Source: Clostridia bacterium (GTDB taxonomy: Bacteria > Bacillota > Clostridia > Christensenellales > CAG-314). From it: a stretch of DNA of 64,000 nt. Below are positions 1 to 64,000 of this stretch, in pieces. The stretch is from contig CAAGHL010000070.1 in assembly GCA_900769665.1 (NCBI GenBank), forward strand, positions 13,620 to 77,619, read 5' to 3'. Positions within the stretch are counted from its first letter, which is position 1. Each line of letters starts with the position of its first letter. The notes below the pieces were generated by a model, which worked only from the letters and a program-made list of their open reading frames with translations, was not told the origin of the DNA and did no database searches. The position numbers and the translations under genes are program-made.

Positions 1-2451
1 TTTCATAACGTTATCCTTTTTTTGTGACATTTCGTCATTTTTGTTGTCGTCGTTGTCCGTTGCAATCGGGCAAGCGTCGGTGCTGTTTTGGTTGTCGTTT
101 GCGGTCGTAACGGCGTGCGCATTGTTGGTTGCAACAACGGCGCTAAGCTCGCTTTCGGTAAGCCTAGGAGATTTGAAGAAGTTAAGCCGCAATGCGTTTG
201 TAACCACAAACAAACTCGACAAACTCATTGCTGCAGCCGCAATCATGGGGTTGAGCGACAAGTTTAGCCAAGCGTACAGCGCACCTGCCGCAACGGGGAT
301 GCCGAGCGAATTGTAGAAGAACGCCCAAAACAGATTTTGCTTGATGTTGCGCACCGTCTTGCGAGAAAGCGCAACCGCCGTAGCCACGTCGCGAAGGTCG
401 TTTTTGACAAGTACCACGTCGGCGCTGTCCACTGCAATATCCGAGCCGTTTGCCACCGCAAACCCTATATCGGCGCGGGCCAGCGCAGGTGCGTCGTTTA
501 TGCCGTCGCCCACCATTGCAGTCATGCCGTTTGCCATCAGTTCGGCAACCTTTTGCTCCTTTTGTTGGGGCAGTACCTCGGCAACAAATTGTTCGATACC
601 TACCTCGTCGCACACTGCTTTTGCCGAAACTGCATTGTCGCCCGTGATAAGGATAGGAGTAAGCCCTTCCTTCTTCAACAGCGCTATTGCCTCCTTGGAA
701 GTAGGCTTTATCTCGTCGCCCACGCCCACGATACCGACAAATTTGCCGTCCTTTGCCACAACAAGACAACTCATTGCCTTTCGCGAGTACTCGTCCACCT
801 TGTCGGCGTACTCCGCACTTGCAACGCCTTGTTCGCTCATAAGTGCCTTGTTACCAACGGCGTACACACTGCCGTCGACGGTTGCAACAACGCCCTTGCC
901 GGGGACGGTGGTAAACTCCGTCGGCTCGGCAAACGCAACGCCCTTGTCCGTTGCGTAATCCACAACGGCTTTACCGAGCGGGTGTTCGCTTTGCTTTTCT
1001 ATGCCTCCCACAATGCCGAAAAACTCCGCTTCGGACAGTGTGGAATAGTACGTTTTTACTTGCGGTTTACCCACAGTAACAGTGCCCGTCTTGTCAAGAG
1101 CAACGTACTTGATGTGGGAAATATTTTCCAACACTTCGCCGTTTTTAATCAAAATGCCGTTTTCCGCACCCTTGCCGGTAGCTACCATTATCGCAACGGG
1201 CGTTGCCAATCCCAAGGCGCACGGGCAACTGATGACAAGTACCGACACGGCAAACTTCAATGCCATACCTACGCTTGCGCCAACGCACAGCCAAACCACA
1301 AACGACACAATGGCGATACCCATTACAACAGGCACAAACACCGACGAGATTTTGTCGGCAAGACGTTGAATGGGTGCTTTTGTACTGCTTGCTTCCTCGA
1401 CAAGGGCAATTATTTTACTTAACGTACTGTCGCCGCCTGCTTGCGTGACGCGTACTCGTACATATCCGCCAACGTTGACGGTGCCGCCCACCACATTTGC
1501 CCCTACAAGGCGTTCCTGCGGTAAACTTTCGCCCGTTATCGCGCTTTCGTCGGCAAAGCAACTGCCAAATTCCACAACGCCGTCGGCAGGGAAACTCATA
1601 CCCGCCTTGACTACGACGAGATCGCCTGCCTTTACCTGTGCGCTGTCCACTTCCGTTTCCTCGTCGTTGACGTACACCAATGCCTTTTGCGGAGCAAGCC
1701 TACGCAACTTGTTGAGGGCATCGCCGGTACGCACTTTGCTGCGCCCCTCGAAATATTTGCCGAGGTCCACAAGGGCAAGTATCATTGCCGAGGACTCGAA
1801 GTACAAATCGTGGTGAAAGCCTGCAATTACGTTCATGTAGTATTCCGCCTCGGTCTGATTCGTTGCCGTCGCCCACATTCCGAGGTTGTAACTAATAAGA
1901 AACGTAACCGCAATACCGTACAATGCGCTTGCGACGCTGCCTACCGCAATAAGGCTGTCCATGTTGGGCGCGCCTTGAAAAAGTCGTTTGAAACCGACAA
2001 TAAAGTAATTTCGATTGACGTACCAAACGGGCAAACACAACAACAGTTGCACCAAAGCAAAACTAACGGCGTTTTTGTGTCCCGACAAGAAACTCGGCAA
2101 AGGCAAATTCCACATCGGTCCCATAGCAACATACATCAACACCGCACAAAAACCGATACTGACAAGTAACCGCGCAAGTCCTACCGTGTTTTGCGGTTGA
2201 GGTTGACTTGTTTGAGCCGCCGCAACGCTTTGAGTACCCTCCGTAACGGGCGATGCGCCATAACCGCCGTGTTTGACTGCGTCGACAATAGCCTGTACGG
2301 TGGTTTTGTCGGGATCGTACTCCACCGTCATGCTGTTGGTCAACAAACTGACGTTGACGTTTGTTACGCCTGCTAACTTGTTTACCGAACGTTCGACATG
2401 TGCCGAGCATGCGGAGCAAGTCATACCGCTGACATTAAATTTTTGTTTCAT
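1..2451 (-). CDS. copA: Copper-translocating P1B-type ATPase (CopA-like); C-terminal end runs off the left edge of the window
   Basis: Absent from the ORF track because no stop is reached before position 1. ATG at 2449-2451 lies behind GGAAGG. My translation gives an HMA domain (MKQKFNVSGMTCSACSAHVERSV), then SCPCALGLATP, DKTGT (1081-1095) and GDGINDAPAL (~497-530), all in one frame. Confidence 0.9.
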   Translation of the reverse strand, partial: MKQKFNVSGMTCSACSAHVERSVNKLAGVTNVNVSLLTNSMTVEYDPDKTTVQAIVDAVKHGGYGASPVTEGTQSVAAAQTSQPQPQNTVGLARLLVSIGFCAVLMYVAMGPMWNLPLPSFLSGHKNAVSFALVQLLLCLPVWYVNRNYFIVGFKRLFQGAPNMDSLIAVGSVASALYGIAVTFLISYNLGMWATATNQTEAEYYMNVIAGFHHDLYFESSAMILALVDLGKYFEGRSKVRTGDALNKLRRLAPQKALVYVNDEETEVDSAQVKAGDLVVVKAGMSFPADGVVEFGSCFADESAITGESLPQERLVGANVVGGTVNVGGYVRVRVTQAGGDSTLSKIIALVEEASSTKAPIQRLADKISSVFVPVVMGIAIVSFVVWLCVGASVGMALKFAVSVLVISCPCALGLATPVAIMVATGKGAENGILIKNGEVLENISHIKYVALDKTGTVTVGKPQVKTYYSTLSEAEFFGIVGGIEKQSEHPLGKAVVDYATDKGVAFAEPTEFTTVPGKGVVATVDGSVYAVGNKALMSEQGVASAEYADKVDEYSRKAMSCLVVAKDGKFVGIVGVGDEIKPTSKEAIALLKKEGLTPILITGDNAVSAKAVCDEVGIEQFVAEVLPQQKEQKVAELMANGMTAMVGDGINDAPALARADIGFAVANGSDIAVDSADVVLVKNDLRDVATAVALSRKTVRNIKQNLFWAFFYNSLGIPVAAGALYAWLNLSLNPMIAAAAMSLSSLFVVTNALRLNFFKSPRLTESELSAVVATNNAHAVTTANDNQNSTDACPIATDNDDNKNDEMSQKKDNVMK

Positions 2452-2592
2452 ATACCTTCCTTTCCGTCTTTCGCCACTGAAAACCATCTGCCGACAACGT
2501 TTTGCAAGTTGCGTTGTAGCTTGTCAAATACAATTTTGCATATCTGCAACCGCTAATGCAACTACACTACTTGTCGATATTTTTCTGTGATG

Positions 2593-2613
2593 TAGGTACT
2601 TCGCCAATACCTA
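2593..2613. promoter_or_regulatory. Inverted repeat TAGGTA-N9-TACCTA inside the copA leader (candidate metal-regulator operator)
   Basis: Perfect 6-bp arms read directly, located between the candidate promoter and the copA ATG. It matches neither the CopY nor the CsoR consensus as I remember them. Confidence 0.2.
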
Positions 2614-2693
2614 ATATGCCCACTTTGATGACACATAAATCAATTTCGGTGACAAAAAGGCGATACATTGGTGTTGTTCTCCATTCCGAAGAT

Positions 2694-2722
2694 ATAATAT
2701 CACTATTTTTTTGCCTTGACAA
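2694..2722 (-). promoter_or_regulatory. Sigma-A-type promoter candidate for copA
   Basis: Minus strand reads TTGTCA, 17 nt, TATTAT. It would give a leader of about 240 nt. Confidence 0.45.
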
Positions 2723-2815
2723 TCGTTTGAAAATAATTTCTACTGTTTTAGTAGGATTTTTTTTCAGTAAAGCACCATACCGTCGAATTTACACACAAGC
2801 GCCGCCTCGGGCAAC

Positions 2816-2852
2816 AAAAAAACGCACTCCGAAAGGTTGCTTTCGAAGTGCG
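2816..2852 (-). terminator. Rho-independent terminator after the 2868..3830 gene
   Basis: Minus strand: CGCACTTCGAAAG, loop, CTTTCGGAGTGCG, followed by T7. Confidence 0.75.
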
Positions 2853-2867
2853 CCAATGTATACTCTT

Positions 2868-3830
2868 TTACTCGAAGATCACTTTGCCGCTGTCAAAGTT
2901 TATTGCCGACACGTTGCCGATACGTTCTGTCAAGTAGGACACCACCGACGTTGCGTAACCTGCGATTTGCGCCGTAGTCAACGGTTCGTCACCTTCCGCC
3001 GCAATCAACTTAAACAATGCGTCCAATGCGGCAAGACTTACTTCTTTGTCACGCTCGTTGACGGATACGGAGTGGAACTTTCCCGACAGTTTGCCGTTTG
3101 TTTGCGAGAAGTCGTCTAACGCAACGTCCAACTCTGCGTAGACAATGTCGGCAAGGGTGACAAACGGAATTGTAATACCATTGGTATAATCGGATATTTC
3201 CACCGAAACGGTAATGGTCATGTGCGTTTTGCCGTCCGTTTGGTAAAAGCCGAGCTTTTGTATCGATGCGTTTAGCGTTTGCAATATCTCTATCGGCGCA
3301 ATCAACGCCGCCAAGTCCGCCGAGCCGATACTGTCCACCACGTCGGTGACAAATTTGCTGTCGGCGTAAAATTGGTTTAGCGCGGAGTTTATCATATAAG
3401 CCAGCTCCGTAGAGAAAAAGGCATGTTCCTTTTCGAGAGGGTGCAAATCCACGTAGCTGTGCGCCGTACGAAGCAACATTTCTTCATATTTGGGTGTGCC
3501 GTCGGCTGTCTTGTCGACAATCCACAGTTTTGTTTTTTCGTCGGCAGACGCTTTTTCGGCAGCGGTCGGTATGCCGTTTGCGCCGAGAGTATATGCGTCC
3601 TTGGCAAGCGAAGAAGCAACCTTCCACAAACGATTGATTGTGTAGTTACCTAACCCTACGGAGTCGATCGTGTACGTGTCGTTGAGTTTGACGGTACCCA
3701 AGCCTAATGCGTTAGGCGTACTGTTGAACGCCCAAAAGAACGCGCCGACCACAAGCGCAACTATTACAAGTAGAATAATCACGGCGGCAAGCAAACAACC
3801 GCCCTTGGAATAAGATTTGAATACAGACAT
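2868..3830 (-). CDS. Hypothetical membrane-anchored protein (single N-terminal TM helix, ~290-aa outer domain)
   Basis: ORF 2868..3914 trimmed to ATG 3828-3830 behind GGAGAA. TM helix CLLAAVIILLVIVALVVGAFFWAF. No family recognised. Confidence 0.6.
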   Translation of the reverse strand: MSVFKSYSKGGCLLAAVIILLVIVALVVGAFFWAFNSTPNALGLGTVKLNDTYTIDSVGLGNYTINRLWKVASSLAKDAYTLGANGIPTAAEKASADEKTKLWIVDKTADGTPKYEEMLLRTAHSYVDLHPLEKEHAFFSTELAYMINSALNQFYADSKFVTDVVDSIGSADLAALIAPIEILQTLNASIQKLGFYQTDGKTHMTITVSVEISDYTNGITIPFVTLADIVYAELDVALDDFSQTNGKLSGKFHSVSVNERDKEVSLAALDALFKLIAAEGDEPLTTAQIAGYATSVVSYLTERIGNVSAINFDSGKVIFE

Positions 3831-3959
3831 TTTCCGTTCTCCTTGGCTCCGTGACAATGTTTCGGATGTTTCGTCGCGCCAAACGAGTAAGCAAAACTCG
3901 TATTTCGTCCGCACGCAACCGCAAAAACAATCGTCGCCGTTGTAATCGGTAAGAAATCA

Positions 3960-4478
3960 TTACACTTTCTTTGGTTCGGGGTAATCGACTCCGAAAGTTT
4001 CCACAGTGACGGACTTCATGATTTGGTCGTAAAACGGCTTGTCGTACGGGTCGGTGTACTCGTCGGCGATTTCGTCTACAACGTTCATACCCTCGATGAC
4101 TTTGCCGAACGCCGCATATTTTCCGTCAAGGTGAGGTGCGTCGGCGTGCATAATGAAAAATTGACTGCCTGCGCTGTCGGGTTGCATGGAACGCGCCATA
4201 CTGATGACGCCGCGCTCGTGGTAGATGTCGTTGGCAAAGCCGTTGTCGGAAAACTCACCCTTAATGCGGTATCCGGGGCCGCCCGTTCCGTTACCTTTGG
4301 GGCAACCGCCTTGTATCATAAATCCGCGTATTACACGATGAAATTTCAATCCGTTGTAGAAGCCTTTGTTGGCAAGAGAAATAAAGTTGTTGACTGTGTT
4401 GGGGGCAATTTCGGGATAAAGTTCCACCTTGATTTGTTTACCGTTTTCCATTGTGATGGTAGCAATCGGATTAGTCAT
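3960..4478 (-). CDS. ppiB: Peptidyl-prolyl cis-trans isomerase, cyclophilin type
   Basis: Cyclophilin motifs [13 protein letters not shown] and SQFFIM. Start trimmed to ATG 4476-4478 behind AAGGAGGA. Confidence 0.9.
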
Positions 4479-4600
4479 ATTGTCCTCCTTGATGATATTA
4501 TTTTTTGTCGCTTTGTGCGGCAATTAGATTTGCAATGACAGTTTTACAATTGCGATGTGCCAACCTACCAACAATTTTTTATAAAAGCGTATGCCAAATA

Positions 4601-4652
4601 ATCGTCAACGTCAGGTTGCGTCAGGTTGCGACAGGTTGCGGCAGGTTGCGCC
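4601..4652 (-). repeat. Tandem 10-mer array (4 x NCAGGTTGCG), variant of the GCAACCTAACGTTGACG repeat family
   Basis: 4611-4650 reads tcaggttgcg tcaggttgcg acaggttgcg gcaggttgcg, preceded by atcgtcaacg. The terminal unit cgcaacctgacgttgacga (minus strand) differs by 1 nt from the unit at 49693-49711 and 56654-56672. Confidence 0.8.
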
Positions 4653-4724
4653 ATCGCTACACTTATTGTAGCACAAAAACATATACGTACACAAGTATTT
4701 GCAAAAAAATAGGCAAAAATCCGC

Positions 4725-4754
4725 AAAAAAACATGCCCCGATGTACGAGGCATG
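4725..4754 (-). terminator. Rho-independent terminator after the 4774..5334 gene
   Basis: Minus strand: CATGCC, loop, GGCATG, then T7. Confidence 0.7.
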
Positions 4755-4773
4755 CTTGTGATACCGTATGTAA

Positions 4774-5334
4774 TTACTTTTTGCAAACAAACGGTACTGC
4801 AACTGCGCCGAGACCGCCGACAAGGCTGAGTATCGAACCGATAGCAAGCTCAACGGTACTTTTAATAGTAGTAATACCTAAACTTGCGCTGGAACTGTAC
4901 ACGTTTGTGCATATGATTGCAAATACAAATGTTACGATTGCAATCAATGCAAGCAATGCTCCTAAATACTTGATGTAGCCGTACAACTTGGGGACAACAA
5001 GACTGACAACGGCAAGCACGATACCTATACAACCCACGATTGCCGTAACAAGGGACAATACGGTGAACCATTTGGCTTGTGTCTTTTCGTCATCGAGAAA
5101 GAATCTCGTTCTTGCAACACGTCCCGCGTCGGACAAATCACCGACAGCTTTGTCGGACATACCTTCAAGCATACCGAACAAACCATAGCTTGTCTTTTCC
5201 GTCGAGCCTATACCGGATGCGCCGCCTTGCGAAGTCAACAGCGGCAACGCAAAGTTGAGCACTGCCAACACGCACATAACGGCAAACAACACCACGCCGA
5301 TAAAGTTTGCTTTTCTAACCTTTCTTTTTGCCAT
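4774..5334 (-). CDS. Hypothetical polytopic membrane protein
   Basis: ORF 4774..5418 trimmed to ATG 5332-5334 behind GGAGGAA. Several hydrophobic segments. No family recognised. Confidence 0.55.
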   Translation of the reverse strand: MAKRKVRKANFIGVVLFAVMCVLAVLNFALPLLTSQGGASGIGSTEKTSYGLFGMLEGMSDKAVGDLSDAGRVARTRFFLDDEKTQAKWFTVLSLVTAIVGCIGIVLAVVSLVVPKLYGYIKYLGALLALIAIVTFVFAIICTNVYSSSASLGITTIKSTVELAIGSILSLVGGLGAVAVPFVCKK

Positions 5335-5460
5335 ATTTCTTTCCTCCGTTTCAAGTAGTGTCCGCACGACGGCAATGTCGAACGGGCGGATGCCGCAACA
5401 TTTTGCGACGAATACCATATATATAATAATTTACTCGTGGAAAATATTGCAACAAAAATA

Positions 5461-5509
5461 AAAAAAATGTCGCAAGGTTATTTGGTTGTATTCCGTAACC
5501 TTACGACAT
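5461..5509 (-). terminator. Rho-independent terminator after the 5528..5944 gene
   Basis: Minus strand: ATGTCGTAAGGTTA, loop, TAACCTTGCGACAT, then T7. Confidence 0.7.
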
Positions 5510-5527
5510 TCTTTATTTTACCAATTA

Positions 5528-5944
5528 CTATCTTGCAGCCGCAATGCCTGCTTTTGTTCCGTAGTAAATCATTTTTCCGGATTGGGTAATTGTCCAATCG
5601 CTTTCTTTACTATCCTTGTCTTTTTCGGCGTAGGACTTAACTTTGTCCCATGCTGTCTTGGCTTGATCGGCACTTGCAAAGTAAATAACCGTTACGTGGT
5701 CAACCTTTGCGTTGTCGCCTTCGCCAGTGGACTTGGTTCCGGAAATAACAGCCTCTACACCCTTAACTCCTACAAGAGTCAAAGCAGCAGGAACAACATT
5801 TTCGTCTTTTGCCGCGGTGTAACCGTTCTTCTTCAAGGCTTCAATCGCTTTGTCGGGATTGGAGTTGGGTGCGCAAGCAACGAGCATTGCCAAGGACATA
5901 ACCACTACCAATGCAAGAGCTGCAATCTTTGCAAACTTTTTCAT
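5528..5944 (-). CDS. Hypothetical lipoprotein
   Basis: Signal peptide with lipobox (MKKFAKIAALALVVVMSLAMLVAC). 138 aa. Confidence 0.65.
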   Translation of the reverse strand: MKKFAKIAALALVVVMSLAMLVACAPNSNPDKAIEALKKNGYTAAKDENVVPAALTLVGVKGVEAVISGTKSTGEGDNAKVDHVTVIYFASADQAKTAWDKVKSYAEKDKDSKESDWTITQSGKMIYYGTKAGIAAAR

Positions 5945-6094
5945 AAATTTCCTCCTACATTTTTTTTTAGGACAACAAATAGTCTACTACAATTTCTGTC
6001 AAAAGTCAATACCTGACTTTCAAATAGTAGGCGACTTCCCGAAAAATGAACAAATCTCCTTCAAATGTTCATTTTGTACTCGACGTCCTGTTTA

Positions 6095-8914
6095 TCACTT
6101 TACTTTACCATATACAAACGTAAGCGTCGCACTGCCATTCTTTGGCGTAAGGTGACATTCGTGCGGAAGCGGTCCGCATGCGTTACTGCCAAGTCCCGAC
6201 ATAAACAAGTCTGCGGTAAGGTAAGTTCCGTCGCGTTTAGGCAGTTCGAAGTCATGTTTTGCCCCCGCTATTTGCTTGGCGGAATACGGCAACGCCGAGA
6301 ATGACGTCATGCCTTCCACACGCACTAAACGTTTGCCATCGGACACTTCGGCGTAGTCCGATAGGTAGTGACTGCCGCTTTCCTGTGGCTTGACGTAGTG
6401 ATGATATTGTTGCGAAATTGTCGATACGTATTGCTTTTTTTGTGCAAACTCGTACATGTCGCAGTAAGTCTCCGTCGGTCCGTATGCACGGTAAACCAAC
6501 TTGTCAAATTCAAGCGGAAGTTTGGTCGTCCACCCGAGTCTGGGCAAAAACGGCAATGTGCCGCAGTCATCAAAACGATACTCGACATCAAGTTGTACTG
6601 CACTCTCGACAAATGAGTAAACCAAGTGCATTGCGACAACGGGCTTTTTTGTACAGTATGCGACACACACGTCAAACTGCACGGTTTGCCCGACAATGTG
6701 GTAACTTTTGGCTTGACTAACGGCGCTGTCAATGTAAAAATCGTCAAATTTGCCTTGTACATTACGGTCGTTGTCTATCGGAGCGCGATATATCGTGGCT
6801 TCCAATGCGCCGTACTTTTCGCCGTCAACGACAACGGAACACACCTGTCCGCTACACTTGTCAAACACCACGGTCATAAAATTATTTTGTGCCGTTATGT
6901 ATCTGTCGCCGTCGATAATTTGCGTATCGACGCTTTTGCGAACGGGTGGATTTTGCGGCTTACTGCGCAGTTGCGATTGGTAGACCAATCTGTTCCCTTC
7001 GTAGTAGCGTACCGCAATATCTTCTCCTTGCACGGCAATAATTTGGCTTTCACGCGGCTGTAAGTTCACCTCGGTAACGATTGTTTTGCCGTCACACTCG
7101 ATTTCCAACTTTCCGTTTGCCGCAAGGAAAAAGCGTTTGTTGTACACGGTCAAGATATCGCCGCTCAATTCCGCCGTCACGGGACTGTAATAGTGTTGCA
7201 TTTGTAGTGTGCCGCTTTTTACTTCCCTATCGGCGGACACAATGCCGTCACAACAAAAGTTGTCGTCGTGCCTACGTTCGCCGAAGTCGCCGCCGTAACA
7301 CAAACCGCGCTTGCCGTAACGCACGCCGTGATCAGCCCACTCCCACACAAAGCCGCCGATAAAGCGGTCATTGCTTTCCATCAGTTGCCAGTACTCGCGC
7401 ATTTCGCCCGGTCCGTTGCCCATAGCGTGCGCGTACTCGCACAGCACAAGCGGACGATGTTCCTTTACGTCGGAAAGATATTCTTCCGACATCCACTCCA
7501 CCGTCGGATACATTCGGCTTACCATGTCGACGGGCGTTGTGTAGTAGGTGTCGTCCGACCTATTGCAATACCACAGTGACTCGTAATGGAAGGGGCGATT
7601 GTCCAACTTTTTTGCTGCAACGAGTGCCTCGGCAAGGTACTTGCCCCAGCCCGATTCGTTGCCGAGCGACCAAATGACAACGCACGCATGATTTTTGTTG
7701 ACGACAATGTTGCACAGTTGCCGCTCCATTATTTGGTGAGCAAAGTCTTGGTCGTCCATCAGCGCACCAAACACCGAATCATCGTAGCCGTCCGCCATCA
7801 TAACCGTGCCATGAGATTCCATGTCGCTTTCGCTCATCACGTACAAGCCCTGTTCGTCGCACATTTCGTACAAAAGCGGACTTGACGGGTAATGCGATGT
7901 ACGCAGAGCATTGACGTTTAGCGACTTCATCAGCAAAATATCCTTACGCATGTCCTCGTAGCTTACCGCAGCACCCTTGTCGGGGTGGAAGTCGTGACGG
8001 TTGACGCCGTACAGTTTGACAGGTTTACCATTGACAAGGAAAATGCCGTCCTTCACTTCCGAAGTACGCACGCCTACTCGCTCGAATATCTTTTCACCGT
8101 TGGCAGACAACGTAAGGTCGTACAGATTAGGCGTTTCGGCACTCCACAGCTTAACGTCGGGGACGAGGATTGATACCGTTTGGCTCGGCTTTGCCACAAA
8201 ACTCCTACCGTAGAAATCCAGCGAGATTTCCACGTCGGAATTGTTGGTAAACAAAATTTTGCCGTCCGTACCGCAAAAATCGGTGTTTATGGTGTAGTCG
8301 GTGATGTGTTCACTCGGACGCATAAGCATGTATACACTACGGAAAATGCCCGTAAACCGCCACTTGTCTTGATCTTCGAGGTAGCTACACATGTTCCATT
8401 TTAGCACCAGTACGTCGATTTTGTTGTCGCCGACATGCACGAAGTTTGTAACGTCAAACTCACTAATGCGGTGAGACACGTTGGAATATCCCACAAATTT
8501 GCCATTGACATACAGGTAGAAACAGCTGTCCACGCCCTCGAACACCATTGAAACAAACTCGTCTACGCTACTAATCGTAACGTTGCGGCTGTAGTGATAC
8601 GCAGGATTGGGCTTGAGTATGTAGGGTGGATCATACGGAAACGGATAGGCTACGTTTGTGTATTGAAAGTAGTCCAAACCGTAGTACTGCACGCAACTTG
8701 GCACATCGATCCGCTTGGTGGGCGTTTTTGTCCAAAAATCGCCGACATCCAACACCGTGTCGTAGGCTTGTATCGTCCACTTGCCGTCAAGATCGACAAA
8801 TCTTTTACTTTTTGTGCGAAAACCGCGTTTTTGTCCGTCCTCAAACGGAACATAGTAACATCTTTTAGGCAAGGTGTTGATTGAACAGCCTTGAGCGTAA
8901 TATGGTAGAAGCAT
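6095..8914 (-). CDS. Glycoside hydrolase family 2 beta-galactosidase (LacZ type)
   Basis: Motifs WSLGNESGWG and CEYAHAMGNGPG, with a C-terminal beta-gal small-chain-like region. ORF 6095..9025 trimmed to ATG 8912-8914 behind GGAGGT. Confidence 0.9.
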   Translation of the reverse strand: MLLPYYAQGCSINTLPKRCYYVPFEDGQKRGFRTKSKRFVDLDGKWTIQAYDTVLDVGDFWTKTPTKRIDVPSCVQYYGLDYFQYTNVAYPFPYDPPYILKPNPAYHYSRNVTISSVDEFVSMVFEGVDSCFYLYVNGKFVGYSNVSHRISEFDVTNFVHVGDNKIDVLVLKWNMCSYLEDQDKWRFTGIFRSVYMLMRPSEHITDYTINTDFCGTDGKILFTNNSDVEISLDFYGRSFVAKPSQTVSILVPDVKLWSAETPNLYDLTLSANGEKIFERVGVRTSEVKDGIFLVNGKPVKLYGVNRHDFHPDKGAAVSYEDMRKDILLMKSLNVNALRTSHYPSSPLLYEMCDEQGLYVMSESDMESHGTVMMADGYDDSVFGALMDDQDFAHQIMERQLCNIVVNKNHACVVIWSLGNESGWGKYLAEALVAAKKLDNRPFHYESLWYCNRSDDTYYTTPVDMVSRMYPTVEWMSEEYLSDVKEHRPLVLCEYAHAMGNGPGEMREYWQLMESNDRFIGGFVWEWADHGVRYGKRGLCYGGDFGERRHDDNFCCDGIVSADREVKSGTLQMQHYYSPVTAELSGDILTVYNKRFFLAANGKLEIECDGKTIVTEVNLQPRESQIIAVQGEDIAVRYYEGNRLVYQSQLRSKPQNPPVRKSVDTQIIDGDRYITAQNNFMTVVFDKCSGQVCSVVVDGEKYGALEATIYRAPIDNDRNVQGKFDDFYIDSAVSQAKSYHIVGQTVQFDVCVAYCTKKPVVAMHLVYSFVESAVQLDVEYRFDDCGTLPFLPRLGWTTKLPLEFDKLVYRAYGPTETYCDMYEFAQKKQYVSTISQQYHHYVKPQESGSHYLSDYAEVSDGKRLVRVEGMTSFSALPYSAKQIAGAKHDFELPKRDGTYLTADLFMSGLGSNACGPLPHECHLTPKNGSATLTFVYGKVK

Positions 8915-9021
8915 TTTTACCTCCATGGTAGCAGTATCTGCGACATCAGGCGTTGAAGTTTGACGAATTACAGCCCAAAATGTCACGAAAAATCGCTTAC
9001 GTATTATATTTTTTCCGACAG

Positions 9022-10212
9022 TCAATTCTCTTGCGAAGTGTATTCGCAGGACTGCCTATCCACAGTTGCGACCACGTACACATTGGGATGCAGTTCCGCA
9101 ACTTTACTTTGCAAATAATTGCGAAGTTCGCCGTCGGACATTGCACAGTCGAAGGTCACAGCCACGTCAAATATCAAATTGATGCGTTGCGGCCCCTTTA
9201 CCATGCGGAAGTCATGCACGCCGAAACGCTCGTCGAGTTGCGCCACAATTTGCTTTACTTCCTTGCGGTAGCCGTCCAACACGGGGTCGCCGACAACAAT
9301 GGGGTCCATGTGTATCACCAACGTTACATCGGTATGCTCGGCAAAGTCCCGCTCGATATTGTCCACCAATTCGTGGCTTGTCATCACGTCCACCGCCGCG
9401 TCCACTTCCACATGCACGCTTGCGTAAAACTTGTTCGGACCGTAGTTGTGCACTTCTAGGTCGTGGATGCCCTTTACTCCGTCAAATTGCATGATGCGGT
9501 TGTATATGCCGTCGACAACTTCTTTGTCGGGAGCTTTGCCTAGCAGTTTGCTCATTGTGTCGCGCAGTATGCCTACGCCGGCAACGCCGATAAGCACTGC
9601 CACCGCCAAGCCGACAATGCCGTCCAAGTACACAAAACCCGTGTATTTGGTGACAAGTACCGACGCTAAAACGCCGAAAGTGGCACACGAGTCGGACAAA
9701 CTGTCCGTTGCGGTTGCTTTCAACAATTCACTGCCGTAGGTGTTGCCAAGTTTGCGATTGAACAAAAACATCCACAGTTTAACCGCAATGGATACGCCCA
9801 ATACCCCGACAGTCCACCAACTGAATTCCGAAGCCGTCGGCGAAATAATCTTGTCTATACTCTCTTTTGCCAGTTGCAAGGCAAGCACGGCAACTATCAC
9901 GCCTACGACCAATGCCGAAACGTACTCGATACGCTGATGTCCGTAAGGATGGTCTTTGTCGGCTTTTTTGCCTGCCAACTTGAAGCTGACAAGCGAAATA
10001 ACGTTGCTTCCGCAGTCGGTAAGGTTGTTGATACCGTCTGCAAGCGCAGACACCACGCCGAACATTAGGCCTATCGCCATCTTTGAAACGGCAAGCAATA
10101 TGTTTAGTATTATGCCTACGGTGCCGCTCAACTTTCCGACTTGTTGTCGTACCGTGCCGTTTTGCGTTTCGGCGTAGTTTGGCACGAATAGTTTTAGTAA
10201 CAGTTTTGTCAT
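9022..10212 (-). CDS. Cation diffusion facilitator (CDF) family metal efflux transporter
   Basis: Six hydrophobic segments, DHPYGHQRIEY, and a C-terminal cytoplasmic domain. The ORF-track start at 10221 is TTG; the first ATG is 10210-10212. Start uncertain by 3 codons. Confidence 0.85.
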   Translation of the reverse strand: MTKLLLKLFVPNYAETQNGTVRQQVGKLSGTVGIILNILLAVSKMAIGLMFGVVSALADGINNLTDCGSNVISLVSFKLAGKKADKDHPYGHQRIEYVSALVVGVIVAVLALQLAKESIDKIISPTASEFSWWTVGVLGVSIAVKLWMFLFNRKLGNTYGSELLKATATDSLSDSCATFGVLASVLVTKYTGFVYLDGIVGLAVAVLIGVAGVGILRDTMSKLLGKAPDKEVVDGIYNRIMQFDGVKGIHDLEVHNYGPNKFYASVHVEVDAAVDVMTSHELVDNIERDFAEHTDVTLVIHMDPIVVGDPVLDGYRKEVKQIVAQLDERFGVHDFRMVKGPQRINLIFDVAVTFDCAMSDGELRNYLQSKVAELHPNVYVVATVDRQSCEYTSQEN

Positions 10213-10401
10213 GAAATTCAACCTACGTATTATTTTTTTGTGATTTTACCGTCAACGCCAACCACATTAGCGATACCAATCTGCACAGCACAATCGTGTG
10301 TAAAATTAGCGACGGAAACACCGCTAAATAGCAATTTGCCTTCCGCACAATGGCAGAAAGCAAATAGTATTCTTTTGATAGTAACGGCGAGTTTTTGCCG
10401 T

Positions 10402-11832
10402 CTATTTTGTCTTGTTGAAGTAGTCTTGCACTATCTTGTACAGCATGCCCGTGTCGTCGTATTCGCCGGGATTGGTTGCTCCGACAGTGCCGACCTTGCT
10501 CCAAGCCTCGGCAATTTCCTCATATGTTGCCGTTGTAATGTCCACTTTCAGTTCGCCTGCGCCAAGACACATTTTGTTGACGTACAATCCCCAACTGTTG
10601 TCCCAATCGCCTACGGAGATAGCTTTGTAATTCCAAATTGTCCAGCCAAAACCTCTCTTGTCGTACTCGGCAAGCCATTTGTCCCATTCCGCCTCGTTGT
10701 CAAAGAAAGTAAATTCCCCTATTAGATACGGGACATCGAACGCCTTGAACGAATATGTAAGGTCTTGCGCCCAATAAAACATATCGTAACTGATGGTGCC
10801 GCTGTTCCAATTGTACATATGCAATTGGTACATGACATTGTTCCAACCAAACAACGACGGATCGATGCAACTGCCAAACATCCAACAAAATTCCACGGAT
10901 ATTAGGTGGTTTTGCGTGTCTACATCCCGTATTGCGCGGTACAATTTGTCCATCACTGCCGCTTGCTTGCGCGTAGTAGACGGCGTATTGCGGTCGACGG
11001 GTTCGTTCATCAGGTCATATGCGCCTATCGTTTGGGACAAGTCTTTCCGCACGGTGGCGTAACGCTCGGCAATTGTTTTCCATAACAAGCACATGTCTTC
11101 CTGTGCTTTTTCGTTGGTCCAAAAGTCGATTGTACGCAAGCCGCTGTGCTCGTAACCGTTTTGTCCGCCTTCTACTCCGTGCATATCCAATATAGCGTAC
11201 AAGCCGTTTGCCTTGCATTGATCCAAGAACCAGTCCAATCGTTTGTACCACTCGTTTTTCATCACGTAGTTGTTGTTGGCGTCCAACTCCATAAAGTTAC
11301 CAAAATACATCGGCAACCGCACAGTGTTGAAACCGAGTTGCTTGACGTAGACAAAGTCGACTTCCTGTATAAAGTTATCTTGGTAAATATCCACAAGCTT
11401 GTCGGCTTTTTCCTTGCCGAAACGCTCGGTAAGAATGTCCAATTCGTCCTGATAGAAACTTTCCTTGTAACTTTCCACAATTCCGTTTTCGTTTACTTTG
11501 GCAGGTTTTCCGTCTTTATCGAGCTCCACGCCTACGCTGTGCGTGCAAAGCCAACCCTCGGTAATCAACCAGTTGCCGAAGTTAATTCCGCGAAATGTTA
11601 CGCGATTGCCGTCGGCGTCGTACACGCCTCTGCCGTTTGCACGCAACGGTTGGTCGACGGCAGTTTCCCCCGTCCATTGTATTTTGTCAGGTACGGGCGC
11701 GTAGTAGTTGTCGGCAAAAACAGCGACTTTTACAAGCAATATACCTGTAATCAGTGCAAATACAAGCACTATTGCCACCACTACAATCAACACGCGTTTC
11801 AATACGGAACGCTTTTGTTTTGCCTCTTCCAC
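10402..11832 (-). CDS. Glycoside hydrolase family 5 (cellulase/mannanase-like) with N-terminal membrane anchor
   Basis: TM helix VLIVVVAIVLVFALITGILLV, FNTVRLP, and catalytic NEP (YDLMNEPV). Start set to GTG 11830-11832 behind AAAGGAGA; the ORF-track start at 11895 has no RBS. Confidence 0.8.
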   Translation of the reverse strand: MEEAKQKRSVLKRVLIVVVAIVLVFALITGILLVKVAVFADNYYAPVPDKIQWTGETAVDQPLRANGRGVYDADGNRVTFRGINFGNWLITEGWLCTHSVGVELDKDGKPAKVNENGIVESYKESFYQDELDILTERFGKEKADKLVDIYQDNFIQEVDFVYVKQLGFNTVRLPMYFGNFMELDANNNYVMKNEWYKRLDWFLDQCKANGLYAILDMHGVEGGQNGYEHSGLRTIDFWTNEKAQEDMCLLWKTIAERYATVRKDLSQTIGAYDLMNEPVDRNTPSTTRKQAAVMDKLYRAIRDVDTQNHLISVEFCWMFGSCIDPSLFGWNNVMYQLHMYNWNSGTISYDMFYWAQDLTYSFKAFDVPYLIGEFTFFDNEAEWDKWLAEYDKRGFGWTIWNYKAISVGDWDNSWGLYVNKMCLGAGELKVDITTATYEEIAEAWSKVGTVGATNPGEYDDTGMLYKIVQDYFNKTK

Positions 11833-11992
11833 AATATCTCCTTTGACGTATAACACACGTGCGCGCGGCGATATACCGCAACCCAAACGCCGCATTTTTG
11901 CACACTAAACAACGCAAAATGTAACGGAATTTGTAATACGTATTGATTTTTTTAGTACAATTCCTATATTTAGTCAACGCCTTGCAAAACGT

Positions 11993-13459
11993 CTACTCTG
12001 CTTTATCATTGCAGTCCGTTGCGGTGTTGTCAACTTGTTCTGCGGCTTGTTGCTCCGTAGCGACATCGACGTTACCTTCCACATCGGCGTTAATTTGCAA
12101 CAACTCCTTGCGACGAAATTCCCCTGCTTGCTTACGCACGATTACCGACGGAACGAACACAAACGCCGCCGCCACTGCGGAAAACAAAAACAATTCAAAC
12201 GGGTAAACTTTGTCGCCGATATTGTATCCGCTGTTTGACGTAATCAAATCGTTGTAGGATTTCAATTCTTCGCCGAATCCGTTGATAATAAGCGGCGTAA
12301 ACAGACTTGCCAATATCATCGGGACGGTAACGTAAATGATGATACGCACACCTTGGAAGCAGCCTGCCTTGTCCTTTGGCGTGTAGTCGCGTGCCGACGC
12401 GTTAAACAAGCCCGCAACAAGCAAACTTGCACCCTCGATAAGCGTCCCGCCGACGACAAACAACGCAAAAGTCAATGTTTTATCTCCACCGCAAAACTTG
12501 ATTAAGTACACAATCAGTCCGCCCAAAACGCCTGCCGCCGCAACGGGGTAGAAAAACTTTTCTTTGCCGAATTTGTCCATCAGTTTGCCGCCGATAACGG
12601 CAATCACCGCCGACAGCAACACCACAAGCGCAAGCGGCAACACATATCCGTCGCCGAAACCTAAGGTGTATTGCAAAAGCACAATCATGTACGGTTGCCA
12701 CAGTTGCATGGAAAGTCCGCTAAACATCATGCCGAACAAACACACGTAAATCATCTTATGTTTGACAAAACTTTTCGGACGAAATCCGTAAGCCACTTCG
12801 GCAAAGTATTTTCCGCTACGATCGGGGCGCAACACGGGGCTGTCCTTCATTAAAAACAATCCCACAACGCCGGACAGCGACGTCATGCCGCCAAGTAGCA
12901 AAAAGAATGTCGTCCAGTTACCGTTTTGCGTCAATCCGTCAAAGCCTACAAAAATAATCATCAATGCGGCAACAGGCATAATGGACAATACCACGTCCAC
13001 AAAGCCGCGGTTGGTGATGTCCGTAACGTCGGTAACCCATGCGGAAAAAGCCGCATCGTTGGAAAGCGAGCCGAACACCGTCATTACGCAGTCCATAATA
13101 ACAAACACCACTACCACGGTCACGACGCTTTCCGCCGAAACGTGGTTGTTGCCAAACAGCGCAAAAGCCGCCGTCACCAAGCCCCACACAATGTAGCCGA
13201 AGCACACAAAAACCTTGCGTTTGCCTACACGGTCGGTCAGTACTCCGCCGAAAATGGACACCAACGCCGCAACGACTGCACTTGCCGCAACGGTAGCCGA
13301 ACTTGCCCATGGTTCCATGGTAATGTTCTTTTGTATGTAGGTGGAAAAATAGATATTCTCCACAATCCAAGCAATCTGTCCCATAAGACCGAATATTGCC
13401 ACGGACAACCACACTTTCCAACCGAGTTTGTTGGACTTGCGTACTACTACTTCCGCCAT
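11993..13459 (-). CDS. MFS transporter (sugar:cation symporter-like)
   Basis: About 12 hydrophobic segments and the LTDRVGKRK loop. Start ATG 13457-13459 behind GGAGGT. Acidic C-terminal tail. Confidence 0.8.
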   Translation of the reverse strand: MAEVVVRKSNKLGWKVWLSVAIFGLMGQIAWIVENIYFSTYIQKNITMEPWASSATVAASAVVAALVSIFGGVLTDRVGKRKVFVCFGYIVWGLVTAAFALFGNNHVSAESVVTVVVVFVIMDCVMTVFGSLSNDAAFSAWVTDVTDITNRGFVDVVLSIMPVAALMIIFVGFDGLTQNGNWTTFFLLLGGMTSLSGVVGLFLMKDSPVLRPDRSGKYFAEVAYGFRPKSFVKHKMIYVCLFGMMFSGLSMQLWQPYMIVLLQYTLGFGDGYVLPLALVVLLSAVIAVIGGKLMDKFGKEKFFYPVAAAGVLGGLIVYLIKFCGGDKTLTFALFVVGGTLIEGASLLVAGLFNASARDYTPKDKAGCFQGVRIIIYVTVPMILASLFTPLIINGFGEELKSYNDLITSNSGYNIGDKVYPFELFLFSAVAAAFVFVPSVIVRKQAGEFRRKELLQINADVEGNVDVATEQQAAEQVDNTATDCNDKAE

Positions 13460-13486
13460 ACTGACCTCCACAAAGGTTATCGCTTT

Positions 13487-13515
13487 ATTGTACCACACAT
13501 CTATTTATATTTCAA
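13487..13515 (-). promoter_or_regulatory. Sigma-A promoter candidate for the MFS gene
   Basis: Minus strand: TTGAAA, 17 nt, TACAAT, with TGg extended -10. Confidence 0.5.
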
Positions 13516-13654
13516 GTTTTATCGAAAAATTTAGCACCGTACAACGAATTTTATTTCGATTTGCAAGTAGAAAATCAGGAATATGCAAGCAATCAATCTG
13601 TTCGATAAGCAAACGAACTCGTTTAATGCGACAGTCACAGCATTACCTTTTCGG

Positions 13655-13855
13655 GAACGCCTGATGCTATATCGCCTCGGCAATGTCCCACGAAAAACGG
13701 TCTGATACCTCCCTCCAGTCGGAGCAAAGAAGTAATAGTCCGCACTCATTTTTATGCGCCCTCCTTCCGAGGTTTTCGTTTGGACACCGCCTCGCCTCCC
13801 ATTGCAAATAGGTCGACGTAATTAAAATGTCGCTGCGTGGTAACACCGTGACTGT
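13655..13855 (+). repeat. Degenerate, rearranged copy of the B-type intergenic repeat
   Basis: Shares gaacgcctgatgct, tagtccgc..tatgcgcc and atgtcgctg.gtgg.aaca blocks with 16502-16658. Interrupted by about 60 nt. Confidence 0.4.
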
Positions 13856-14045
13856 CACATATCCAACTCTTGGAGAAAATGAGATTTTTCATCGACAAAC
13901 GTTGGTAGCTTCAACTTATCGAACCGATTTTAACTTATCTTTCAAGCAAATACACCTTTCAAAACTTCATAGTAAATCGACGCAAAGCCAATCGATTTAA
14001 CCAATCAATTTTTCGCCGCATCTTTCACTCGTTGCCCCACCATTC

Positions 14046-14225
14046 CACTACCCCGACCACCCACCCCTCAAGGTCAAAGAACTTTATTATAAAGTAGCAT
14101 GCGAGGCGCGACCTACTTTGTCGCAACGTGGCAATCTCGCGGAAGCACCATTGTCGCAAGGTTGCTTTCCAGCAGATCCCCACGTCGCGACAAGTACAGT
14201 CGCTCCTCGGGATGACACTTTATTG
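14046..14225 (+). repeat. A-type intergenic repeat, full-length copy (A1)
   Basis: The left part (cactaccccga ccaccc..ctcaaggtcaaagaactttatta) matches 16491-16500 plus 16659-16712. The right part, 14126-14216, is the reverse complement of 18910-18994. Confidence 0.8.
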
Positions 14226-14236
14226 CATACTAACAC

Positions 14237-14390
14237 TCACTTAATCATTTTCTACCAACTAAGTGTTTGGTGGGCAAGGTGTTGCCCCACGGCGACATCG
14301 GAGCGTAGGCACATACAACTGAGAGCGGTCAACAAGTGATATTGCTCTACGCGGAGCGAGCATCAGGCGTTCGCAGTGGGACAATGCCTT
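14237..14390 (-). repeat. B-type repeat, inverted copy (B2), MITE-like
   Basis: The reverse complement aligns to 16502-16658 at about 80% identity over about 100 nt (ctgcgaacgc.tga.gctcgctccgc..agagcaata ... gcctacgctccgatgtcgc.gtg.ggcaac). Confidence 0.7.
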
Positions 14391-14492
14391 GACCGACAAA
14401 CACGTTTACTGCCAATCGCCCTCTACTTGCCTCCGCGGCGAGCGGCGAGAAAGGGGTGCGGGGAAAACGACGTTCGTTTGCCCCGCATACGC

Positions 14493-14521
14493 TTGACGTC
14501 AGTAAAATAATACAATATAAT
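14493..14521 (+). promoter_or_regulatory. Sigma-A promoter candidate for pepF
   Basis: TTGACG (14493-14498), 17 nt, TATAAT (14516-14521). Confidence 0.6.
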
Positions 14522-14614
14522 ATATCTAATATTTGTCCGAAGCGACCCGTCCGCCACGGTATGTCGCGCCACAAAAATGGCAACACTTATTTGGACAAAG
14601 AAGGAGCTAATAGT

Positions 14615-16399
14615 ATGAGTTACACCAACCGCAATGAAATCCCCGCAAAATATACTTGGAACCTCGGCGACATCTTCGCCACACCAGACAAATGGGAAGA
14701 GGCTTTCAACCAACTGTCCAAGGAGTACACCGCTTTGTGCGACTTCCAAGGCAAGCTTGCAAACCGCGACAGTTTGCTTGAATTTTTCAAGCTGTCCGAC
14801 AAAATCGACCTCAAATTGGAGCAACTGTACTGCTACGCTTCCATGGCTTACAACGAGGACAGCCAAGACTCCGTACGTCAAGCACGTTTCAGCAAAATTT
14901 ACGGCTTACTCAACAAGTATGACGCCGCAACAAGCTTTGTTTCTCCGGAATTGTCGGCAATCCCCGACGAGCAACTGAAAGCATTCATTGCCGATCCCGC
15001 TTTTTCCGACTACGACGTCATCCTTACCAACCTACTTGAAGGCAAAGCGCACATTTTGTCCGAAGCGGAAGAAAAACTCATGGCAAAAGTCGGCACGTTC
15101 TCCGAGCAATTCCACGAAGTTTTCAATCGCTTGGACAGCGGCGACATCAAGTTTGACAAAATAACCGTCAACGGCGAGGAAGTCCAACTCGGTCACGGCA
15201 CATACAGTATGCTGTTGCAAAACAAGGATCAAGCTGTGCGTAAACTTGCGTTTGAAACCTACTACAAGGCATATGTCGACGTAATAAATACGCTTGCCGG
15301 CGTTTACGAAGGCAGCGTAAAGGCGGACTGGTTCCGCGCCGAAGCTCGTCACTTCAACTCCACAATGGAAATGGCACTGTTCTACGAACATGTAGACAAA
15401 GCCGTGTACGACAACCTTATCAAATGCACGCACGAGTCGCTTGCGCCACTACATCGCTACATTGCGCTACGCAAAAAACTGATGGGTTTGGAAACGCTCA
15501 ACATGTACGACTTGTACGTGTCCATATTTGAAGACGCCGACATCTCCTGCGAATACGAAGAGGCTTGCGAGCTTGTGTTGAAAGGCTTGGCACCCCTCGG
15601 CGAAGATTACCTAAAAGTCGTGCGCGAAGCATTTGCCAACCGCTGGATTGACGTACACGAAACGCCGACAAAGCGTAGCGGCGCATACAGCATGGGCGTA
15701 AAGGGCGTACACCCCTACATGCTACTCAACTACCAAAAAACCACGCACGACATCTTTACAATCGCGCACGAAATGGGACACTCCATGCACAGCTATTACA
15801 GCGAGTTGACGCAACCGCAAGCAAAAAGCGACTACAAGATTTTCGTTGCCGAAGTTGCTTCCACATGCAACGAAGTGTTGTTGCTAAAATATTTGCTAAA
15901 AACGGAAACCGATCCCGCCGTCAAAAAATACTTGCTGCAATACTACTTGGATATGTTGCGCACCACGCTGTACCGTCAAACAATGTTTGCCGAGTTTGAA
16001 CAAATTTCCCACGACATGGCGGAAAAGGGCGTACCTTTCACCACCGAAGCACTGTGCGAAAAATACTTGGCACTCAACAAAATGTACTACGGCGAAGCAG
16101 TCCACCACAACGAAGAAATCAAGTACGAGTGGGCGCGTATACCGCACTTTTACCGCGCATTTTACGTGTACAAGTACGCTACCGGTATCATTTCGGCAGT
16201 GTGCATAGCGGAAAAAATTCTCAGCGAAGGCGCACCCGCATTGGCGGCTTACCGCAAGTTTTTGACGCTTGGCGGCAGCATGGACCCCGTGTCGGAATTG
16301 AAAGTGGCAGGCGTAGACCTTACGACGGAAGAACCCTTCAAAATCGTTGCAAAGAGCTTCGAAGACACGCTCAACCAATTGGAAGAACTGTGTAAGTAA
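14615..16399 (+). CDS. pepF: Oligoendopeptidase F (M3B metallopeptidase)
   Basis: HEMGH zinc site (IAHEMGHSMH) and a 594-aa length typical of M3B. ORF 14456..16399 trimmed to ATG 14615 behind GAAGGAG. Confidence 0.9.
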   Translation: MSYTNRNEIPAKYTWNLGDIFATPDKWEEAFNQLSKEYTALCDFQGKLANRDSLLEFFKLSDKIDLKLEQLYCYASMAYNEDSQDSVRQARFSKIYGLLNKYDAATSFVSPELSAIPDEQLKAFIADPAFSDYDVILTNLLEGKAHILSEAEEKLMAKVGTFSEQFHEVFNRLDSGDIKFDKITVNGEEVQLGHGTYSMLLQNKDQAVRKLAFETYYKAYVDVINTLAGVYEGSVKADWFRAEARHFNSTMEMALFYEHVDKAVYDNLIKCTHESLAPLHRYIALRKKLMGLETLNMYDLYVSIFEDADISCEYEEACELVLKGLAPLGEDYLKVVREAFANRWIDVHETPTKRSGAYSMGVKGVHPYMLLNYQKTTHDIFTIAHEMGHSMHSYYSELTQPQAKSDYKIFVAEVASTCNEVLLLKYLLKTETDPAVKKYLLQYYLDMLRTTLYRQTMFAEFEQISHDMAEKGVPFTTEALCEKYLALNKMYYGEAVHHNEEIKYEWARIPHFYRAFYVYKYATGIISAVCIAEKILSEGAPALAAYRKFLTLGGSMDPVSELKVAGVDLTTEEPFKIVAKSFEDTLNQLEELCK

Positions 16400-16405
16400 A
16401 AATAC

Positions 16406-16445
16406 AACGTCGATGCGCTTGTCGTGTCGACGTTCTTTTTTGTTT
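16406..16445 (+). terminator. Rho-independent terminator after pepF
   Basis: AACGTCGA, loop, TCGACGTT, followed by CTTTTTTTGTTTTG. Confidence 0.8.
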
Positions 16446-16501
16446 TGTTCCCACCGACTTGTTTGCAAGATATGGTCGGTTTGCACGAACCACTACCCCG
16501 A

Positions 16502-16658
16502 AAATCGCCTCGCTATTACCACGCTGCGAACGCTTGAAGCTCGCTCCGCACAGAGCAATATAGATATAGTCCGCTTTCAATCTTATGCGCCTACGCTCCG
16601 ATGTCGCTGTGTGGCAACAACTCGGCTCCACCCCTTCGGGAAAGGCAATGATTTTTTT
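16502..16658 (+). repeat. B-type repeat, forward copy (B3), apparently inserted into an A-type repeat
   Basis: It separates cactaccccga (16491-16501) from ccacccctcaaggtc (16659-), which are contiguous at 14046-14075. GA is present at both junctions. The ends aaatcgcct and aggcaatgattt form an imperfect terminal inverted repeat. Confidence 0.65.
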
Positions 16659-16735
16659 GACCACCCCTCAAGGTCAAAGGACTTTATTACAACGCACGAC
16701 CTATTGTTGCAATCCGTTTGAAAGCAACCTTTGCA
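16659..16735 (+). repeat. A-type repeat, partial copy (A2)
   Basis: gaccacccctcaaggtcaaaggactttattacaacgcacgacctattgttgcaa matches 14055-14126. Confidence 0.7.
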
Positions 16736-16758
16736 AAACTATAACATTTCCTTAAAAC

Positions 16759-16812
16759 TGCTCAATATTTTTGCCGAATATTGCTCAATGAAAACGCCGA
16801 ATATTGCTCAAT
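16759..16812 (+). promoter_or_regulatory. Three direct repeats of TGCTCAAT phased exactly 23 bp apart (candidate regulator-binding array)
   Basis: TGCTCAAT at 16759-16766, 16782-16789 and 16805-16812. The last two sit within identical 17-mers, GCCGAATATTGCTCAAT (16773-16789 and 16796-16812). Confidence 0.5.
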
Positions 16813-16840
16813 CCTTGACAAATGGCGAAAAAAACTAACG

Positions 16841-16869
16841 TTGACAAGTAGGTCTTACTACAATATAAA
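16841..16869 (+). promoter_or_regulatory. Orphan near-consensus sigma-A promoter
   Basis: TTGACA (16841-16846), 17 nt, TATAAA (16864-16869). There is no plus-strand CDS downstream before the hairpin at 17082-17110. Confidence 0.5.
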
Positions 16870-16875
16870 GCCGAC

Positions 16876-17115
16876 ATCGACAATAAAGTTACCGTCAACA
16901 ATTGTCGGGATACTCGCAAAGGGCGCTCTTGTTTCCCCAAGGGCAGGGGAAGGCATAGATGCGAGGGCGTTCGCCGCAAGGACTGCGGCTCGGCTGAGGA
17001 CACGTTTTACACTTCGGCACTACTTGATCGGCTTAATGAGCCAAATACATAGTAGGCAATGTTATTTTCATTATGCAAGAAGCCCTCTTGCGGATTTTCC
17101 GCAAGAGGGCCTTGA
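16876..17115 (+). ncRNA. Candidate ~240-nt orphan transcript (sRNA or leader remnant); hypothetical
   Basis: Bounded by the orphan promoter and a 13-bp-stem hairpin. Local hairpins include CCGACA..TGTCGG and GCCGCA..TGCGGC. The only coding potential is a 12-codon micro-ORF (16959-16997) behind GGGGAAGG. No known RNA family recognised. Confidence 0.2.
17082..17110. terminator. Strong hairpin terminator downstream of the pilin-like gene (possibly bidirectional)
   Basis: GCCCTCTTGCGGA, TTT, TCCGCAAGAGGGC. On the minus strand it is followed by a T-rich tract. Confidence 0.75.
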
Positions 17116-17172
17116 TTGTTGGATCGAGTTGTCAATTGCGATAGAATACTCTATCGATTGTCGGGCAAACAC

Positions 17173-18810
17173 CTATTTGGAAACGATGTACCACGTGTCG
17201 CTACCAATTACTTCCGAAGTTGTTTTGCAACCTTCGCCGAGCAGAATTTTGCCAGTATAAGCGTTCTCAGGATCAACTGGTGTAACGCCGGGATTGTAAT
17301 TTTTGAATTTACCACCATTTACAGTAATCGTGCAACCTGCAGTGGCGCTATCTTCATGATTCAAAACATAAGATATTTTGTTGCTTGGTGTCGCAGTTTC
17401 AAAAGTACCACCATTGATAGTAACAGTTGCCTTACTTCCGCTAGAGCGTGCGGTACACACATAGATACAAGAGGTTTGTTCTGATGTTCCGTAGAAGTGA
17501 CCACCGTTGATTGTCAACTTGCCGTAGTTTCCTGCACGTACAGCACTTGTTACTTTGTTGGTATATGTCTTGTCCGATCCAATAACAGCACCGGTTTGGG
17601 CTTCACTACTATCATTTATGGTCAATTTACCACCCGAACCACCGATGTAGAATACAGATCCGTTGTTGGGCTTAACGCCATCAGCATATTCAAGTTTAAC
17701 AGTATGTCCGTTCAAATCAATGACAAATTTTTTGCCTGACATGTAGATTTCATCTGTAACGGTAACATCGGCAATAAATTTCAAATATGCGCCTTTCTTT
17801 AATTTTTCAATCTTTAATGCTTGCTCGCCGGTTGCGATCAAATAAGGACTTTCTTCCGTGCCAAGACCACCAACGAAATTGTTAACATCATCTTTTACGA
17901 TATCCACTTTCTTATCTTTCTTTACTTCAGCAGGAATAGTTGTAGCATTTTTAACCACATCCAATACGCTATCATCAGTAGCTGCAACAAGATTTATTTT
18001 TGCACCTTCTTCTGCTACAATTTTAACATCACCAGCACCATTATCAGTAGGAGATACAAGAACAACGTTTACTACAGCTTGCTTAGTAATCTCAAGTTTT
18101 CCTTCCTTAATTGTAAGGTTGCCACGAACTTCACCCTTTTCATAATAAGAGTGTGGAGCAACAGCAGTAATATTAACTTTATCAACAGTGCCATGGTGTT
18201 CCACACTATCAGTTACGGCGTCAATCGTAAGGTTGCCACCCTTTGTACGAATAACAACATCTTGCGCATTTGTATTTGCCACGTACTTAAGTTCGTCAAC
18301 TGTAGTTTCACCTGCATCGAAACCAACCTTTACTTCGAGAGGCTTTTCGGCTGAAGTTTCAATAGTTTCACCTGCCCAGTAGATAGAATACTTTTGGTTT
18401 TCTACTGCGGGAATTTCCTTGCTAAGGAATTGCCAATATTGATAATCCTTGACGTCCTTGTTGGTTTGCGTGTCGGGAATACCCGTGATACCTTTTTCCG
18501 TTTTGTAAACAAAGCAGTAGTTGACGCTGTCCCACAAAATTTCGTGTTCGCTTACGCTTGCGCTGATTTTTGCAACGTCAAAACCTGCGTTTTCCTTGAC
18601 TGCGCCGAGTACGTCGTAGACCGTGTCGTACTTTTCGGTGCTGAGTGCGATTGCCTTGTTGAGGTTAGACACAAGTGCCTCGTCCTTGGCTTGGTTTGCC
18701 TTGCTGATAAGACTGCTGAATGTAGGGATAAGTACTGCCGCAAGCAATGCTATTACGGCAACAACAATGATCAGTTCCACCAAAGTGAAACCTTTTTTAC
18801 TATTTTTCAT
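17173..18810 (-). CDS. Large type IV pilin-like protein (prepilin N-terminal cleavage/methylation domain plus ~510-aa C-terminal domain)
   Basis: N-terminus MKNSKKG/FTLVELIIVVAVIALLAAVLIPTF. The C-terminal third has repeated strands KLTINGGHFYG, TVTINGGTFET and ITVNGGKFKN. ATG 18808-18810 behind AAGGAGAA. Confidence 0.8.
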   Translation of the reverse strand: MKNSKKGFTLVELIIVVAVIALLAAVLIPTFSSLISKANQAKDEALVSNLNKAIALSTEKYDTVYDVLGAVKENAGFDVAKISASVSEHEILWDSVNYCFVYKTEKGITGIPDTQTNKDVKDYQYWQFLSKEIPAVENQKYSIYWAGETIETSAEKPLEVKVGFDAGETTVDELKYVANTNAQDVVIRTKGGNLTIDAVTDSVEHHGTVDKVNITAVAPHSYYEKGEVRGNLTIKEGKLEITKQAVVNVVLVSPTDNGAGDVKIVAEEGAKINLVAATDDSVLDVVKNATTIPAEVKKDKKVDIVKDDVNNFVGGLGTEESPYLIATGEQALKIEKLKKGAYLKFIADVTVTDEIYMSGKKFVIDLNGHTVKLEYADGVKPNNGSVFYIGGSGGKLTINDSSEAQTGAVIGSDKTYTNKVTSAVRAGNYGKLTINGGHFYGTSEQTSCIYVCTARSSGSKATVTINGGTFETATPSNKISYVLNHEDSATAGCTITVNGGKFKNYNPGVTPVDPENAYTGKILLGEGCKTTSEVIGSDTWYIVSK

Positions 18811-18909
18811 ATGAAATATTCTCCTTAAGATTACGCCACTATGAATCCATATGTGGTCTTACTAATACTCTGTTTTGCACATTTGCCTCAAATTGACACA
18901 TTGAATTAT

Positions 18910-18994
18910 GTCATCCCGAGGAGCGACATTTGCGACGTGGGGATCTGCTGGAAAGCACCCTTATTACAATGGCGCTTCCGCGAGATTGCCACGT
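18910..18994 (-). repeat. A-type repeat, inverted partial copy (A3)
   Basis: The reverse complement matches 14126-14216 (about 78 of 85 aligned bases, one 6-nt indel). Confidence 0.8.
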
Positions 18995-19170
18995 CAGCCG
19001 ACGTTCACGGCTTCCTCGCAATGACAATCACACGCAACGCAACCATTTTGTCGGCGTCTTTGCCATAATGTCATTACTTACAAATGTACACGTTTTTTGC
19101 ATACGCATCGATTTTTCGCACGCAAAAATACCCTTCACCAAGGTATGGTGCGGGTTACAGGAAGAATATT

Positions 19171-19614
19171 TCAGCACAGCAGCACTTGCAAAATGCTGTA
19201 CAAATTTTGCTTATCTAACGGCTCGATTTTCCAACGGGGGGGGGTAGAGCCGTTGTCGCAAAGGCGTTCGTACGCCTTGCGCTTTTTGCCGCCAAGGTAG
19301 TTGACAATGCCGTCAACGGTCATCATTGCCACAATCAAGGCTTGCGCCCACAGCACAAACTCCACCACGGTAAGCGGAATGATTGCGCTTACACCGCCGG
19401 CAAACATAACCGTCATTGCATGCGCGTAGACGTCCTTGCCGAGCAGGTTGCACACGGATTGTTGCAAAATGCCCTCGTTGGTGCACAGGCACAGTATTGC
19501 AAAGGTGAAGAAAAACAAAATGGCATGCAAAACGTTGACCGTCTTGCGACTTTTGCGCTCCACAACGACGGACAACACGATGTTTATCAACATGTAAACA
19601 ACCAAGATTGCCAT
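19171..19614 (-). CDS. Hypothetical small membrane protein
   Basis: ATG 19612-19614 behind GAGGAG; four hydrophobic segments. Contains a C9 tract (19236-19244) near the 3' end. Confidence 0.5.
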   Translation of the reverse strand: MAILVVYMLINIVLSVVVERKSRKTVNVLHAILFFFTFAILCLCTNEGILQQSVCNLLGKDVYAHAMTVMFAGGVSAIIPLTVVEFVLWAQALIVAMMTVDGIVNYLGGKKRKAYERLCDNGSTPPRWKIEPLDKQNLYSILQVLLC

Positions 19615-19808
19615 AATTTGCCAAACTCCTCAATTTTGCAAGCCAAAATACCCTCTAGGGGCTTTTGCATTGAACATTATAATACTTTACTCAACGTAAG
19701 TCAACAAAATAGCCGCAAATATGCGACAATTTGCCGAAAAATGTAAAAATTTTTACTAGAAATGCACACGATTTTTTTATTACGTATGTAATTTTTCGTG
19801 TCATTGAG

Positions 19809-20720
19809 CTACAAAGTAATGGACATTGTGCGAAGGTCGACGTCATGTATTTGGTCGTTTATGCAGTAGGCGTATGGCTCGAGGAAGGTTTCCGTGCGTT
19901 CCGTCAACCCTACACTGCGCAAGCCGTCGGCAACTACTGCGCAAACGCTTTCCGCAAGGGCAGGAGATTCGTCCAAAGGGCAACCGACAAGCGCAGTCAG
20001 CATATCCCCCACTTGCGCCCCAAGTACGGGCAAAGCCGCCAAACCACGGTGCGCCCACTTGTAGTACGGCATGTAGGCGTTGTTGATTAGGTACACCGCC
20101 GACATTGTGCTTTCGACAAACCCAGACAGTGCGCCAAACGCCGCCACACGCTCGTTGCGAGCAAGGCAACGCGGCAAATTGTACTGTCCGCTTTGCGCCA
20201 TGCCAAACAGCGCCGAGGCAAGCTTTTTCAGTCGCACGTCCTCGGGACGGTTGAGCAAATACGCCCTTATGTCGGAAAAATCGCCATACGTATCGCAAAA
20301 AACCTGACCGTTGGTGGCTTCGGCAAGGTAGCTGTCGGGCAAAGCAAGCCACTGTTTGGCAGCGACGGGGACTTCCGCACCGACGTAAAATGTGTAAAAC
20401 TCCGTTGTGGTATGCACGCCCCTGCCGACAAATTGCGACTCGTTTAGGCAATATCCGCCGCCATGCGCACGCACCAATTTGGTGTAGGCACGGGACAGTC
20501 GGAAGCCGATACGGTCGTAGTCCTCGTCGGTGAGCCACATGCAAAAGCCAATGCCGAAGTCGTGATCGCGCGACAGTTCGTCGTCGAAACCGAAGCACTC
20601 CGATCCGTGCCCTGCCAACCCCACGGCAATGCGGTCGGCGTAGTCGGCAAAGTTGTCGGCAATCATTTGTTTGCCGTACTGCTCGTAGAAGTCGCGAGCT
20701 TCCGCCAAGCCCTTACTCAT
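19809..20720 (-). CDS. DUF4037-like (nucleotidyltransferase-associated) protein
   Basis: N-terminal pattern ARDFYEQYGKQMI...RIAVGLAGHGSECFGFDDELSRDHDFG, as I recall for DUF4037. ATG 20718-20720 overlaps the upstream stop (ATGA). Confidence 0.65.
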   Translation of the reverse strand: MSKGLAEARDFYEQYGKQMIADNFADYADRIAVGLAGHGSECFGFDDELSRDHDFGIGFCMWLTDEDYDRIGFRLSRAYTKLVRAHGGGYCLNESQFVGRGVHTTTEFYTFYVGAEVPVAAKQWLALPDSYLAEATNGQVFCDTYGDFSDIRAYLLNRPEDVRLKKLASALFGMAQSGQYNLPRCLARNERVAAFGALSGFVESTMSAVYLINNAYMPYYKWAHRGLAALPVLGAQVGDMLTALVGCPLDESPALAESVCAVVADGLRSVGLTERTETFLEPYAYCINDQIHDVDLRTMSITL

Positions 20721-21493
20721 AGTGCCTCTCCGTAGATTTCCTCGGCGGTTTGGCGCAATGCCTCGGCTTGCAAATCCATGCCGAACGCCGCAAATATCGG
20801 ATAGCACTTGGTCAGTGCGTAGGCGTAGTCACCGTCGCGAGGGATGTCATCTCGGCACAAAATTAGCCACGCTTCGTCCAGCGATTGTAACGATTTTTTG
20901 CTACCGTTTGCATTTTTTTGATACACTTGTGCCAACACGCAGTAGCTGACGGCAATATCGTAGGGGTGACTGCCCTCCTCGGTAAGCACGGCAACGGCAC
21001 GATGCAAGCAGTCCTCGGCAAGGTCAAGTTTGCCCATTGTGTACAGCGTGGAAGCCTTGTTGTTGAGGAACGCCGCATACTCGTATGTATTTTGTTTGCC
21101 CTCGGCAACAAAGGTTTGTTCCGCCTCGTCGTACAGCTTTGCGGCAAGGTCGGTTTGCCCGTATGCGCCGAGGGTTGTAGCCACGTTGACCACCACCGTT
21201 TCGCCGCTGACGCTGTGGCGCAGTCCCGTTTCGTCCAACAATTTGAGTGCGGCATAGCAAGCCTCGGTGGCTTTGTCCGTTTGTCCTTGGCGGCGATAGA
21301 AGCCTATTTGCTCGTTGGTGACGGTCAGCAAACCGCGTTTGTCGTCCATGCCGCGTGCTTCGTCCGCCCAGTAGCGCAAGCAACGCTCGGCGCCGAGCAT
21401 GTCGTTGGCGTGCAAAAACTCGTCCAATTTACTCAAAAAACGAGCCACGTTTATGCACTCGCGCGGTTCGTTGTCGCAACATCTTACAAGCAT
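20717..21493 (-). CDS. Helical-repeat (TPR-like) protein
   Basis: ORF trimmed to ATG 21491-21493 behind AAGGAGA. Repeated about-34-aa amphipathic helix pairs. Translationally coupled to the DUF4037-like gene. Confidence 0.55.
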   Translation of the reverse strand: MLVRCCDNEPRECINVARFLSKLDEFLHANDMLGAERCLRYWADEARGMDDKRGLLTVTNEQIGFYRRQGQTDKATEACYAALKLLDETGLRHSVSGETVVVNVATTLGAYGQTDLAAKLYDEAEQTFVAEGKQNTYEYAAFLNNKASTLYTMGKLDLAEDCLHRAVAVLTEEGSHPYDIAVSYCVLAQVYQKNANGSKKSLQSLDEAWLILCRDDIPRDGDYAYALTKCYPIFAAFGMDLQAEALRQTAEEIYGEAL

Positions 21494-21631
21494 ATTATCT
21501 CCTTTTGCCGCACACATATCGGGTTTTTGCCACGCACAACGGCGGCAAAACGCAAAAATGCGGCATAATAGTAGGCTGATTGGCACTAGATATTATACCG
21601 CAAAAATTGTAGTTTTGTCAATGCGCACGCA

Positions 21632-22276
21632 CTATTTGTGCGGCAGGTACTTGTCGGCGCGATTGTGCTTGACGGTGAGGTAACTGCGCCCGATGAGGAA
21701 TGCGCCGTCGGGGACGTCCTCGGTGACGGTTGTGCCGCATGCAACAAAGCAATCGTTGCCCATGGCGAGGGGCGCGACAAGGTTGCTGTTGCACCCGATA
21801 AAACAATTGTTGCCCACCACCGTGCGGTGCTTTGTTTTGCCGTCGTAGTTGACAAAAATCACGCCGCAACCGACGTTGGTGTTGCCGCCGACGGTAGCGT
21901 CGCCGATGTAGGCAAGGTGGCTGGCTTTTACGCCGTCGCCGAGGGTGCTGTTTTTGATCTCGACAAAGTTGCCCACGCGGCAATTGTTGCCGATTGTTGC
22001 GCCGTCACGCAGATGCGCATTGGGACCGACCATGCAGTTGTCGCCGACGGTGCTGTCGCAAATGCGCGAGGACTTGACCACGGTGTTGCAACCGATTTGA
22101 CTGTTGGATATGTAGCTGAAACTTCCGATTGTGCAACCGTCGTGTATCACTGTGTTACCCTTGACGACGGCATACGGCTCGATTGTTACGTTGTTGCCGA
22201 CCACGACGGACGGCTCGATGTAGTACACATATTGCTCCTTGAAATGAGTTTTTTGTATAGGGTTTCCATTCGCCAT
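21632..22276 (-). CDS. Left-handed beta-helix (hexapeptide-repeat) acetyltransferase resembling only the C-terminal domain of GlmU
   Basis: GNFVEIKNSTLGDGVKASHLAYIGDATVGGNTNVGCGVIFVNYDGKTKHRTVVG...LVAPL. ATG 22274-22276 behind AAGGTGG. No uridyltransferase domain upstream. Confidence 0.8.
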   Translation of the reverse strand: MANGNPIQKTHFKEQYVYYIEPSVVVGNNVTIEPYAVVKGNTVIHDGCTIGSFSYISNSQIGCNTVVKSSRICDSTVGDNCMVGPNAHLRDGATIGNNCRVGNFVEIKNSTLGDGVKASHLAYIGDATVGGNTNVGCGVIFVNYDGKTKHRTVVGNNCFIGCNSNLVAPLAMGNDCFVACGTTVTEDVPDGAFLIGRSYLTVKHNRADKYLPHK

Positions 22277-22506
22277 CACTAACCACCTTGGAGATGCCCT
22301 TTTCCGCGGCATAGCCGTTTGTAGGATTAACGACACTAACCGCACGAACCCCACCACGTGGGTACACGGCAGCTCGCTTCCGCACAAAATCTACGAAAAA
22401 TTTCTATCTCCAAGGATAAGTGAATTGATTAGTGATGACGATGGAAACCCTACGTGTTGATTTTTTACACAAACCCCTAGTGCCTCCACGGCAGTGGTGG
22501 CAACAG

Positions 22507-24789
22507 CTAGGAGATTTTGCAGACTAGGATGGTCATGTCGTCGGCAGGTTTGCCCTTGCATATCTTTTGCGCCTTTTGCATTATTTCCTCCGCCATGCTT
22601 TGCGGATTTGTCAGCGTGCTTTGCGTCACGATTTGCGCAACGGCATTTACGTCGCGGAAGCAATCGGTCACGCCGTCGGTCATCAGCACCACGCAGTCAC
22701 CGCAATTAAACGCCATTTTTGTCACGGACGGGCGCATTTCCTCTAACACGCCGAGGGGTAGGCTACTGCCGTTGACGATTTCCACCTCGTCGCCGCACCT
22801 CACCACCCCTGCGGGCGCGCCAAGCTTGATAAAGTCCGCCAAGCCGTTGTACATGTCCAACACCACCATGTCCACGGCGCAAAAAACTTCATTGCCGCAA
22901 CTTGTCAGCAGTTTGTTGACGCAGGACAGTATCGTGTCGTTGTCGAAGCCTGCGCGGTAGAAGCTTTCCACAAGGCTGATGGACGTTGCGGACATTTCCT
23001 CGGCGCGAGCACCGCTACCCATGCCGTCGCACAGCGCAACAATGCACTTGCCGTTGTCGGTGGTCAGCACGCTGTAGGTGTCGCCGCTGACGTTACTGCC
23101 CGATTTGGCAACGAACGATATGCCGTAGGTGACTCGGTAACGCGGTTTTGCCGCAAGGATGACGTTTGTCCAGCCGGCACTTTCGGTGGGCTCCGTTTTA
23201 TCCACAATCATTGGTTGGTTGACCACCGCCGAGGTGACCTGCTCGATTACGTCGTTTGCCACATCGCCGCTTGCCACCGTGACAAACACCGACAAATTGC
23301 CACCCTGTTGCAACACCGTCGCGCCGATGCACTTGACGTTGTGGAACACAAGCCTGTCCACAAGCTCGGTTTCCTTGTCGCTGTCAGACACGGCTTTGCT
23401 TTTGCAGTCGGAAGCAAGTTGCAACAGCAAACCCGACACGCCGCCCATTTGGTCGCCGAGCAACGTGCGATTGTTGGCGGTTTGCTCGTTTGCGGCAACG
23501 TACTCGGTGTAGGATTTGGCTTGGGAGTTGATTTCCGAAATAACGCCCGACACACGCTCGCAACGAAGTCCCAACGACTGCGGAACGTCCAATATGCTAC
23601 ACTTACCGCGTTTAACAGCGCAAACTGTCATACTCAACAGGCTTTGCTCGGTATCTTGCAAGTTTTGCCGCCAACACGTGGAGCGCAAGTTGCAATCACG
23701 ACAAACGCTTTCGGCAACTTGGCGCACGATACCGTTTTCCGCTTGCTCCACCGTCACCTGCGCGTTGGAAACGGAGTAGAAAGCGTTGCGCATTGACAGA
23801 AAAATATCCGACAAACGGTACAGCCGCCGAGCCAACGCCACGCCCGTTTTTTGCGAAACACTGCGCGCGAGGTAGGTTTCCGCACTGCCGTAGAAGCAAT
23901 CTTTTAGGTACTTGTACGCCTTGCCGGGGATACACACGAACACTAGCACCGACAGCGCAGTAGGCAAAAAAACGATGGTATCGAAAGTGCCGTGAATATT
24001 GAAAAAGTATGACAACACCACGTCCACGGCAACCACCGACACAGCACCCACAAGTCGATGTACCTTGCTTAGCGCAACGGCGGCAAGGGCGGAAGCCACA
24101 CAAAACACACAGCACTCGAAACCGCCCGTGGCTAGCAAATTGCCGATGCCGACGGTAGCTGCGCACACAAACGCCGTTTTGTCGTCGAGTGCCGACACGC
24201 AAAATAGCACGGCAAAAGGCGCGACAAAGTAGACGGGAGCCAAGCCCCACAGCGTGTACTTGGACAAACAGTAGCTTGCCACCACGCCGAACAGCACAAT
24301 GCAAATGCGCTCGTCCAACGCAGGCTTGTAGTCGACTCCGCGCACAAACACGGCGCGAAACACGTATATGCACACGTAGGCAAATGCAATGCCTAGTGCC
24401 ACGCACAGCAACCGACGGGCAAGCTCGCCGTAGCCGTCAAAGCGGTATGCCACGTAAAATACGTTGGCAAGCAAAGTGTACAACAGTAGCGCACCTTTGC
24501 CGATTTTTCGCTTGACAAGTTTGTGTACGCACACCGCAGTCATGATTACCGCCGCGCGCACGCCTGTGTGCATAAGCGACGTTGCGCCGCCTAGCAACGA
24601 TGAGCCGAGATAGATTACGCAAACGACAATCGGGTTGGCAGCATATGTTGCGCCTACAAAAATGCCGAATGCAAACGCTCCGTCCGACAGCGTTGCCGAA
24701 AGTAGGCACATTGCCGTGTAGACGGCGTACATAAGTACGGTGGAACGGGATAGTTTTTTCATGGGCAACTCCAAGGGCTTTTGCTCCAT
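22507..24789 (-). CDS. spoIIE: Stage II sporulation protein E (membrane PP2C phosphatase)
   Basis: N-terminal half has about 10 TM segments. C-terminal PP2C domain (GDTYSVL...ALCDGMGSGARAEE...VLMTDGVTD). Start ambiguous: GTG 24801, ATG 24789 or ATG 24762. Confidence 0.85.
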   Translation of the reverse strand: MEQKPLELPMKKLSRSTVLMYAVYTAMCLLSATLSDGAFAFGIFVGATYAANPIVVCVIYLGSSLLGGATSLMHTGVRAAVIMTAVCVHKLVKRKIGKGALLLYTLLANVFYVAYRFDGYGELARRLLCVALGIAFAYVCIYVFRAVFVRGVDYKPALDERICIVLFGVVASYCLSKYTLWGLAPVYFVAPFAVLFCVSALDDKTAFVCAATVGIGNLLATGGFECCVFCVASALAAVALSKVHRLVGAVSVVAVDVVLSYFFNIHGTFDTIVFLPTALSVLVFVCIPGKAYKYLKDCFYGSAETYLARSVSQKTGVALARRLYRLSDIFLSMRNAFYSVSNAQVTVEQAENGIVRQVAESVCRDCNLRSTCWRQNLQDTEQSLLSMTVCAVKRGKCSILDVPQSLGLRCERVSGVISEINSQAKSYTEYVAANEQTANNRTLLGDQMGGVSGLLLQLASDCKSKAVSDSDKETELVDRLVFHNVKCIGATVLQQGGNLSVFVTVASGDVANDVIEQVTSAVVNQPMIVDKTEPTESAGWTNVILAAKPRYRVTYGISFVAKSGSNVSGDTYSVLTTDNGKCIVALCDGMGSGARAEEMSATSISLVESFYRAGFDNDTILSCVNKLLTSCGNEVFCAVDMVVLDMYNGLADFIKLGAPAGVVRCGDEVEIVNGSSLPLGVLEEMRPSVTKMAFNCGDCVVLMTDGVTDCFRDVNAVAQIVTQSTLTNPQSMAEEIMQKAQKICKGKPADDMTILVCKIS

Positions 24790-25027
24790 GCTACACCCCA
24801 CTCGACATCAAATAACGGCAACGTTTGCGGAATTTTGGTTATTTTTGCCGATTTGTCGCAGTTGACGGACAAGCTAGTTTGCTTGACGACAACATTAACG
24901 GAGAAGTGCAAACATCGGCAAATCGGGTGCTTATGTGTGGGTGGCATGAGCGTAAAACAAAAGATTGCACAGTTGGAAATGCCATGAGCAAGGACAACTT
25001 TGCCTAAAAACATACTCTCCGCTATCG

Positions 25028-25531
25028 CTACATTACTCTACACAACAAACACGCGCATATACCGCCGACAAGGTTGCAAAACAGCGCAATAGGAACCGCC
25101 CAACCCGTGTGCTTTACCTTGGTTTGCGCAAAGTACACCGCCGCTACGTAAAAGACCGTTTCGCTACTGCCCATGATGACGCTTGCGCAACGCCCGATGT
25201 AACTATCAGTGCCGTAGCGCGCGTACACGTCGGAAAGTATTGCCAAACTGCCGCTACCTGAAAAGGGACGGAGCAACATCAGTTCGACCACTTCCGACGG
25301 GATACCGACAAGGCTGAATGGCGGCGAAAGAAACCGCACGACATATGCGCCGACGCCGCTGACGTGCAATGCGTTTGTCATGACAAACATTGCGGCGAGG
25401 TAGGGGAAAATGCCGATACCAAGCGGCAAAGCCTTTTTTACGCCGCACACGAAACCGTCGTATACGTTGACCCGTTTTGCCAATCCGCACACAAGCGTAA
25501 CGATGAAAATAAGCGGAATAATGTAACTCAT
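25028..25531 (-). CDS. spmB: Spore maturation protein B (nucleoside-recognition/Gate domain membrane protein)
   Basis: 167-aa polytopic protein, 4-nt overlap with the upstream spmA-like gene. Typical spmA-spmB order. Confidence 0.8.
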   Translation of the reverse strand: MSYIIPLIFIVTLVCGLAKRVNVYDGFVCGVKKALPLGIGIFPYLAAMFVMTNALHVSGVGAYVVRFLSPPFSLVGIPSEVVELMLLRPFSGSGSLAILSDVYARYGTDSYIGRCASVIMGSSETVFYVAAVYFAQTKVKHTGWAVPIALFCNLVGGICACLLCRVM

Positions 25532-26142
25532 TTTGCAATACGTATCTCTTTTTTGCCGACATTGACGGTTTGTTTAGACTGCACGGCAGGCTTGCGTTTG
25601 GGGTACGCCACGCACACCAGCGCAACGCCCACGACGGCGGTAAATATGGTGGAAATAAGCGTAGGCAACAAGATGTCGGCGGCGTTTGCCGAGCCTAGCG
25701 AAGCACGCAAACCGATGACGGTAGTCGGCACAAGTTGCACGCCGCTTGCGTTTACCACAAACAACATTGCCCCTGCACGTGACAGCGTTTCGCCGTGTTC
25801 CGTTTCCTTTATGACGGCAATTGCCGACGGCGTACTTGCGTTGCCCACCCCAAGCAGGTTGGACGCAGTGTTGAGTGAGATATACTCCGCCGCCGCTTGG
25901 CTGACATTGCCGTACAACCATTTGTTGAGCGGTTGCATAAGCTTTGCCAAGGCTTCCACCGCTTTGGCACGCTCGGCAATTTCAAACACGCCCGTCCACA
26001 CCGCATACACCGCGACAAGCTCCAAGGCGTACTTCAACGCACTGCTTGTGCCGTCCACAAACAGCGACAAAACCTTGTCCGGCGAGGTAAAAACAAGGCA
26101 AACTATCGAGACAATTACGCACACGCTCCACACTATGTTCAT
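25528..26142 (-). CDS. spmA: Spore maturation protein A
   Basis: Gate-domain membrane protein. The ORF-track start at 26148 is TTG; the first ATG is 26140-26142 (MNIVWSV...). Confidence 0.8.
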   Translation of the reverse strand: MNIVWSVCVIVSIVCLVFTSPDKVLSLFVDGTSSALKYALELVAVYAVWTGVFEIAERAKAVEALAKLMQPLNKWLYGNVSQAAAEYISLNTASNLLGVGNASTPSAIAVIKETEHGETLSRAGAMLFVVNASGVQLVPTTVIGLRASLGSANAADILLPTLISTIFTAVVGVALVCVAYPKRKPAVQSKQTVNVGKKEIRIAK

Positions 26143-26177
26143 ACGCAATTGTATTACTCATCGGCTTGTTTTAGTAC

Positions 26178-26209
26178 AAAAAAAAGCACGCCACGGTAGG
26201 TGACGTGCT
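26178..26209 (-). terminator. Rho-independent terminator downstream of hsp20
   Basis: Minus strand: AGCACG, loop, CGTGCT, then T8. Confidence 0.7.
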
Positions 26210-26337
26210 AAAAAATAACGTTGCACATTGAAAAGTGCCATTTGCACTGCGTTGTATATTACGTTTAACGTGACACTTTGCACGATTTAACATCGTTTAG
26301 TGCAACATAGGAGGAGCATCGGATTGCTCGGCACAAA

Positions 26338-26742
26338 TTACTCGACGGTAATTACGTGCTTTGCGCTTTCGGGCTTTTCCTTGGGTACGGTGACGGTCAA
26401 CACACCGTTGTCGTACTTAGCCTTGATGAGGGTTTGGTCAACGTCGCCCATGTAGTAGCTACGCGACAACTTGACGCTACGTTCGCGACGGATGTAGCGT
26501 TCGTTTTCCTCTTCCTTGGCTTGTTTTGCGGCGGACACGGTAAGGTAGCCGTTGTCAAACTTCAAATTGATGTCTTCCTTGGCAAAACCGGGCATTTCGA
26601 TGTCGAGGACGTACTCCTTTTCGTTCTCCTTGATGTCGGTCTTCATCAAAGCGGTGTCCTCACCTACATAAAACGGGCGGAAAAATCCGTCAAATGCGTC
26701 TTCCAAAAAATCATTGTTTCTACGAGTGATGTAGTTTTTCAT
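26338..26742 (-). CDS. Hsp20/alpha-crystallin family small heat-shock protein
   Basis: Alpha-crystallin core (YVLDIEMPGFAKEDINLKFDNGYLTVSA...GVLTVTVPK). RBS AAGGAGAT. Confidence 0.9.
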   Translation of the reverse strand: MKNYITRRNNDFLEDAFDGFFRPFYVGEDTALMKTDIKENEKEYVLDIEMPGFAKEDINLKFDNGYLTVSAAKQAKEEENERYIRRERSVKLSRSYYMGDVDQTLIKAKYDNGVLTVTVPKEKPESAKHVITVE

Positions 26743-26951
26743 AACGAATATCTCCTTGTATTCAGTGGATTTTCAACAAGATTGGGTGCCGTGCGCCAAG
26801 TCCGCAACGCCTTCGACATCGGTATTGCCTACATCGGAAACATTGCTAGCGGCATTTGTGCGTGCGCATAAACGGTTACTTACAAAACCATGCACCGCTT
26901 TTGCAAACTTCACAGCCCGATCACTTTGTTGGCAATCTTGCCGTTCGTTTG

Positions 26952-26978
26952 TTAGCACTCTTCCTCATTGACTGCTAA
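26952..26978. promoter_or_regulatory. CIRCE element (HrcA operator) upstream of hsp20
   Basis: TTAGCACTC, N9, GACTGCTAA, versus consensus TTAGCACTC-N9-GAGTGCTAA (1 mismatch). It directly abuts the -10 box. Confidence 0.75.
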
Positions 26979-26979
26979 C

Positions 26980-27007
26980 ACTATACCACATCTACATTAT
27001 TTGTCAA
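26980..27007 (-). promoter_or_regulatory. Sigma-A promoter candidate for hsp20
   Basis: Minus strand: TTGACA (27002-27007), 16 nt, TATAGT (26980-26985). Confidence 0.6.
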
Positions 27008-27120
27008 CGGATTTTTGACAATTTTAGCAAAAAATATTCGTCAAACGTGTACAAATCACGTCCGTTTGTTTACATTAGCCAAAAACAATTAAGTTTCAGC
27101 CGCTTCAAGCATACAAACCG

Positions 27121-28896
27121 CTACTTCAACGCCTCGTATTGACTGTTATATATTTTGGCGTAAAAGCCGTTTGCCGCCATCAGTTCCGCATGGGTGCCTT
27201 GTTCTACAATACTGCCGTTGTTGACGACGAGTATAGTGTCAGCGTTAAGTATAGTACTAAGTCGGTGCGCAATTACAAACGCCGTGCGTCCGACAAGCAA
27301 CTTGTCCATGGCTTCCTGTATCAGCAACTCGGTACGTGTGTCCACGTTGCTGGTCGCCTCGTCAAGTATCAACATCGGTTTGTTTGCCAAGTAACTGCGT
27401 GCAATGGTCAGCATTTGCTTCTGTCCGCCGCTAAGGTTGGTAGTTTCCTCGTTGATTACCGTTTGGTATCCGCCGGGCAACCCGTCGATAAAGCCGTCGA
27501 TGTGCGCAAATTCGCACGCTCTTCTTAAGTCTTCCTCCGTTGCATTCGGATTGCCGTACGCCACGTTGTCGAACACCGTACCTCCAAACAGCCACGTATC
27601 TTGCAACACCATTGCAAACATATCTCGCACCACATTTCTCGGTAAGGTCGCCGTGTCCACGCCGTCGATAAGTATTTGCCCCTCGTCAGGGTCGTAAAAG
27701 CGCATAAGCAAGTTGACGATGGTTGTTTTTCCGCCGCCAGTCGGACCGACGATTGCCACCTTTTGCCCTGCCTTTACCTGCACGCACAAGTCTTCGATTA
27801 GCGGTTTTTGCTTGTCGTAGGCAAAATATACGTGTCTAAACTCAACGTTGCCGCGCACCTCGTTTCGTGTTCCGCAGTCAACTTCCTGCATTTCGGGCAT
27901 ATCCAACAATTTGTACACGCGGTCGGCGCACGCCAAAGTATGTTGCACCGATCCCATGCCGTTGGCAATGCTTTCCAGCGGTCCTGCAAACATTTTTGCA
28001 AACAATATCACGGCAATCACGTCGCCGACGCTAACCACATTGTTGACGGCAAGCACTGCGCCGATGATACACACGGCAACGTAGGCAATGTTGTTGGTAA
28101 AGGCAATTATCGGTTGCACCGTGCCGGACATCCGTTGCGCACGAAACAGTTTTTGGCGATATTGGTCGGTAATTTCCGCCATTTGCTTGTGTTGGTGTTC
28201 CTCCAAATTAAACGCCTTGACAGTGTCGAATCCGCCGTAGTTCTCTTCGACAAAGGCGTACATTTTGCCGTTTACCTTTCTAAACTCGTGCCACGTCTTT
28301 TCGCACCGTGCGGAAATCACAACGGACAGCACCACCGACAGCGGCACCAACGCCACCACGGCAAGCGCAAGCCACACGTTGACGGCAAACATCATATAAG
28401 TAATGATTACTATGCGCACGAAGCCGTCCAACAGCGTGTCTGTAATGAGGTAAATGGTCGAGCTCATATTAGACACGTCGGACATCATGCGCGACAGCAA
28501 TTCCCCCGCAGGAGTGTTATCCACAAAAGACACCGGCAAACGCTGTATTTTGTCGCTGATGCGTATGCGCAAATTTTTGGTGTAGAAGCGTGAGGTAATG
28601 TTGGTCGTCAGTATGACCATTGCCGAGCTGAGCACCCCTGCCGCAATGTAAAACAATGCCGCCTTGGCGCACAGCACGCCCAACGCATACATATCTATCG
28701 GCTTGCCCGTTTCGCCGAAATCGAACAGCATATCCGTCATTTGACTGACGAGCAACGGCGTTTGCGTGGACACCAACACCGAGCCGACGCAAATTACCGC
28801 CGCCAAAACAAACGCCCACGCAATAGGTTTTGTGTCGCGCACCAGCCTAGCCACCGTTTTCATCGCCGTGGAGCGTTCCTTAGGCGTTTTACTCAT
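27121..28896 (-). CDS. ABC transporter, fused permease/ATP-binding subunit (exporter, second half of a heterodimer)
   Basis: Six TM segments plus an NBD with Walker A GPTGGGKTT, signature LSGGQKQ and Walker B LILDEATS. Start trimmed to ATG 28894-28896 behind GGGGGTGA, with an 8-nt overlap with the upstream gene. Confidence 0.9.
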   Translation of the reverse strand: MSKTPKERSTAMKTVARLVRDTKPIAWAFVLAAVICVGSVLVSTQTPLLVSQMTDMLFDFGETGKPIDMYALGVLCAKAALFYIAAGVLSSAMVILTTNITSRFYTKNLRIRISDKIQRLPVSFVDNTPAGELLSRMMSDVSNMSSTIYLITDTLLDGFVRIVIITYMMFAVNVWLALAVVALVPLSVVLSVVISARCEKTWHEFRKVNGKMYAFVEENYGGFDTVKAFNLEEHQHKQMAEITDQYRQKLFRAQRMSGTVQPIIAFTNNIAYVAVCIIGAVLAVNNVVSVGDVIAVILFAKMFAGPLESIANGMGSVQHTLACADRVYKLLDMPEMQEVDCGTRNEVRGNVEFRHVYFAYDKQKPLIEDLCVQVKAGQKVAIVGPTGGGKTTIVNLLMRFYDPDEGQILIDGVDTATLPRNVVRDMFAMVLQDTWLFGGTVFDNVAYGNPNATEEDLRRACEFAHIDGFIDGLPGGYQTVINEETTNLSGGQKQMLTIARSYLANKPMLILDEATSNVDTRTELLIQEAMDKLLVGRTAFVIAHRLSTILNADTILVVNNGSIVEQGTHAELMAANGFYAKIYNSQYEALK

Positions 28897-30637
28897 GGCG
28901 CTCACCCCCTTTGCAATGCGTTTCGGAGTAGCCTTTGCCAAGCTGACTGTCACAAATTTCACGATACGTATTGCAATTTTCAAGCAATTCCTCGTGAGTT
29001 CCGCAACCGACAACTCTGCCACAGTCCAACACATACACCTTGTCACAACGCTTTGCCGTAGCCGCACGTTGCGTGACAATCACCTGCGTTTTGCCTTGCA
29101 AACGGGCGTTTAGCGCACGCCGCAAATTGCTTTCGGTAAGGAAGTCCAACGCCGAAAAACTGTCGTCGAATATGTACACCGAAGCGTCCTTGACGATGGC
29201 TCGAGCAATGTTTATGCGTTGCTTTTGCCCACCGCTTACGTTTGTTCCGTCGGGCGTCAACATGTATTGCAAACCTTCCTCGTGTTCGGCAATAAAATCT
29301 GCCATTTGCGCAACGCCCAACGCCTCAGCGACTTGTTTGTCGTCGGCATCGCGGTTGCCCATACGCACGTTGTCGGCAATCGTGCCTTCAAACATGGTAG
29401 CACGTTGTAACGCCACCGACATGTTGTCGCGCACAACGCCTACGGTCGCTTGGTCGTAGTCCACGCCGCCGAGCTTGCGCACGCCGCTACACGGATAAAA
29501 CCCGAGCAGTAGTTTGACAAGCGTTGTTTTGCCGCTACCCGTGCCGCCTATCACGCCGACGATTTGTCCCTCTTCCGCACAAAAATCGATGTCGGACAGG
29601 GAGTTTACTCTGCTGTCGGGGTAGGCAAATGACACGCCGCTAAACTCGATTGCGCCGCTGAGCTTTGTTTTGTCGACGGTTTTACTTTCCTCGACTGGCA
29701 TGTTCATCACTTCGGCAATGCGCCCTAGACTCACCTTGACGCGCGGTACGGAAGAAATCGACCAACTGACCACAAGCACTGCATTGACAATCAATGCAAT
29801 GTACTGTATCGTGGCAATGATGTCGCCTGCACGTAATGTTTCCACACGTTGCAACCGCACCGCACCCACGTACACAATGGCAACGGTGGCAAGGTTTAGC
29901 GCAAGTCCTGCAAGCGGATTGACAAGACCGCCGATAGTGTTGTTGCGCACATAGCAGTTGTTCATTTCCGTAGTAGCGGCGGCGACGCGTCCGTGCTCGT
30001 AGTTTTCCCTATCAAAGGCACGCACCACGCGTATACCGCCCAAACGCTCGCGCATGATGCGGTTTTGTTGGTCGGTAAGTTGGTCGCCACGCTCCCAATA
30101 CTTGTCTAGTCGCAATGTAACGACAGCCGTTACCACAAGCACCGCCGCCGAAATGCCGAGCAAAATAAGCGGCAACACCCAATCGCCCTTGAAGCTAAGC
30201 AAGATACCGCCGACAAACATAATCGGTGCGGAAATCAGTAAGTACGGCAATGATGTGATTACTTCTTCCAGCCAACCGATGTCGTCGGTACTGCGAGTAA
30301 TCAAACTGCCCGTGCCGACGGAGGAAAACTGCTCGAAGGTAAGCGAATTGACCTTGTCGAAGATTTGACTGCGCATGTCCGCCGTCAGCCGCGAGGAAAA
30401 GTCCGCAGACAACCGCACGTTGACAAGCGACGTAATCATTGCCGCCGCCGCAAGCGCAATCATCACCGCGCCCCTTACATATATGTACGGCAAATTGCCC
30501 GTGCGCACGCCAAGCTCCACAATGTCGCTCATCACGTACGGCAAAAACAATCCGCACAAAGTTTGCGCCGCATATAAAATCATCAAGGCAAATACGTATT
30601 TTGTATATGGTTTTACAAATTTTAGCAATAGTTTCAT
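28889..30637 (-). CDS. ABC transporter, fused permease/ATP-binding subunit (exporter, first half)
   Basis: Walker A GGTGSGKTT, signature VSGGQKQ, Walker B IFDDSFS. Confidence 0.9.
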   Translation of the reverse strand: MKLLLKFVKPYTKYVFALMILYAAQTLCGLFLPYVMSDIVELGVRTGNLPYIYVRGAVMIALAAAAMITSLVNVRLSADFSSRLTADMRSQIFDKVNSLTFEQFSSVGTGSLITRSTDDIGWLEEVITSLPYLLISAPIMFVGGILLSFKGDWVLPLILLGISAAVLVVTAVVTLRLDKYWERGDQLTDQQNRIMRERLGGIRVVRAFDRENYEHGRVAAATTEMNNCYVRNNTIGGLVNPLAGLALNLATVAIVYVGAVRLQRVETLRAGDIIATIQYIALIVNAVLVVSWSISSVPRVKVSLGRIAEVMNMPVEESKTVDKTKLSGAIEFSGVSFAYPDSRVNSLSDIDFCAEEGQIVGVIGGTGSGKTTLVKLLLGFYPCSGVRKLGGVDYDQATVGVVRDNMSVALQRATMFEGTIADNVRMGNRDADDKQVAEALGVAQMADFIAEHEEGLQYMLTPDGTNVSGGQKQRINIARAIVKDASVYIFDDSFSALDFLTESNLRRALNARLQGKTQVIVTQRAATAKRCDKVYVLDCGRVVGCGTHEELLENCNTYREICDSQLGKGYSETHCKGGERHE

Positions 30638-30689
30638 TTTATCTTTGTCGCTTAGGGATCAATCGTCACAGTCGACCGCCTCAAGGTAT

Positions 30690-30721
30690 AAAAAAAAGGA
30701 GGCTTGCATATGCAAACCTCG
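30690..30721 (-). terminator. Rho-independent terminator after rpsR
   Basis: Minus strand: GAGGTTTGCA, TA, TGCAAGCCTC, then T8. Confidence 0.8.
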
Positions 30722-30756
30722 CTTAGTTGGCTTAAAGCTAGAAATCCGTATCGAAA

Positions 30757-31002
30757 TTAGTCGGCAACGTAGGGAATCAAAGCCATTTGACGTGCGCGTT
30801 TGATTGCTACTGCAAGCTCTCTTTGGTGACGAGCGCAAACGCCTGTCATACGACGGGGCAAAATTTTGCCGCTTTCCGTAAGGTACTTTTTGAGCTTAGC
30901 AACGTCTTTGTAGTCGATGCTTTCGGATTTCTCCACGCAGAAGTTGCAAACCTTTCTACGTGCAGGCTTTCTCATAGGCTTTTTGAATTCTTTATTTTCC
31001 AT
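30757..31002 (-). CDS. rpsR: 30S ribosomal protein S18
   Basis: KVCNFC...IDYKD...[18 protein letters not shown]...[13 protein letters not shown]. Confidence 0.95.
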
Positions 31003-31021
31003 TGTTATTCTCCTTGTAAAC

Positions 31022-31441
31022 TTAGAAAGGCATGTCGTTGTCGTCCGCTTGAACTTCCGTCAATGTGTCGATTGTTTGACCGCCTTGACGGGGTGCAGGT
31101 TGACCGGGGGCGGGTGCTACGCCGCCTTGGTTGGCGCGGGACAAAAATTCCACTTGATCCGCACGGATGTCAAATGTTTGACGTTTGACGCCGTCGCGTT
31201 CGTAGCTGCCTGTTTGGATACTTCCTACAACAGCAACTTGGCTACCCTTTACAAGGTACTTGACGCAGTTTTGCGCAAGCGAATCCCAAGTGATGATGTT
31301 GATGAAGTCCGCACGATTTTCGCCGTCACGAGAATAGGGACGGTTGACTGCAATGCTGAAACGGCAATAAGAGTGACCGGATTCAAACGAAGAAGCCGTC
31401 GGATCCTGTGTAAGTCTGCCAATCAAAAATACTTTGTTCAT
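31022..31441 (-). CDS. ssb: Single-stranded DNA-binding protein
   Basis: [16 protein letters not shown]-fold N-terminus, Gly/Pro/Gln-rich linker, acidic tip DNDMPF. Confidence 0.95.
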
Positions 31442-31462
31442 TGTCTTCTCCTCGGTGTCCGA

Positions 31463-31744
31463 TTACTTTTTGACAACCATGAAACGAACTACGCCGTCGG
31501 TGATACGGAGTACGCGTTCCACTTCGTCGGGAAGAGTTGCGGCTGCAGAGAAGTTTACCAAAACATAGTAACCTTCGGTCTTGTAGTTGATGGCATATGC
31601 AAGTTTGCGTGTGCCCCACTTGTCAACTCCGTCGACCGTTCCGCCGTTGTCCGTAACAACCGCATTGATCTTGGCGATAATTGCCTCCTTGGCTTCGTCG
31701 GAAAGATCGTTGTCGATGATGTACAACAATTCGTAACTGTTCAT
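31463..31744 (-). CDS. rpsF: 30S ribosomal protein S6
   Basis: MNSYELLYIIDNDLSDEAKE...KWGTRKLAYAI. ORF 31463..32155 trimmed to ATG 31742-31744 behind AAGGAGGT. Confidence 0.95.
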   Translation of the reverse strand: MNSYELLYIIDNDLSDEAKEAIIAKINAVVTDNGGTVDGVDKWGTRKLAYAINYKTEGYYVLVNFSAAATLPDEVERVLRITDGVVRFMVVKK

Positions 31745-31955
31745 AACTATATACCTCCTTATGGACTTTTGGCAGCGACAGGTAGTCGCCGCAAGGTGTG
31801 CCCGTACTACGAGCAATAGTATTATATAATATATATCCGCGAAAAGCAAGCGTTTTTTTGCAAGTTTTTTAGAAAGATAGATTTGCAACAATTGAATTTG
31901 CACTTCCACTTGAGTAACGACGCATTTAATCGTTTGACCGTCAGGTCGAAGCCTT

Positions 31956-32948
31956 CTAATTGGCTTGCGTGACTGCGACGGGTTGCTTGAACGTGGTAAT
32001 CTTGCCGTTGTCGGCGTCCTGAAACAACATCCAAAACGCAACGGGCGTGCTGTCCACGTAGACAAAATCCTTGTCGAAGAAACCGTCCTTTTCCGCAGGC
32101 AAGCCGTAACAAATGTACCGCACTTTGCCTTCCCGTTGCAGTACGCCAAGCACAAAGTATTTGTCCGAAGAGGGGAAGTCGATACGCACGAAAAAGGACT
32201 CCTCGTACTTTTTGATCAGCGGAAAGTACGGTGGAAACTCCACAAACAGTTTGCCGATTTCTCGTTTGACAGTTTCGTAGTAGTCGCAGTTGGCGCCCGT
32301 GGCGTAAAAGCGGTCGAATGCGTCGCTGTACTCCTCTACGCTTTTGTAACGCCCGTCGGCGGTTTTGCGCAAGGTGGTCAAGTCCATATCGGTGTAGTAG
32401 TCGGCAGTGGACGCAACAAACTCTTCGTATTTGGTGGGGTCTTCGCCGTCGGCACTGCCGTTGGGCAAATTGCCGTCTTGCGCAGTGGCAGAGGTCACCT
32501 GTTCCGTCGCATTGACGGGAGGTTCCGACACGTTTTGCACGGCATTGGCGTTTGTTGCCGACTTTGCAACGGCGGCAGCTACAAGCTTGTCCATGTGTCG
32601 AGCCAATTTGTCGCAAAGGGCAGCCTCTCCAAGCACGCCTCGAGCCGCTTCGTAGCACTTGCCCTCTCGCTTGACAAGCAAGCACCCGATGTTGTCAAGG
32701 TCCTTGACGGGCAAGGCAAACACTCGGTTGTTTAGGTCCGGCAACAACTTTGCGTACACTGCGTCGCCGAAGTTGAGCAACAGCCACCACTGCCCGAAAC
32801 CGCCGTTGTCGGCATTGGTAACAAACACCGTAACGGTGGTTTCCGTGGCGGAATTGTTGACCAGTTTGACCATGCCGCACAGCTCGCGGTTGCGTTCGGC
32901 AAAGCGTTTGTCCGTTTGTTGCAATATCATCACTCGTTTGCAGTACAT
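31956..32948 (-). CDS. Hypothetical protein (330 aa), conserved-looking C-terminal domain
   Basis: ATG 32946-32948 behind GGAGGAA. Central low-complexity linker. C-terminal segment FVLGVLQREGKVRYICYGLPAEK...FWMLFQDADNGKI. No family recognised. Confidence 0.6.
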   Translation of the reverse strand: MYCKRVMILQQTDKRFAERNRELCGMVKLVNNSATETTVTVFVTNADNGGFGQWWLLLNFGDAVYAKLLPDLNNRVFALPVKDLDNIGCLLVKREGKCYEAARGVLGEAALCDKLARHMDKLVAAAVAKSATNANAVQNVSEPPVNATEQVTSATAQDGNLPNGSADGEDPTKYEEFVASTADYYTDMDLTTLRKTADGRYKSVEEYSDAFDRFYATGANCDYYETVKREIGKLFVEFPPYFPLIKKYEESFFVRIDFPSSDKYFVLGVLQREGKVRYICYGLPAEKDGFFDKDFVYVDSTPVAFWMLFQDADNGKITTFKQPVAVTQAN

Positions 32949-33163
32949 ATTTCCTCCGTATTTTGTCCGTTTTGACTGTTTTTGTAACAAAAAAGTGCAC
33001 ACGTATATATTTTTTGCCGACATCGCAATTGTCGACAAAACAAGCCGTCGCACACATTTAGTAGATAGCCATATATTGCCACTACCCCTATTTCGTATAC
33101 AAATATACCAAATTTTTCACGCAGAAAATTGACTTTGTTTGTCGAAATTACTCGAAAAACCGC

Positions 33164-33194
33164 ACAAAAAAGACTGCCGCAAGCAGCAGTCTTT
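33164..33194 (-). terminator. Terminator after the Cys-rich protein gene (bidirectional-looking)
   Basis: AAGACTGC, loop, GCAGTCTT, flanked by A6 and T-rich tracts. Confidence 0.75.
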
Positions 33195-33236
33195 CTAGTT
33201 TTTTCGTTGTCATCACTTTATGGCTACAAACGGTTG

Positions 33237-35438
33237 TCAGCTATACAACTGCGTGTAGTCGCAACCGTCGCAAGTACATTTCCAATATTCGTGTTGCTCA
33301 CCGTCAACAGTCATCTTTTGAATTTCGCCCAACACGTGTCCGTGCCTGTACCAGTCTACTTTCAAATCGCCGTCAAATATCGTTTGCCCATTGTAAGTGA
33401 TTCGCATATGCAAGCTGCCGACAATGTTATTAAACTCGTCGGGATCGCTTATCGATTCGGCATGTTTGATGTTTATTGATGAAATATTGACCAGCAATCC
33501 ACAATCGAGGCAAACATACAGTCGACTTGTTTTTGTACTCGATTTCAGCCACAAAACACGTCCGTGCCTGTCGCCCTCGAGCCACTCGGTATAGTCGTCG
33601 TGGTCTATTGCAAGATACGTTTCGCCCTGCCCGCAAGGACAAGTAGAAATATACAAATTGTGACCGCAGTCGCCTATTTCCTTATCCACGACTTCTTCAA
33701 TGTGGCGGTACTCGATGCGTTCCGTAGTGTCGCCGCACACCGTACAAGTGGATGTCACTTTGACGCCGTCCTTACAACTTTTGCTACCCGAGAGCAGTTC
33801 TGCTGTTTGCTTGTATTCGTGATTATTACGAGCATACTCAACTTCCTGCTTATGGCAAACGGAGCACTCGTACACAAGCTTGCCGTAATACTTGCAACTT
33901 GTCGTTTCGCCCTCGACAAGTTGCATTTTGTGCAGACACTTGTCGAAATCGTACAGTTTTCCCGTATTGATGTCCATAGAGAAGTTCAACCCCGACGAAA
34001 ACTCGTATCTGACGTCCGCGCTCGTATCCAAACCAACGCTTTCGACTTGCGCCTTTGTGAGCATTACTCGTTCGCCGTCTTCTTCCACGTAATAGACAAT
34101 GCTTTCCGTCACGATCATTGGTGAAAACACTACGCACATCAACCAATTGTCACCGCACTCCTCGTACATACCGATAAAGCACGCATTGGCAAAGTTTATT
34201 TTTCTCGTTACGGTGTATATCGAGTAAATTTCTTTTCCTTCAAAACTTGTGCCGCTGTAACCACCGCCATAGGTGTAGCTGTAACTGCCCCACCATTGTC
34301 CGTCGATTTGTTCCACCTTTGCGCTGTTGCGCTCTTCACCCTCGTCAGCCAAAGCTTGCGTAAGTTCCAACGCTTCGCTTTCCGTTGTGGGCGTTTTGAA
34401 TTTGTCTGTGTACTGCGCCACACTATCCACGAATTTGTCGGGATCGAAGTCTATCTTCATATCGGGCAAAACGGTAACGTCAAAGCTTGCCCTAGCCATT
34501 TCTTTGCGAATGTAATCGAGTGCGCCGACAAACCATTTGTCGGTATCGTTTTTCACTTCGAAATCCGACTTTGCGGAAACAGCGTAGTTCCAACGCAATT
34601 CTTTCAACACACCGTCTTTGACGGTAGCACGAATCCCGAGCGCTTCCTCGGCAAGGTCGATAAATGCGTCGGCATAGGACTTCAATTGGTCGGCGGTATA
34701 CTCTCGACCACCGGTGTTGTCGTTTGCCACAACGGCGATTAGCGCATACGGAGTCATATCCTTTATTTGCGGCAAGTACTCTTCCAGCCATTGCTTTACG
34801 CTGTCGATACCGACAAGCTCGCCGACGTTTGTTGCAAGCACTTCCTCGTCGGCAAGCAAACCTGCTACCGTTTTGCCGTCGGGTACTTTGATACCGCAGT
34901 AATACAGCAATTCTTCCAATGTTACGTTACTTCCGCTCACGTCGATAAACGCTTGCGCCAAACTCAAAACGTCGACAACTTTCAAACCGCGCTGTTCCAA
35001 TGCAGACAGTAAATCTTTTACAGTCATCTCGCCGATTTTGTCACAAATTTTCGGTAACGTATCAAGAAATCCTTCACCAAACGCCTTGTCGAAGATGTTG
35101 CGCAAGGTGTATGTTTGCAAGTCTTTGCTGATTTGACGCAAGGAGTCGAAGTTGATCATGTACACATCGCCGTCGTTGGTTGTAGCCTTGCCGACAATGC
35201 CGCCGAGAAACTTCTTGACTGCCGCAATTTCCGCCGCATTTTTGCTTTGCACCGCGTCCAACACAACGTCGAGTTTGGTTGCTAGATCGGATATTGTTTT
35301 GCTGTCGGCATTAAAACCATTAAAGAGATCCGCACCGACCATGCTGTTTGCAAGCGCTTTGATTAGTTCGTCTGCATCGGCAACGAGATAAGCGCGCGCA
35401 CGGACGGTGTGTGTACAAAACGTTCGAATCCAAGTCAA
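33237..35438 (-). CDS. C-terminal ~730 aa of a Cys-rich extracellular protein (no credible own start; continues from 35320..36150 after a frameshift)
   Basis: The ORF-track start is TTG with no RBS. Sequence is protein-like from ...TVRARAYLVADADELIKAL. Multiple CxxC/His clusters (CSVCHKQ, TCTVCGD, CLDCG, CTCDGC). Confidence 0.6.
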   Translation of the reverse strand: MTWIRTFCTHTVRARAYLVADADELIKALANSMVGADLFNGFNADSKTISDLATKLDVVLDAVQSKNAAEIAAVKKFLGGIVGKATTNDGDVYMINFDSLRQISKDLQTYTLRNIFDKAFGEGFLDTLPKICDKIGEMTVKDLLSALEQRGLKVVDVLSLAQAFIDVSGSNVTLEELLYYCGIKVPDGKTVAGLLADEEVLATNVGELVGIDSVKQWLEEYLPQIKDMTPYALIAVVANDNTGGREYTADQLKSYADAFIDLAEEALGIRATVKDGVLKELRWNYAVSAKSDFEVKNDTDKWFVGALDYIRKEMARASFDVTVLPDMKIDFDPDKFVDSVAQYTDKFKTPTTESEALELTQALADEGEERNSAKVEQIDGQWWGSYSYTYGGGYSGTSFEGKEIYSIYTVTRKINFANACFIGMYEECGDNWLMCVVFSPMIVTESIVYYVEEDGERVMLTKAQVESVGLDTSADVRYEFSSGLNFSMDINTGKLYDFDKCLHKMQLVEGETTSCKYYGKLVYECSVCHKQEVEYARNNHEYKQTAELLSGSKSCKDGVKVTSTCTVCGDTTERIEYRHIEEVVDKEIGDCGHNLYISTCPCGQGETYLAIDHDDYTEWLEGDRHGRVLWLKSSTKTSRLYVCLDCGLLVNISSINIKHAESISDPDEFNNIVGSLHMRITYNGQTIFDGDLKVDWYRHGHVLGEIQKMTVDGEQHEYWKCTCDGCDYTQLYS

Positions 35439-36150
35439 CGCGAAGCAAGTCCGTTATCACGCCGTACAGTTTACCGTTTTCCAACACGCCGCTGTACTCG
35501 GCTTCTTGAGCAAACTCGTCGTTGCCGTTTTCGACGGGTATATTGGCTTTGTTGCGTAGTAAGCAATTGACTATCAGTTTGGCGTTGCCATTGGAAAGCA
35601 TACCCCAAACGATGTCGGCTTTGACAACCTGCCACATATTGTCGTCCATACCAAGCAAGTGAGCGTTGTCCTCGGTCAAAAACTCTACGTTGCTAAATTT
35701 GATACCGTACTCGAAGGCTTCCGTTTTGCCGTCTGTGCCCACTGCCGCCACCGCCGAAAAACGTCCGCAAATAAGACAAATGCCCGACGGCGAATAACTG
35801 TGTTTGCCGCTGTCCACCTTTACATTGTGTCCGCACGTGGCATTTTTCCAGTGTTCGGCTTCGTCACTCGACCAAAAGCTTTCGGTTGCGTGTCCGCTAG
35901 TAACCTTCTTATAGTTGCACACGGTACACGTGTAGGTCATCTCACCGCAATCGTCACCCTCGGCAGGCTTTGTTTGCACGCCTTTGTCAAATACGTGCGG
36001 TTGCTTCAACGTTTCACCGTCCGACTTGACCCAATGGTACTCTTGGTCAAAGCCGTACTCGATGTCCCCGTTCGTCACACCGTCGCATGCGCCTAGCACA
36101 AATGCAAACGCAAGCACGACACACAACGTCAATAGCAGTTTATTCTTCAT
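35320..36150 (-). CDS. N-terminal lipoprotein portion of the same Cys-rich protein (frame lost near 35392-35414)
   Basis: ATG 36148-36150 behind GAGGAGGT. Lipobox LAFAFVLGAC. TYTCTVCNYKK..GH and GICLICG modules. The last ~30 codons are Arg/Cys-rich out-of-frame-looking sequence. Confidence 0.6.
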   Translation of the reverse strand: MKNKLLLTLCVVLAFAFVLGACDGVTNGDIEYGFDQEYHWVKSDGETLKQPHVFDKGVQTKPAEGDDCGEMTYTCTVCNYKKVTSGHATESFWSSDEAEHWKNATCGHNVKVDSGKHSYSPSGICLICGRFSAVAAVGTDGKTEAFEYGIKFSNVEFLTEDNAHLLGMDDNMWQVVKADIVWGMLSNGNAKLIVNCLLRNKANIPVENGNDEFAQEAEYSGVLENGKLYGVITDLLRVDLDSNVLYTHRPCARLSRCRCRRTNQSACKQHGRCGSL

Positions 36151-36420
36151 ATTACCTCCTCAAATCAAATACATATATTTATATTAAAAACATATGTTCT
36201 TGTTGTATATAGTAAAGTATTTGAAAGCAAAAATCAAGCGTTACAAGAAAGAAAATGCAATAATGAAAATATGACAACATTATTTGCTTTTGCAACTGTT
36301 TTCGGTTATGTTTTTCACCGGTAACCGCACTCTCCAAAATGATTAGCGACAATGCGGAAACCTTATAACCGATATTACAATCAACAATATCTTGAATTTT
36401 CCGACAGTCGACTGTAATCA

Positions 36421-36450
36421 AAAAAAAAGGCACAAGCCTAAGCTCGTGCC
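36421..36450 (-). terminator. Rho-independent terminator after the HAD hydrolase gene
   Basis: Minus strand: GGCACGAGC, loop, GCTTGTGCC, then T8. Confidence 0.8.
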
Positions 36451-36519
36451 TTGAAGATACATATTTTGTTGTACGGCATGCAGTCGTTTGCGACATTGGC
36501 TAGTGTGCCCAAAAAGTCG

Positions 36520-37356
36520 TCAACGCTTGACTTCGTAGGACTTGTGCGACAGTTCCTCATACTTGGTTTCGGCGCAAATCTTTTCCAAAATAATTTTCAT
36601 TGCGGCGTCCATTTGACTGCCGTCGCGGTAGTCGCCCTTGACGTAGAAATCCACTCGTTCGTCGTCCACAAGGTACAATGCGTCGTCCGGTCTGCGGTAA
36701 ACGCCCACGGCATATCCGCCGCGCGTGCGTGTAAGCTTCATACTGGGTACGTCGGTAAGTCCGTCGCCGATGTATATCATGTGGGAAAAGGGCACCACAC
36801 GTTCGTCCGTAGGCATGGACATGTTGAGTTTTTTGTCCTCCGACACGTCCTCCACGCCCTTGTTGATACGGTACAAAAATTGCGTTTTGTTGGTGTAGTT
36901 GATGGCGACGGAAGGCCACACAGGCTCGCCGTTGTCGTCGTAGACGTAGTCGCAAGCGAAGATATTGTAAAACTCCTTGCCTATCGGGCAACCCTCTATC
37001 ATGGGTTTCAGTCCGCAAGAAATGATGTAGTGCCGCACTTCCAAACCTAGGGAAGCTCCGTAGGCGTTGATACGCTTGAACCAACCCTTGACGCCCTCGA
37101 AAAACTTGACGTCCTTGCCCATTTCCTTCAGCTTGTCGCGCGTAAGGTGAATTTCCTTTTCCCTCGCTTTGGTAGCCATAAGGTACATGTAGGACAGTAT
37201 GTGGTCCATATCGTATTTGTGCGCTATTTCGTCGCTTTGCTTCCAAAACGTCACCGAATCCATGCCGAGCGACGGTATGAAAGTAAACTCCTGCATATCC
37301 TTGGTGGACAGCGTGTTGTCGAAGTCGTAAATCAGCGCAACTACATTGTTGTTCAT
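36520..37356 (-). CDS. HAD-superfamily hydrolase
   Basis: Motif I YDFDNTLS. The ORF-track start at 37362 is TTG; ATG 37354-37356 lies 6 nt behind GGAGG. Confidence 0.8.
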   Translation of the reverse strand: MNNNVVALIYDFDNTLSTKDMQEFTFIPSLGMDSVTFWKQSDEIAHKYDMDHILSYMYLMATKAREKEIHLTRDKLKEMGKDVKFFEGVKGWFKRINAYGASLGLEVRHYIISCGLKPMIEGCPIGKEFYNIFACDYVYDDNGEPVWPSVAINYTNKTQFLYRINKGVEDVSEDKKLNMSMPTDERVVPFSHMIYIGDGLTDVPSMKLTRTRGGYAVGVYRRPDDALYLVDDERVDFYVKGDYRDGSQMDAAMKIILEKICAETKYEELSHKSYEVKR

Positions 37357-37447
37357 TTGCAACCTCCTATCACAAAAATTACGTAAAACGGTAATAAAAT
37401 TTCACATACGTATGCGTTTTTTTGCTACACAAGCACTCCGCACCACA

Positions 37448-37816
37448 TCACCAAACAATGCAAACCCAAGTAAGCAACGCTTGCAAAACAATCACGATGG
37501 ACAGCACAAATGTCGGCTTGAACACGTCCTCGTCGGTGCGGTAAATCGGCTTTAGTTTATAAAATAAAAATATAGCCAACACCAACACAAAGGCAACGAT
37601 GTCGGTAATTATCGGTCCCCACATCAGCTCGCCGATGCACGTAGGCGCGCCCCAACCGATGGCAAATTCCTCACCGATGACAAGCGACGTCCACACAAAG
37701 TGCACCAAATTTACGCCGATAAGCAACGTAAGCAACACTATTGCCCAAGCGGAACGCTCGTACTTTTTCTTTTGTCTGATTTTGCTCCCCATGTAGGAGT
37801 TTGGTCTACGTGACAT
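37448..37816 (-). CDS. Hypothetical small membrane protein
   Basis: ATG 37814-37816 behind AGAGGGGA. Three hydrophobic segments. Confidence 0.5.
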   Translation of the reverse strand: MSRRPNSYMGSKIRQKKKYERSAWAIVLLTLLIGVNLVHFVWTSLVIGEEFAIGWGAPTCIGELMWGPIITDIVAFVLVLAIFLFYKLKPIYRTDEDVFKPTFVLSIVIVLQALLTWVCIVW

Positions 37817-37959
37817 AACTACAATCCCCTCTTTACTAAATTACTAGTCAGGACAACTCCACAATCGTCCATACACTACCGCAACCGTCAACAGTTTTAC
37901 AAACTTGGCAATGCGTACTTAGACATTACACACTGCATAGCTACTTGCATGGCGTAAGT

Positions 37960-38022
37960 TTAACGCCAAAGTATCCGTCGTCACACTCTCAAAATGGTTA
38001 GTGATAGCTAAATTAACCCTAC
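37960..38022 (-). repeat. 64-bp GTAGGGTTAATTT... element, copy 1
   Basis: About 89% identical to 58478-58541. Its first bases (minus strand gTAGggtt) supply the stop codon of the 38019..39299 gene. Confidence 0.8.
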
Positions 38023-39299
38023 TTATTTTTCTTCCTAATATTGCCCTTGATAAGGTTTACGATGGTCATAACCAAGCCGATTACGATAAACACGTAGTAG
38101 GACAGGAAACGCCAACCCACCACCGTCCAAAACAGTAGCGACGGTGCGACGACCTTTTCCAAGGCGTACAAAAACAGGCTTTCCACCGCAAGCGAATTAC
38201 CCGGCGTCGGCACAAACATTACGCTCATAGAGGAATACACGTTTAGCGTCATGATTGCAAACATCAGTTCCACGCTGGGCGCAATGCTTCCGCCAAGGGC
38301 AAGCACCACAAAATACGGCAACGTCATGGAAAGGAACGGCTCGGCGATACACAACAGCACTAGCAGTATGGCGCGCAAGGGCTTCTTTGCCATGATGACA
38401 AACCCGTTGCGGAAGTCGTAGGCAATGCGCTTGGCGTGCTCAAATGCGTCCTCGTCACTCTTGATGATGCGCAACTTCATTGCAATGCGCAAAAACCATG
38501 CAACTATGCGCCCCGTAACCTTTGGCAAAAACGCAAAACATACAATCAGTAGCGGCATACTGAGGTTGATACCGAATCCGATCCAACCTGCCACTTTTAG
38601 CCAAGCAATACGCTCGGCATTGTCAACGTAGGTAGCAAGTACGTCTTTGTTGAACAACATCAGACAGAAGCAAATGCTCAGCCAAAAGATGACGTTGAAG
38701 GCGTACTTTATCATTATCACGGCAGAGCTTTCGCCGCCGCTAAGACCTTTTTTGTGCAAGTGATAGATTTGAAACGGTTGTCCGCCCGAGCTAAACGGCG
38801 TAATGTTGTCGTAGTACTTGCCCACAAGCGACACTTTCAGTGCCAACCCGTAGGTTGTTTTGTCGGGGGTGACGGTTTTCAAAATTACGTAGTACTTCAA
38901 GGAGTCCAGCGCCATCATGACAAGCAACACGCCCACGGACAGAAACAGGTACCACGGATTGAGGTTGACGATTACGTCGGCGAAACTCTTGGAGTTGCCG
39001 TCGGCGATTTGCGACGAGAGGTCGTACATAAAGTACAAACTCAGCACAATCACCACCACGAAAAACACGTTGCTCCACACGCGCGTGCCTCGTTCCGGCT
39101 TGGTGTTGTCGCGTTCGTTAAAAGGCGCGTACCTTTCGTCGGGACCATTGTCGGTTGCGTCGATTATTCCGAGGTCGTCTGCTGCTTGAACGCAAGCATC
39201 GTCGGAAAGCGCACATTGTTCGACTTGCTCCGCGACAATATCCGTCGTATTATCGTCGGTATGTTTAGTTGTCTTGTCTTCGTTCATATTCATAAGCAC
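38019..39299 (-). CDS. Flippase-like / lysylphosphatidylglycerol-synthase TM-region family (UPF0104) membrane protein
   Basis: Polytopic, with YYDNITPFSSGGQPFQIYHLHKKG. Start uncertain: GTG 39299, ATG 39293 or ATG 39287, and no clear RBS. Confidence 0.7.
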   Translation of the reverse strand: MLMNMNEDKTTKHTDDNTTDIVAEQVEQCALSDDACVQAADDLGIIDATDNGPDERYAPFNERDNTKPERGTRVWSNVFFVVVIVLSLYFMYDLSSQIADGNSKSFADVIVNLNPWYLFLSVGVLLVMMALDSLKYYVILKTVTPDKTTYGLALKVSLVGKYYDNITPFSSGGQPFQIYHLHKKGLSGGESSAVIMIKYAFNVIFWLSICFCLMLFNKDVLATYVDNAERIAWLKVAGWIGFGINLSMPLLIVCFAFLPKVTGRIVAWFLRIAMKLRIIKSDEDAFEHAKRIAYDFRNGFVIMAKKPLRAILLVLLCIAEPFLSMTLPYFVVLALGGSIAPSVELMFAIMTLNVYSSMSVMFVPTPGNSLAVESLFLYALEKVVAPSLLFWTVVGWRFLSYYVFIVIGLVMTIVNLIKGNIRKKNK

Positions 39300-39621
39300 A
39301 GTATATTATAACACAACTTACGTCACATTGCAATCGTTACGTTCATTTTTGCCGACAGCATTAGCAATATAGTATACAAAATCGCCAATCTTGTTTATTT
39401 TGCCAATAACGTACAACGTCAACCGCCACCCGACACACCGCAACAAACAAAATGACGAGCTCGGCACAATACCAAACTCGTCTTTTTGTCGGGGTCACAT
39501 TGTCGTCACAAAATACTTTACACAGTGCGCAAGCACATTTACAAAAGAGGTGACGCAAAACGCAAACCACAATCTTTGGAAGTCAAAAAAAAACATTTGT
39601 CACTTACACACTACCGCGCAA

Positions 39622-40512
39622 TTACTCTTCGGGAGTTGCCGTCCAGAAAGCGTCCCAATCCGCAGGCACGCCGAAGCCGGAGAAGTCGATTACACGCTTG
39701 AACGGCTCATGGTTGTAAGCAGGAGCAACGTCGCTGTCGGTAATTTCCTTCCCGTTGCCGAAAGCTTTTGCTGTGATTTCGATGTCGTCGGCGGTAAGCC
39801 CTTCGGGCAAAGTGTACTCGCGGTCGGTGTCGGCAAAGATGTAGAATGTTTTGTAAGCCAAAAATTTGTTTTCAAAGCTAAAATCGGTGTAAGTCAACGT
39901 CGTGAGCGTGTCGCCCGTAGCCTTGTTTTTTACATACACTTCGATTTTGCTAGGCATACCATTGAACCACAGTGCGTTTTCGAGGTAGTAGCACGCAAGG
40001 CTGACATTAAGTTTGCCGTCAGCAACCGTGTAGGTAGCTTTAGGTATCCCCAACTTGCCGCCAAGTGTGAAGTCGAATGTGGCAGGGTCGCTGTCGATGT
40101 AGTCGCTAGCCGTTGCAATGCACTTTGCAGTGTAGCTTGCCTTGGGAAGATCGGTAACGTTGATTATTCCGCCCGGGGCAATCGTAGCGTCGGAAAAAGC
40201 ACGCACTTCCATATTTCCCGTAATACGTCCCGTACCGATAAGCATACTGGTCATTGCCACGATGTCGGTGTATTCCTTGCCTTGCGGATCGTACTTGACA
40301 AGCACGATGTAGTAAAATTGTCCGTTTTCCACCGCATCGAAAGCATAGTCACCCGTAGCGGTGTCAAATGTAAAGTTAGCGGGAGAGGCAAGCTTTTGTT
40401 TGTCGGTTTTGTTGCCTTTGTCGTCGTCGGTGTTATTGCAAGCAACAAGTCCCAAAACTCCGCTAAGTACAAGCATTATCGCAACCAGTGCGACGAAAAT
40501 TCTTTTCTTCAT
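39622..40512 (-). CDS. Hypothetical lipoprotein (296 aa)
   Basis: MKKRIFVALVAIMLVLSGVLGLVAC lipobox. RBS GGAGGAA. Confidence 0.7.
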   Translation of the reverse strand: MKKRIFVALVAIMLVLSGVLGLVACNNTDDDKGNKTDKQKLASPANFTFDTATGDYAFDAVENGQFYYIVLVKYDPQGKEYTDIVAMTSMLIGTGRITGNMEVRAFSDATIAPGGIINVTDLPKASYTAKCIATASDYIDSDPATFDFTLGGKLGIPKATYTVADGKLNVSLACYYLENALWFNGMPSKIEVYVKNKATGDTLTTLTYTDFSFENKFLAYKTFYIFADTDREYTLPEGLTADDIEITAKAFGNGKEITDSDVAPAYNHEPFKRVIDFSGFGVPADWDAFWTATPEE

Positions 40513-40534
40513 ATTCTTTTATTCCTCCGTATGT

Positions 40535-42088
40535 TTACATGAGTATTAAGGTTACAAGTAACAACAAGGACGCTATTGCGGTCGGAAAACCAATGTTTTT
40601 GATTTCTTGCTTTTTGAAGGTAAGCAACTTGAGTACTGCATAGGAAATCATACCGATTGCTACGCCCACTACCACGTTTTGCGTAAACGCAACAAGTGCC
40701 GCAGTTGCGGCAAACGGAACAAACTCCGTAATGTCATTGCAATTGCAATTTTTCACTCCGCGTAGCATAAACAATCCTACGGTAAGCATCAACAGTCCGC
40801 TTACCACAAAGCCGGCTTGCGCATACTCGGCAAAGCTGTTGCTTGTAGCGTGACCGTATTCGCTAACCTTTGCCGTGTAAGTGGCAAACAGCGCAAAGAA
40901 AGCCCACGTCAACGAAGCCAATGCGTAGCCGATACCGCACACAACCGAAGCAAGACCCGTTTTTGCCCCTTCTTCGGCGGCAACGGACGATTGCTTGCCG
41001 ATACTGACGGGAGCCGAGCCTACGACGGGAGCAAATACATTTACAGCGGCATTTACCAACAATGCCTTGCCACGACCGAGCGAACAATCGACATCGGACA
41101 GTTCCACCGCTCCGATTGCGCTTTCCGACTCGTACATACCCATAAACAGATATGTAAGCGCACCGCCGATAAACAACGTCACAACGCTACCGTTGTAAGC
41201 CGAGAAGTCAAACCCCTTGGTAAACACTGCGCCCCACTCGATACCCGTCAAGCCGAAGCCGAATGTGTACAAGTTTTCCGCACCCGCAGCCAAGTAAGCG
41301 CGGTCCACGCAAAACAGTTCATTGAACGCCGCAACGACGCCCAATAGATAAAACAGCAACAATCCCGTCAAAAATCCGTACATATAAGGATGTGCGAGAT
41401 TGAAGCGTTTGCATACAATCACTACGATTACACCGATTGTAGCCGCCACAAGCGCAACCGTTGCAAGCGACGAAAGGGACGACCAGTCGACTACGTTTAC
41501 CGCGCCGTTGCTACCTACGGTAATTACGCCGCAAGTTTTTAGCGCATAAGATATTACGTACAATCCCGTGCCTACGGGCAATGCCTTTTTGACAGGTTCG
41601 GGTAATGCGGCAAGCACAAACTTGCGCGAAGCAGGTATTGCCATTACAACCACATATATGATTGCGCCGACAAAAGACACGGCAAGCAAATTGTAGTACG
41701 TCAGTCCGTTTTGTGCGCCAAGTAGGGAAATAAACGCCGTAGACAGCCCGAGGCTAGACACCTGCACCAACGGCAAATTGCACACAAAACCAAGCAACAT
41801 TGTGCCGACAAATGACACGAGCGTAGCCGCAAGGTAAGTCCCTGCATATCCTGCGCGGTCACTGCCGAGCGTTTCGCAAATAATGCGAGTATTCATCAAA
41901 AGTACGCACACCGAGATAAGAAACACCGAAATTCCCGCAACAACCTCTCGCTTCATGGTACTGCCGCGTTCCTTAAACTTGAAAAACTTGTTTAAGCATT
42001 TAGCAAGTCCCTTTGGCTCGTATGTTTGCGATTGTTCCTGCTCGACGGCTACTTCCTCCGAATTGGATACAATTACATTTTCTTCCAT
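40535..42088 (-). CDS. NCS2-family purine permease (AzgA/PbuG-like)
   Basis: FFKFKERGSTMKREVVAGISVFL N-terminal signature, about 12 TM segments. Start trimmed to ATG 42086-42088 behind GGAGAT. Confidence 0.85.
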   Translation of the reverse strand: MEENVIVSNSEEVAVEQEQSQTYEPKGLAKCLNKFFKFKERGSTMKREVVAGISVFLISVCVLLMNTRIICETLGSDRAGYAGTYLAATLVSFVGTMLLGFVCNLPLVQVSSLGLSTAFISLLGAQNGLTYYNLLAVSFVGAIIYVVVMAIPASRKFVLAALPEPVKKALPVGTGLYVISYALKTCGVITVGSNGAVNVVDWSSLSSLATVALVAATIGVIVVIVCKRFNLAHPYMYGFLTGLLLFYLLGVVAAFNELFCVDRAYLAAGAENLYTFGFGLTGIEWGAVFTKGFDFSAYNGSVVTLFIGGALTYLFMGMYESESAIGAVELSDVDCSLGRGKALLVNAAVNVFAPVVGSAPVSIGKQSSVAAEEGAKTGLASVVCGIGYALASLTWAFFALFATYTAKVSEYGHATSNSFAEYAQAGFVVSGLLMLTVGLFMLRGVKNCNCNDITEFVPFAATAALVAFTQNVVVGVAIGMISYAVLKLLTFKKQEIKNIGFPTAIASLLLLVTLILM

Positions 42089-42162
42089 AAAAATCTCCGA
42101 AGTATCATCGGCGCATGCTCCGCAATTACTGCGGAGCAAAGCACCGTATCGTCAACAAACTA

Positions 42163-45100
42163 TCACTTGTTTTCTTTCTTGGTTGCACCCTTAAAGCCTG
42201 GTACTACCTTAAACACGATGATAAGCACGATTGCCGCCGCAAACAAAATGTTTTGAGCAACCCAAATGGAAACCCACCACCAAGCGCGCGTACCTTCGAT
42301 CTTGCCGGAGTGTGCGTATTGGTACAAGGAGTGTTTCATTGTTTGTTGAAGCTTGTATTGTCCGTAGTTGGTGGTATACGAGCCGTCGCCGAATGCCGCA
42401 ACAACGGTAGGATCGTTGACAAACAAACCTACGTGCAGGATGCCGCCTTCCGCACCGTAAAGGAAGAATACAGAGGAGTTGTACACGTCGCCGAAGTCAC
42501 CATCACCGTCGGTGATCATAAATCCGTCAAAGCCCCAGTCATGTTGCACCATTGTGGTGTGGAATCCGTAATGCGACCAAGCCGTGCCGATTCTATTCAT
42601 GGCAGCCATGATACCGTCGGCTTCGTACTTTTTGACGGAAATCTCAAACGGGCGAGCGTAGATCTCGCGGATGGCTTGTTCGTTAGCCCACGTGCATACG
42701 CCCGTACGGTTGGTGTCGTTGTCGTTGATTGCAAAGTGTTTGATTGTTACGGACGTACCCGTGGATTGGATACCTGCAACTTCCGAACCACCGATTTCGC
42801 CTGCCAACACGCCATCTTCACTAAAGTACTCGAAGTTACGTCCGCCGAAAGGAGAACGGTGCGTGTTCATGGAAGGACCGTATGTGCCGCCGAGGTTGAA
42901 CAGTACCGATTGATGTCCGTATGCAACGCCGGTTTCGTTGACAAGGTCGGTATTGAATGTGGACGCAAGCAATACTGCGCAGGGCCACCACGTAGCTCCG
43001 TTGTACTTTCCGTTTGCCACTTCCGCAGGACCGTCAAGGAATGTAACGTACTTTTTGCCTACTGAGTCCACGTTTGTGGTGCGATAGGAGCATACGCCTT
43101 GAAGAGTGATTGCCTCTTCCAACGTCGTCATGGAAGCAAGCATATCCCAAATGTTGCTGGTTGCAGGCACGTATCCCATGTCGTCCACCGACAGTTTGTG
43201 GTACTTGCCCGAAGCGATTTCAGAGGGATTTTCGTACACGGCAAACGTTCCGTCGTCATTCATCTTTACCTTGCCGTCATCGCCTTCTTCTACGTAATAC
43301 ACCTTGCCCCAATCAACCTTGTAGCTTTCGTCGTTGACGGATTTGCCGTCGACGGTGGTAGTCATGTAGGGCGCAACGTCGTTGCCGTGTGCGTAGTAAG
43401 TTTTGGTGATGGTCGTCTTTACACCGTTGATGTATGTTTCAAAGGTGTATTCCGCACTTTGCTTACCCGTCAGCAACAGTATCTTCGAGATACCTTCGGC
43501 AAGTATTTCGTTAGGTGCTTCGTTGGATTGGTGACGCATTATCGAAGCCATACCGTCGGAAATGTTGCTTCTGGACAAATATCCGTCTAACATGTTACCG
43601 TCACCTGCCGTCACGTCGTCCATTGCGTTACGTGCCGTGTTGGCGTCGCTGTTTCTCTTGACTGCGTACACCGCTCCGTCCACGATACCTTCGACGGGAC
43701 CCGTGGGTTTCTCCTTGAAGATGACGGGGTGAGCAAGGTTGAAGGAAACGCTGTCGTAATAAGCAGTGTTGCCGCTTTCCGCCCAACAGTGGGCGTTGTC
43801 TTGGATGTTGAACTTGTATGTGCCGTTTTCAAGCACGTAACAACCTTGACCGAAGTTGTCGTAGGATGCGATTTCGTCCGTTTCAAAGGTAATTACAACG
43901 TCTTCGGAAGCACCGGGAGCAAGCTCCTTGGTTTTACCGAACGCAACGAGAGAAACCTTGGACTTTTCCAAGCCTCTGCCCTTGATACCGAAGTTATTAG
44001 TATCGCTTGCGTATGGTGCGTCGACGTACAATTGGACAATTTCCTTACCCGTATACGTGCTACCAGTGTTGGTTACGCGCACTGTGATGCTGTTTGTTCC
44101 GTGCGGAGTCATCGTAACGTCGGAAGCAACTATTTTTTGCGAGAAGGTCGTGTAGGACAAGCCGTAGCCGAATGGAAATTGCACCACTTGATCGTAGCCG
44201 CCCGTCACTTTGCCGTTTTTGAACTCGATTGCCTTGAATGCGTCACTGTCGAAGTAACCTTCGGCGGCAGCGGTTTCGTAGTACTTGTAACCTACGTAGA
44301 TACCTTCTTCGTATTGGTAGAACTTGTGCGCGTTACCGTTGCCTGCAATGGCTTTGCCATCGGCTGTTTTCAGTTCGGCATTGGCGTACTCGTTATTGTC
44401 CATGTTGTAGTATGTAGGGTTGGTGGTCATGTCGTATGCGTAGGTGTCGGCAAGTGCGCCCGAAGGAGATTTGCCGGCAACCACGTTTGCCGTACCCATG
44501 ATACCTGCCTCGCCGGGCAAGCCCATCCACAAGCATGCGTCCACACGGTACTTTTCCTCGTTGAGGAAGCCGCACTCGAGGGGCGTTGCGGAGTTGAGCA
44601 ACACGATTGTTTTGTCAAAGTTTTCCTTAGCAAACTCCAACAATGCGTACTCGTTGTCGCCAAGCTCCAAAATGGTACGATTGAGTGTGGAACCCGTGTT
44701 GTCGATGTCCATTGTGGGAGAAGCGCCTTCGGCACCGGTACGGGAGAACATGACGAGTGCAGTCTTGTAACTTCCGATAGACGGCTTGACAAATTGCTCG
44801 TAGGTTTCGCGAGTGAACTCGTTAATATTTTGGTAGCCTACCCATGCGGAAGAGGTCACGCCGGGGTCGCCGCTTGCAAGAAACGCAGGATCGGTGTTAC
44901 GTCTGCGTGCACCGCCGCTTGCCTTTACAAGCCATTGCCATACGTCGTCGTTGACGCTGAGTCCTGCGTCGGAGAATGCTTTGTACGGGGTGATTGTGTT
45001 GTTGTCGTCCTTACCGCCCGCACTGCCCTCGCCGCCGATGATGTAGTTGTACGTCATTGCTCCTAACAACGTAACCTTGTCGCCCTTGGCAAGAGGCAAG

Positions 45101-45351
45101 GAATTGTCGGAGTTTTTCAGCAAAACCGAGCCTTCCTCGCCCACGCGCATGCTTACGTTGTAGCCTTCACTGTAGCACGACGCAAGGTCGTAACTCCCGT
45201 CGCCATTGACGCTACTTGTCGTATAGCCGCCCAAAAACATCGCAATGGTGTCTTTTAGGCTGGCAAACACAACGTTGATGATCAAGCAGATGACTAGTAG
45301 AATAGCGCAAACCACTATGCCTACAACTGCTTTCTTCTTGCTTTGTTCCAT
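42163..45351 (-). CDS. Glycoside hydrolase family 3 (beta-glucosidase-like) with TM helices at both termini
   Basis: GH3 nucleophile region WGFDGFMITD. N-terminal TM VVGIVVCAILLVICLIINVVF, C-terminal TM VSIWVAQNILFAAAIVLIIVF. RBS AGGAGGAA. Confidence 0.9.
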   Translation of the reverse strand: MEQSKKKAVVGIVVCAILLVICLIINVVFASLKDTIAMFLGGYTTSSVNGDGSYDLASCYSEGYNVSMRVGEEGSVLLKNSDNSLPLAKGDKVTLLGAMTYNYIIGGEGSAGGKDDNNTITPYKAFSDAGLSVNDDVWQWLVKASGGARRRNTDPAFLASGDPGVTSSAWVGYQNINEFTRETYEQFVKPSIGSYKTALVMFSRTGAEGASPTMDIDNTGSTLNRTILELGDNEYALLEFAKENFDKTIVLLNSATPLECGFLNEEKYRVDACLWMGLPGEAGIMGTANVVAGKSPSGALADTYAYDMTTNPTYYNMDNNEYANAELKTADGKAIAGNGNAHKFYQYEEGIYVGYKYYETAAAEGYFDSDAFKAIEFKNGKVTGGYDQVVQFPFGYGLSYTTFSQKIVASDVTMTPHGTNSITVRVTNTGSTYTGKEIVQLYVDAPYASDTNNFGIKGRGLEKSKVSLVAFGKTKELAPGASEDVVITFETDEIASYDNFGQGCYVLENGTYKFNIQDNAHCWAESGNTAYYDSVSFNLAHPVIFKEKPTGPVEGIVDGAVYAVKRNSDANTARNAMDDVTAGDGNMLDGYLSRSNISDGMASIMRHQSNEAPNEILAEGISKILLLTGKQSAEYTFETYINGVKTTITKTYYAHGNDVAPYMTTTVDGKSVNDESYKVDWGKVYYVEEGDDGKVKMNDDGTFAVYENPSEIASGKYHKLSVDDMGYVPATSNIWDMLASMTTLEEAITLQGVCSYRTTNVDSVGKKYVTFLDGPAEVANGKYNGATWWPCAVLLASTFNTDLVNETGVAYGHQSVLFNLGGTYGPSMNTHRSPFGGRNFEYFSEDGVLAGEIGGSEVAGIQSTGTSVTIKHFAINDNDTNRTGVCTWANEQAIREIYARPFEISVKKYEADGIMAAMNRIGTAWSHYGFHTTMVQHDWGFDGFMITDGDGDFGDVYNSSVFFLYGAEGGILHVGLFVNDPTVVAAFGDGSYTTNYGQYKLQQTMKHSLYQYAHSGKIEGTRAWWWVSIWVAQNILFAAAIVLIIVFKVVPGFKGATKKENK

Positions 45352-45720
45352 TGTAACACTTTCCTCCTGATTATTTTTGCCGAGTGACGTCGGCTATTTT
45401 GCAACGGGTTCTGCTGTCAGAGCTTGCCCGTTTGTCGCCAACTATACACAGTGGCGAACTTTGCAAAAAGACTGTATCACATCGCAAAAAGGAGTTCAAG
45501 GAGTATTCCCTATCTAGTATTTGTGGTTTCATAGTCGGTACTTGCGCAGCGTGTTTTTGTCTTGATTTGACCGCAAACAGCCGCATTTGCTTGCGACATT
45601 ACCTTGTACACTGCCGACAAAAATTGTCACAAACTACGCAAATCAAAAAAAAATCGCACAAATAACAAACAGACCATCACAAGGAATGATCTGTTTGTTT
45701 ATTTAGCGACAATCGAAACA

Positions 45721-47058
45721 TCACTCTTGCACCAACGGGAATAGCATATCCACCATAAACATATTGTCCTCGGTGCGCATTACCAAGTCGCCGTTATACC
45801 TCTCGCATATCACACGCATACTTTTGCAACCGTAGCCGTGGTAAAAGTCGTTATCCTTTGTGGTAAGCGGCAATCCGTCGCGGAAAACGAGCTCGGACTC
45901 GAACCAGTTTTCGATATGCACCGACAATATCTTACCTTTCGCCACCACTTTGAAACGAATAAAGCGTTTTTCGAGGTCGTCCAGTTTCATCACGGCGTCA
46001 ATGGCGTTGTCTATTGCGTTACCGAACAGCGAGTAGATGTCCTCTATCCTCATAAAGGACAGCTGCTTGCCGTCAGCCATTACGGTCAAACGAATATTAT
46101 TCTTTTGGCAAATGAGGGATTTTTCCGTCAAGATTATGTCCAACGCTTCATTGTCCGTTTTGACAACCGAGTCGTAGATGTTGATTGCGTTTTCTATTTC
46201 TCGTATAGTTTCGCTACTGACCTTGTCGTTTTGTCCGATAAGTCGTATTTGATGTTTCAGATCGTGACACTTTAGGTTAATAAGGTCTATGTTTTCCTTG
46301 GATATTGCATACTGTTCCTGTTCCTGCGTAAGCAGTCTGTTTACCACGTCCAACTCGTCGTGCATTTTTTTGTTGGACAGCAACCCGAACTGCAAACTGA
46401 CGGCAAACACACAACACAAAATGTTATATATTGCCGCGACAATAAGGTTTACCTTGTCGTAGTTGTTGTCGCTGTTGTACACCACTACGGAGTTTAGGAT
46501 GATGTCTATCAACAGTATTGCAATGGACAACAACAAGAAGAACACGTTGTTTACCTTCAAGTCCTCATGCTTGCCTATCCTACGGGAGAACAACACATAC
46601 ATCAACACATACACTATCGAGTAGCTGTCCATGTAGAAGCAAATTGTAAAAATGTTTATCTTGGGTGCGACGGCGTAACCGTACACTCCCATAGCCATGC
46701 CTTCGCCAAAGCCCGTGGCGGTAAGCAACAAATTGTTTATTTCGTATGCCAAGTGTTGTGTAGTATAACCGGCAATTGCGCAAAACAAGATATTGACCCA
46801 CGGCTCGTCGTAGCAAATTTTGAATGACAACGTAGCAATTGTAAACAACGCCAAAAACATCAGCGAAGTATACCACGCATTGTAAAAGAAAATAGGAAAC
46901 AAAAACGCGCTTACAAAGCACACCGCCATTGCGGCAACAAACCGCAACGCAAAGTGAGTGCGATGGCGAAGATTGCGAGTAAACAAACAACACGCCACGA
47001 TAAGCTCCGCCATGAATACCAGCTTGTACCAAAACAAAGTAGTAAACTCAAACATCAT
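45721..47058 (-). CDS. GHKL sensor histidine kinase, AgrC/VirS-like (polytopic N-terminus)
   Basis: 6-7 TM segments, then CHDLKHQ, NAIDNAIDA and HGYGCKSM ATPase motifs. ATGA overlap with the response-regulator gene. Confidence 0.85.
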   Translation of the reverse strand: MMFEFTTLFWYKLVFMAELIVACCLFTRNLRHRTHFALRFVAAMAVCFVSAFLFPIFFYNAWYTSLMFLALFTIATLSFKICYDEPWVNILFCAIAGYTTQHLAYEINNLLLTATGFGEGMAMGVYGYAVAPKINIFTICFYMDSYSIVYVLMYVLFSRRIGKHEDLKVNNVFFLLLSIAILLIDIILNSVVVYNSDNNYDKVNLIVAAIYNILCCVFAVSLQFGLLSNKKMHDELDVVNRLLTQEQEQYAISKENIDLINLKCHDLKHQIRLIGQNDKVSSETIREIENAINIYDSVVKTDNEALDIILTEKSLICQKNNIRLTVMADGKQLSFMRIEDIYSLFGNAIDNAIDAVMKLDDLEKRFIRFKVVAKGKILSVHIENWFESELVFRDGLPLTTKDNDFYHGYGCKSMRVICERYNGDLVMRTEDNMFMVDMLFPLVQE

Positions 47059-47759
47059 CTTTCTCCCAAAAACTCGTTGAGTCTGCGTACGAATTCCTTG
47101 CGCTTTTGTCTGCTAAGAGTCAGCGTTTGGTCACCCACTTGCACTTCAAAACCATCCACGGCGTACACGTAGCGTAGGTTGATTAAATACCAACTGTTGC
47201 CGCGCGCAAAGTATTTCAACTCTTTGCGGCTTTCTAACTCTTTCAGCGTACCCCAACTTTCTATGTCGCCCTCGTCGGTATGAAATACAAGTCTGTGTCC
47301 GCAAACCTCGATGTAGGAAACGGCGTTTGCCGACACGCGCCGAATGCCGTTGACTGTTTTTATGGTCAACTCGCAAGTTTTGGTTGCCACAATTGCGTGC
47401 ATAATGCGGTTGAGCATAGAGGAAAAAGCGTAATACGTAATAGGTTTGACAATGAAGTCGGCGGCACCAACCGAGTAGCCTTTTGCAGCAAACTGTTGCA
47501 TGTTGGTGACAAACACTATGGTCACAAGCTGATCAAGCTCTCGCAACTTGGCGGAGATTTCCATGCCGTTGCTGTCGGGTAACTCGATGTCCATAAACAC
47601 GATGTCGACATCCGACTTGTAATTGGACAAAAAGGATTCGCCGTCGGTGTAGACGGTAATGTTGAACAAAACGTTGTTTTTCTCGGAATATTTCTTCAAA
47701 AACTCTTTCAGCTTGTCCGCCGCGGCGGTTTCGTCTTCAACAATCGAAACACAAATCAT
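47055..47759 (-). CDS. LytTR-family response regulator
   Basis: Receiver domain (VSIVEDE...DIVFMDIELPD...) plus a C-terminal LytTR DNA-binding domain (ISYIEVCGHRLVFHT...). Confidence 0.9.
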   Translation of the reverse strand: MICVSIVEDETAAADKLKEFLKKYSEKNNVLFNITVYTDGESFLSNYKSDVDIVFMDIELPDSNGMEISAKLRELDQLVTIVFVTNMQQFAAKGYSVGAADFIVKPITYYAFSSMLNRIMHAIVATKTCELTIKTVNGIRRVSANAVSYIEVCGHRLVFHTDEGDIESWGTLKELESRKELKYFARGNSWYLINLRYVYAVDGFEVQVGDQTLTLSRQKRKEFVRRLNEFLGER

Positions 47760-47812
47760 AGTTTTTCCTCTGTAACTAAGGTTATTGACTAACCAAACTC
47801 GGTTTTTTGTTC

Positions 47813-47841
47813 ATTATACCACAGCAAAAGCCTACTTTCAA
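47813..47841 (-). promoter_or_regulatory. Sigma-A promoter candidate for the LytTR-HK operon
   Basis: Minus strand: TTGAAA, 17 nt, TATAAT, with TGg extended -10. Confidence 0.55.
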
Positions 47842-47987
47842 TACCCATTTTTGCGCCATTGCTTATCTTGTAATCCACATTACTTAATTAGCATTTTTAT
47901 ATGCAATAAAATATATAAACAAAGAATACTTTGTCGTGCGCCACTGTAAATTTGACCTCTTTTGTAACATAATAATGTATATAAGCC

Positions 47988-48016
47988 TTGACAAACAGGT
48001 AAAAGTGTAGTAAAAT
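47988..48016 (+). promoter_or_regulatory. Sigma-A promoter for the Y-family polymerase operon
   Basis: TTGACA (47988-47993), 17 nt, TAAAAT (48011-48016). Confidence 0.65.
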
Positions 48017-48025
48017 ATTATAGTA

Positions 48026-48037
48026 GAACATTTGTTC
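48026..48037. promoter_or_regulatory. LexA (SOS/Cheo) box
   Basis: GAACATTTGTTC is a perfect GAAC-N4-GTTC palindrome, 10 nt downstream of the -10 box and 14 nt upstream of the ATG. Confidence 0.7.
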
Positions 48038-48050
48038 AGTGTGCGGAGAA

Positions 48051-49316
48051 ATGAAGACAAGAACCTATTTTTGCATCGATATGAAGAGTTTTTTCGCTTC
48101 CGTCGAGTGCGCCGAACGACAACTTAATCCGCTTACCACCAAGTTGGTGGTTGCCGACCCCTCACGCGGAAAAGGGGCAATTTGCCTTGCCGTTTCGCCC
48201 AAGCTTAAGCAAATGGGCGTAAAAAACCGTTGCCGATTGTTTGAGATACCCGACAACATCGACTACATCATCGCCAAGCAGCAAATGAAAAAGTACATTG
48301 CCTACTGCGCGGACATATACGACATCTACCTAGACTACGTCAGTCCCGACGACATACACGTGTACAGCATCGACGAGTCCTTCATCGACGCGACGGACTA
48401 CCTTGCGCTGTACAACATGACTGCCAAGCAGTTTGCCGTCAAGCTGACTGACGAAATCGCACGCCGAGTCCACATCCCTGCCACCGTCGGCATAGGTAGC
48501 AACCTGTATCTTGCCAAAATTGCCCTCGACATCACGGCAAAGCACGCCGAGGACCACATTGGCATACTGGACGAGCAAATCTACTGCGACACGCTGTGGC
48601 ACCACCGCCCCATCACCGACTTTTGGAACGTAGCCAAGGGCACTGCGGCGCGACTTGCCAACTACGGCATATTTGACATGCACGGCATTACGCAAATGCC
48701 CGAGCAACTGTTGCACAAGCTGTTTGGCAAAAACTACCGCATATTGCTCGACCACGCTTGGGGCAAGGAAAGTTGCACCATTGCCGACATCAAGGCGTAC
48801 AAAGCCAAGTCGCACTCGGTAAGCACGTCGCAAATACTGTTTTGCGACTACCCCACCGACAAGGCGCGCATAGTAATGGCGGAAATGGCGCTGACCATGT
48901 GCCAAGAAATGATGCGGCGCAAGGTAATTGCGCTAAACGTGGACATCGGCATCGGTTACAGCAAGGACGTAATACCCTTGACGGGCGGACACGCACGCAT
49001 GAGCCAAGCAACAAACGCCTACTCGCTGGTGAAAGACTACGTGTTGCGCTTGTTTGACCAAACCACCGTGCCCAACGTGCCGATACGGCGGCTGACAATA
49101 TCCTTTTCCAAGCTGTCCGACGAGGCGTGCCGCGGCTATGACATGTTTACCGACGAGGAAGCCGTCGAACGCGAGCTACGATTGGAACACACGGTGCTGG
49201 ACATCAAAAACAAATTCGGCAAAAACGCCATTTTGCGGGGCATCGACCTTGCCGACGGCGCAACAACCAAAATACGCAACAAACTTATAGGAGGACACAA
49301 CGGTGAGCTCGAATAA
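48051..49316 (+). CDS. Y-family DNA polymerase (UvrX/ImpB/DinB-like translesion polymerase)
   Basis: YFCIDMKSFFASVECAER, SIDESFID. Start trimmed to ATG 48051 behind GGAG. Confidence 0.9.
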   Translation: MKTRTYFCIDMKSFFASVECAERQLNPLTTKLVVADPSRGKGAICLAVSPKLKQMGVKNRCRLFEIPDNIDYIIAKQQMKKYIAYCADIYDIYLDYVSPDDIHVYSIDESFIDATDYLALYNMTAKQFAVKLTDEIARRVHIPATVGIGSNLYLAKIALDITAKHAEDHIGILDEQIYCDTLWHHRPITDFWNVAKGTAARLANYGIFDMHGITQMPEQLLHKLFGKNYRILLDHAWGKESCTIADIKAYKAKSHSVSTSQILFCDYPTDKARIVMAEMALTMCQEMMRRKVIALNVDIGIGYSKDVIPLTGGHARMSQATNAYSLVKDYVLRLFDQTTVPNVPIRRLTISFSKLSDEACRGYDMFTDEEAVERELRLEHTVLDIKNKFGKNAILRGIDLADGATTKIRNKLIGGHNGELE

Positions 49317-49674
49317 AAAAAGCGACGTAATATTTGAGGAGGAAGTAAACCGCGCGGCGCAATTTTTGCCCTTCGATGCGCTGAAAGGACTAAGCGAGGA
49401 ACTACGCAAGCGCGAGGAACGCCACTGCCGTGTGGAAAAGGTTGAGCTGTCGGAGGAGCAAGCGGCTGTCGTCAACAACGAGTTGTGCAAGTTGCAAGCA
49501 GGCGATGCCGTGCGCATACGCTTTTACTACCACGGGCACTACGTCACGTTGGACGGCGTGTTGACCAAGATTGTGCCGCAAATGCGCTACCTGACAATGG
49601 GTACGGCAAAAATTGGCTTTGACGACATATACGAAATAAAGCAAATCGACCCCTCAAGCGTCGACCCGACCTAA
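49303..49674 (+). CDS. YolD-like protein (accessory partner of Y-family polymerases)
   Basis: GTG start overlapping the polymerase stop, behind GGAGGA. FLPFDALKGL motif and size match YolD-like proteins as I recall them. Same gene order as yqjW-yqzH and uvrX-yolD. Confidence 0.65.
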   Translation: MSSNKKSDVIFEEEVNRAAQFLPFDALKGLSEELRKREERHCRVEKVELSEEQAAVVNNELCKLQAGDAVRIRFYYHGHYVTLDGVLTKIVPQMRYLTMGTAKIGFDDIYEIKQIDPSSVDPT

Positions 49675-49714
49675 CCCAACCTAACGTTGACGCAACCTAA
49701 CGTTGACGAGTAGG
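49668..49714 (+). repeat. Tandem 16-mer repeat (2 x CAACCTAACGTTGACG plus partial unit) starting 2 nt after the YolD-like stop
   Basis: 49677-49715 is identical to the reverse complement of 56650-56688. Followed by a G8 run (49713-49720). Confidence 0.85.
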
Positions 49715-49801
49715 GGGGGGTAAAGTGTTAAATTTACATCAAAACAAGGTATTTAGTTAAGCCTAACCCCCACTTCCACCACCGCAAAAACATACAAAAA
49801 C

Positions 49802-49837
49802 AAAAAATCCGCTACGCCAATACGTAACGGATTTTTG
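49802..49837. terminator. Bidirectional terminator between convergent genes
   Basis: A6, AATCCGCTACG, loop, CGTAACGGATT, T5. Confidence 0.7.
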
Positions 49838-49866
49838 CATACGTTGTTGTTTTTTGACGACAAACA

Positions 49867-50376
49867 CTACTCATCGTCCTCGTCATCGTCCTCATCTTCA
49901 TCGTCGTCTTCGCCGTCGCCATCCACATCGTCGAAGTCGTCGTCGAAATCGTCCGGGTAGTCGTCGGGATAGTCCTCGAGTTCGGTATCTTGGTTTTCCT
50001 CGTCCTCGAAGTCGTCGTCATCGTCTTCGTCGTCTTCCAACTCCTCAAGCGGAATGATGTCGTCTTCCCCGGGCACTTCGGTATCCTCGTCGTCGAGGTA
50101 GGTACGCCAGTCGTCGCTGTCCTCGTCGATGTCGTCGCTGATTTCCTGCGAAGCGCGCGCAAGGCAGTTTTCGCACATGTCTTCGTCCATGCCGATGTAT
50201 GCCGCCTTACAAGAGGGACACAACTTCAACGGTTCTTCCTCGTCGATGATGTCGTCGAGCAACATTATTTTGCTTTCCAAGCCAAGTTCCGACTTGCATA
50301 CGTCGCACATTTCCTCGTTTTCGGGGATATAATTCAGTTCGCAGCGCGGACATTTTTTATATTTAACCTTTCCCAT
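49867..50376 (-). CDS. Double zinc-ribbon protein with extreme poly-Asp/Glu C-terminal tail
   Basis: CPRC..CDVC and CPSC..CENC pairs in the first ~85 aa. The remainder is dominated by D/E and ends GEDDDEDEDDDEDDE. RBS AAGGTGA. Confidence 0.7.
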   Translation of the reverse strand: MGKVKYKKCPRCELNYIPENEEMCDVCKSELGLESKIMLLDDIIDEEEPLKLCPSCKAAYIGMDEDMCENCLARASQEISDDIDEDSDDWRTYLDDEDTEVPGEDDIIPLEELEDDEDDDDDFEDEENQDTELEDYPDDYPDDFDDDFDDVDGDGEDDDEDEDDDEDDE

Positions 50377-50609
50377 AATTCACCTTGTTGTAGTTAGTCG
50401 CTTTATTGCGCGCGTATAATTTAGCATTATTCTAGCCAAATGTAAACTGTTTTTTGCCAATTTCTTCAAACAAATATGATAATTTTGTCAAAAAACATTA
50501 CAAACGTCACCGTTTCGGCTCAAAATGCCCTATTTTGCTTGTTTTGCCAACGTTTTTGTGCAATCAGCGCACGTTGTCTGTACGGCAAAACACACGCCTG
50601 TCGGACAAG

Positions 50610-50945
50610 TTATTTTGCGCCGTCGTCGCACTCTCCGTTGTTGCCGCAGTTGCCCTTGTCGGTAGCCGTATTACCGTTGTCGGCATTGTTGCCTTGCGAA
50701 TTGCGTATCTTGGTCAAACGCACGATGTGCACCACCACTAGGGCGCAATTCATCACCCACACCGAAGCCGACTTGATGCACAGTCCGTACACCACAAACA
50801 CCGCCGCGCCGACAATGTTGACAATGCGTATGGCACGTTCGTCCTTCATCAAAAAGCTGACAAGCACCAACGCCGCCGCCAACAGCCCGAGCCACTCCAT
50901 ACCGTTTGTCCAATCGAACAAATTGTTTTGTATCCAATCCGCCAT
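50610..50945 (-). CDS. Small membrane protein, YgjV-like (tentative)
   Basis: ORF 50610..51182 trimmed to ATG 50943-50945 behind GGGAGGA. Two to three TM segments, and an Asn/Gly-rich tail. Confidence 0.5.
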   Translation of the reverse strand: MADWIQNNLFDWTNGMEWLGLLAAALVLVSFLMKDERAIRIVNIVGAAVFVVYGLCIKSASVWVMNCALVVVHIVRLTKIRNSQGNNADNGNTATDKGNCGNNGECDDGAK

Positions 50946-51441
50946 TACAGAAATCCTCCCGTTTGTACACCCGTGCGCTAACACGCCGTGATGTTGTTTG
51001 CAAGGTCGACACGACCTTAGGAAAATTTCCCTCCACCGGGCAACTTTTGTTGCCAAACCGCCGACATAAATGTTTCCAAGTTTCCCGTCACCACCGCCAC
51101 CAATCGTTTTGGCGTGCGACTTACTGCCAACTAGGCGTTTAACCATCGTTTGCTTACTACAAAAGCAACCGCCGGCTAGCACACCTAAGATACATTACAT
51201 GCGTGCGGAAACACAGTATACCAAATAGTCGCAAAAAATGCAACAGAATTTGTATATTTTATTGCGGTTGCCACAAGCAATTTTTCGCGCCATGCCTCAA
51301 CCCACGATTTTTCGCCGAAATAACACAAAAGGCGGCTTCGGTTGTGCCGCCTTTCTTACATATTTCTTTTTCAGTTTTCTTTCCACCACTCCACTCCCCA
51401 CGCCCTACAAAAACAAAAATACCGCAACAAACCCAAAGCAT

Positions 51442-51470
51442 TTGACACGACGGGCGTAAGTTGGTACAAT
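51442..51470 (+). promoter_or_regulatory. Sigma-A promoter candidate for udk
   Basis: TTGACA, 17 nt, TACAAT, with TGg. Confidence 0.6.
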
Positions 51471-51501
51471 TGTCGTGTAATTACTTCACGCGGCGGAGGG
51501 C

Positions 51502-52131
51502 ATGATGAATACCATTGTAATAGGCATTGCCGGCGGTACCGGTTCCGGCAAAACAACCGTGGCAAAAAAGATTTTTCAGGCATTTGACAAAAGCGCGGTG
51601 ATACTTTCCCACGACTACTACTACAAGGAGTATCCCAACCTCACGCTCGAGGAAAAACGCAAGCTAAACTACGACCACCCCGACAGCCTAGACACCGACT
51701 TGTTGGTGGAACACATCAAGGCATTGAAGAGCGGACAATCCATCATGCACCCCACGTACGACTTCTCCACACACAGCCGCAACAAGGAGTGGTCTAAGAT
51801 GAACAGCGCCGAGCTGATAATTGTGGAAGGTATACTGATATACACCAGCAAGGAATTGTGCGACCTGTGCGACATCAAGCTGTTTGTGGATACCGACGCC
51901 GACGTGCGCTTTATACGCCGCTTGCGCCGTGACGTCAACCGCCGCGGACGTAGCATGGAATCGGTAATCAATCAGTACCTGTCCACCGTAAAGCCCATGC
52001 ACGAGCAATTTGTAGAGCCGTCCAAGGCAAAAGCCGACCTAATCATCCCCGAGGGCGGACACAACACCATTGCCGTGGGCATGATCGTGGACGCAATACG
52101 CAAAATGATGAAGAAAGAGCAAGACCAATGA
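51502..52131 (+). CDS. udk: Uridine kinase
   Basis: P-loop GIAGGTGSGKTT. YDHPDSLD and RRLRRD motifs. Confidence 0.95.
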   Translation: MMNTIVIGIAGGTGSGKTTVAKKIFQAFDKSAVILSHDYYYKEYPNLTLEEKRKLNYDHPDSLDTDLLVEHIKALKSGQSIMHPTYDFSTHSRNKEWSKMNSAELIIVEGILIYTSKELCDLCDIKLFVDTDADVRFIRRLRRDVNRRGRSMESVINQYLSTVKPMHEQFVEPSKAKADLIIPEGGHNTIAVGMIVDAIRKMMKKEQDQ

Positions 52132-52931
52132 CAAAGATAGATTTGCAAGGCATAAGCAACGCACGCGACCTTGGCGGCATTGCAACGCCCTACGGCGCCG
52201 TCGCCGCAGGTAGACTGATACGCAGCGGAGAACACAGCCGCATGACGGACAGCGACAGCAATGCGCTAAGTGCGCTTGGTTTGGCGCGAGTGATAGACCT
52301 ACGCACCGACAAGGAAATGGCAAACGTCCCCGACCGCAAAATAGAGGGCGTAACATACACGCAAATACCCATTATACCGCAAACAACATTCGGCATCAGC
52401 TACGAGTCCTCCGACGGACCCACCATTGCCGCCCACCTACAAGCAGGCATAGAGCGCATGCGCCAACGCGGCGAAACCCCCGAGGAACACATGTGCGAGC
52501 TATACAGCCGCTTTGCCACAAACGAGTTTTGCAAGCAACACATAGGGCAGTTTGTTCAAACGCTTGCCCACTACCCCACACAAGGCGCAACGCTGTGGCA
52601 TTGCAGTGCAGGCAAGGACCGTGTAGGCGTTTGTACCGCCACGTTGCTACACTGTTTAGGCGCAACTAAAGAGCAAATAATTGCCGACTACATGTTGACC
52701 AACACGCAAACGGAAACTTCGCGCGAGTCGGTGATTGCCAAGGTAACGCCACACGTGACCGCCGACAAACTGAACCTCGTCAAGCAAATGTTGCGCGTCG
52801 AGCCGCACTACATCGGTACGTTTTTTGCCGCCGTCGACAATTTGTACGGCAGTATGGACGGCTTTGTTGCGCAAATAGGCGTAACTGCCCAAGACATTGC
52901 CCTACTGCGTGCCGAGTATTTGGTAAAATAG
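52128..52931 (+). CDS. Tyrosine-protein phosphatase (Y_phosphatase3-like)
   Basis: CX5R active site HCSAGKDRVG. ATGA overlap with udk. Confidence 0.8.
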   Translation: MTKIDLQGISNARDLGGIATPYGAVAAGRLIRSGEHSRMTDSDSNALSALGLARVIDLRTDKEMANVPDRKIEGVTYTQIPIIPQTTFGISYESSDGPTIAAHLQAGIERMRQRGETPEEHMCELYSRFATNEFCKQHIGQFVQTLAHYPTQGATLWHCSAGKDRVGVCTATLLHCLGATKEQIIADYMLTNTQTETSRESVIAKVTPHVTADKLNLVKQMLRVEPHYIGTFFAAVDNLYGSMDGFVAQIGVTAQDIALLRAEYLVK

Positions 52932-52946
52932 CATAAAAAAAAACAA

Positions 52947-52990
52947 AAAAGGTTGTTGCAAGGAACCACTCCTATAACAACCTTTTGTTG
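52947..52990. terminator. Bidirectional terminator between convergent genes
   Basis: AAAAGGTTGTT, loop, AACAACCTTTT, flanked by A-rich and T-rich tracts. Confidence 0.7.
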
Positions 52991-53091
52991 TTTGAAATTT
53001 TAATTTTTGGCAAACCGCCCCGACAAGGCAAAAAAAACAGTTGCAATGGCAAATCCGTTGCAACTGTCAAAACTATATTGCGTTTTTTATT

Positions 53092-53616
53092 TTATCTTGC
53101 GGCAAAAGCGTCCCAAAAACTAATCTTGCCACGGCGGAAGAAACTGCTCATCTCGGCAAAAACTTCCATGTCGTCCTTGGCGTTGGGGTTGACGGCAATA
53201 AACATTGCGCCGTTCTTTTCGGCAATTTCCTTAACTTTTGCGGCGAAATCATCGTCGGAACCGACCGTTTGCAACACCGCAACTTTTGCGCTTGCGTAGT
53301 CCTTGCAAATCTTTGCAATCAACTCGTCGTAATCTTGGAAAAACTCTTCGTTGGCGGTTTCGTTTTCGCCGAAGGAAATCAAAATGTTGGACGGAGCGAG
53401 ATATTTCAAGCAGTCGTCGACAACGGATTTCGCTTGCTTTACAGTCAGGTTTTCCAAACTACGATTGTACACCGCGTAGTCGCTTACACGCTTTTGCATC
53501 AGTGTGTAGAAGGGAAAGTCGCTAAGATAATCGGAACCGAACACAACGGCTTCGCCCTTGACAGCAAGTTTGTTGAGTACCTTGTACTTTTTTGCCCTTT
53601 CTTCAATCGTTTCCAT
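53092..53616 (-). CDS. Hypothetical protein, SGNH/GDSL-hydrolase-like fold suspected
   Basis: ATG 53614-53616 behind GGAGG. VVFGSDYL and ISFGENE blocks loosely resemble SGNH blocks I and III, but no clear catalytic Ser/His. Confidence 0.45.
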   Translation of the reverse strand: METIEERAKKYKVLNKLAVKGEAVVFGSDYLSDFPFYTLMQKRVSDYAVYNRSLENLTVKQAKSVVDDCLKYLAPSNILISFGENETANEEFFQDYDELIAKICKDYASAKVAVLQTVGSDDDFAAKVKEIAEKNGAMFIAVNPNAKDDMEVFAEMSSFFRRGKISFWDAFAAR

Positions 53617-53617
53617 A

Positions 53618-54010
53618 TTATGCCTCCGAAGCATGCGCTTTTTTGTTGCATTTATTTGTGCGTTTTACGTCGCCCTTGACGGGTGCTACACTGCCGTTGG
53701 TTTGCACGTCGGCAACGACAAAGTCGTCGTCTTGCACTGCATGTGCGTGCTTTTCGTTGTGCTTGTTGATGATAAATACCACAAGGTCCATTGTAACTAC
53801 AACCAAGTTGAGCACGTACAACCACAACACGTAGGTGATGTGACCCGACAAAACTTTGCTTGTAATACCGCAAATGTATCCGATGATTATCACTATCGTA
53901 AATATCATGCTTTTGCCCGCAGTGGACTTGGACTTGATACTTTTTACTACGGAAATCGGCCACGAAATACCGAAACATACCAACATCATTACTTCAAACA
54001 ATTGAGCCAT
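53618..54010 (-). CDS. Small membrane protein (PQ-loop/SemiSWEET-like, tentative)
   Basis: ATG 54008-54010 behind AAAGGAGA. Three TM segments, then a charged tail. Confidence 0.5.
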   Translation of the reverse strand: MAQLFEVMMLVCFGISWPISVVKSIKSKSTAGKSMIFTIVIIIGYICGITSKVLSGHITYVLWLYVLNLVVVTMDLVVFIINKHNEKHAHAVQDDDFVVADVQTNGSVAPVKGDVKRTNKCNKKAHASEA

Positions 54011-54202
54011 AACTAATTCTCCTTTCAAACAAGTACCATTATACGCTTGACAAACGATAATGTATAATATATATTTTTTATGTAATCAATAATTTTCAAG
54101 CATATATTCGAAAGCGTCCGAAAACGGCAAACAAGGCGTCGATGTAAGCAATTAAAGGTAACTACATCACCTAAAACTTTATTATATAAGGAGAAAAGGC
54201 AA

Positions 54203-55066
54203 ATGGAAATCAACAGCCTGCGATACTTCTACGAAGCGGCAAAGTGCCAACACATCACAAATGCCGCCGACAACCTACATATTGCGCAACCTGCGCTGAC
54301 CAAATCGATAAAGTCGCTGGAAGAGGAACTCGGCGTAAAACTCTTTTACAAATACGGGCGCGGCGTAAGGCTGACGGAATACGGCGAGTTTTTGAAAGAC
54401 AAAATAGAGCCGATAATAAAGCAACTGGACGTATTGCCCGTTGCAATAAAAAACTTTACCGACCTAAACGAAAATACCGTTTCGATAAACGTGCTTGCAG
54501 CCTCCACCGTCACCACCGACATAATAATAAAGTTCAAAAAAACTCACCCCAACGTGATGTTTAAGATGACGCGCAAGGAGGAGGAAACCCACGCCGACAT
54601 CGAAATACTGACCAACGCAAAAACGCACGACCACATCATCGACGTAAAAAAAGAAGCGATAATCGAGGAAAAAATTTACGTTGCCGTGCCGATAGACAGT
54701 CCGCAAGCGCAAAATGACGAAATAAACCTGTCGGAATTGCGCAATTGCGAGTTTATTGCGCTGTCGGGTTCGCGGCGTTTCCGTCCGCTGTGCGACGCCT
54801 ACTGCGAGTACGCCGGGTTCAAGCCGCAAGTGACGTTTGAAAGCGACTCCCTAATCGCCGTCAAAAACCTTATTGTGGCAGGGGTCGGAGTGGCATTTTG
54901 GCCGGAGTTTTCTTGGGGCAAAATCACCCACGAAAACATCAAGTTGCTAAATATCGTCAACCCCGATTGCAAGCGCGAAATAATACTGTACCTTACGGGC
55001 AACAAACAGTCCAAAATAAGCGAGGAGTTTTTCGACTTCTTGGTGTCGGAGCTTAAACAACGCTGA
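54203..55066 (+). CDS. LysR-family transcriptional regulator
   Basis: N-terminal wHTH (LRYFYEAAKCQHITNAADNLHIAQPALTKSIKSLEEELG) plus a substrate-binding domain. Divergent from the 53618..54010 gene. Confidence 0.9.
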   Translation: MEINSLRYFYEAAKCQHITNAADNLHIAQPALTKSIKSLEEELGVKLFYKYGRGVRLTEYGEFLKDKIEPIIKQLDVLPVAIKNFTDLNENTVSINVLAASTVTTDIIIKFKKTHPNVMFKMTRKEEETHADIEILTNAKTHDHIIDVKKEAIIEEKIYVAVPIDSPQAQNDEINLSELRNCEFIALSGSRRFRPLCDAYCEYAGFKPQVTFESDSLIAVKNLIVAGVGVAFWPEFSWGKITHENIKLLNIVNPDCKREIILYLTGNKQSKISEEFFDFLVSELKQR

Positions 55067-55087
55067 CGTACTAATATAATAAAGGAA

Positions 55088-55126
55088 AGCGGGTCTGCAA
55101 TGCGCTAGGTTGCACGCCCGCTTTTG
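55088..55126 (+). terminator. Terminator after the LysR gene
   Basis: AGCGGG, loop, CCCGCT, then TTTTG. Confidence 0.65.
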
Positions 55127-55138
55127 TATTGACGAAAC

Positions 55139-55181
55139 AAAAAAAAAACGGCGAAGCAAGCAATCAAGCTCGTTTCGCCGT
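55139..55181 (-). terminator. Terminator after the 55211..56356 gene
   Basis: Minus strand: ACGGCGAA, loop, TTCGCCGT, then T10. Confidence 0.8.
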
Positions 55182-55210
55182 AAGCGTCTATTTAGTTACG
55201 CGCCAAACAA

Positions 55211-56356
55211 TTAGTCGTTGGATTGTTGGTCGTCGTTGTCGCCGTAGTGAACTTTGCCGCCGATTGTGGTAGCGTCTTCTTGCTTGGGTTTGATGCAAAG
55301 CAACACAACGATGCCCACTGCCGCCAAACCTGCGATTACGTACAGCACGATTTGCCAAACCTTAGCGGTATCTTGTTCCTCTTCGGTGGCTTTCTTGGCG
55401 TTTACGTACAGGTTGAGGACAAACTCGGGCGCATTGCCGTCCTTGTCTACGCCTGTGTAGCCGTATTGGTCCTTGAAGCTGTACTTAACACGGTACTTGT
55501 AGTCCTTGCTGTTGCTGCTGACGTCGTCGTTGCCTGCCAAAATACCGCTTGTGGAAACAAAGTCGCTGTACTTGTCGTCAAGCACTTTGGTGTCCTTGCT
55601 GCTGTCGTAGATAGCCGTCCAGTTGCCGTCAATCATCTTTTCGATTACGTAGTACACGGTGATGTAGCTGCTGCTGGTACCCTTGCCGTCGTCGGTCATG
55701 GTGAACAACAACGTTGTGGGGATGGAGTAACGCGTACCAACGGTGATACCCTTCTTGGTGTAATCGTCGTATCTGGTTTGGTTGAGGGTGATGATGGGGT
55801 TGTCTACGTCTTGTGCGTACAAGCTGACAAGTTGGCTCTTGGCTACGATATCCTTGGTGTAGTCGACAGAGTAAGTTGTCTTAGCTTCTTCGCCTTCTTT
55901 TTCTTCCGTAGTTGCATGGGGACGAACAACTACAAAGCGGAACGACCACCAACCGACGGAGTTGACGTCGATGGTTTCTTCGGCTGCTGCATAGCCTGCC
56001 TTCTTATCCTTGTCTTCGGCAACTTCACCGCGGTCACTGCCCGGTTTGAAGTATTGAATTTCCACCTTGTCCGACTCTTCTTTAAGTTTACCGTCTGCGG
56101 AAACAAAGTTTGCGCCGCCAAACAATGCGGTGATGTCGGCTTCGGTAGCCAACCAAGCGGGTACTTTAATGTCACCGAGATTCAACGAGAAGTTGCTTGC
56201 AAGCACCTTCAACGTTTCGTCCGCAGCGATTTTCTCGTTGAGTGCGGTTTGGTTGACGGTAACGGGTGCCGGATCCTCAGCAAATGCCATTGCCGAAACG
56301 CCGAGCATTCCGACAAGAATTGTCAATGCCAAAATCAAACTGATATACTTTTTCAC
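55211..56356 (-). CDS. Hypothetical secreted protein with C-terminal membrane anchor
   Basis: Start set to GTG 56354-56356 behind GGAGGAA. Signal peptide ...MLGVSAMAFA. C-terminal TM IVLYVIAGLAAVGIVVLLCI. Confidence 0.65.
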   Translation of the reverse strand: MKKYISLILALTILVGMLGVSAMAFAEDPAPVTVNQTALNEKIAADETLKVLASNFSLNLGDIKVPAWLATEADITALFGGANFVSADGKLKEESDKVEIQYFKPGSDRGEVAEDKDKKAGYAAAEETIDVNSVGWWSFRFVVVRPHATTEEKEGEEAKTTYSVDYTKDIVAKSQLVSLYAQDVDNPIITLNQTRYDDYTKKGITVGTRYSIPTTLLFTMTDDGKGTSSSYITVYYVIEKMIDGNWTAIYDSSKDTKVLDDKYSDFVSTSGILAGNDDVSSNSKDYKYRVKYSFKDQYGYTGVDKDGNAPEFVLNLYVNAKKATEEEQDTAKVWQIVLYVIAGLAAVGIVVLLCIKPKQEDATTIGGKVHYGDNDDQQSND

Positions 56357-56435
56357 GATATTCCTCCGAAGGACAACAAATTGTCCATCTGTGTTTTGGG
56401 TAGGAAAAGGGTAGACTTTCCCCACATACTGTAAT

Positions 56436-56464
56436 ATTTTACAATTTATTTGCCGACTTGTCAA
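56436..56464 (-). promoter_or_regulatory. Sigma-A promoter candidate for the 55211..56356 gene
   Basis: Minus strand: TTGACA, 17 nt, TAAAAT. Confidence 0.55.
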
Positions 56465-56649
56465 CGGTTTGCCGAAAAATAGTACCGAATATATGCGCAA
56501 ACCGATGATTTTTAGTGCGAAACAAGCAAAAAAGCTAAGCGTTGCGACGATAATTGCAAACATAGCGCACTATCACTGCCACGTAGACAATTGCAAATAG
56601 CGCCAATCAACAATAAAGCGTCATCCCGAAAAGCAAATACCACCGACAA

Positions 56650-56690
56650 TCCTACTCGTCAACGTTAGGTTGCGTCAACGTTAGGTTGCC
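56650..56690 (-). repeat. Tandem 16-mer repeat starting 2 nt after the RluA-family stop codon
   Basis: Minus strand reads TGA gg caacctaacgttgacg caacctaacgttgacg agtagg, identical to 49677-49715. Confidence 0.85.
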
Positions 56691-57470
56691 TCAGTCGAGG
56701 TTGTCGCCCGTTTGCGGTTGAAAGTACAGCGGTTCGCCGTCGTCCACGTCACTGTCGGAAAAGTTTTCCACGTGGCTCTTGATGTCAAAGCGTTTCCACG
56801 GCTCGCTGTCGGGCGGATAGGCAACAAACACCATGCGTTCCTTGGTGACGGGGTGCGTAAGCTCCAGCTTGTACGCCCACAATGCAAGGTTTTGTCCGCG
56901 CACGATGTTGCCGCCGTAGCGTGCGTCGCCGTACACGGGGCAGTTGATTGCGCTCATTTGCACGCGAATCTGGTGGCTACGTCCCGTGCCGAGTTGCACC
57001 TTGACAAGGCTCAAACGCTCGTCGGAGTCCAACACTTCGTAGCTTAACTCGGCTCGCTTTGCGTCGTGGTCGCCAAAGGTTGCCACGTACACCGTGTTGG
57101 TGAGGCTGTTCTTTTTGAGGTAATTGACAAGGGTGTCCTTGCGTTGCTTTGGCGTGCCGACAACCGTCGTGAGGTAGGTTTTGGTCATTTCTCCGTCGAC
57201 GATTTGCTTGCTAAGCCGCTCCGCCGCCTTGCTGTTTTTGGCAAACACCATCACGCCGCCCGTGGGACGATCCAATCTGTGCACAAGCCCGAGGTACACG
57301 TTGCCGGGTTTGTCGTACTTGTTTTTGATGTAGTCTTTCAGTAGCGTCAGCAAGTCAAGGTCGCCGCTGGCGTCGGCTTGACTGGGGATATTTTGCGGTT
57401 TGACGACCACAAGTATGCTGTTGTCTTCGTGAAGAACGGCAACGTCGTCCATTGTAAAGTTTCTGCTCAT
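56691..57470 (-). CDS. RluA-family pseudouridine synthase
   Basis: HRLDRPTGG catalytic motif. Start trimmed to ATG 57468-57470 behind GGAGAT. Confidence 0.85.
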   Translation of the reverse strand: MSRNFTMDDVAVLHEDNSILVVVKPQNIPSQADASGDLDLLTLLKDYIKNKYDKPGNVYLGLVHRLDRPTGGVMVFAKNSKAAERLSKQIVDGEMTKTYLTTVVGTPKQRKDTLVNYLKKNSLTNTVYVATFGDHDAKRAELSYEVLDSDERLSLVKVQLGTGRSHQIRVQMSAINCPVYGDARYGGNIVRGQNLALWAYKLELTHPVTKERMVFVAYPPDSEPWKRFDIKSHVENFSDSDVDDGEPLYFQPQTGDNLD

Positions 57471-57527
57471 TGTATCTCCGTATGTGCGCTCGGAAAGTTG
57501 CCGTCGTCGCACAAATTATCTATCGTA

Positions 57528-58388
57528 TTAAAATGTCACTATGCCGCTTGCGCCGCAAGGCAACACTATGCCTTCGTCGGTGGGTAGGCACACTTCGTAG
57601 CTGTCCACCTTGCCGCGAGAAGCGTTGGGTACGCACCGCGTAAGTATGTTAGACAGCACAGTCGGTTGTAACCCCGTCGTGTAACTGTTGATAAGCACAA
57701 ACAACGGATTGTCCGACAGCACGCCTGCGCAAAGCTCCACGAAGTCGCAAATATCGTCCTCGATTTTCCAAATTTCGCCGTTGCTTCCGCGCCCGTAGCT
57801 GGGCGGATCCATGATGATTGCGTCGTAGCGACGTCCGCGGTTGATTTCCCTTTTGACAAACTTGCGGCAGTCGTCCACGATGTATCGCACGGGTTTGTCG
57901 GAAAGCCCTGACAACGCAACGTTTTCTCGACAGCGGTCCACCATGTTTTTGGCGGCGTCCACGTGACAAACGCTTGCGCCTGCGGACAAACACGCAACGG
58001 TTGCGCCGCCCGTGTAGGCAAACAGGTTGAGGACGTTTATCGGGCGGTTGGCTCCATGTATGAGGTCGATCATTGTCGCCCAGTTGGCGGCTTGCTCGGG
58101 GAAAAGTCCCGTATGCTTGAATCCCATCGGCTTGACGGCAAACGTTAGGTTGCGCCAACTTACGTGCCACTCGTCGGGGATGGGTTTGTTGTACTCCCAA
58201 TGTCCGCCGCCGCTACTGCTGCGTATGTACTTGGCGTCGGGGCGCACAATCTTGTCGAGCGGCTTCGCGGCATGCCAAATGACCTGCGGATCGGGACGAA
58301 GCAACACGACGTTGCCCCACCGCTCCAACTTTTCGCCGTCGCCCGTGGCAATTATTTGGTAATCTTTCCATTCGGTATTGATGTTCAT
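57528..58388 (-). CDS. Class I SAM-dependent (rRNA-type, RlmI/RlmK-like) methyltransferase
   Basis: LNLFAYTGG SAM-binding loop and DPPSYGRG motif. Confidence 0.8.
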   Translation of the reverse strand: MNINTEWKDYQIIATGDGEKLERWGNVVLLRPDPQVIWHAAKPLDKIVRPDAKYIRSSSGGGHWEYNKPIPDEWHVSWRNLTFAVKPMGFKHTGLFPEQAANWATMIDLIHGANRPINVLNLFAYTGGATVACLSAGASVCHVDAAKNMVDRCRENVALSGLSDKPVRYIVDDCRKFVKREINRGRRYDAIIMDPPSYGRGSNGEIWKIEDDICDFVELCAGVLSDNPLFVLINSYTTGLQPTVLSNILTRCVPNASRGKVDSYEVCLPTDEGIVLPCGASGIVTF

Positions 58389-58477
58389 ATTAAATAAGTA
58401 TAAACTATTTTACGATTTTTCTCAACTGTTTTGTAGACGATAACAAAATTTGATTTACGTTGTACACAAAAGAAAGA

Positions 58478-58541
58478 TTAACGCCTAAGTATCCGCCGTC
58501 ACACTCGCAATAATGATTAGTGATAGCCAAATTAACCCTAC
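58478..58541 (-). repeat. 64-bp GTAGGGTTAATTT... element, copy 2
   Basis: About 89% identical to 37960-38022 with sharp boundaries. Lies in a 715-bp gene-free gap. Confidence 0.8.
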
Positions 58542-58995
58542 AAAATAGCACCGATTTATTCAGCATTTGTCAATACCTAATTCGCTTTTAATCAAATTTT
58601 TTTACCAAACGCCTCAACCGCAAAAACATGCTCCAAAACCGCCGTCCAAAGCCGTTTTTGTTACTAATTTTTACATACGTATAGATTTTTACCGACATCA
58701 ATACCTTCATTGCATAGCATTTTCCGCAATCCCGAGTACCAACAAGATTACTTCCAAGCACATTACAACAAGCGAAACGGCAAACCCGATCTTAGCCATC
58801 ATCGCGCCCTATCCGCCAGTCTTTTGTGCCCTACTAAGACCGCAAAGAGAAAACACAAAACCCAATATGCCACCTAAAAAAGAAAAAAATCAACCCTAAT
58901 ATAGCATACACGTTTGTCGCCGGAGAGTTCACATCGCAACCACAAGAGTAGCACTTTGTCGCACTACGCTATTACCATCGCTACAAAGACAATGC

Positions 58996-59041
58996 AAAAA
59001 AATGACCGCCATTGGGAGTTTTTGCACTCTCTACGGCGGTC
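58996..59041 (-). terminator. Rho-independent terminator after ileS
   Basis: Minus strand: GACCGCC, loop, GGCGGTC, then ATTTTTTT. Confidence 0.8.
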
Positions 59042-59103
59042 AGAATTTGTTTCTACTATAGATTTTTGTCCTGCGGGACAGTTTTCTATACTAAGCTTGG
59101 CGG

Positions 59104-62100
59104 TTACGCCTTGGTCAGGTACAGCGTTACTTTACTACCGTTGACGTCGATGTCCTTTTCGTACGTGCCGCTAGTTGCAGGATGTACGCTGTCGGCAAGA
59201 GTGCCGTTGGCAATGTCGTCGGCATACTTGACAAAGATGTCGGCAAGCTCGCCGTCCGCCTTGTAGCCGATGTCGATGTGGTCGGTAACGACAAAGTCCG
59301 ACTCCTTACGCATGGACTGAATCTTGCTGATGATTTCGCGCACGTGTCCTTCCTCGACAAGTTTGTCGGTCAATGTCACGTCCAGCGCAACGGTATCGCC
59401 GTGGTCGGACACTACCGAGTAGCCTTCCTTGTTGGCGGAGCTAATCAGCAAATCGCTTTCGGCAAGTTCCACGTCTTGTCCGTCGACATCCATGTGGAAC
59501 AGCGCGCCGCTCTTGACGGTATCCACCACTTCGCGTGCTTTTTCCTTCAAATTGGCAAGTTTTTCGCGGATTTTGCCCAAAATTTTGCCGTATTTGGGAC
59601 CTAACGTGCGCATTTGCGGCTTGATTTGGTAGTCGGCAAAGCCTTCCGCGGAGTTTACGGGCAACACTTCCTTGACGTTCAGCTCGTTACGCACGATGTC
59701 CTTCATTTCGTCGTTGAAGGTCATGTCGGTAGCGATGTACATGCGAGCCAACGGTTGACGATTTTTGACGTTTGCGGCATTGCGCGCGCTACGACCGAGT
59801 ACGACGATATCCAACACCTTTTCCATCATGGCGTTAAGTTTGGCGTCAATCATGCTTTCGTCGGCCTTGGGGAAGTCGCACAAATGCACGCTACGCGGCG
59901 CGTCCTCGAAGAAGTTTGCCGTGATGTTTTGGTAAATACTTTCGGTAATAAACGGTACAAAGGGTGCGGCAACCTTGACAAGCGTATCCAACGCCGTGTA
60001 CAAAGTCATAAACGCCGCTTGTTTGTCGTCCGTCCAATCGTGTCCCCAGTAGCGTTCGCGACAACGGCGTACGTACCAGTTGCTAAGCATATCGGTAAAA
60101 CGCTCTATTGCGCGTGCGCTGTCCGTGATTTCGTAGTTGGTCAGTCCCTTGTCCACCGTCTTGACAAGTTGGTTGACTTCGCTCAAAAGCCATTTGTCCA
60201 TAAGGGACAATTTGCAATTGCGTAGCTTGTACTTGCTCGGATCGAAATTGTCGATGTCAGCATACAACACGTAAAATGCGTACGTATTCCACAGCGTGCC
60301 GAGGAAGCGACGTTGTGTTTCCGACACGGCTTCGTCGTAGTAGCGCGACGGCAACCACGGAGCCGAGCTTGTGTAGAAATACCAACGTACGGCGTCTGCG
60401 CCTTGTTTGTTGAAGCTGTCCCACGGATCGACAACGTTGCCTTTGTGTTTGCTCATTTTAATGCCGTGTTCGTCACCGACAAGCCCCAGCACAAGGCAGT
60501 TTTTGAAGGGTGCCTTGCCAAACAACAACGTCGACACCGCCATTAGCGTGTAGAACCAGCCGCGCGTTTGGTCCTGTGCCTCGCTGATGAAGTCGGCAGG
60601 GAAGTTGCGCTCGAACAGCTCCTTGTTTTCAAACGGGTAATGGAATTGCGCATAGGGCATACTGCCGCTGTCAAACCAGCAGTCGATTACTTCCGGCGTG
60701 CGCACATACTCGCCGCCGCAATCGCACTTCCACTTGCAATCGTCGATAAACGGACGGTGCAATTCGATATCCTCACTGCAACCGCACTTTTCGGCAAGCT
60801 CCTTGCGGCTACCGATCACATGCACTTTGCCGCACTTGTTGCAAATCCACACGGGCAACGGCGTACCCCAATATCTGTCGCGAGAAATACCCCAATCGAT
60901 GACGTTTTCGAGGAAGTTGCCCATGCGTCCCGTGCCGATTGTCGGCGGAATCCAATTGATAGTGCTGTTGACTTCCAACAATTTGTCCTTGACAGCCGTC
61001 ATCTTGATAAACCACGACTTGCGTGCGTAGTAAATAAGCGGAGTATCGCAACGCCAACAATGCGGATAACTGTGTTCGTAAACAGGCGCGCTAAGCAGCA
61101 GGCCGCGTTGTTTGAGATCGGCAATGATTGTCTTGTCCGCCGTCTTGCAAAATACTCCGGTCAGTTCGCCGCAACCGTCCACAAACTTGCCGTCCTCGCC
61201 CACCAATTGGACAAGCGGCAAACCGTACTTGCGCCCCACATTGGCGTCGTCCTCACCGAAGGCAGGCGCAATATGCACGATACCCGTGCCGTCCGTCAAC
61301 GTAACGTAGTTGTCGTTGGTGACGTAATAGCAGTCGGAATCCACTTTGGCGTAGGTGTACAACGGTTTGTAGTGCGTACCCTCGAAGTCGCTACCTTTGT
61401 GGTGCGCAACCATGGTGTAGGTGCCTTCCTCGAAGTGTTTGTTTACAAGCTCGGCGGCAAGAATGTACTTTGTGCCGTCGACGTCGATTGTGACGTAATC
61501 GAAGGAAGCGTTCATACACAACGCAACGTTGCTGGGCAATGTCCATGGTGTGGTAGTCCAAGCCAAAAAGTAGGTACCGGGGTGGTCGACAAGTTCAAAC
61601 TTGGCAACCGCACTGCGTTCCTTGACGTCCTTGTAGCCTTGCGCCACTTCGTGACTGGAAAGCGCCGTACCGCAACGAGGACAGTACGGTACAATCTTGA
61701 AGCCCTTGTACAACAAGCCCTTTTCGTATATGGTTTTGAGTGCCCACCACTCCGACTCGATGTAATTGTTGTCGTAGGTTACGTAGGGGTGTTTCATGTC
61801 AACCCAGTAGCCAACGCGCTCGGACAAGCGTTCCCACTCGCCTTCGTACTTCCACACCGACTCCTTGCACTTCTCCACAAACGGCTCGATACCGTACGCT
61901 TCGATTTGCTTTTTGCCGTCGATGCCGAGTAACTTTTCCACTTCCAACTCGACGGGAAGACCGTGCGTGTCCCAACCGGCTTTGCGCAAAACGTTTTTGC
62001 CCTTCATTACTTGGAAACGGGGGATCAAATCCTTTATGCTGCGCGTAAGCACGTGACCGATGTGCGGCTTGCCGTTGGCTGTCGGCGGACCATCGTAAAA

Positions 62101-62226
62101 CGTAAATGTACCGCTACCTTTGGCGGTTGTTTGTTCGAAGATTTTGTTTTCCTTCCAAAAGTTTAACACGTCAAGCTCGCGCCCGACGAAATTCATGGAA
62201 GTGTCTACTTTCTTGTACTTACTCAT
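59104..62226 (-). CDS. ileS: Isoleucine--tRNA ligase
   Basis: HIGH (GKPHIGHV) and KMSKS (IKMSKHKGN) motifs, 1040 aa, Zn-binding Cys clusters. RBS AAGGAGAA. Confidence 0.97.
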   Translation of the reverse strand: MSKYKKVDTSMNFVGRELDVLNFWKENKIFEQTTAKGSGTFTFYDGPPTANGKPHIGHVLTRSIKDLIPRFQVMKGKNVLRKAGWDTHGLPVELEVEKLLGIDGKKQIEAYGIEPFVEKCKESVWKYEGEWERLSERVGYWVDMKHPYVTYDNNYIESEWWALKTIYEKGLLYKGFKIVPYCPRCGTALSSHEVAQGYKDVKERSAVAKFELVDHPGTYFLAWTTTPWTLPSNVALCMNASFDYVTIDVDGTKYILAAELVNKHFEEGTYTMVAHHKGSDFEGTHYKPLYTYAKVDSDCYYVTNDNYVTLTDGTGIVHIAPAFGEDDANVGRKYGLPLVQLVGEDGKFVDGCGELTGVFCKTADKTIIADLKQRGLLLSAPVYEHSYPHCWRCDTPLIYYARKSWFIKMTAVKDKLLEVNSTINWIPPTIGTGRMGNFLENVIDWGISRDRYWGTPLPVWICNKCGKVHVIGSRKELAEKCGCSEDIELHRPFIDDCKWKCDCGGEYVRTPEVIDCWFDSGSMPYAQFHYPFENKELFERNFPADFISEAQDQTRGWFYTLMAVSTLLFGKAPFKNCLVLGLVGDEHGIKMSKHKGNVVDPWDSFNKQGADAVRWYFYTSSAPWLPSRYYDEAVSETQRRFLGTLWNTYAFYVLYADIDNFDPSKYKLRNCKLSLMDKWLLSEVNQLVKTVDKGLTNYEITDSARAIERFTDMLSNWYVRRCRERYWGHDWTDDKQAAFMTLYTALDTLVKVAAPFVPFITESIYQNITANFFEDAPRSVHLCDFPKADESMIDAKLNAMMEKVLDIVVLGRSARNAANVKNRQPLARMYIATDMTFNDEMKDIVRNELNVKEVLPVNSAEGFADYQIKPQMRTLGPKYGKILGKIREKLANLKEKAREVVDTVKSGALFHMDVDGQDVELAESDLLISSANKEGYSVVSDHGDTVALDVTLTDKLVEEGHVREIISKIQSMRKESDFVVTDHIDIGYKADGELADIFVKYADDIANGTLADSVHPATSGTYEKDIDVNGSKVTLYLTKA

Positions 62227-62278
62227 ATCTTCTCCTTGTAAAAGTTAGTGATTTTTTGTGTGTTTTATTTTTATTTTT

Positions 62279-62317
62279 GCGGGAAAACCCCTTTTTGTAA
62301 AAAGCGGGTTTTCCCGC
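62279..62317. other. 12-bp perfect hairpin ~50 nt upstream of the ileS ATG, containing a nested GCGGG-AAAA-CCCGC-T5 terminator-like stem on the minus strand (62299-62317)
   Basis: GCGGGAAAACCC (62279-62290) pairs with GGGTTTTCCCGC (62306-62317). Confidence 0.5.
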
Positions 62318-62651
62318 ACCCTTTCCCCAAAAACTTTGGGTAAATGGGAGAGGTTGGAGATGGGTGCGAAGGGCGACAACCGGGCGGTGCGCCGCACCAT
62401 AAACGAGCTTCTTTTTGCAATTTTGCACTGCGCGTCCTTAATCTTACGGCAAGGCAACGGCGGAGAGTGCGGTAGCCACTTAAAGAAACTGTGCGCTACG
62501 TATCCTTAGACATACCCGAGAGCAACGGCGGAGATTGGTGCAGATTGTGGCAACAGTTGCTCGACACACACGCCCAATGTACTAAGTCGTACATGACGGG
62601 TGGGTTGGGCAAGCGTAGCCGCAAGATGTGCCGATATACGCCGTTGTCCCA

Positions 62652-62953
62652 TAAAAAATGCCCCTTGGTTCACACCAAAGGGCGACAATCACTTGCCACG
62701 ATACCACCTTTATTTACGGACACATTTCCTACTATCCGCCTCATTAAACGCACTAACGGAGCGCAACACCGTACCGCCTACTTTGTCGAAACACTTTCCG
62801 TGCCACTACTTTGTCCCGATTGTCGGATGTTCAACGGTCTACTTGCAAGGTGATGGCTTACGAGCAAATAGTCGCGCCTTGCACCAAACGGCACGCTCTC
62901 TAAGCAATTTGTATCCGCAGTCTTGTCCTTACTCAAACGTATTTGTATATTGT
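62652..62953 (-). promoter_or_regulatory. T-box leader (tRNA-Ile responsive) with intrinsic terminator
   Basis: Read on the minus strand: AGAGAG, then GGTGCAA (stem I motifs). Candidate specifier AUC followed by A (62852-62854). T-box-like AAAGGTGGTATCGTGG (62696-62710). Terminator GCCCTTTGG..CCAAGGGGC plus T6 (62652-62683). Confidence 0.65.
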
Positions 62954-62960
62954 CGAATAC

Positions 62961-62989
62961 ATTTTACCAAACTTTACGCCGCTTGGCAA
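62961..62989 (-). promoter_or_regulatory. Sigma-A promoter candidate for the ileS leader
   Basis: Minus strand: TTGCCA, 17 nt, TAAAAT, with TGg extended -10. Confidence 0.55.
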
Positions 62990-63047
62990 GCAATTTTGTA
63001 AAACTCCGCCGTTTTTGCCCACATTTTGCCAATTCAGCAACCGCAAC

Positions 63048-63087
63048 AAAAAAACACAGCCGATTGGCATTGGCGCAAACGGCTGTG
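63048..63087 (-). terminator. Rho-independent terminator after the uracil permease gene
   Basis: Minus strand: CACAGCCG, loop, CGGCTGTG, then T7. Confidence 0.8.
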
Positions 63088-63173
63088 TGACGTGTTTTGT
63101 GTATTTAGTTTATCGGGCGGATTGTTGTTTCCTTTCGGCAAGCTACCGCGCTGTCACTGCGCTACTTGTGCGA

Positions 63174-64000
63174 TTACTCAGCTTCCGTTGTGGTCGTTGT
63201 TTCTTCGGCTTGCTTTTTGTTGCCGATGTTGCAAAGGATGTTGACCAAGATACCGAGGATAAGCGAGCAAGCAACCGCCGTGATGGTGATTTTGCCAACA
63301 TTGATTACAAGTCCGCCTACACCGCTGATAAGGATTACAGACACTACAAACAGGTTGCGGTTGTCGTTGAGGTCGATGGGTTGAATCATTTTGAGACCGG
63401 ACACTGCAATAAATCCGTACAATGCCATACAAACGCCGCCCATTACGCAGCTGGGGATTGTTGCAAGGAAAGTTACAAACGGTCCGACAAAGCTTGCAAC
63501 GATACAAAGAATTGCCGTAGTAAAGATTGTAACTACCGAAGCGTTACCCGTGATTGCTACGCAAGCTACGCTTTCGCCGTATGTAGTGTTGGGGCAACCG
63601 CCGAAGAATGCACCTGCAATACTACCTACACCGTCACCGAGAAGGGTGCGTGTAAGTCCGGGGTTTTCGGTAAGGTCTTGTCCGATAATGCTGGACAGGT
63701 TTTTGTGGTCGGCAATATGCTCGGCAAATACTACAAACGCGACGGGCATGTAAGCAACGGCAATCGTACCGATGTATTGACCGATGTTCGCGTCGCCGTA
63801 GTTGCCGTCAAATGCTTTGAGGAAGGCGAAAGAAGGTACCCATTCCATATGAGCAAACTTGCTGAAATCGATTACTTTGAGTGCATCGATGTTTGCCCAA
63901 TATCCTATGCCGGTAAAGAGTGCCGCAACGGCGTAGCCTGCAACGATACCGATGATGAAGGGGATAAGCTTGATGGATTTGTTGCCGTATACAGACGCAA
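63174..64000 (-). CDS. NCS2-family uracil/xanthine permease (UraA/PyrP-like); N-terminus beyond the right edge
   Basis: The listed ORF 63174..63848 continues in frame to 64000. GGCPNTTYGESVA signature. Confidence 0.85.
   Translation of the reverse strand, partial: ASVYGNKSIKLIPFIIGIVAGYAVAALFTGIGYWANIDALKVIDFSKFAHMEWVPSFAFLKAFDGNYGDANIGQYIGTIAVAYMPVAFVVFAEHIADHKNLSSIIGQDLTENPGLTRTLLGDGVGSIAGAFFGGCPNTTYGESVACVAITGNASVVTIFTTAILCIVASFVGPFVTFLATIPSCVMGGVCMALYGFIAVSGLKMIQPIDLNDNRNLFVVSVILISGVGGLVINVGKITITAVACSLILGILVNILCNIGNKKQAEETTTTTEAE

Follow-up and report, generated by a model that had tools for sequence, protein, structure and literature searches.

In the 64,000-nt stretch of DNA analysed here (referred to as the window), two overlapping open reading frames (ORFs) on the minus strand represent, very probably, a single lipoprotein gene that has been recently inactivated by a tandem duplication of 4 nt, and thus a pseudogene and not a switch. 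The locus is disrupted in comparison with full-length orthologues, and its downstream fragment has no independent translation signals, two of the features by which a pseudogene is recognized. For annotation purposes, both ORFs are best combined into a single entry marked as a frameshifted pseudogene, which should not be listed as phase-variable. The features on which this assignment is based are collected in Table 1.

Table 1. Features of the disrupted lipoprotein gene (positions in the window)
Feature	Position	Strand	Evidence or remark
Terminator-like hairpin followed by a T run, past the stop codon	33169..33194	-	
Ancestral codons 250-969 and stop, now in the +1 frame	33237..35399	-	No ribosome-binding site or signal peptide of its own; presumably untranslated
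Cys/His-rich C-terminal region, aa 747-969	33240..33908	-	Two degenerate module copies (aa 747-810), further CxxC motifs
Central region, aa ~280-660, mostly helical	34167..35309	-	Family-specific; occurs also in about a dozen lipoproteins (530-1,700 aa), all uncharacterised
Out-of-frame tail of the truncated product, PCARLSRCRCRRTNQSACKQHGRCGSL, then stop	35320..35403	-	ORF reading
(GC)4 tract	35392..35399	.	Encodes part of R-A-R-A; equal length in all other alleles
Lesion, CCGT twice in tandem vs. once in intact alleles	35400..35407	-	Sole indel vs. L002/L003 over 2,910 nt
Ancestral codons 1-249 in the original frame, ending ...NVLYTHR	35404..36150	-	Alignment to intact alleles L002 and L003
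(GT)4 tract, (AC)4 on the coding strand	35407..35414	.	Length unchanged in intact close alleles
Complete zinc-type Cys/His module, aa 47-120	35791..36012	-	Module profile A3, E = 1e-24
Signal peptide and lipobox, MKNKLLLTLCVVLAFAFVLGA followed by C, putatively lipidated Cys22	36085..36150	-	Sequence; M1 and C22 invariant in the full-length family alignment A2
GGAGG Shine-Dalgarno sequence	36155..36159	-	5 nt 5' of the ATG; read from sequence

The initial annotation of this region had described a 276-aa ORF (35320..36150, minus strand) with an ATG start, a ribosome-binding site and a lipobox, and a 733-aa ORF (33237..35438, minus strand) beginning at a TTG codon without a Shine-Dalgarno sequence, and both descriptions are accurate. 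The lipobox at the N-terminus of the 276-aa ORF, VLGAC, matches the pattern [LVI][ASTVIG][GAS]C, and the protein is a predicted lipoprotein, a candidate substrate of Lgt/Lsp with a presumed anchor on the cell surface. GGAGG-like sequences are absent upstream of both the TTG (35438) and the ATG (35342) proposed as an alternative start by the gene caller, and the downstream fragment carries no signal peptide; without these two elements, the remaining 720 codons would yield no surface protein. As noted initially, the addition of 2 nt or the deletion of 1 nt does fuse both ORFs into one ORF of 971 codons. The notion of one split lipoprotein gene is well founded, with a correction of its ancestral length to 969 codons, the length restored by removal of 4 nt.

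An alignment to orthologues, suggested at the outset as a check, revealed intact relatives with a single one-piece ORF of 969 aa, and not two genes; they come from at least 11 additional metagenome samples of the gut. One of these proteins (P0001, 969 aa) matches the fused sequence with 95% identity over 100% of its length, and the split is thus not a chance juxtaposition of two genes; the reading ...NVLYTHRARAYLVADADE is common to four more intact alleles (P0010, P0012, P0013 and P0018). Among the intact alleles compared, the nearest (L002 and L003) share 99.2% DNA identity with the window allele, the CCGT insertion at nt 744 of the gene being the only indel in this DNA alignment. Besides the duplication, the window differs from its nearest intact counterpart by only 24 substitutions per 2,910 nt, which points to a recent event. 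None of the intact alleles has the extra CCGT, nor does lineage B; the insertion is shared by a metagenome scaffold (L001) that differs from the window by 1 SNP over 10,831 nt. Altogether, the two-copy allele was traced to 3 contig records, for which a single sample accession (SAMN02334146) is visible, whereas intact alleles are known from at least 11 samples. The protein had no match in the GTDB representative genomes, which do not seem to include this species; neighbours with ~55% identity place the organism among uncultured Clostridia. JGI metagenome contigs were scanned for the exact pattern, with 0-8 nt permitted between the tracts, and yielded one contig, which has the single-copy form.

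The initial annotation had placed the frameshift inside one of the two short dinucleotide tracts, (GT)4 or (GC)4. The positions of these tracts were given correctly (Table 1), but the lesion itself is the CCGT duplication located in the 7-nt spacer (cgtCCGT) between them. On the minus strand, the site reads ACACA[CCGT][CCGT]GCGC, the extra 4 nt producing a +1 frame shift; the two-copy form, within 35380-35420, is CCGTCCGT. Both (AC)4 and (GC)4 comprise 4 units in the window as well as in every allele spanning the site. A clade with a nonsense mutation at W93 has a synonymous C>T at the last base of the (GT)4/(AC)4 tract. Dinucleotide tracts with 4 or more units show no excess in the window (10 observed vs. 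15.4 +/- 4.0 expected under a first-order Markov model). Taken together, the constant tract lengths and the lack of enrichment argue that dinucleotide slippage is not the cause. Tandem Repeats Finder detected no array over 33000-36500, and DNA folding predicted neither a stable hairpin at the junction nor any structure surpassing those of shuffled sequences.

Other alleles of this gene are broken in different ways. W93>TAG is present in the 4 loci read among 11 contigs on record for this lesion, while another clade of 11 loci carries a 481-nt deletion (with microhomology at its junction) and L394>TAG, each in every locus covering its site, as well as E31>TAG or S642>TAG; the survey of other lesions also yielded one locus with a 1-nt deletion. 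In a neighbour-joining tree, the three lesion types fall into three separate clades, each beside intact alleles. The different, irreversible nature of these lesions, together with the adjacency of each broken clade to intact alleles, indicates repeated gene loss and not switching; the gene can be dispensed with, and the species has lost it more than once through unrelated, irreversible mutations. Its dN/dS over deep comparisons is 0.2-0.3, vs. 0.00-0.02 for three out of four neighbouring genes (rpsF, the fourth, has a value of 0.28 that is derived from only 4 substitutions), which marks it as a genuine coding gene, weakly constrained. Compared with its nearest intact relative, the window allele has a dN/dS of 0.26 (12 synonymous and 12 non-synonymous substitutions), with no decay yet; this fits a very recent event and also fits an artefact.

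Slipped-strand phase variation, a recent pseudogene and an assembly error had been put forward initially as three alternatives, among which the pseudogene is the one favored by the evidence. Under phase variation, a contingency locus would toggle the lipoprotein by gain and loss of repeat units. Several observations are in line with such a mechanism: the lesion is a change in a tandem repeat (one copy of CCGT becoming two), its position is between two short tracts of alternating purines and pyrimidines in the gene of a presumably surface-exposed protein, and the gene is off in many strains. In this respect, the locus resembles the contingency loci of Neisseria, Haemophilus, Campylobacter and Helicobacter, where a copy change of a short tandem unit likewise turns off the gene of such a protein. 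Contingency loci typically have longer repeat arrays, however, and the 4 dinucleotide or 1-2 tetranucleotide units found here are far fewer than in the known examples; no length polymorphism is seen in any allele spanning the site, the tracts are no more common than expected by chance, the repeat search was negative, and the other off alleles (nonsense, 481-nt deletion) are unable to revert. Phase variation is thus highly improbable, and this reading can be regarded as already largely refuted. Programmed +1 ribosomal frameshifting, or another form of recoding, could yield the full-length protein, given that the two frames overlap by ~40 codons and a +1 shift anywhere within the overlap would fuse them. 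Nevertheless, all close orthologues are simple, uninterrupted ORFs that lack the additional 4 nt, and the site has no slippery motif, stimulatory hairpin or homopolymer; with the split not being conserved, we reject this mechanism, whose probability we consider negligible.

We also regard it as unlikely that the extra CCGT is a sequencing or assembly artefact and that the gene is intact in the strain; a mixed population at this site is likewise conceivable. The window seems to derive from a metagenome assembly (as does L001, a metagenome scaffold), the allele is rare, the remainder of the gene is free of decay, and a lone 1-nt deletion in another contig, of low coverage (L026, 2.6x), may itself be an error. 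On the other hand, two assemblies that are one SNP apart elsewhere both carry the insertion, and neither a homopolymer nor a long repeat occupies the site. Clean tandem duplications of 4 nt are not known as typical errors of short-read sequencing or of assemblers, which we count against an artefact as well.

Our preferred explanation, inactivation of a formerly intact gene, can be summarized as follows. The ancestral state would have been a single gene of 969 codons with its own ribosome-binding site and terminator, encoding a presumably surface-anchored lipoprotein composed of a signal peptide with Cys22, a stalk of zinc-type Cys/His modules, a central alpha/beta domain of ~600 aa and a Cys/His-rich C-terminus. 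One CCGT unit would then have been duplicated in tandem at codon 248-249, most simply by replication slippage or a repair error, so that translation would leave the frame after ...NVLYTHR, add 27 unrelated residues and stop at codon 277, giving a truncated product that we infer to be functionless. As a separate remark, a two-copy repeat of 4 nt can in principle revert by slippage.

The gene is flanked by a gene for a HAD-like hydrolase and by a gene upstream of rpsF-ssb-rpsR. In related Clostridia species, these flanking genes are directly adjacent with no lipoprotein gene between them, which characterizes the latter as accessory. A second terminator-like hairpin is located upstream of the gene (36427-36452), and its presence, along with that of the downstream hairpin, suggests that the gene is monocistronic. 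Rfam and tRNA scans of the window gave no matches.

With regard to the protein itself, the initial statement that it matches no recognizable family is correct for Pfam and NCBIfam and incorrect for the Cys/His module, which is widespread and homologous to domains of the IgA protease of Thomasclavelia ramosa. Scans of both ORFs and of an intact orthologue against Pfam, NCBIfam, PHROGs and PADLOC gave nothing above threshold, and phmmer found no significant match for the full protein among PDB sequences, the protease structure (9qa6) being reached by profile only. Profile A3, built from 40 modules including that of the window, matches 9qa6_A at residues 849-968 and 1068-1143 (E = 2.7e-15); judged by this profile similarity, the modules are homologous to ZBD1 and ZBD2 of the protease. 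The complete module in the window has all ligand candidates (H52, C75, C78, H87, H100, C106, H108 and H117) and is surrounded by partial modules (HW at aa 39-40, CLIC at aa 125-128). The claim that related Cys/His modules are present at both ends of the protein was borne out by the module profile, with domain E-values of 7e-4 and 7e-3 for the degenerate C-terminal copies. These modules putatively bind zinc and may serve as a stalk. A second module copy elsewhere in the window was searched for and not found.

A profile of the family alignment, run against a set of 5.8 billion proteins, recovered, apart from the gene itself, just two repeat proteins that are unrelated. In the C-terminal region, aa 747-857 are matched by proteins with the module repeat, and P0116 shares the same C-terminal layout. 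Modules of the periscope type have ligand sets of 2 His + 2 Cys and are built from small three-stranded beta-sheet subdomains that are linked in series to form a rod. A first AlphaFold2 run, based on close orthologues and N-terminal relatives, was unusable (pLDDT 33), and a second run with 13 family members reached a pLDDT of 57 overall and ~55-80 in the central region, with short beta-strands through aa 31-116 at a pLDDT of only ~46-70. Foldseek comparison of this model with the PDB gave no match at E <= 0.001 (TM < 0.1), the top rows (lipovitellin, ApoB and OrfX2) being not significant. Against BFVD, it gave one match with E = 2e-5 but a TM of 0.06-0.08, and our guess is that this match reflects the rod-like modules.

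Across several continents, human populations harbour no fewer than three unrelated knock-outs (CCGT duplication, W93stop, and 481-nt deletion with additional stops). In the C-terminal 160 codons, divergence is much higher than elsewhere in the gene (dS 0.57 vs. 0.01-0.19). Both observations may reflect host or phage pressure on the lipoprotein. Tentatively, the locus could be viewed as a hotspot of adaptive loss, or else the central domain could represent a new fold or activity carried on a zinc-stabilised stalk; we consider these ideas doubtful. If true, the lipoprotein would be, for example, an IgA target or a phage receptor, and escape would proceed via irreversible loss and not via phase variation. 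Overall, the locus provides an example of a strain-variable surface lipoprotein that is repeatedly discarded by an uncultured human-gut Clostridia species, a case whose wider interest is modest.

Among known proteins, classical C2H2 zinc fingers share a weak similarity with the module core Y-T-C-x-x-C-G-x10-12-H-x-H, which matches C2H2 arrays, both designed and natural (Aart 2i13, E = 1e-6). They differ in that the protein described here has an export signal and in that its module is beta-rich, ~72 aa long, with eight conserved Cys/His residues and no match to Pfam zf-C2H2. The overall layout is shared by uncharacterised lipoproteins of Firmicutes (P0038, P0069, P0103, P0116, P0129 and others), which belong to no Pfam or NCBIfam family and have a lipobox Cys, 1-3 Cys/His modules ending in C-x-x-C-G-[RKQ]-[FY]-S and a central motif LLGEG...LP...TVGD.LD.LE..G, most of them (P0103 excepted) terminating in a Y-x-C-x-x-CG element; identity to these proteins is only 20-24%, and significant alignment is limited to aa ~280-660.

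Known relatives of the modules are the 'periscope' domains ZBD1/ZBD2 (= CTD2/CTD4) of the M64 IgA protease of T. ramosa (PDB 9QA6), for which, according to the domain descriptions in PMC12237041 and PMC12415215, zinc binding is predicted and not experimentally resolved. By sequence, aa 47-120 of the window protein, a Cys/His repeat of ~72 aa, are a member of this family, and the His/Cys ligand candidates named in these descriptions (PMC12237041, PMC12415215) are all present in it. Both proteins are presumably exposed on the surface of gut Firmicutes, by means of a cell anchor in the protease (as described in PMC12237041 and PMC12415215) and of a lipobox in the present case. In contrast to the protease, the window protein has no M64 domain or HExxH motif: the metzincin signature HExxHxxxGxxD is absent, Pfam and NCBIfam gave no match, and PDB sequence matches are confined to the ZBD segments. 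The arrangement also differs, as the modules are placed N-terminally, beside the lipid anchor, and recur in degenerate form at the C-terminus, whereas in the published domain scheme of the protease they follow the protease domain and precede the cell anchor. The modules, which still have no Pfam entry, are far more common (583 representative proteins, with up to 16 copies each) than the domain accounts in PMC12237041 and PMC12415215 imply, and the gene described here adds a lipoprotein context to these recently described zinc-binding 'periscope' modules.

Searching with the conceptual fusion of the two ORFs retrieved P0001, an intact orthologue of 969 aa (95% identity, 100% query coverage) that stands for 122 sequences clustered at 90% identity. 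The cluster includes several further intact 969-aa proteins, the junction reading ...DSNVLYTHRARAYLVADADE... in all of them. Comparison of the window gene with contigs encoding the intact allele (L002 and L003) revealed 99.2% identity, with a single indel in 2,910 nt: ...TACACACA-CCGT-CCGT-GCGCGCGCTTA... in the window vs. ...TACACACA-CCGT-GCGCGCGCTTA... in the intact alleles, i.e., a 4-nt tandem duplication of CCGT. The single-ORF orthologues and the DNA alignment bear out the view of the initial annotation that one gene was split by a frameshift; its description of the ORFs, start signals and tracts is also accurate as read from the window sequence. The 971-codon fusion that it proposed does arise upon adding 2 nt or removing 1 nt, but the ancestral length is 969 codons. 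The 733-aa ORF is protein-like only from ...RARAYLVADADELIKAL onward.

Features of the split lipoprotein gene and of related loci (window positions unless a locus is named)
Feature	Position	Strand	Remarks
Upstream ORF, 276 aa	35320..36150	-	ATG, GGAGG 5 nt upstream, signal/lipobox MKNKLLLTLCVVLAFAFVLGA-C
Downstream ORF, 733 aa	33237..35438	-	TTG start without Shine-Dalgarno sequence
Codons 1-249	35404..36150	-	Alignment to intact alleles
Extra 4 nt	35400..35403	-	Alignment to intact alleles
Codons 250-969 and stop	33237..35399	-	Alignment to intact alleles
(GC)4 tract	35392-35399		
(GT)4 tract	35407-35414		
Equivalent of 481-nt deletion	~35273..35757		nt 394-874 of gene; deletion-clade loci L008-L018
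Adjacent HAD-like/330-aa gene pair	L020 7016..8864; L024 7052..8843		

Slippage in the dinucleotide tracts, suggested initially as the cause, does not account for this lesion. On the coding strand, (AC)4 and (GC)4 have four units each in every allele covering the site, including the intact alleles and a 94%-identical clade (in which the final C of (AC)4 is replaced by a synonymous T), and thus the frameshift does not stem from the number of dinucleotide units. The (GT)4 and (GC)4 tracts are unremarkable: the window contains 10 dinucleotide tracts of at least four units vs. 15.4 ± 4.0 expected under a first-order Markov model, and Tandem Repeats Finder reported no array at 33000-36500. Programmed frameshifting was considered and rejected, the split being conserved in no orthologue and accompanied by neither a slippery site nor a stimulatory structure.

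Another possible reading, that the extra CCGT is an assembly or sequencing artefact, appears improbable. Three contigs of 50-200 kb are on record as encoding the exact 276-aa and 701-aa products, and the same duplication is present in L001, a scaffold from the metagenome assembly of sample SAMN02334146. Over 10,831 nt, L001 and the window disagree at one SNP only (C vs. T, window 40049), which identifies them as separate assemblies of what is essentially one strain, so that at least two non-identical assemblies agree on the duplication; moreover, the insertion site is not a homopolymer, and DNA folding of the junction yielded no stable hairpin. A recent pseudogene generated by the CCGT tandem duplication is, quite probably, the best explanation. 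Owing to the duplication, the frame changes beyond R249, where 27 foreign residues precede a stop. The truncated product would retain signal peptide, lipid anchor and Cys/His modules plus approximately 115 central-domain residues; it is probably unstable or inert. The 720 codons downstream have neither a ribosome-binding site nor an export signal, so that anything translated from them by reinitiation would be confined to the cytoplasm.

The P0001 cluster also holds fragments not explained by contig-end truncation. In one clade, W93 is replaced by a stop (TGG>TAG) in four loci (L004-L007, two Hadza samples among them; eleven contigs on record). In another (L008-L018, 11 loci from many samples), every locus covering the site lacks 481 nt; this frameshifting deletion, whose junction shows TCG/GACGTT microhomology, occurs widely in gut metagenomes of many studies. 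A nonsense substitution, L394 TTG>TAG, is likewise present in every locus of this clade that covers it. E31>TAG has been added in one sub-branch and S642>TAG in the other, and a single contig has additionally lost 1 nt; this clade is an older pseudogene lineage that kept gaining stops, as an old pseudogene would. Intact alleles are found in at least 11 further samples. In a neighbour-joining tree of 22 alleles, the three lesion types form three separate clades, each beside intact alleles, and hence at least three independent inactivations have occurred. The initial annotation had also raised phase variation; the other broken alleles, being nonsense substitutions and a 481-nt deletion, are unable to revert, and the population pattern is one of gene loss, not on/off switching. 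The lipoprotein gene is dispensable, strain-variable and independently lost in other strains. Separately, in contig L026 (ERZ1034998 NODE-8406), covered at only 2.6x, a lone nucleotide is missing at nt ~478 next to a substitution (codon 160), which may be a fourth independent frameshift or an error due to the low coverage.

The dN/dS ratios (Nei-Gojobori method) are 0.21-0.23 for the lipoprotein gene between two deep allele groups and 0.24-0.55 among intact alleles. Four flanking genes served for comparison: ssb, the 330-aa gene and the HAD-like gene have ratios of 0.00-0.02, and the 0.28 obtained for rpsF is uninformative, being based on just 4 substitutions. The deletion clade and its nearest intact allele give 0.6-0.9, from small counts. 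This pattern indicates that the lipoprotein gene is genuinely protein-coding and weakly constrained. Divergence between the allele groups (L004 and L028 vs. L002) is uneven: the last 160 codons (33240..33720, minus strand) show dS of 0.57 and dN of 0.12, vs. dS of 0.01-0.19 in the remainder of the gene, the first 162 codons being almost identical (dS 0.01). P0001 combines the central region of one group with the C-terminus of the other in a mosaic-like manner, which, together with the divergent C-terminus, suggests recombination between allele types or diversifying exchange at this end.

The gene, with a terminator-like hairpin on either side, was not found in GTDB representative genomes. In related Clostridia MAGs (from rabbit and other sources), where the 330-aa protein is ~55% identical, the HAD-like and 330-aa genes are directly adjacent (~110-150 nt apart) with no lipoprotein gene between them, which makes the lipoprotein gene a lineage-specific accessory gene, either inserted in, or retained only by, the window's lineage. 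The 330-aa gene itself (called as a 365-aa ORF, 31956..33053, minus strand) is directly upstream of rpsF-ssb-rpsR, has no recorded Pfam match and evolves under strong purifying selection (dN/dS 0.02): a conserved unknown among ribosomal-protein genes. The window has negative GC skew throughout, the minus strand carries most of its long ORFs, and no tRNA genes or Rfam families reached threshold in it (1..64000).

While a CCGT-duplication pseudogene is an ordinary kind of event, it is mildly interesting for the recurrent loss across human populations and for Cys/His modules linked to newly described zinc-binding periscope domains. The lipoprotein matched no family in Pfam, NCBIfam, PHROGs or PADLOC. 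When 1.84 billion representatives were searched exhaustively with HMMER, 583 matched, nearly all of them on aa ~47-130. This segment is a ~72-aa repeat that occurs up to 16 times in tandem per protein and that no Pfam model matches. The proteins bearing it (P0025, P0027, P0028 and others) are large, often with FGE-sulfatase or Listeria-Bacteroides repeats. Alignment of 40 modules revealed invariant H, C, C, H, H and C and two nearly invariant H; the conserved columns are H52, C75, C78, H87, H100, C106, H108 and H117 in the window protein. Two degenerate copies at C-terminal aa 747-810, a region that also matches repeat proteins, bear out the initial view that the two halves share one kind of module.

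Against sequences of solved structures, the module profile produced one strong match, the Thomasclavelia ramosa IgA protease (9qa6_A, E = 2.7e-15; chain residues 849-968 and 1068-1143), coinciding with its ZBD1 and ZBD2 segments. The profile also matched C2H2 zinc fingers more weakly (Aart, E = 1e-6), owing to the C-x2-C...H-x-H core. According to Gomis-Ruth and colleagues (PMC12237041), ZBD1 and ZBD2 consist of small three-stranded sheets, which predicted 2His/2Cys zinc sites connect, and are not needed for catalysis; a second source (PMC12415215) presents an extended rod, proposed to keep the enzyme away from the cell. Purely by analogy with this protease, our working reading of the central domain would be a surface-displayed binding or enzymatic domain carried on short zinc-stabilised stalk modules beside the lipid anchor.

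What the first reader, a model, noticed from the sequence alone, without database searches (positions are those of the whole stretch)
49668..49720. Identical 39-nt tandem-16-mer element placed exactly 2 nt after the stop codons of two unrelated genes (site 1: YolD-like)
After the YolD-like stop (TAA, 49672-49674) come cc and then caacctaacgttgacg caacctaacgttgacg agtagg. The same 39 nt, in the same orientation relative to the gene, follow the RluA-family stop at 56691-56693 (TGA, then gg). Each unit contains the AACGTT palindrome and can form a CAAC/GUUG mini-hairpin. Here the element is followed by a G8 run. Identical spacing to the stop codon at two loci is hard to explain by chance. It suggests either a 3'-end-targeting insertion element, a shared 3'-UTR RNA motif, or a protein-binding array.
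Basis: seen in the sequence. Interest (0 to 1): 0.55.

Follow-up and report, generated by a model that had tools for sequence, protein, structure and literature searches.

The report
Dispersed mini-hairpin repeat at gene ends
The two identical 39-base stretches are copies of a small repeated DNA element (a 16-base mini-hairpin that multiplies in tandem) scattered through the genome of one uncultured human-gut Clostridia species; it tends to sit at the ends of genes and sometimes supplies their stop codon, but it has no fixed spacing to stop codons and is an ordinary kind of bacterial "junk" repeat, although an undescribed one.

Summary
An identical 38-nt element (2 x CAACCTAACGTTGACG + AGTAGG) starts 2 nt after the YolD-like stop (+ strand) and 2 nt after the RluA stop (- strand). 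The fixed spacing is not a rule. Across strains both arrays vary in copy number (about 1.5-6 and 1-4 units). In some strains the YolD-like stop is the unit's own TAA. Across 33 site groups in human-gut contigs, the distance to the upstream stop runs from -8 to over 500 nt. The unit is a 4-bp hairpin with a constant CTAAC loop and strong stem covariation, usually followed by ACG-AGTAG. It occurs alone in unique sequence, and also as a module of 118-226-nt composite elements with terminal inverted repeats and a long central hairpin. Two such composites lie in this window. Sister species have empty sites after the same genes. The family was not found in phages, plasmids, Rfam, the literature searched, or 185,579 species-representative genomes. 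Two units plus AGTAG close all three sense reading frames, which explains why genes end at or next to it. In tandem-gene contexts the unit was always sense (11 of 11). I file it as a new REP/BOX-like interspersed repeat family. Its mobilising enzyme and any RNA-level role are unknown.

The parts
49667..49676 (+). 10-nt half-unit CGACCTAAcc that holds the YolD-like stop codon (TAA 49672-49674).
   Evidence: In strains L004, L007 and L010 the same position is a full unit, CGACCTAA|CGTTGACG. The sister species has AAATCTGA here and no array.
49677..49708 (+). Two tandem 16-nt units, CAACCTAACGTTGACG. Each is a 4-bp stem (CAAC/GTTG) with loop CTAAC and tail ACG.
   Evidence: Copy number is about 1.5-6 across strains. 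Stem covariation.
49709..49714 (+). Conserved terminal junction AGTAGG. Its TAG closes the third sense frame.
   Evidence: About two thirds of the 33 site groups end in AGTAG. It is used as the stop codon in L067.
49713..49720 (+). G8 homopolymer that overlaps the junction.
   Evidence: It is polymorphic: G6-G9, or GGGCTAG, in other strains.
49803..49836 (.). Bidirectional intrinsic terminator shared by the YolD-like gene and the convergent acidic zinc-ribbon gene. It is not part of the element and bounds the 3' UTR that contains the array.
   Evidence: It is conserved in the sister species, where it lies about 35 nt after the stop.
56657..56688 (-). Two tandem 16-nt units, 2 nt (gg, 56689-56690) after the native RluA stop (56691-56693).
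   Evidence: There are 1-4 units in other strains, and the stop is TGA or TAA. The RluA C-terminus ...DNLD is conserved in sister species, and their sites are empty.
56620..56656 (-). AGTAGG junction plus a short right arm that ends in a degenerate terminal-repeat motif (...TTTTCGGGATGAC).
   Evidence: Strains L003, L008 and L009 carry a longer right arm here, with the CAAGC-TTCG-GCTTG tetraloop hairpin and CTCCTCGGGATGAC.
4603..4650 (-). Related array of 4 x 10-nt CAACCTGNCG followed by TTGACG. It is intergenic and lies upstream of the cyclophilin gene.
   Evidence: It is not stop-adjacent (145 nt from the upstream stop).
18909..19026 (+). Complete composite element of the same family (TGTCATCCCGAGGA ... 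long hairpin ... TCCTCGCAATGACA) without the 16-mer module.
   Evidence: At the same locus other strains carry the 16-mer + AGTAGG module.
14095..14217 (-). Second composite element: terminal repeat, long hairpin, then ...CGACAAAGTAGGTCG. The right end is approximate.
58141..58159 (-). 18/19 match to the unit junction inside the methyltransferase coding sequence. It is probably not an element copy and is unexplained.

Best explanation
The 38-nt string is two tandem copies of a 16-nt mini-hairpin unit plus the conserved junction AGTAG(G). The unit has the form N1N2AC-CTAAC-GTN2'N1'-ACG. It belongs to a lineage-specific family of small interspersed repeats in an uncultured human-gut Clostridia species.

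Shown:
- The unit is dispersed over at least 33 chromosomal site groups.
- It occurs naked in unique sequence, and also as a module of 118-226-nt composite elements that have 14-nt terminal inverted repeats and a long central hairpin.
- Its 4-bp stem covaries.
- Arrays differ in unit number and unit order between strains.
- Sister species have empty sites.
- Composite copies at one locus differ by whole modules, and the chromosome can diverge at the central hairpin.
- Two units plus AGTAG carry stop codons in all three sense frames: TAA/TGA, TAA/TGA and TAG.
- In different genes or alleles the unit's TAA or the junction's TAG is the actual stop codon (YolD-like, dut, L067).

Inferred:
- The family spread by non-autonomous transposition or copy-and-recombine events catalysed in trans by an enzyme not yet identified.
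- Arrays grow and shrink by replication slippage or unequal exchange between the 16-nt units and their ACG microhomologies.
- Insertions survive mainly in the 3' untranslated ends of transcription units. Because the element closes every frame, a hit within the last codons truncates the protein only slightly. This makes the element look 'placed' at stop codons.
- The equal 2-nt spacing at the two window sites is therefore a coincidence of two things: the array's own register at site 1 (TAA + 2 nt completes a 10-nt half-unit) and an insertion just behind a native stop at site 2.
For: - Sequence and chance.
- Copy-number variation at site 1 (about 1.5-6 units) and site 2 (1-4 units), and the stop inside the unit in L004, L007 and L010.
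- Dispersal: 44 metagenome stretches, most of them human-gut contigs; 5 (L041, L046, L051, L053, L055) look like chance matches in unrelated GC-rich contigs. I counted at least 14 arrays on 10 contigs of one roughly 3x assembly. There are 33 site groups, 11 with both flanks unique.
- Composite architecture.
- Folding: the full element folds at -79 kcal/mol, z = -5.7.
- Stem covariation: 98.5 % of cells paired; 47 double-sided changes against 8.8 in shuffles, 0 of 500 shuffles as high; all slid registers collapse. Pair types are AU 32, GC 29, CG 10 and GU 10.
- Empty sites in sister species.
- Native RluA C-terminus. Lineage-specific YolD-like tail.
- Element-supplied stops: L067 (TAG of AGTAG); dut in L040 and L052 (TAA of the unit).
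- Module exchange and a rearrangement breakpoint.
- Context: 11 tandem-sense, 0 tandem-antisense, 0 divergent and 9 convergent site groups; distances -8 to 542 nt.
- No hit in Rfam, phages or plasmids, viral contigs, papers or species-representative genomes.
Against: - No mobilising enzyme was found. The window holds no transposase. No Y1 transposase was found in the 600 kb held (the queries were recalled from memory, so this is weak).
- Complete elements show no target-site duplication.
- No filled-versus-empty polymorphism was seen within the species. Mobility is inferred only from dispersal and from the empty sites in sister species.
- Four of about 20 co-oriented sites lie within 15 nt of a stop or overlap it. 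This is somewhat more than uniform placement would give (my rough estimate is about 1.5), so some real preference for stop-proximal positions cannot be excluded.
- The all-sense orientation in tandem contexts suggests selection or function on the transcript, which a purely 'selfish DNA' account does not predict.
- ORF contexts come from a crude ORF caller (at least 100 aa), not from curated gene models.
- The census is biased towards units that match the search pattern.
Confidence: 0.7

Rival explanations
1. A functional 3'-UTR RNA element. The array is transcribed with the upstream gene, and its hairpins act on the mRNA. They might protect the 3' end from exonucleases, or, like REP sequences close to stop codons in E. 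coli, slow terminating ribosomes and lower expression. This could hold in addition to the repeat-family explanation.
For: - The unit is sense to the flanking genes in 11 of 11 tandem contexts, and never lies between divergent genes.
- Site 1 lies on the YolD-like side of the bidirectional terminator, and so inside that transcript.
- It follows the gene's strand even though that gene is on the lagging strand by GC skew.
- G-U wobble pairs (10) outnumber A-C mismatches (4) on the sense strand.
- Several copies abut stop codons.
- From my own knowledge (Liang, Rudd and Deutscher, Mol Cell 2015; not verified here): REPs within about 15 nt of a stop reduce translation through ribosome stalling and trans-translation.
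Against: - The hairpin has only 4 bp. The two-unit element folds weakly (-6.1 kcal/mol as DNA, z = -2.4; single units are about -2 to -5 kcal/mol, not different from shuffles).
- Copy number and distance to the stop vary freely between strains and sites.
- Sister species do without it.
- No Rfam family matches.
- No expression data are available.
Confidence: 0.2
2. A REP/REPIN-type element mobilised as single-stranded DNA by a HUH/Y1 (RAYT- or IS200/IS605-like) transposase. The enzyme would recognise the mini-hairpin and the neighbouring GTAG. Tandem arrays would arise by repeated insertion next to an existing copy. This concerns the spreading mechanism within the main explanation.
For: - The hairpin is conserved by covariation rather than by sequence, with an invariant loop and an invariant neighbouring GTAG-containing motif.
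- Composite elements are built of two inverted halves around a central hairpin, like REPINs (REPIN concept in PMC3116915).
- There is no target-site duplication, as expected for Y1 transposition.
- The orientation bias fits strand-specific insertion.
Against: - No Y1 transposase was detected in the 600 kb held (weak).
- GTAG lies 3' of the hairpin, separated from it by ACGA. It is not directly 5' of it as in classical REPs.
- The stem has 4 bp, far shorter than known REP or IS200-end hairpins.
- Composite elements start with TG and end with CA and carry 14-nt terminal inverted repeats, which is more typical of DDE-transposon-derived MITEs.
- As far as I know, RAYT-REPIN systems have been described mainly in Proteobacteria (PMC5581495 describes RAYT families; I did not read it for taxonomic range).
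Confidence: 0.15
3. The two inverted 38-mers are the terminal inverted repeats of a roughly 7-kb transposon or an invertible segment (49677-56688).
For: They are perfect inverted repeats that bracket 6.9 kb (I1). Tandem sub-repeats at transposon ends are known as transposase-binding sites (Tn7, Mu, IS21; my own knowledge).
Against: - The interval holds housekeeping-type genes and no transposase or recombinase.
- The same gene order exists in a sister species that has no arrays (L060).
- The same unit occurs at more than 30 other sites singly.
- Copy numbers at the two ends vary independently.
- No strain shows the segment inverted or missing as a unit.
Confidence: 0.02
4. A double-stranded DNA-binding array (iteron- or operator-like) for a regulator or nucleoid protein. 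The TTGACG in each unit might act as a -35-like element.
For: Direct repeats with a 16-nt or 10-nt period resemble iterons or phased binding sites. Each unit contains TTGACG. One weak promoter-like match lies inside site 2 (TTGACG-18-TAGGAT, 9/12).
Against: - The stem positions covary (CA/TG, CG/CG, GC/GC, CC/GG), so the TTGACG hexamer itself is not conserved (GTCGACG, GTGCACG, GTGGACG).
- Copy number is unconstrained.
- The real promoter of the downstream gene is separate and conserved in sister species that lack the array.
- Site 1 faces a convergent gene, so it has nothing to drive.
Confidence: 0.05

Closest known systems
BOX elements of Streptococcus pneumoniae and S. suis (boxA-(boxB)n-boxC)
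   Same: - Small composite interspersed repeats with an internal module present in a variable tandem number.
- The ends pair into a long stem.
- Enriched downstream of genes and between convergent genes.
- They modify CDS ends and can create ORFs.
- Neither a target duplication nor an empty site could be established.
- Copy number differs between strains.

Source: PMC3049150, read.
   Different: - No sequence relationship is evident.
- The tandem module here is 16 nt, against about 45 nt for boxB (my own knowledge), and is itself a covarying mini-hairpin.
- The module also occurs on its own, outside any composite element (11 of 33 site groups).
- The host is a gut Clostridia MAG lineage.
REP / BIME / REPIN elements and their RAYT transposases (Enterobacteria, Pseudomonas, Stenotrophomonas)
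   Same: - Short extragenic hairpin-forming repeats with a conserved GTAG-containing motif beside the stem.
- They occur singly, in inverted pairs around a spacer (REPIN-like composites) and in clusters whose copy number varies between strains.
- They lie at the 3' ends of transcription units.

Sources: PMC3116915 and PMC3337134 for REPINs (abstracts only); BIME-2 copy-number variation from my own knowledge.
   Different: - The stem has only 4 bp.
- GTAG lies 3' of the hairpin behind ACGA, not directly 5' of it.
- No RAYT was found (weak).
- The composites carry TG...CA terminal inverted repeats.
MITEs such as Correia elements (Neisseria), RUP (pneumococcus) and bcr1 (Bacillus cereus group)
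   Same: The composite elements here are 118-226 nt, have 14-nt terminal inverted repeats, fold into one long hairpin and are non-coding and multi-copy. General MITE definition as quoted in PMC3049150.
   Different: - No target-site duplication.
- No autonomous IS with matching ends was found.
- Not AT-rich.
- The feature flagged in the finding (the 16-mer array) is an internal or free-standing module, not the element's terminus.
Rickettsia palindromic elements (RPEs), which insert into coding sequences
   Same: The repeats become part of ORFs and alter protein termini. Here this is seen in the YolD-like tails ...QPNVDE* and ...DPT*, and in the dut tails ...STT* and ...RSPRRTT*.
   Different: RPEs insert in frame and are translated through (my own knowledge). 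This element terminates translation, because it carries stops in all three frames.

Membership tests
Variable-number tandem repeat (minisatellite) | Head-to-tail copies of one unit | tested here: met
   TRF finds period 16, 2.0 copies, 100 % at 49677-49708, and period 16, 2.3 copies at 56657-56693.
Variable-number tandem repeat (minisatellite) | Copy number differs between strains at the same locus | tested here: met
   Site 1 has about 1.5-6 units in 10 strain loci. Site 2 has 1-4 units.
Small interspersed repeat family (REP/BIME/BOX/MITE in the broad sense) | Many copies at unrelated, mostly intergenic sites of one genome | tested here: met
   33 site groups, 11 with both flanks unique. I counted at least 14 arrays on 10 contigs of one assembly. 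There are 5 family members in this 64-kb window.
Small interspersed repeat family (REP/BIME/BOX/MITE in the broad sense) | Secondary-structure potential maintained by selection | tested here: met
   Stem covariation with 0 of 500 shuffles as high. The full element has z = -5.7.
Small interspersed repeat family (REP/BIME/BOX/MITE in the broad sense) | Absent from orthologous sites of related species (i.e. inserted) | tested here: met
   Empty sites after RluA in L060-L063 and after the YolD-like gene in L064-L066.
REP/REPIN-RAYT | Imperfect palindrome of about 20-40 nt with GTAG directly 5' of the stem | tested here: not met
   The hairpin is 13 nt (4-bp stem). GTAG lies 3' of it, after ACGA.
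REP/REPIN-RAYT | Inverted doublets forming a larger hairpin (REPIN) | tested here: inconclusive
   Some composites carry two inverted 16-mers around the central hairpin (L017, L018). Most carry one or none.
REP/REPIN-RAYT | A single-copy RAYT (Y1/HUH) gene flanked by the repeats | tested here: inconclusive
   No hit by tblastn in the 600 kb held, using queries recalled from memory. The whole genome was not available.
MITE (DDE-transposon derived) | Terminal inverted repeats | tested here: met
   TGTCATYSCGAGGA ... TCCTCGSRATGACA on 10 complete elements. This holds for the composite elements, not for the 38-mer itself.
MITE (DDE-transposon derived) | Target-site duplication | tested here: not met
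   No shared direct repeat flanks the 10 complete elements.
MITE (DDE-transposon derived) | Autonomous IS with matching ends in the same host | tested here: inconclusive
   None was found in the 600 kb held. The one candidate pair (L052) proved to be chance matches in coding sequence.
BOX elements | Sequence similarity to boxA, boxB or boxC | not tested
The resemblance is architectural only.
Intrinsic (Rho-independent) terminator | G+C-rich stem followed by a T run | tested here: not met
   The scan finds only the separate bidirectional terminator at 49803-49836 near site 1. At site 2 it gives one marginal G-T-containing match.
Transposon or invertible-segment ends | The repeats bracket a mobile unit that encodes its recombinase and is present, absent or inverted as a block | tested here: not met
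   No recombinase lies between the arms. A sister species has the same gene order without the repeats. No strain shows the segment inverted.

The most novel reading that the evidence does not exclude
The roughly 21-nt mini-module (13-nt covarying hairpin + ACG + AGTAG) is itself an autonomous target or substrate of a so-far unknown strand-specific enzyme. It inserts, in sense orientation, at the extreme 3' ends of transcription units, can multiply in place, and carries stops in all three frames. It would then be a portable 'gene-end cassette' that rewrites C-termini and 3' UTRs. This would be the smallest mobile unit described in bacteria and the first REP-like system in gut Clostridia, possibly with an RNA-level role in termination or mRNA stability.
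Probability: 0.1. Interest if true: 0.7.

Novelty: new member of a known kind. Interest (0 to 1): 0.3.

Why it matters
On the evidence here this is an undescribed but ordinary class of object: a lineage-specific small interspersed repeat in an uncultured gut Clostridia species.

Practical value:
- It explains a striking coincidence without invoking a new signal.
- It marks hypervariable loci usable for strain typing in metagenomes.
- It marks places where short-read assemblies break and where strains rearrange (L001, L068, L074).
- It shows how such repeats reshape protein C-termini by bringing their own stop codons.

It would become more interesting if the sense-only orientation and the stop-proximal cases turn out to reflect targeting or an RNA function, or if a dedicated enzyme for so small a hairpin is found.

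Tried and rejected
1. Transposon or invertible-segment ends. Rejected: there is no recombinase, a sister species has the same gene order without the repeats, and no strain shows an inversion.
2. My own idea that the RluA stop is a degenerate half-unit. Rejected: the ...DNLD* terminus is conserved in orthologues at 76-89 % identity.
3. The array as promoter of the downstream surface-protein gene. Rejected: the TTGACA-17-TAAAAT promoter lies about 190 nt further on and is conserved in sister species without the array.
4. The array as an intrinsic terminator. Not supported.
5. A candidate autonomous element in L052. These were chance matches to the terminal repeat inside coding sequence.
6. A known RNA family. 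There were no Rfam hits at gathering or permissive thresholds; the only weak hits were unrelated plastid 3'-UTR models elsewhere in L018.
7. Phage or plasmid origin. No match.
8. Literature string search. Only unrelated human primer hits.
9. Species-representative genome scan. Only 5 isolated matches in unrelated taxa, so neither the source species nor a wider distribution could be established that way.
10. A search for a filled-versus-empty polymorphism at the 18909 locus to obtain a target duplication. All strains were filled, with different modules.
11. Organism name. I could resolve it only to 'Clostridia bacterium' MAGs, through sister-species protein names. SpoIIE in the window fits a spore-forming Firmicute.
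Full report
**1. Observation**

The sequence is as described. On the + strand the YolD-like ORF (49303-49674; Pfam YolD) ends in TAA at 49672-49674. Then come cc, two exact copies of CAACCTAACGTTGACG (49677-49708), AGTAGG (49709-49714) and a G8 run (49713-49720).

On the - strand the RluA-family ORF (Pfam PseudoU_synth_2) ends in TGA at 56693-56691. Then come gg, the same two units (56688-56657) and AGTAGG (56656-56651).

A 22-nt probe across the unit junction is expected 0.00 times by chance and is found at both sites. The shared string is 38 nt.

Because the copies lie on opposite strands, they form an inverted repeat around 6.9 kb.

**2. It is not a pair of transposon ends**

The interval holds these genes, with no recombinase:
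- an acidic double-zinc-ribbon protein;
- a YgjV-like membrane protein;
- uridine kinase;
- a tyrosine phosphatase;
- two small proteins of unknown function;
- a LysR regulator;
- a surface protein.

A sister species (RluA 88 % identical) has the same gene order without any repeat. None of eleven strain loci shows the segment inverted.

**3. The arrays vary in copy number, and the 2-nt spacing is not a rule**

Ten strain loci were fetched through the identical YolD-like protein.

- At site 1 they show about 1.5 to 6 units, with mixed unit variants (CAAC...GTTG, CGAC...GTCG, ...GTTGGAG).
- In L004, L007 and L010 the stop TAA is the TAA of a complete first unit (CGACCTAA|CGTTGACG).
- In the window allele the stop sits in a 10-nt half-unit, CGACCTAAcc.
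- Site 2 has 1-4 units, always after 'gg', behind a stop that is TGA or TAA.
- The neighbouring G run varies from G6 to G9, or reads GGGCTAG.

**4. The unit is dispersed**

A degenerate pattern (a unit followed by another unit or by AGTAG) gave these results:

| Collection | Result |
|---|---|
| 185,579 species-representative genomes | 5 isolated matches in unrelated taxa |
| Viral contigs | none |
| Metagenome contigs | 44 stretches, most from human-gut assemblies |

Five of the 44 metagenome stretches look like chance matches in unrelated GC-rich contigs and were set aside.

One roughly 3x assembly (ERZ780157) alone gives, by my count, at least 14 arrays on 10 contigs. Several contigs end at an array, as expected for a repeat that breaks short-read assembly.

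Grouping by flanks gives 33 site groups. In 11 of them both flanks are unique, so the mini-module itself is the repeat. About two thirds of the groups end in AGTAG.

**5. The unit is also a module of larger composite elements**

In many loci the unit lies inside 118-226-nt elements with this layout:
- bounded by TGTCATYSCGAGGA ... TCCTCGSRATGACA;
- a long imperfect central hairpin (GTGGCAATCTCGCGGAAGCGCC ... GGTGCTTTCCAGCAGATTGCCAC);
- in one arm type, a CAAGC-TTCG-GCTTG tetraloop hairpin.

A full element folds into one long stem (-79 kcal/mol, z = -5.7).

The window holds two such composites without the 16-mer, at 18909-19026 and about 14095-14217.

At the 18909 locus every strain examined is filled, but with different modules:
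- 118 nt without the 16-mer (window, L069, L070);
- 185 nt with the 16-mer + AGTAGG arm (L071, L073, L075);
- a GCAC-type 16-mer on the other side (L072);
- in L068 and L074 the chromosome diverges at the central hairpin.

At site 2 the strains carry either a long or a short right arm. L001 has a different neighbourhood altogether, with a further array behind the secG terminator.

So copies exchange modules and act as recombination breakpoints.

**6. Structure**

Across 86 distinct unit rows the stem N1N2AC/GTN2'N1' is paired in 98.5 % of cells. There are 47 double-sided changes against 8.8 in shuffles (0 of 500 shuffles as high), and every slid register collapses.

| Pair (alignment columns) | Pair types |
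|---|---|
| Outer pair (columns 9/21) | CG 78, GC 8 |
| Second pair (columns 10/20) | AU 32, GC 29, CG 10, GU 10, other 5 |

The loop CTAAC and the tail ACG are near-invariant.

Among units not forced by the search pattern, 14 of 17 are fully Watson-Crick.

The mini-hairpin is real.

Thermodynamically it is weak on its own.

**7. Relation to gene ends**

Sister species have empty sites.

- After RluA there is unrelated sequence leading to the conserved promoter of the next gene. In the window that promoter is at 56464-56436.
- After the YolD-like gene, the shared bidirectional terminator follows the stop by about 35 nt. In the window the terminator is at 49803-49836.

The RluA terminus ...DNLD* is native.

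The YolD-like tail is 6-8 residues longer than in distant homologues. Its last 8 nt are unit-like (CGACCTAA, against AAATCTGA in the sister species).

In L067 the YolD-like ORF reads through a unit and stops at the TAG of AGTAG (...IQPNVDE*).

A dUTPase gene (Pfam dUTPase) ends at the unit's TAA in two different configurations, in L040 and L052. A mazF-like toxin gene ends 14 nt before an array.

Read directly from the sequence, the 38-mer has stops in all three sense frames:
- TAA at position 6 and TGA at position 12 (frame 3);
- TAA at position 22 and TGA at position 28 (frame 1);
- TAG at position 35 (frame 2).

Any ORF that runs into it therefore ends at once.

Over all site groups the distance from a co-oriented upstream stop runs from -8 to 542 nt. 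The context tally is below (crude ORF calls):

| Context | Site groups |
|---|---|
| Tandem genes, unit in sense | 11 |
| Tandem genes, unit antisense | 0 |
| Convergent genes | 9 |
| Divergent genes | 0 |

Site 1 follows its gene's strand although that gene is on the lagging strand by GC skew.

**8. Interpretation**

The best-supported reading is a new, lineage-restricted family of small interspersed repeats. Its 16-nt mini-hairpin module can stand alone, multiply in tandem by slippage, and be swapped among composite copies.

Insertions persist at the 3' ends of transcription units. Because the module closes all frames, genes end in it or right next to it.

The identical 2-nt spacing at the two window sites is a coincidence. 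At site 1 it reflects the array's own register, and there it depends on the allele. At site 2 it reflects an insertion just behind a native stop.

Three things remain open:
- What moves the family. No transposase was found in the window. No Y1 enzyme was found in the 600 kb held. There is no target duplication.
- Why the unit is always sense.
- Whether there is any RNA-level effect.

**9. Comparison with known systems**

- Architecturally the closest match is the pneumococcal BOX element. It is a composite repeat with a variable tandem inner module, it is enriched downstream of genes, it modifies CDS ends, and no target duplication could be established (PMC3049150).
- In size and logic the mini-module resembles REP/REPIN sequences (PMC3116915, PMC3337134). 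It fails their defining anatomy: GTAG is on the other side and the stem has 4 bp. No RAYT was found.
- The composites resemble MITEs but lack target duplications and a known parent IS.
- No Rfam family, phage or plasmid record or paper contains the element.

**10. Verdict**

- The 'fixed distance to the stop codon' is not a feature of the element.
- The interpretation as an inserted, 3'-end-associated element with a mini-hairpin is partly right.
- Novelty: a new member of a known kind.
- Interest: modest (0.3). There is a small chance (about 0.1) that the sense-only, stop-proximal behaviour reflects a real targeting or RNA mechanism worth more.

Noticed in passing
window 4603-4650 (- strand): A related array with a 10-nt period (CAACCTGCCG CAACCTGTCG CAACCTGACG CAACCTGACG, then TTGACG). 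It lies between a membrane-protein gene and the cyclophilin gene, and ends in ATTAT instead of AGTAG.
   Followed up: partly
window 18909-19026 (+) and about 14095-14217 (-): Two composite elements of the same family (terminal inverted repeats plus a long hairpin) that lack the 16-mer. At the 18909 locus the strains differ by whole modules, and in L068 and L074 the chromosome diverges at the central hairpin.
   Followed up: yes
window 58141-58159 (- strand, methyltransferase CDS): GTTGGCGCAACCTAACGTT matches the unit junction at 18 of 19 positions. The peptide WRNLTF is conserved in sister species, but their codons differ, so the match consists of synonymous choices. It could be short-patch conversion from the array 1.45 kb away, or coincidence.
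   Followed up: partly
window 49713-49720: The G8 run next to the array is a polymorphic homopolymer. Other strains have G6-G9 or GGGCTAG.
   Followed up: partly
L001-L010 (strain loci around window 39000-59500): Gene content between the two arrays differs among strains. The LysR gene and two small genes are missing in L004, L007 and L010. L002 and L010 carry an extra 796-801-aa gene, and L007 carries two extra genes. L001 has iPGM-secG-RNase R instead of RluA next to the surface-protein gene.
   Followed up: partly
window 45721-47759 and L001-L010: The LytTR response regulator and its histidine kinase upstream of the polymerase/YolD-like operon are intact in the window and in L005. They are shortened or split in L002, L003, L006, L008 and L009, and absent in L001, L004, L007 and L010.
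   Followed up: no
window 47983-48025 and 56427-56469: The promoter regions of the Y-family polymerase operon and of the surface-protein gene are 72 % alike over 43 nt. Both read TTGACA-N17-TAAAAT followed by ATTAYAGTA.
   Followed up: no
window 1-64000: The whole 64-kb window has no Rfam match at gathering score. There is not even a T-box leader in front of the isoleucyl-tRNA synthetase gene (59104-62226, - strand).
   Followed up: no
L040 about 3640-3672; L052 9446-9480; L067 2463-2483: A dUTPase gene (in two allelic forms) takes its stop codon from the unit's TAA. A divergent YolD-like gene (L067) takes its last codons and its stop from the unit and the TAG of AGTAG.
   Followed up: yes
window 49867-50376 (- strand): The convergent neighbour encodes a double-zinc-ribbon protein with a long, repetitive Asp/Glu-rich C-terminal tail. 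Its DNA gives several overlapping 3-, 6-, 9-, 12- and 27-nt tandem-repeat calls.
   Followed up: no
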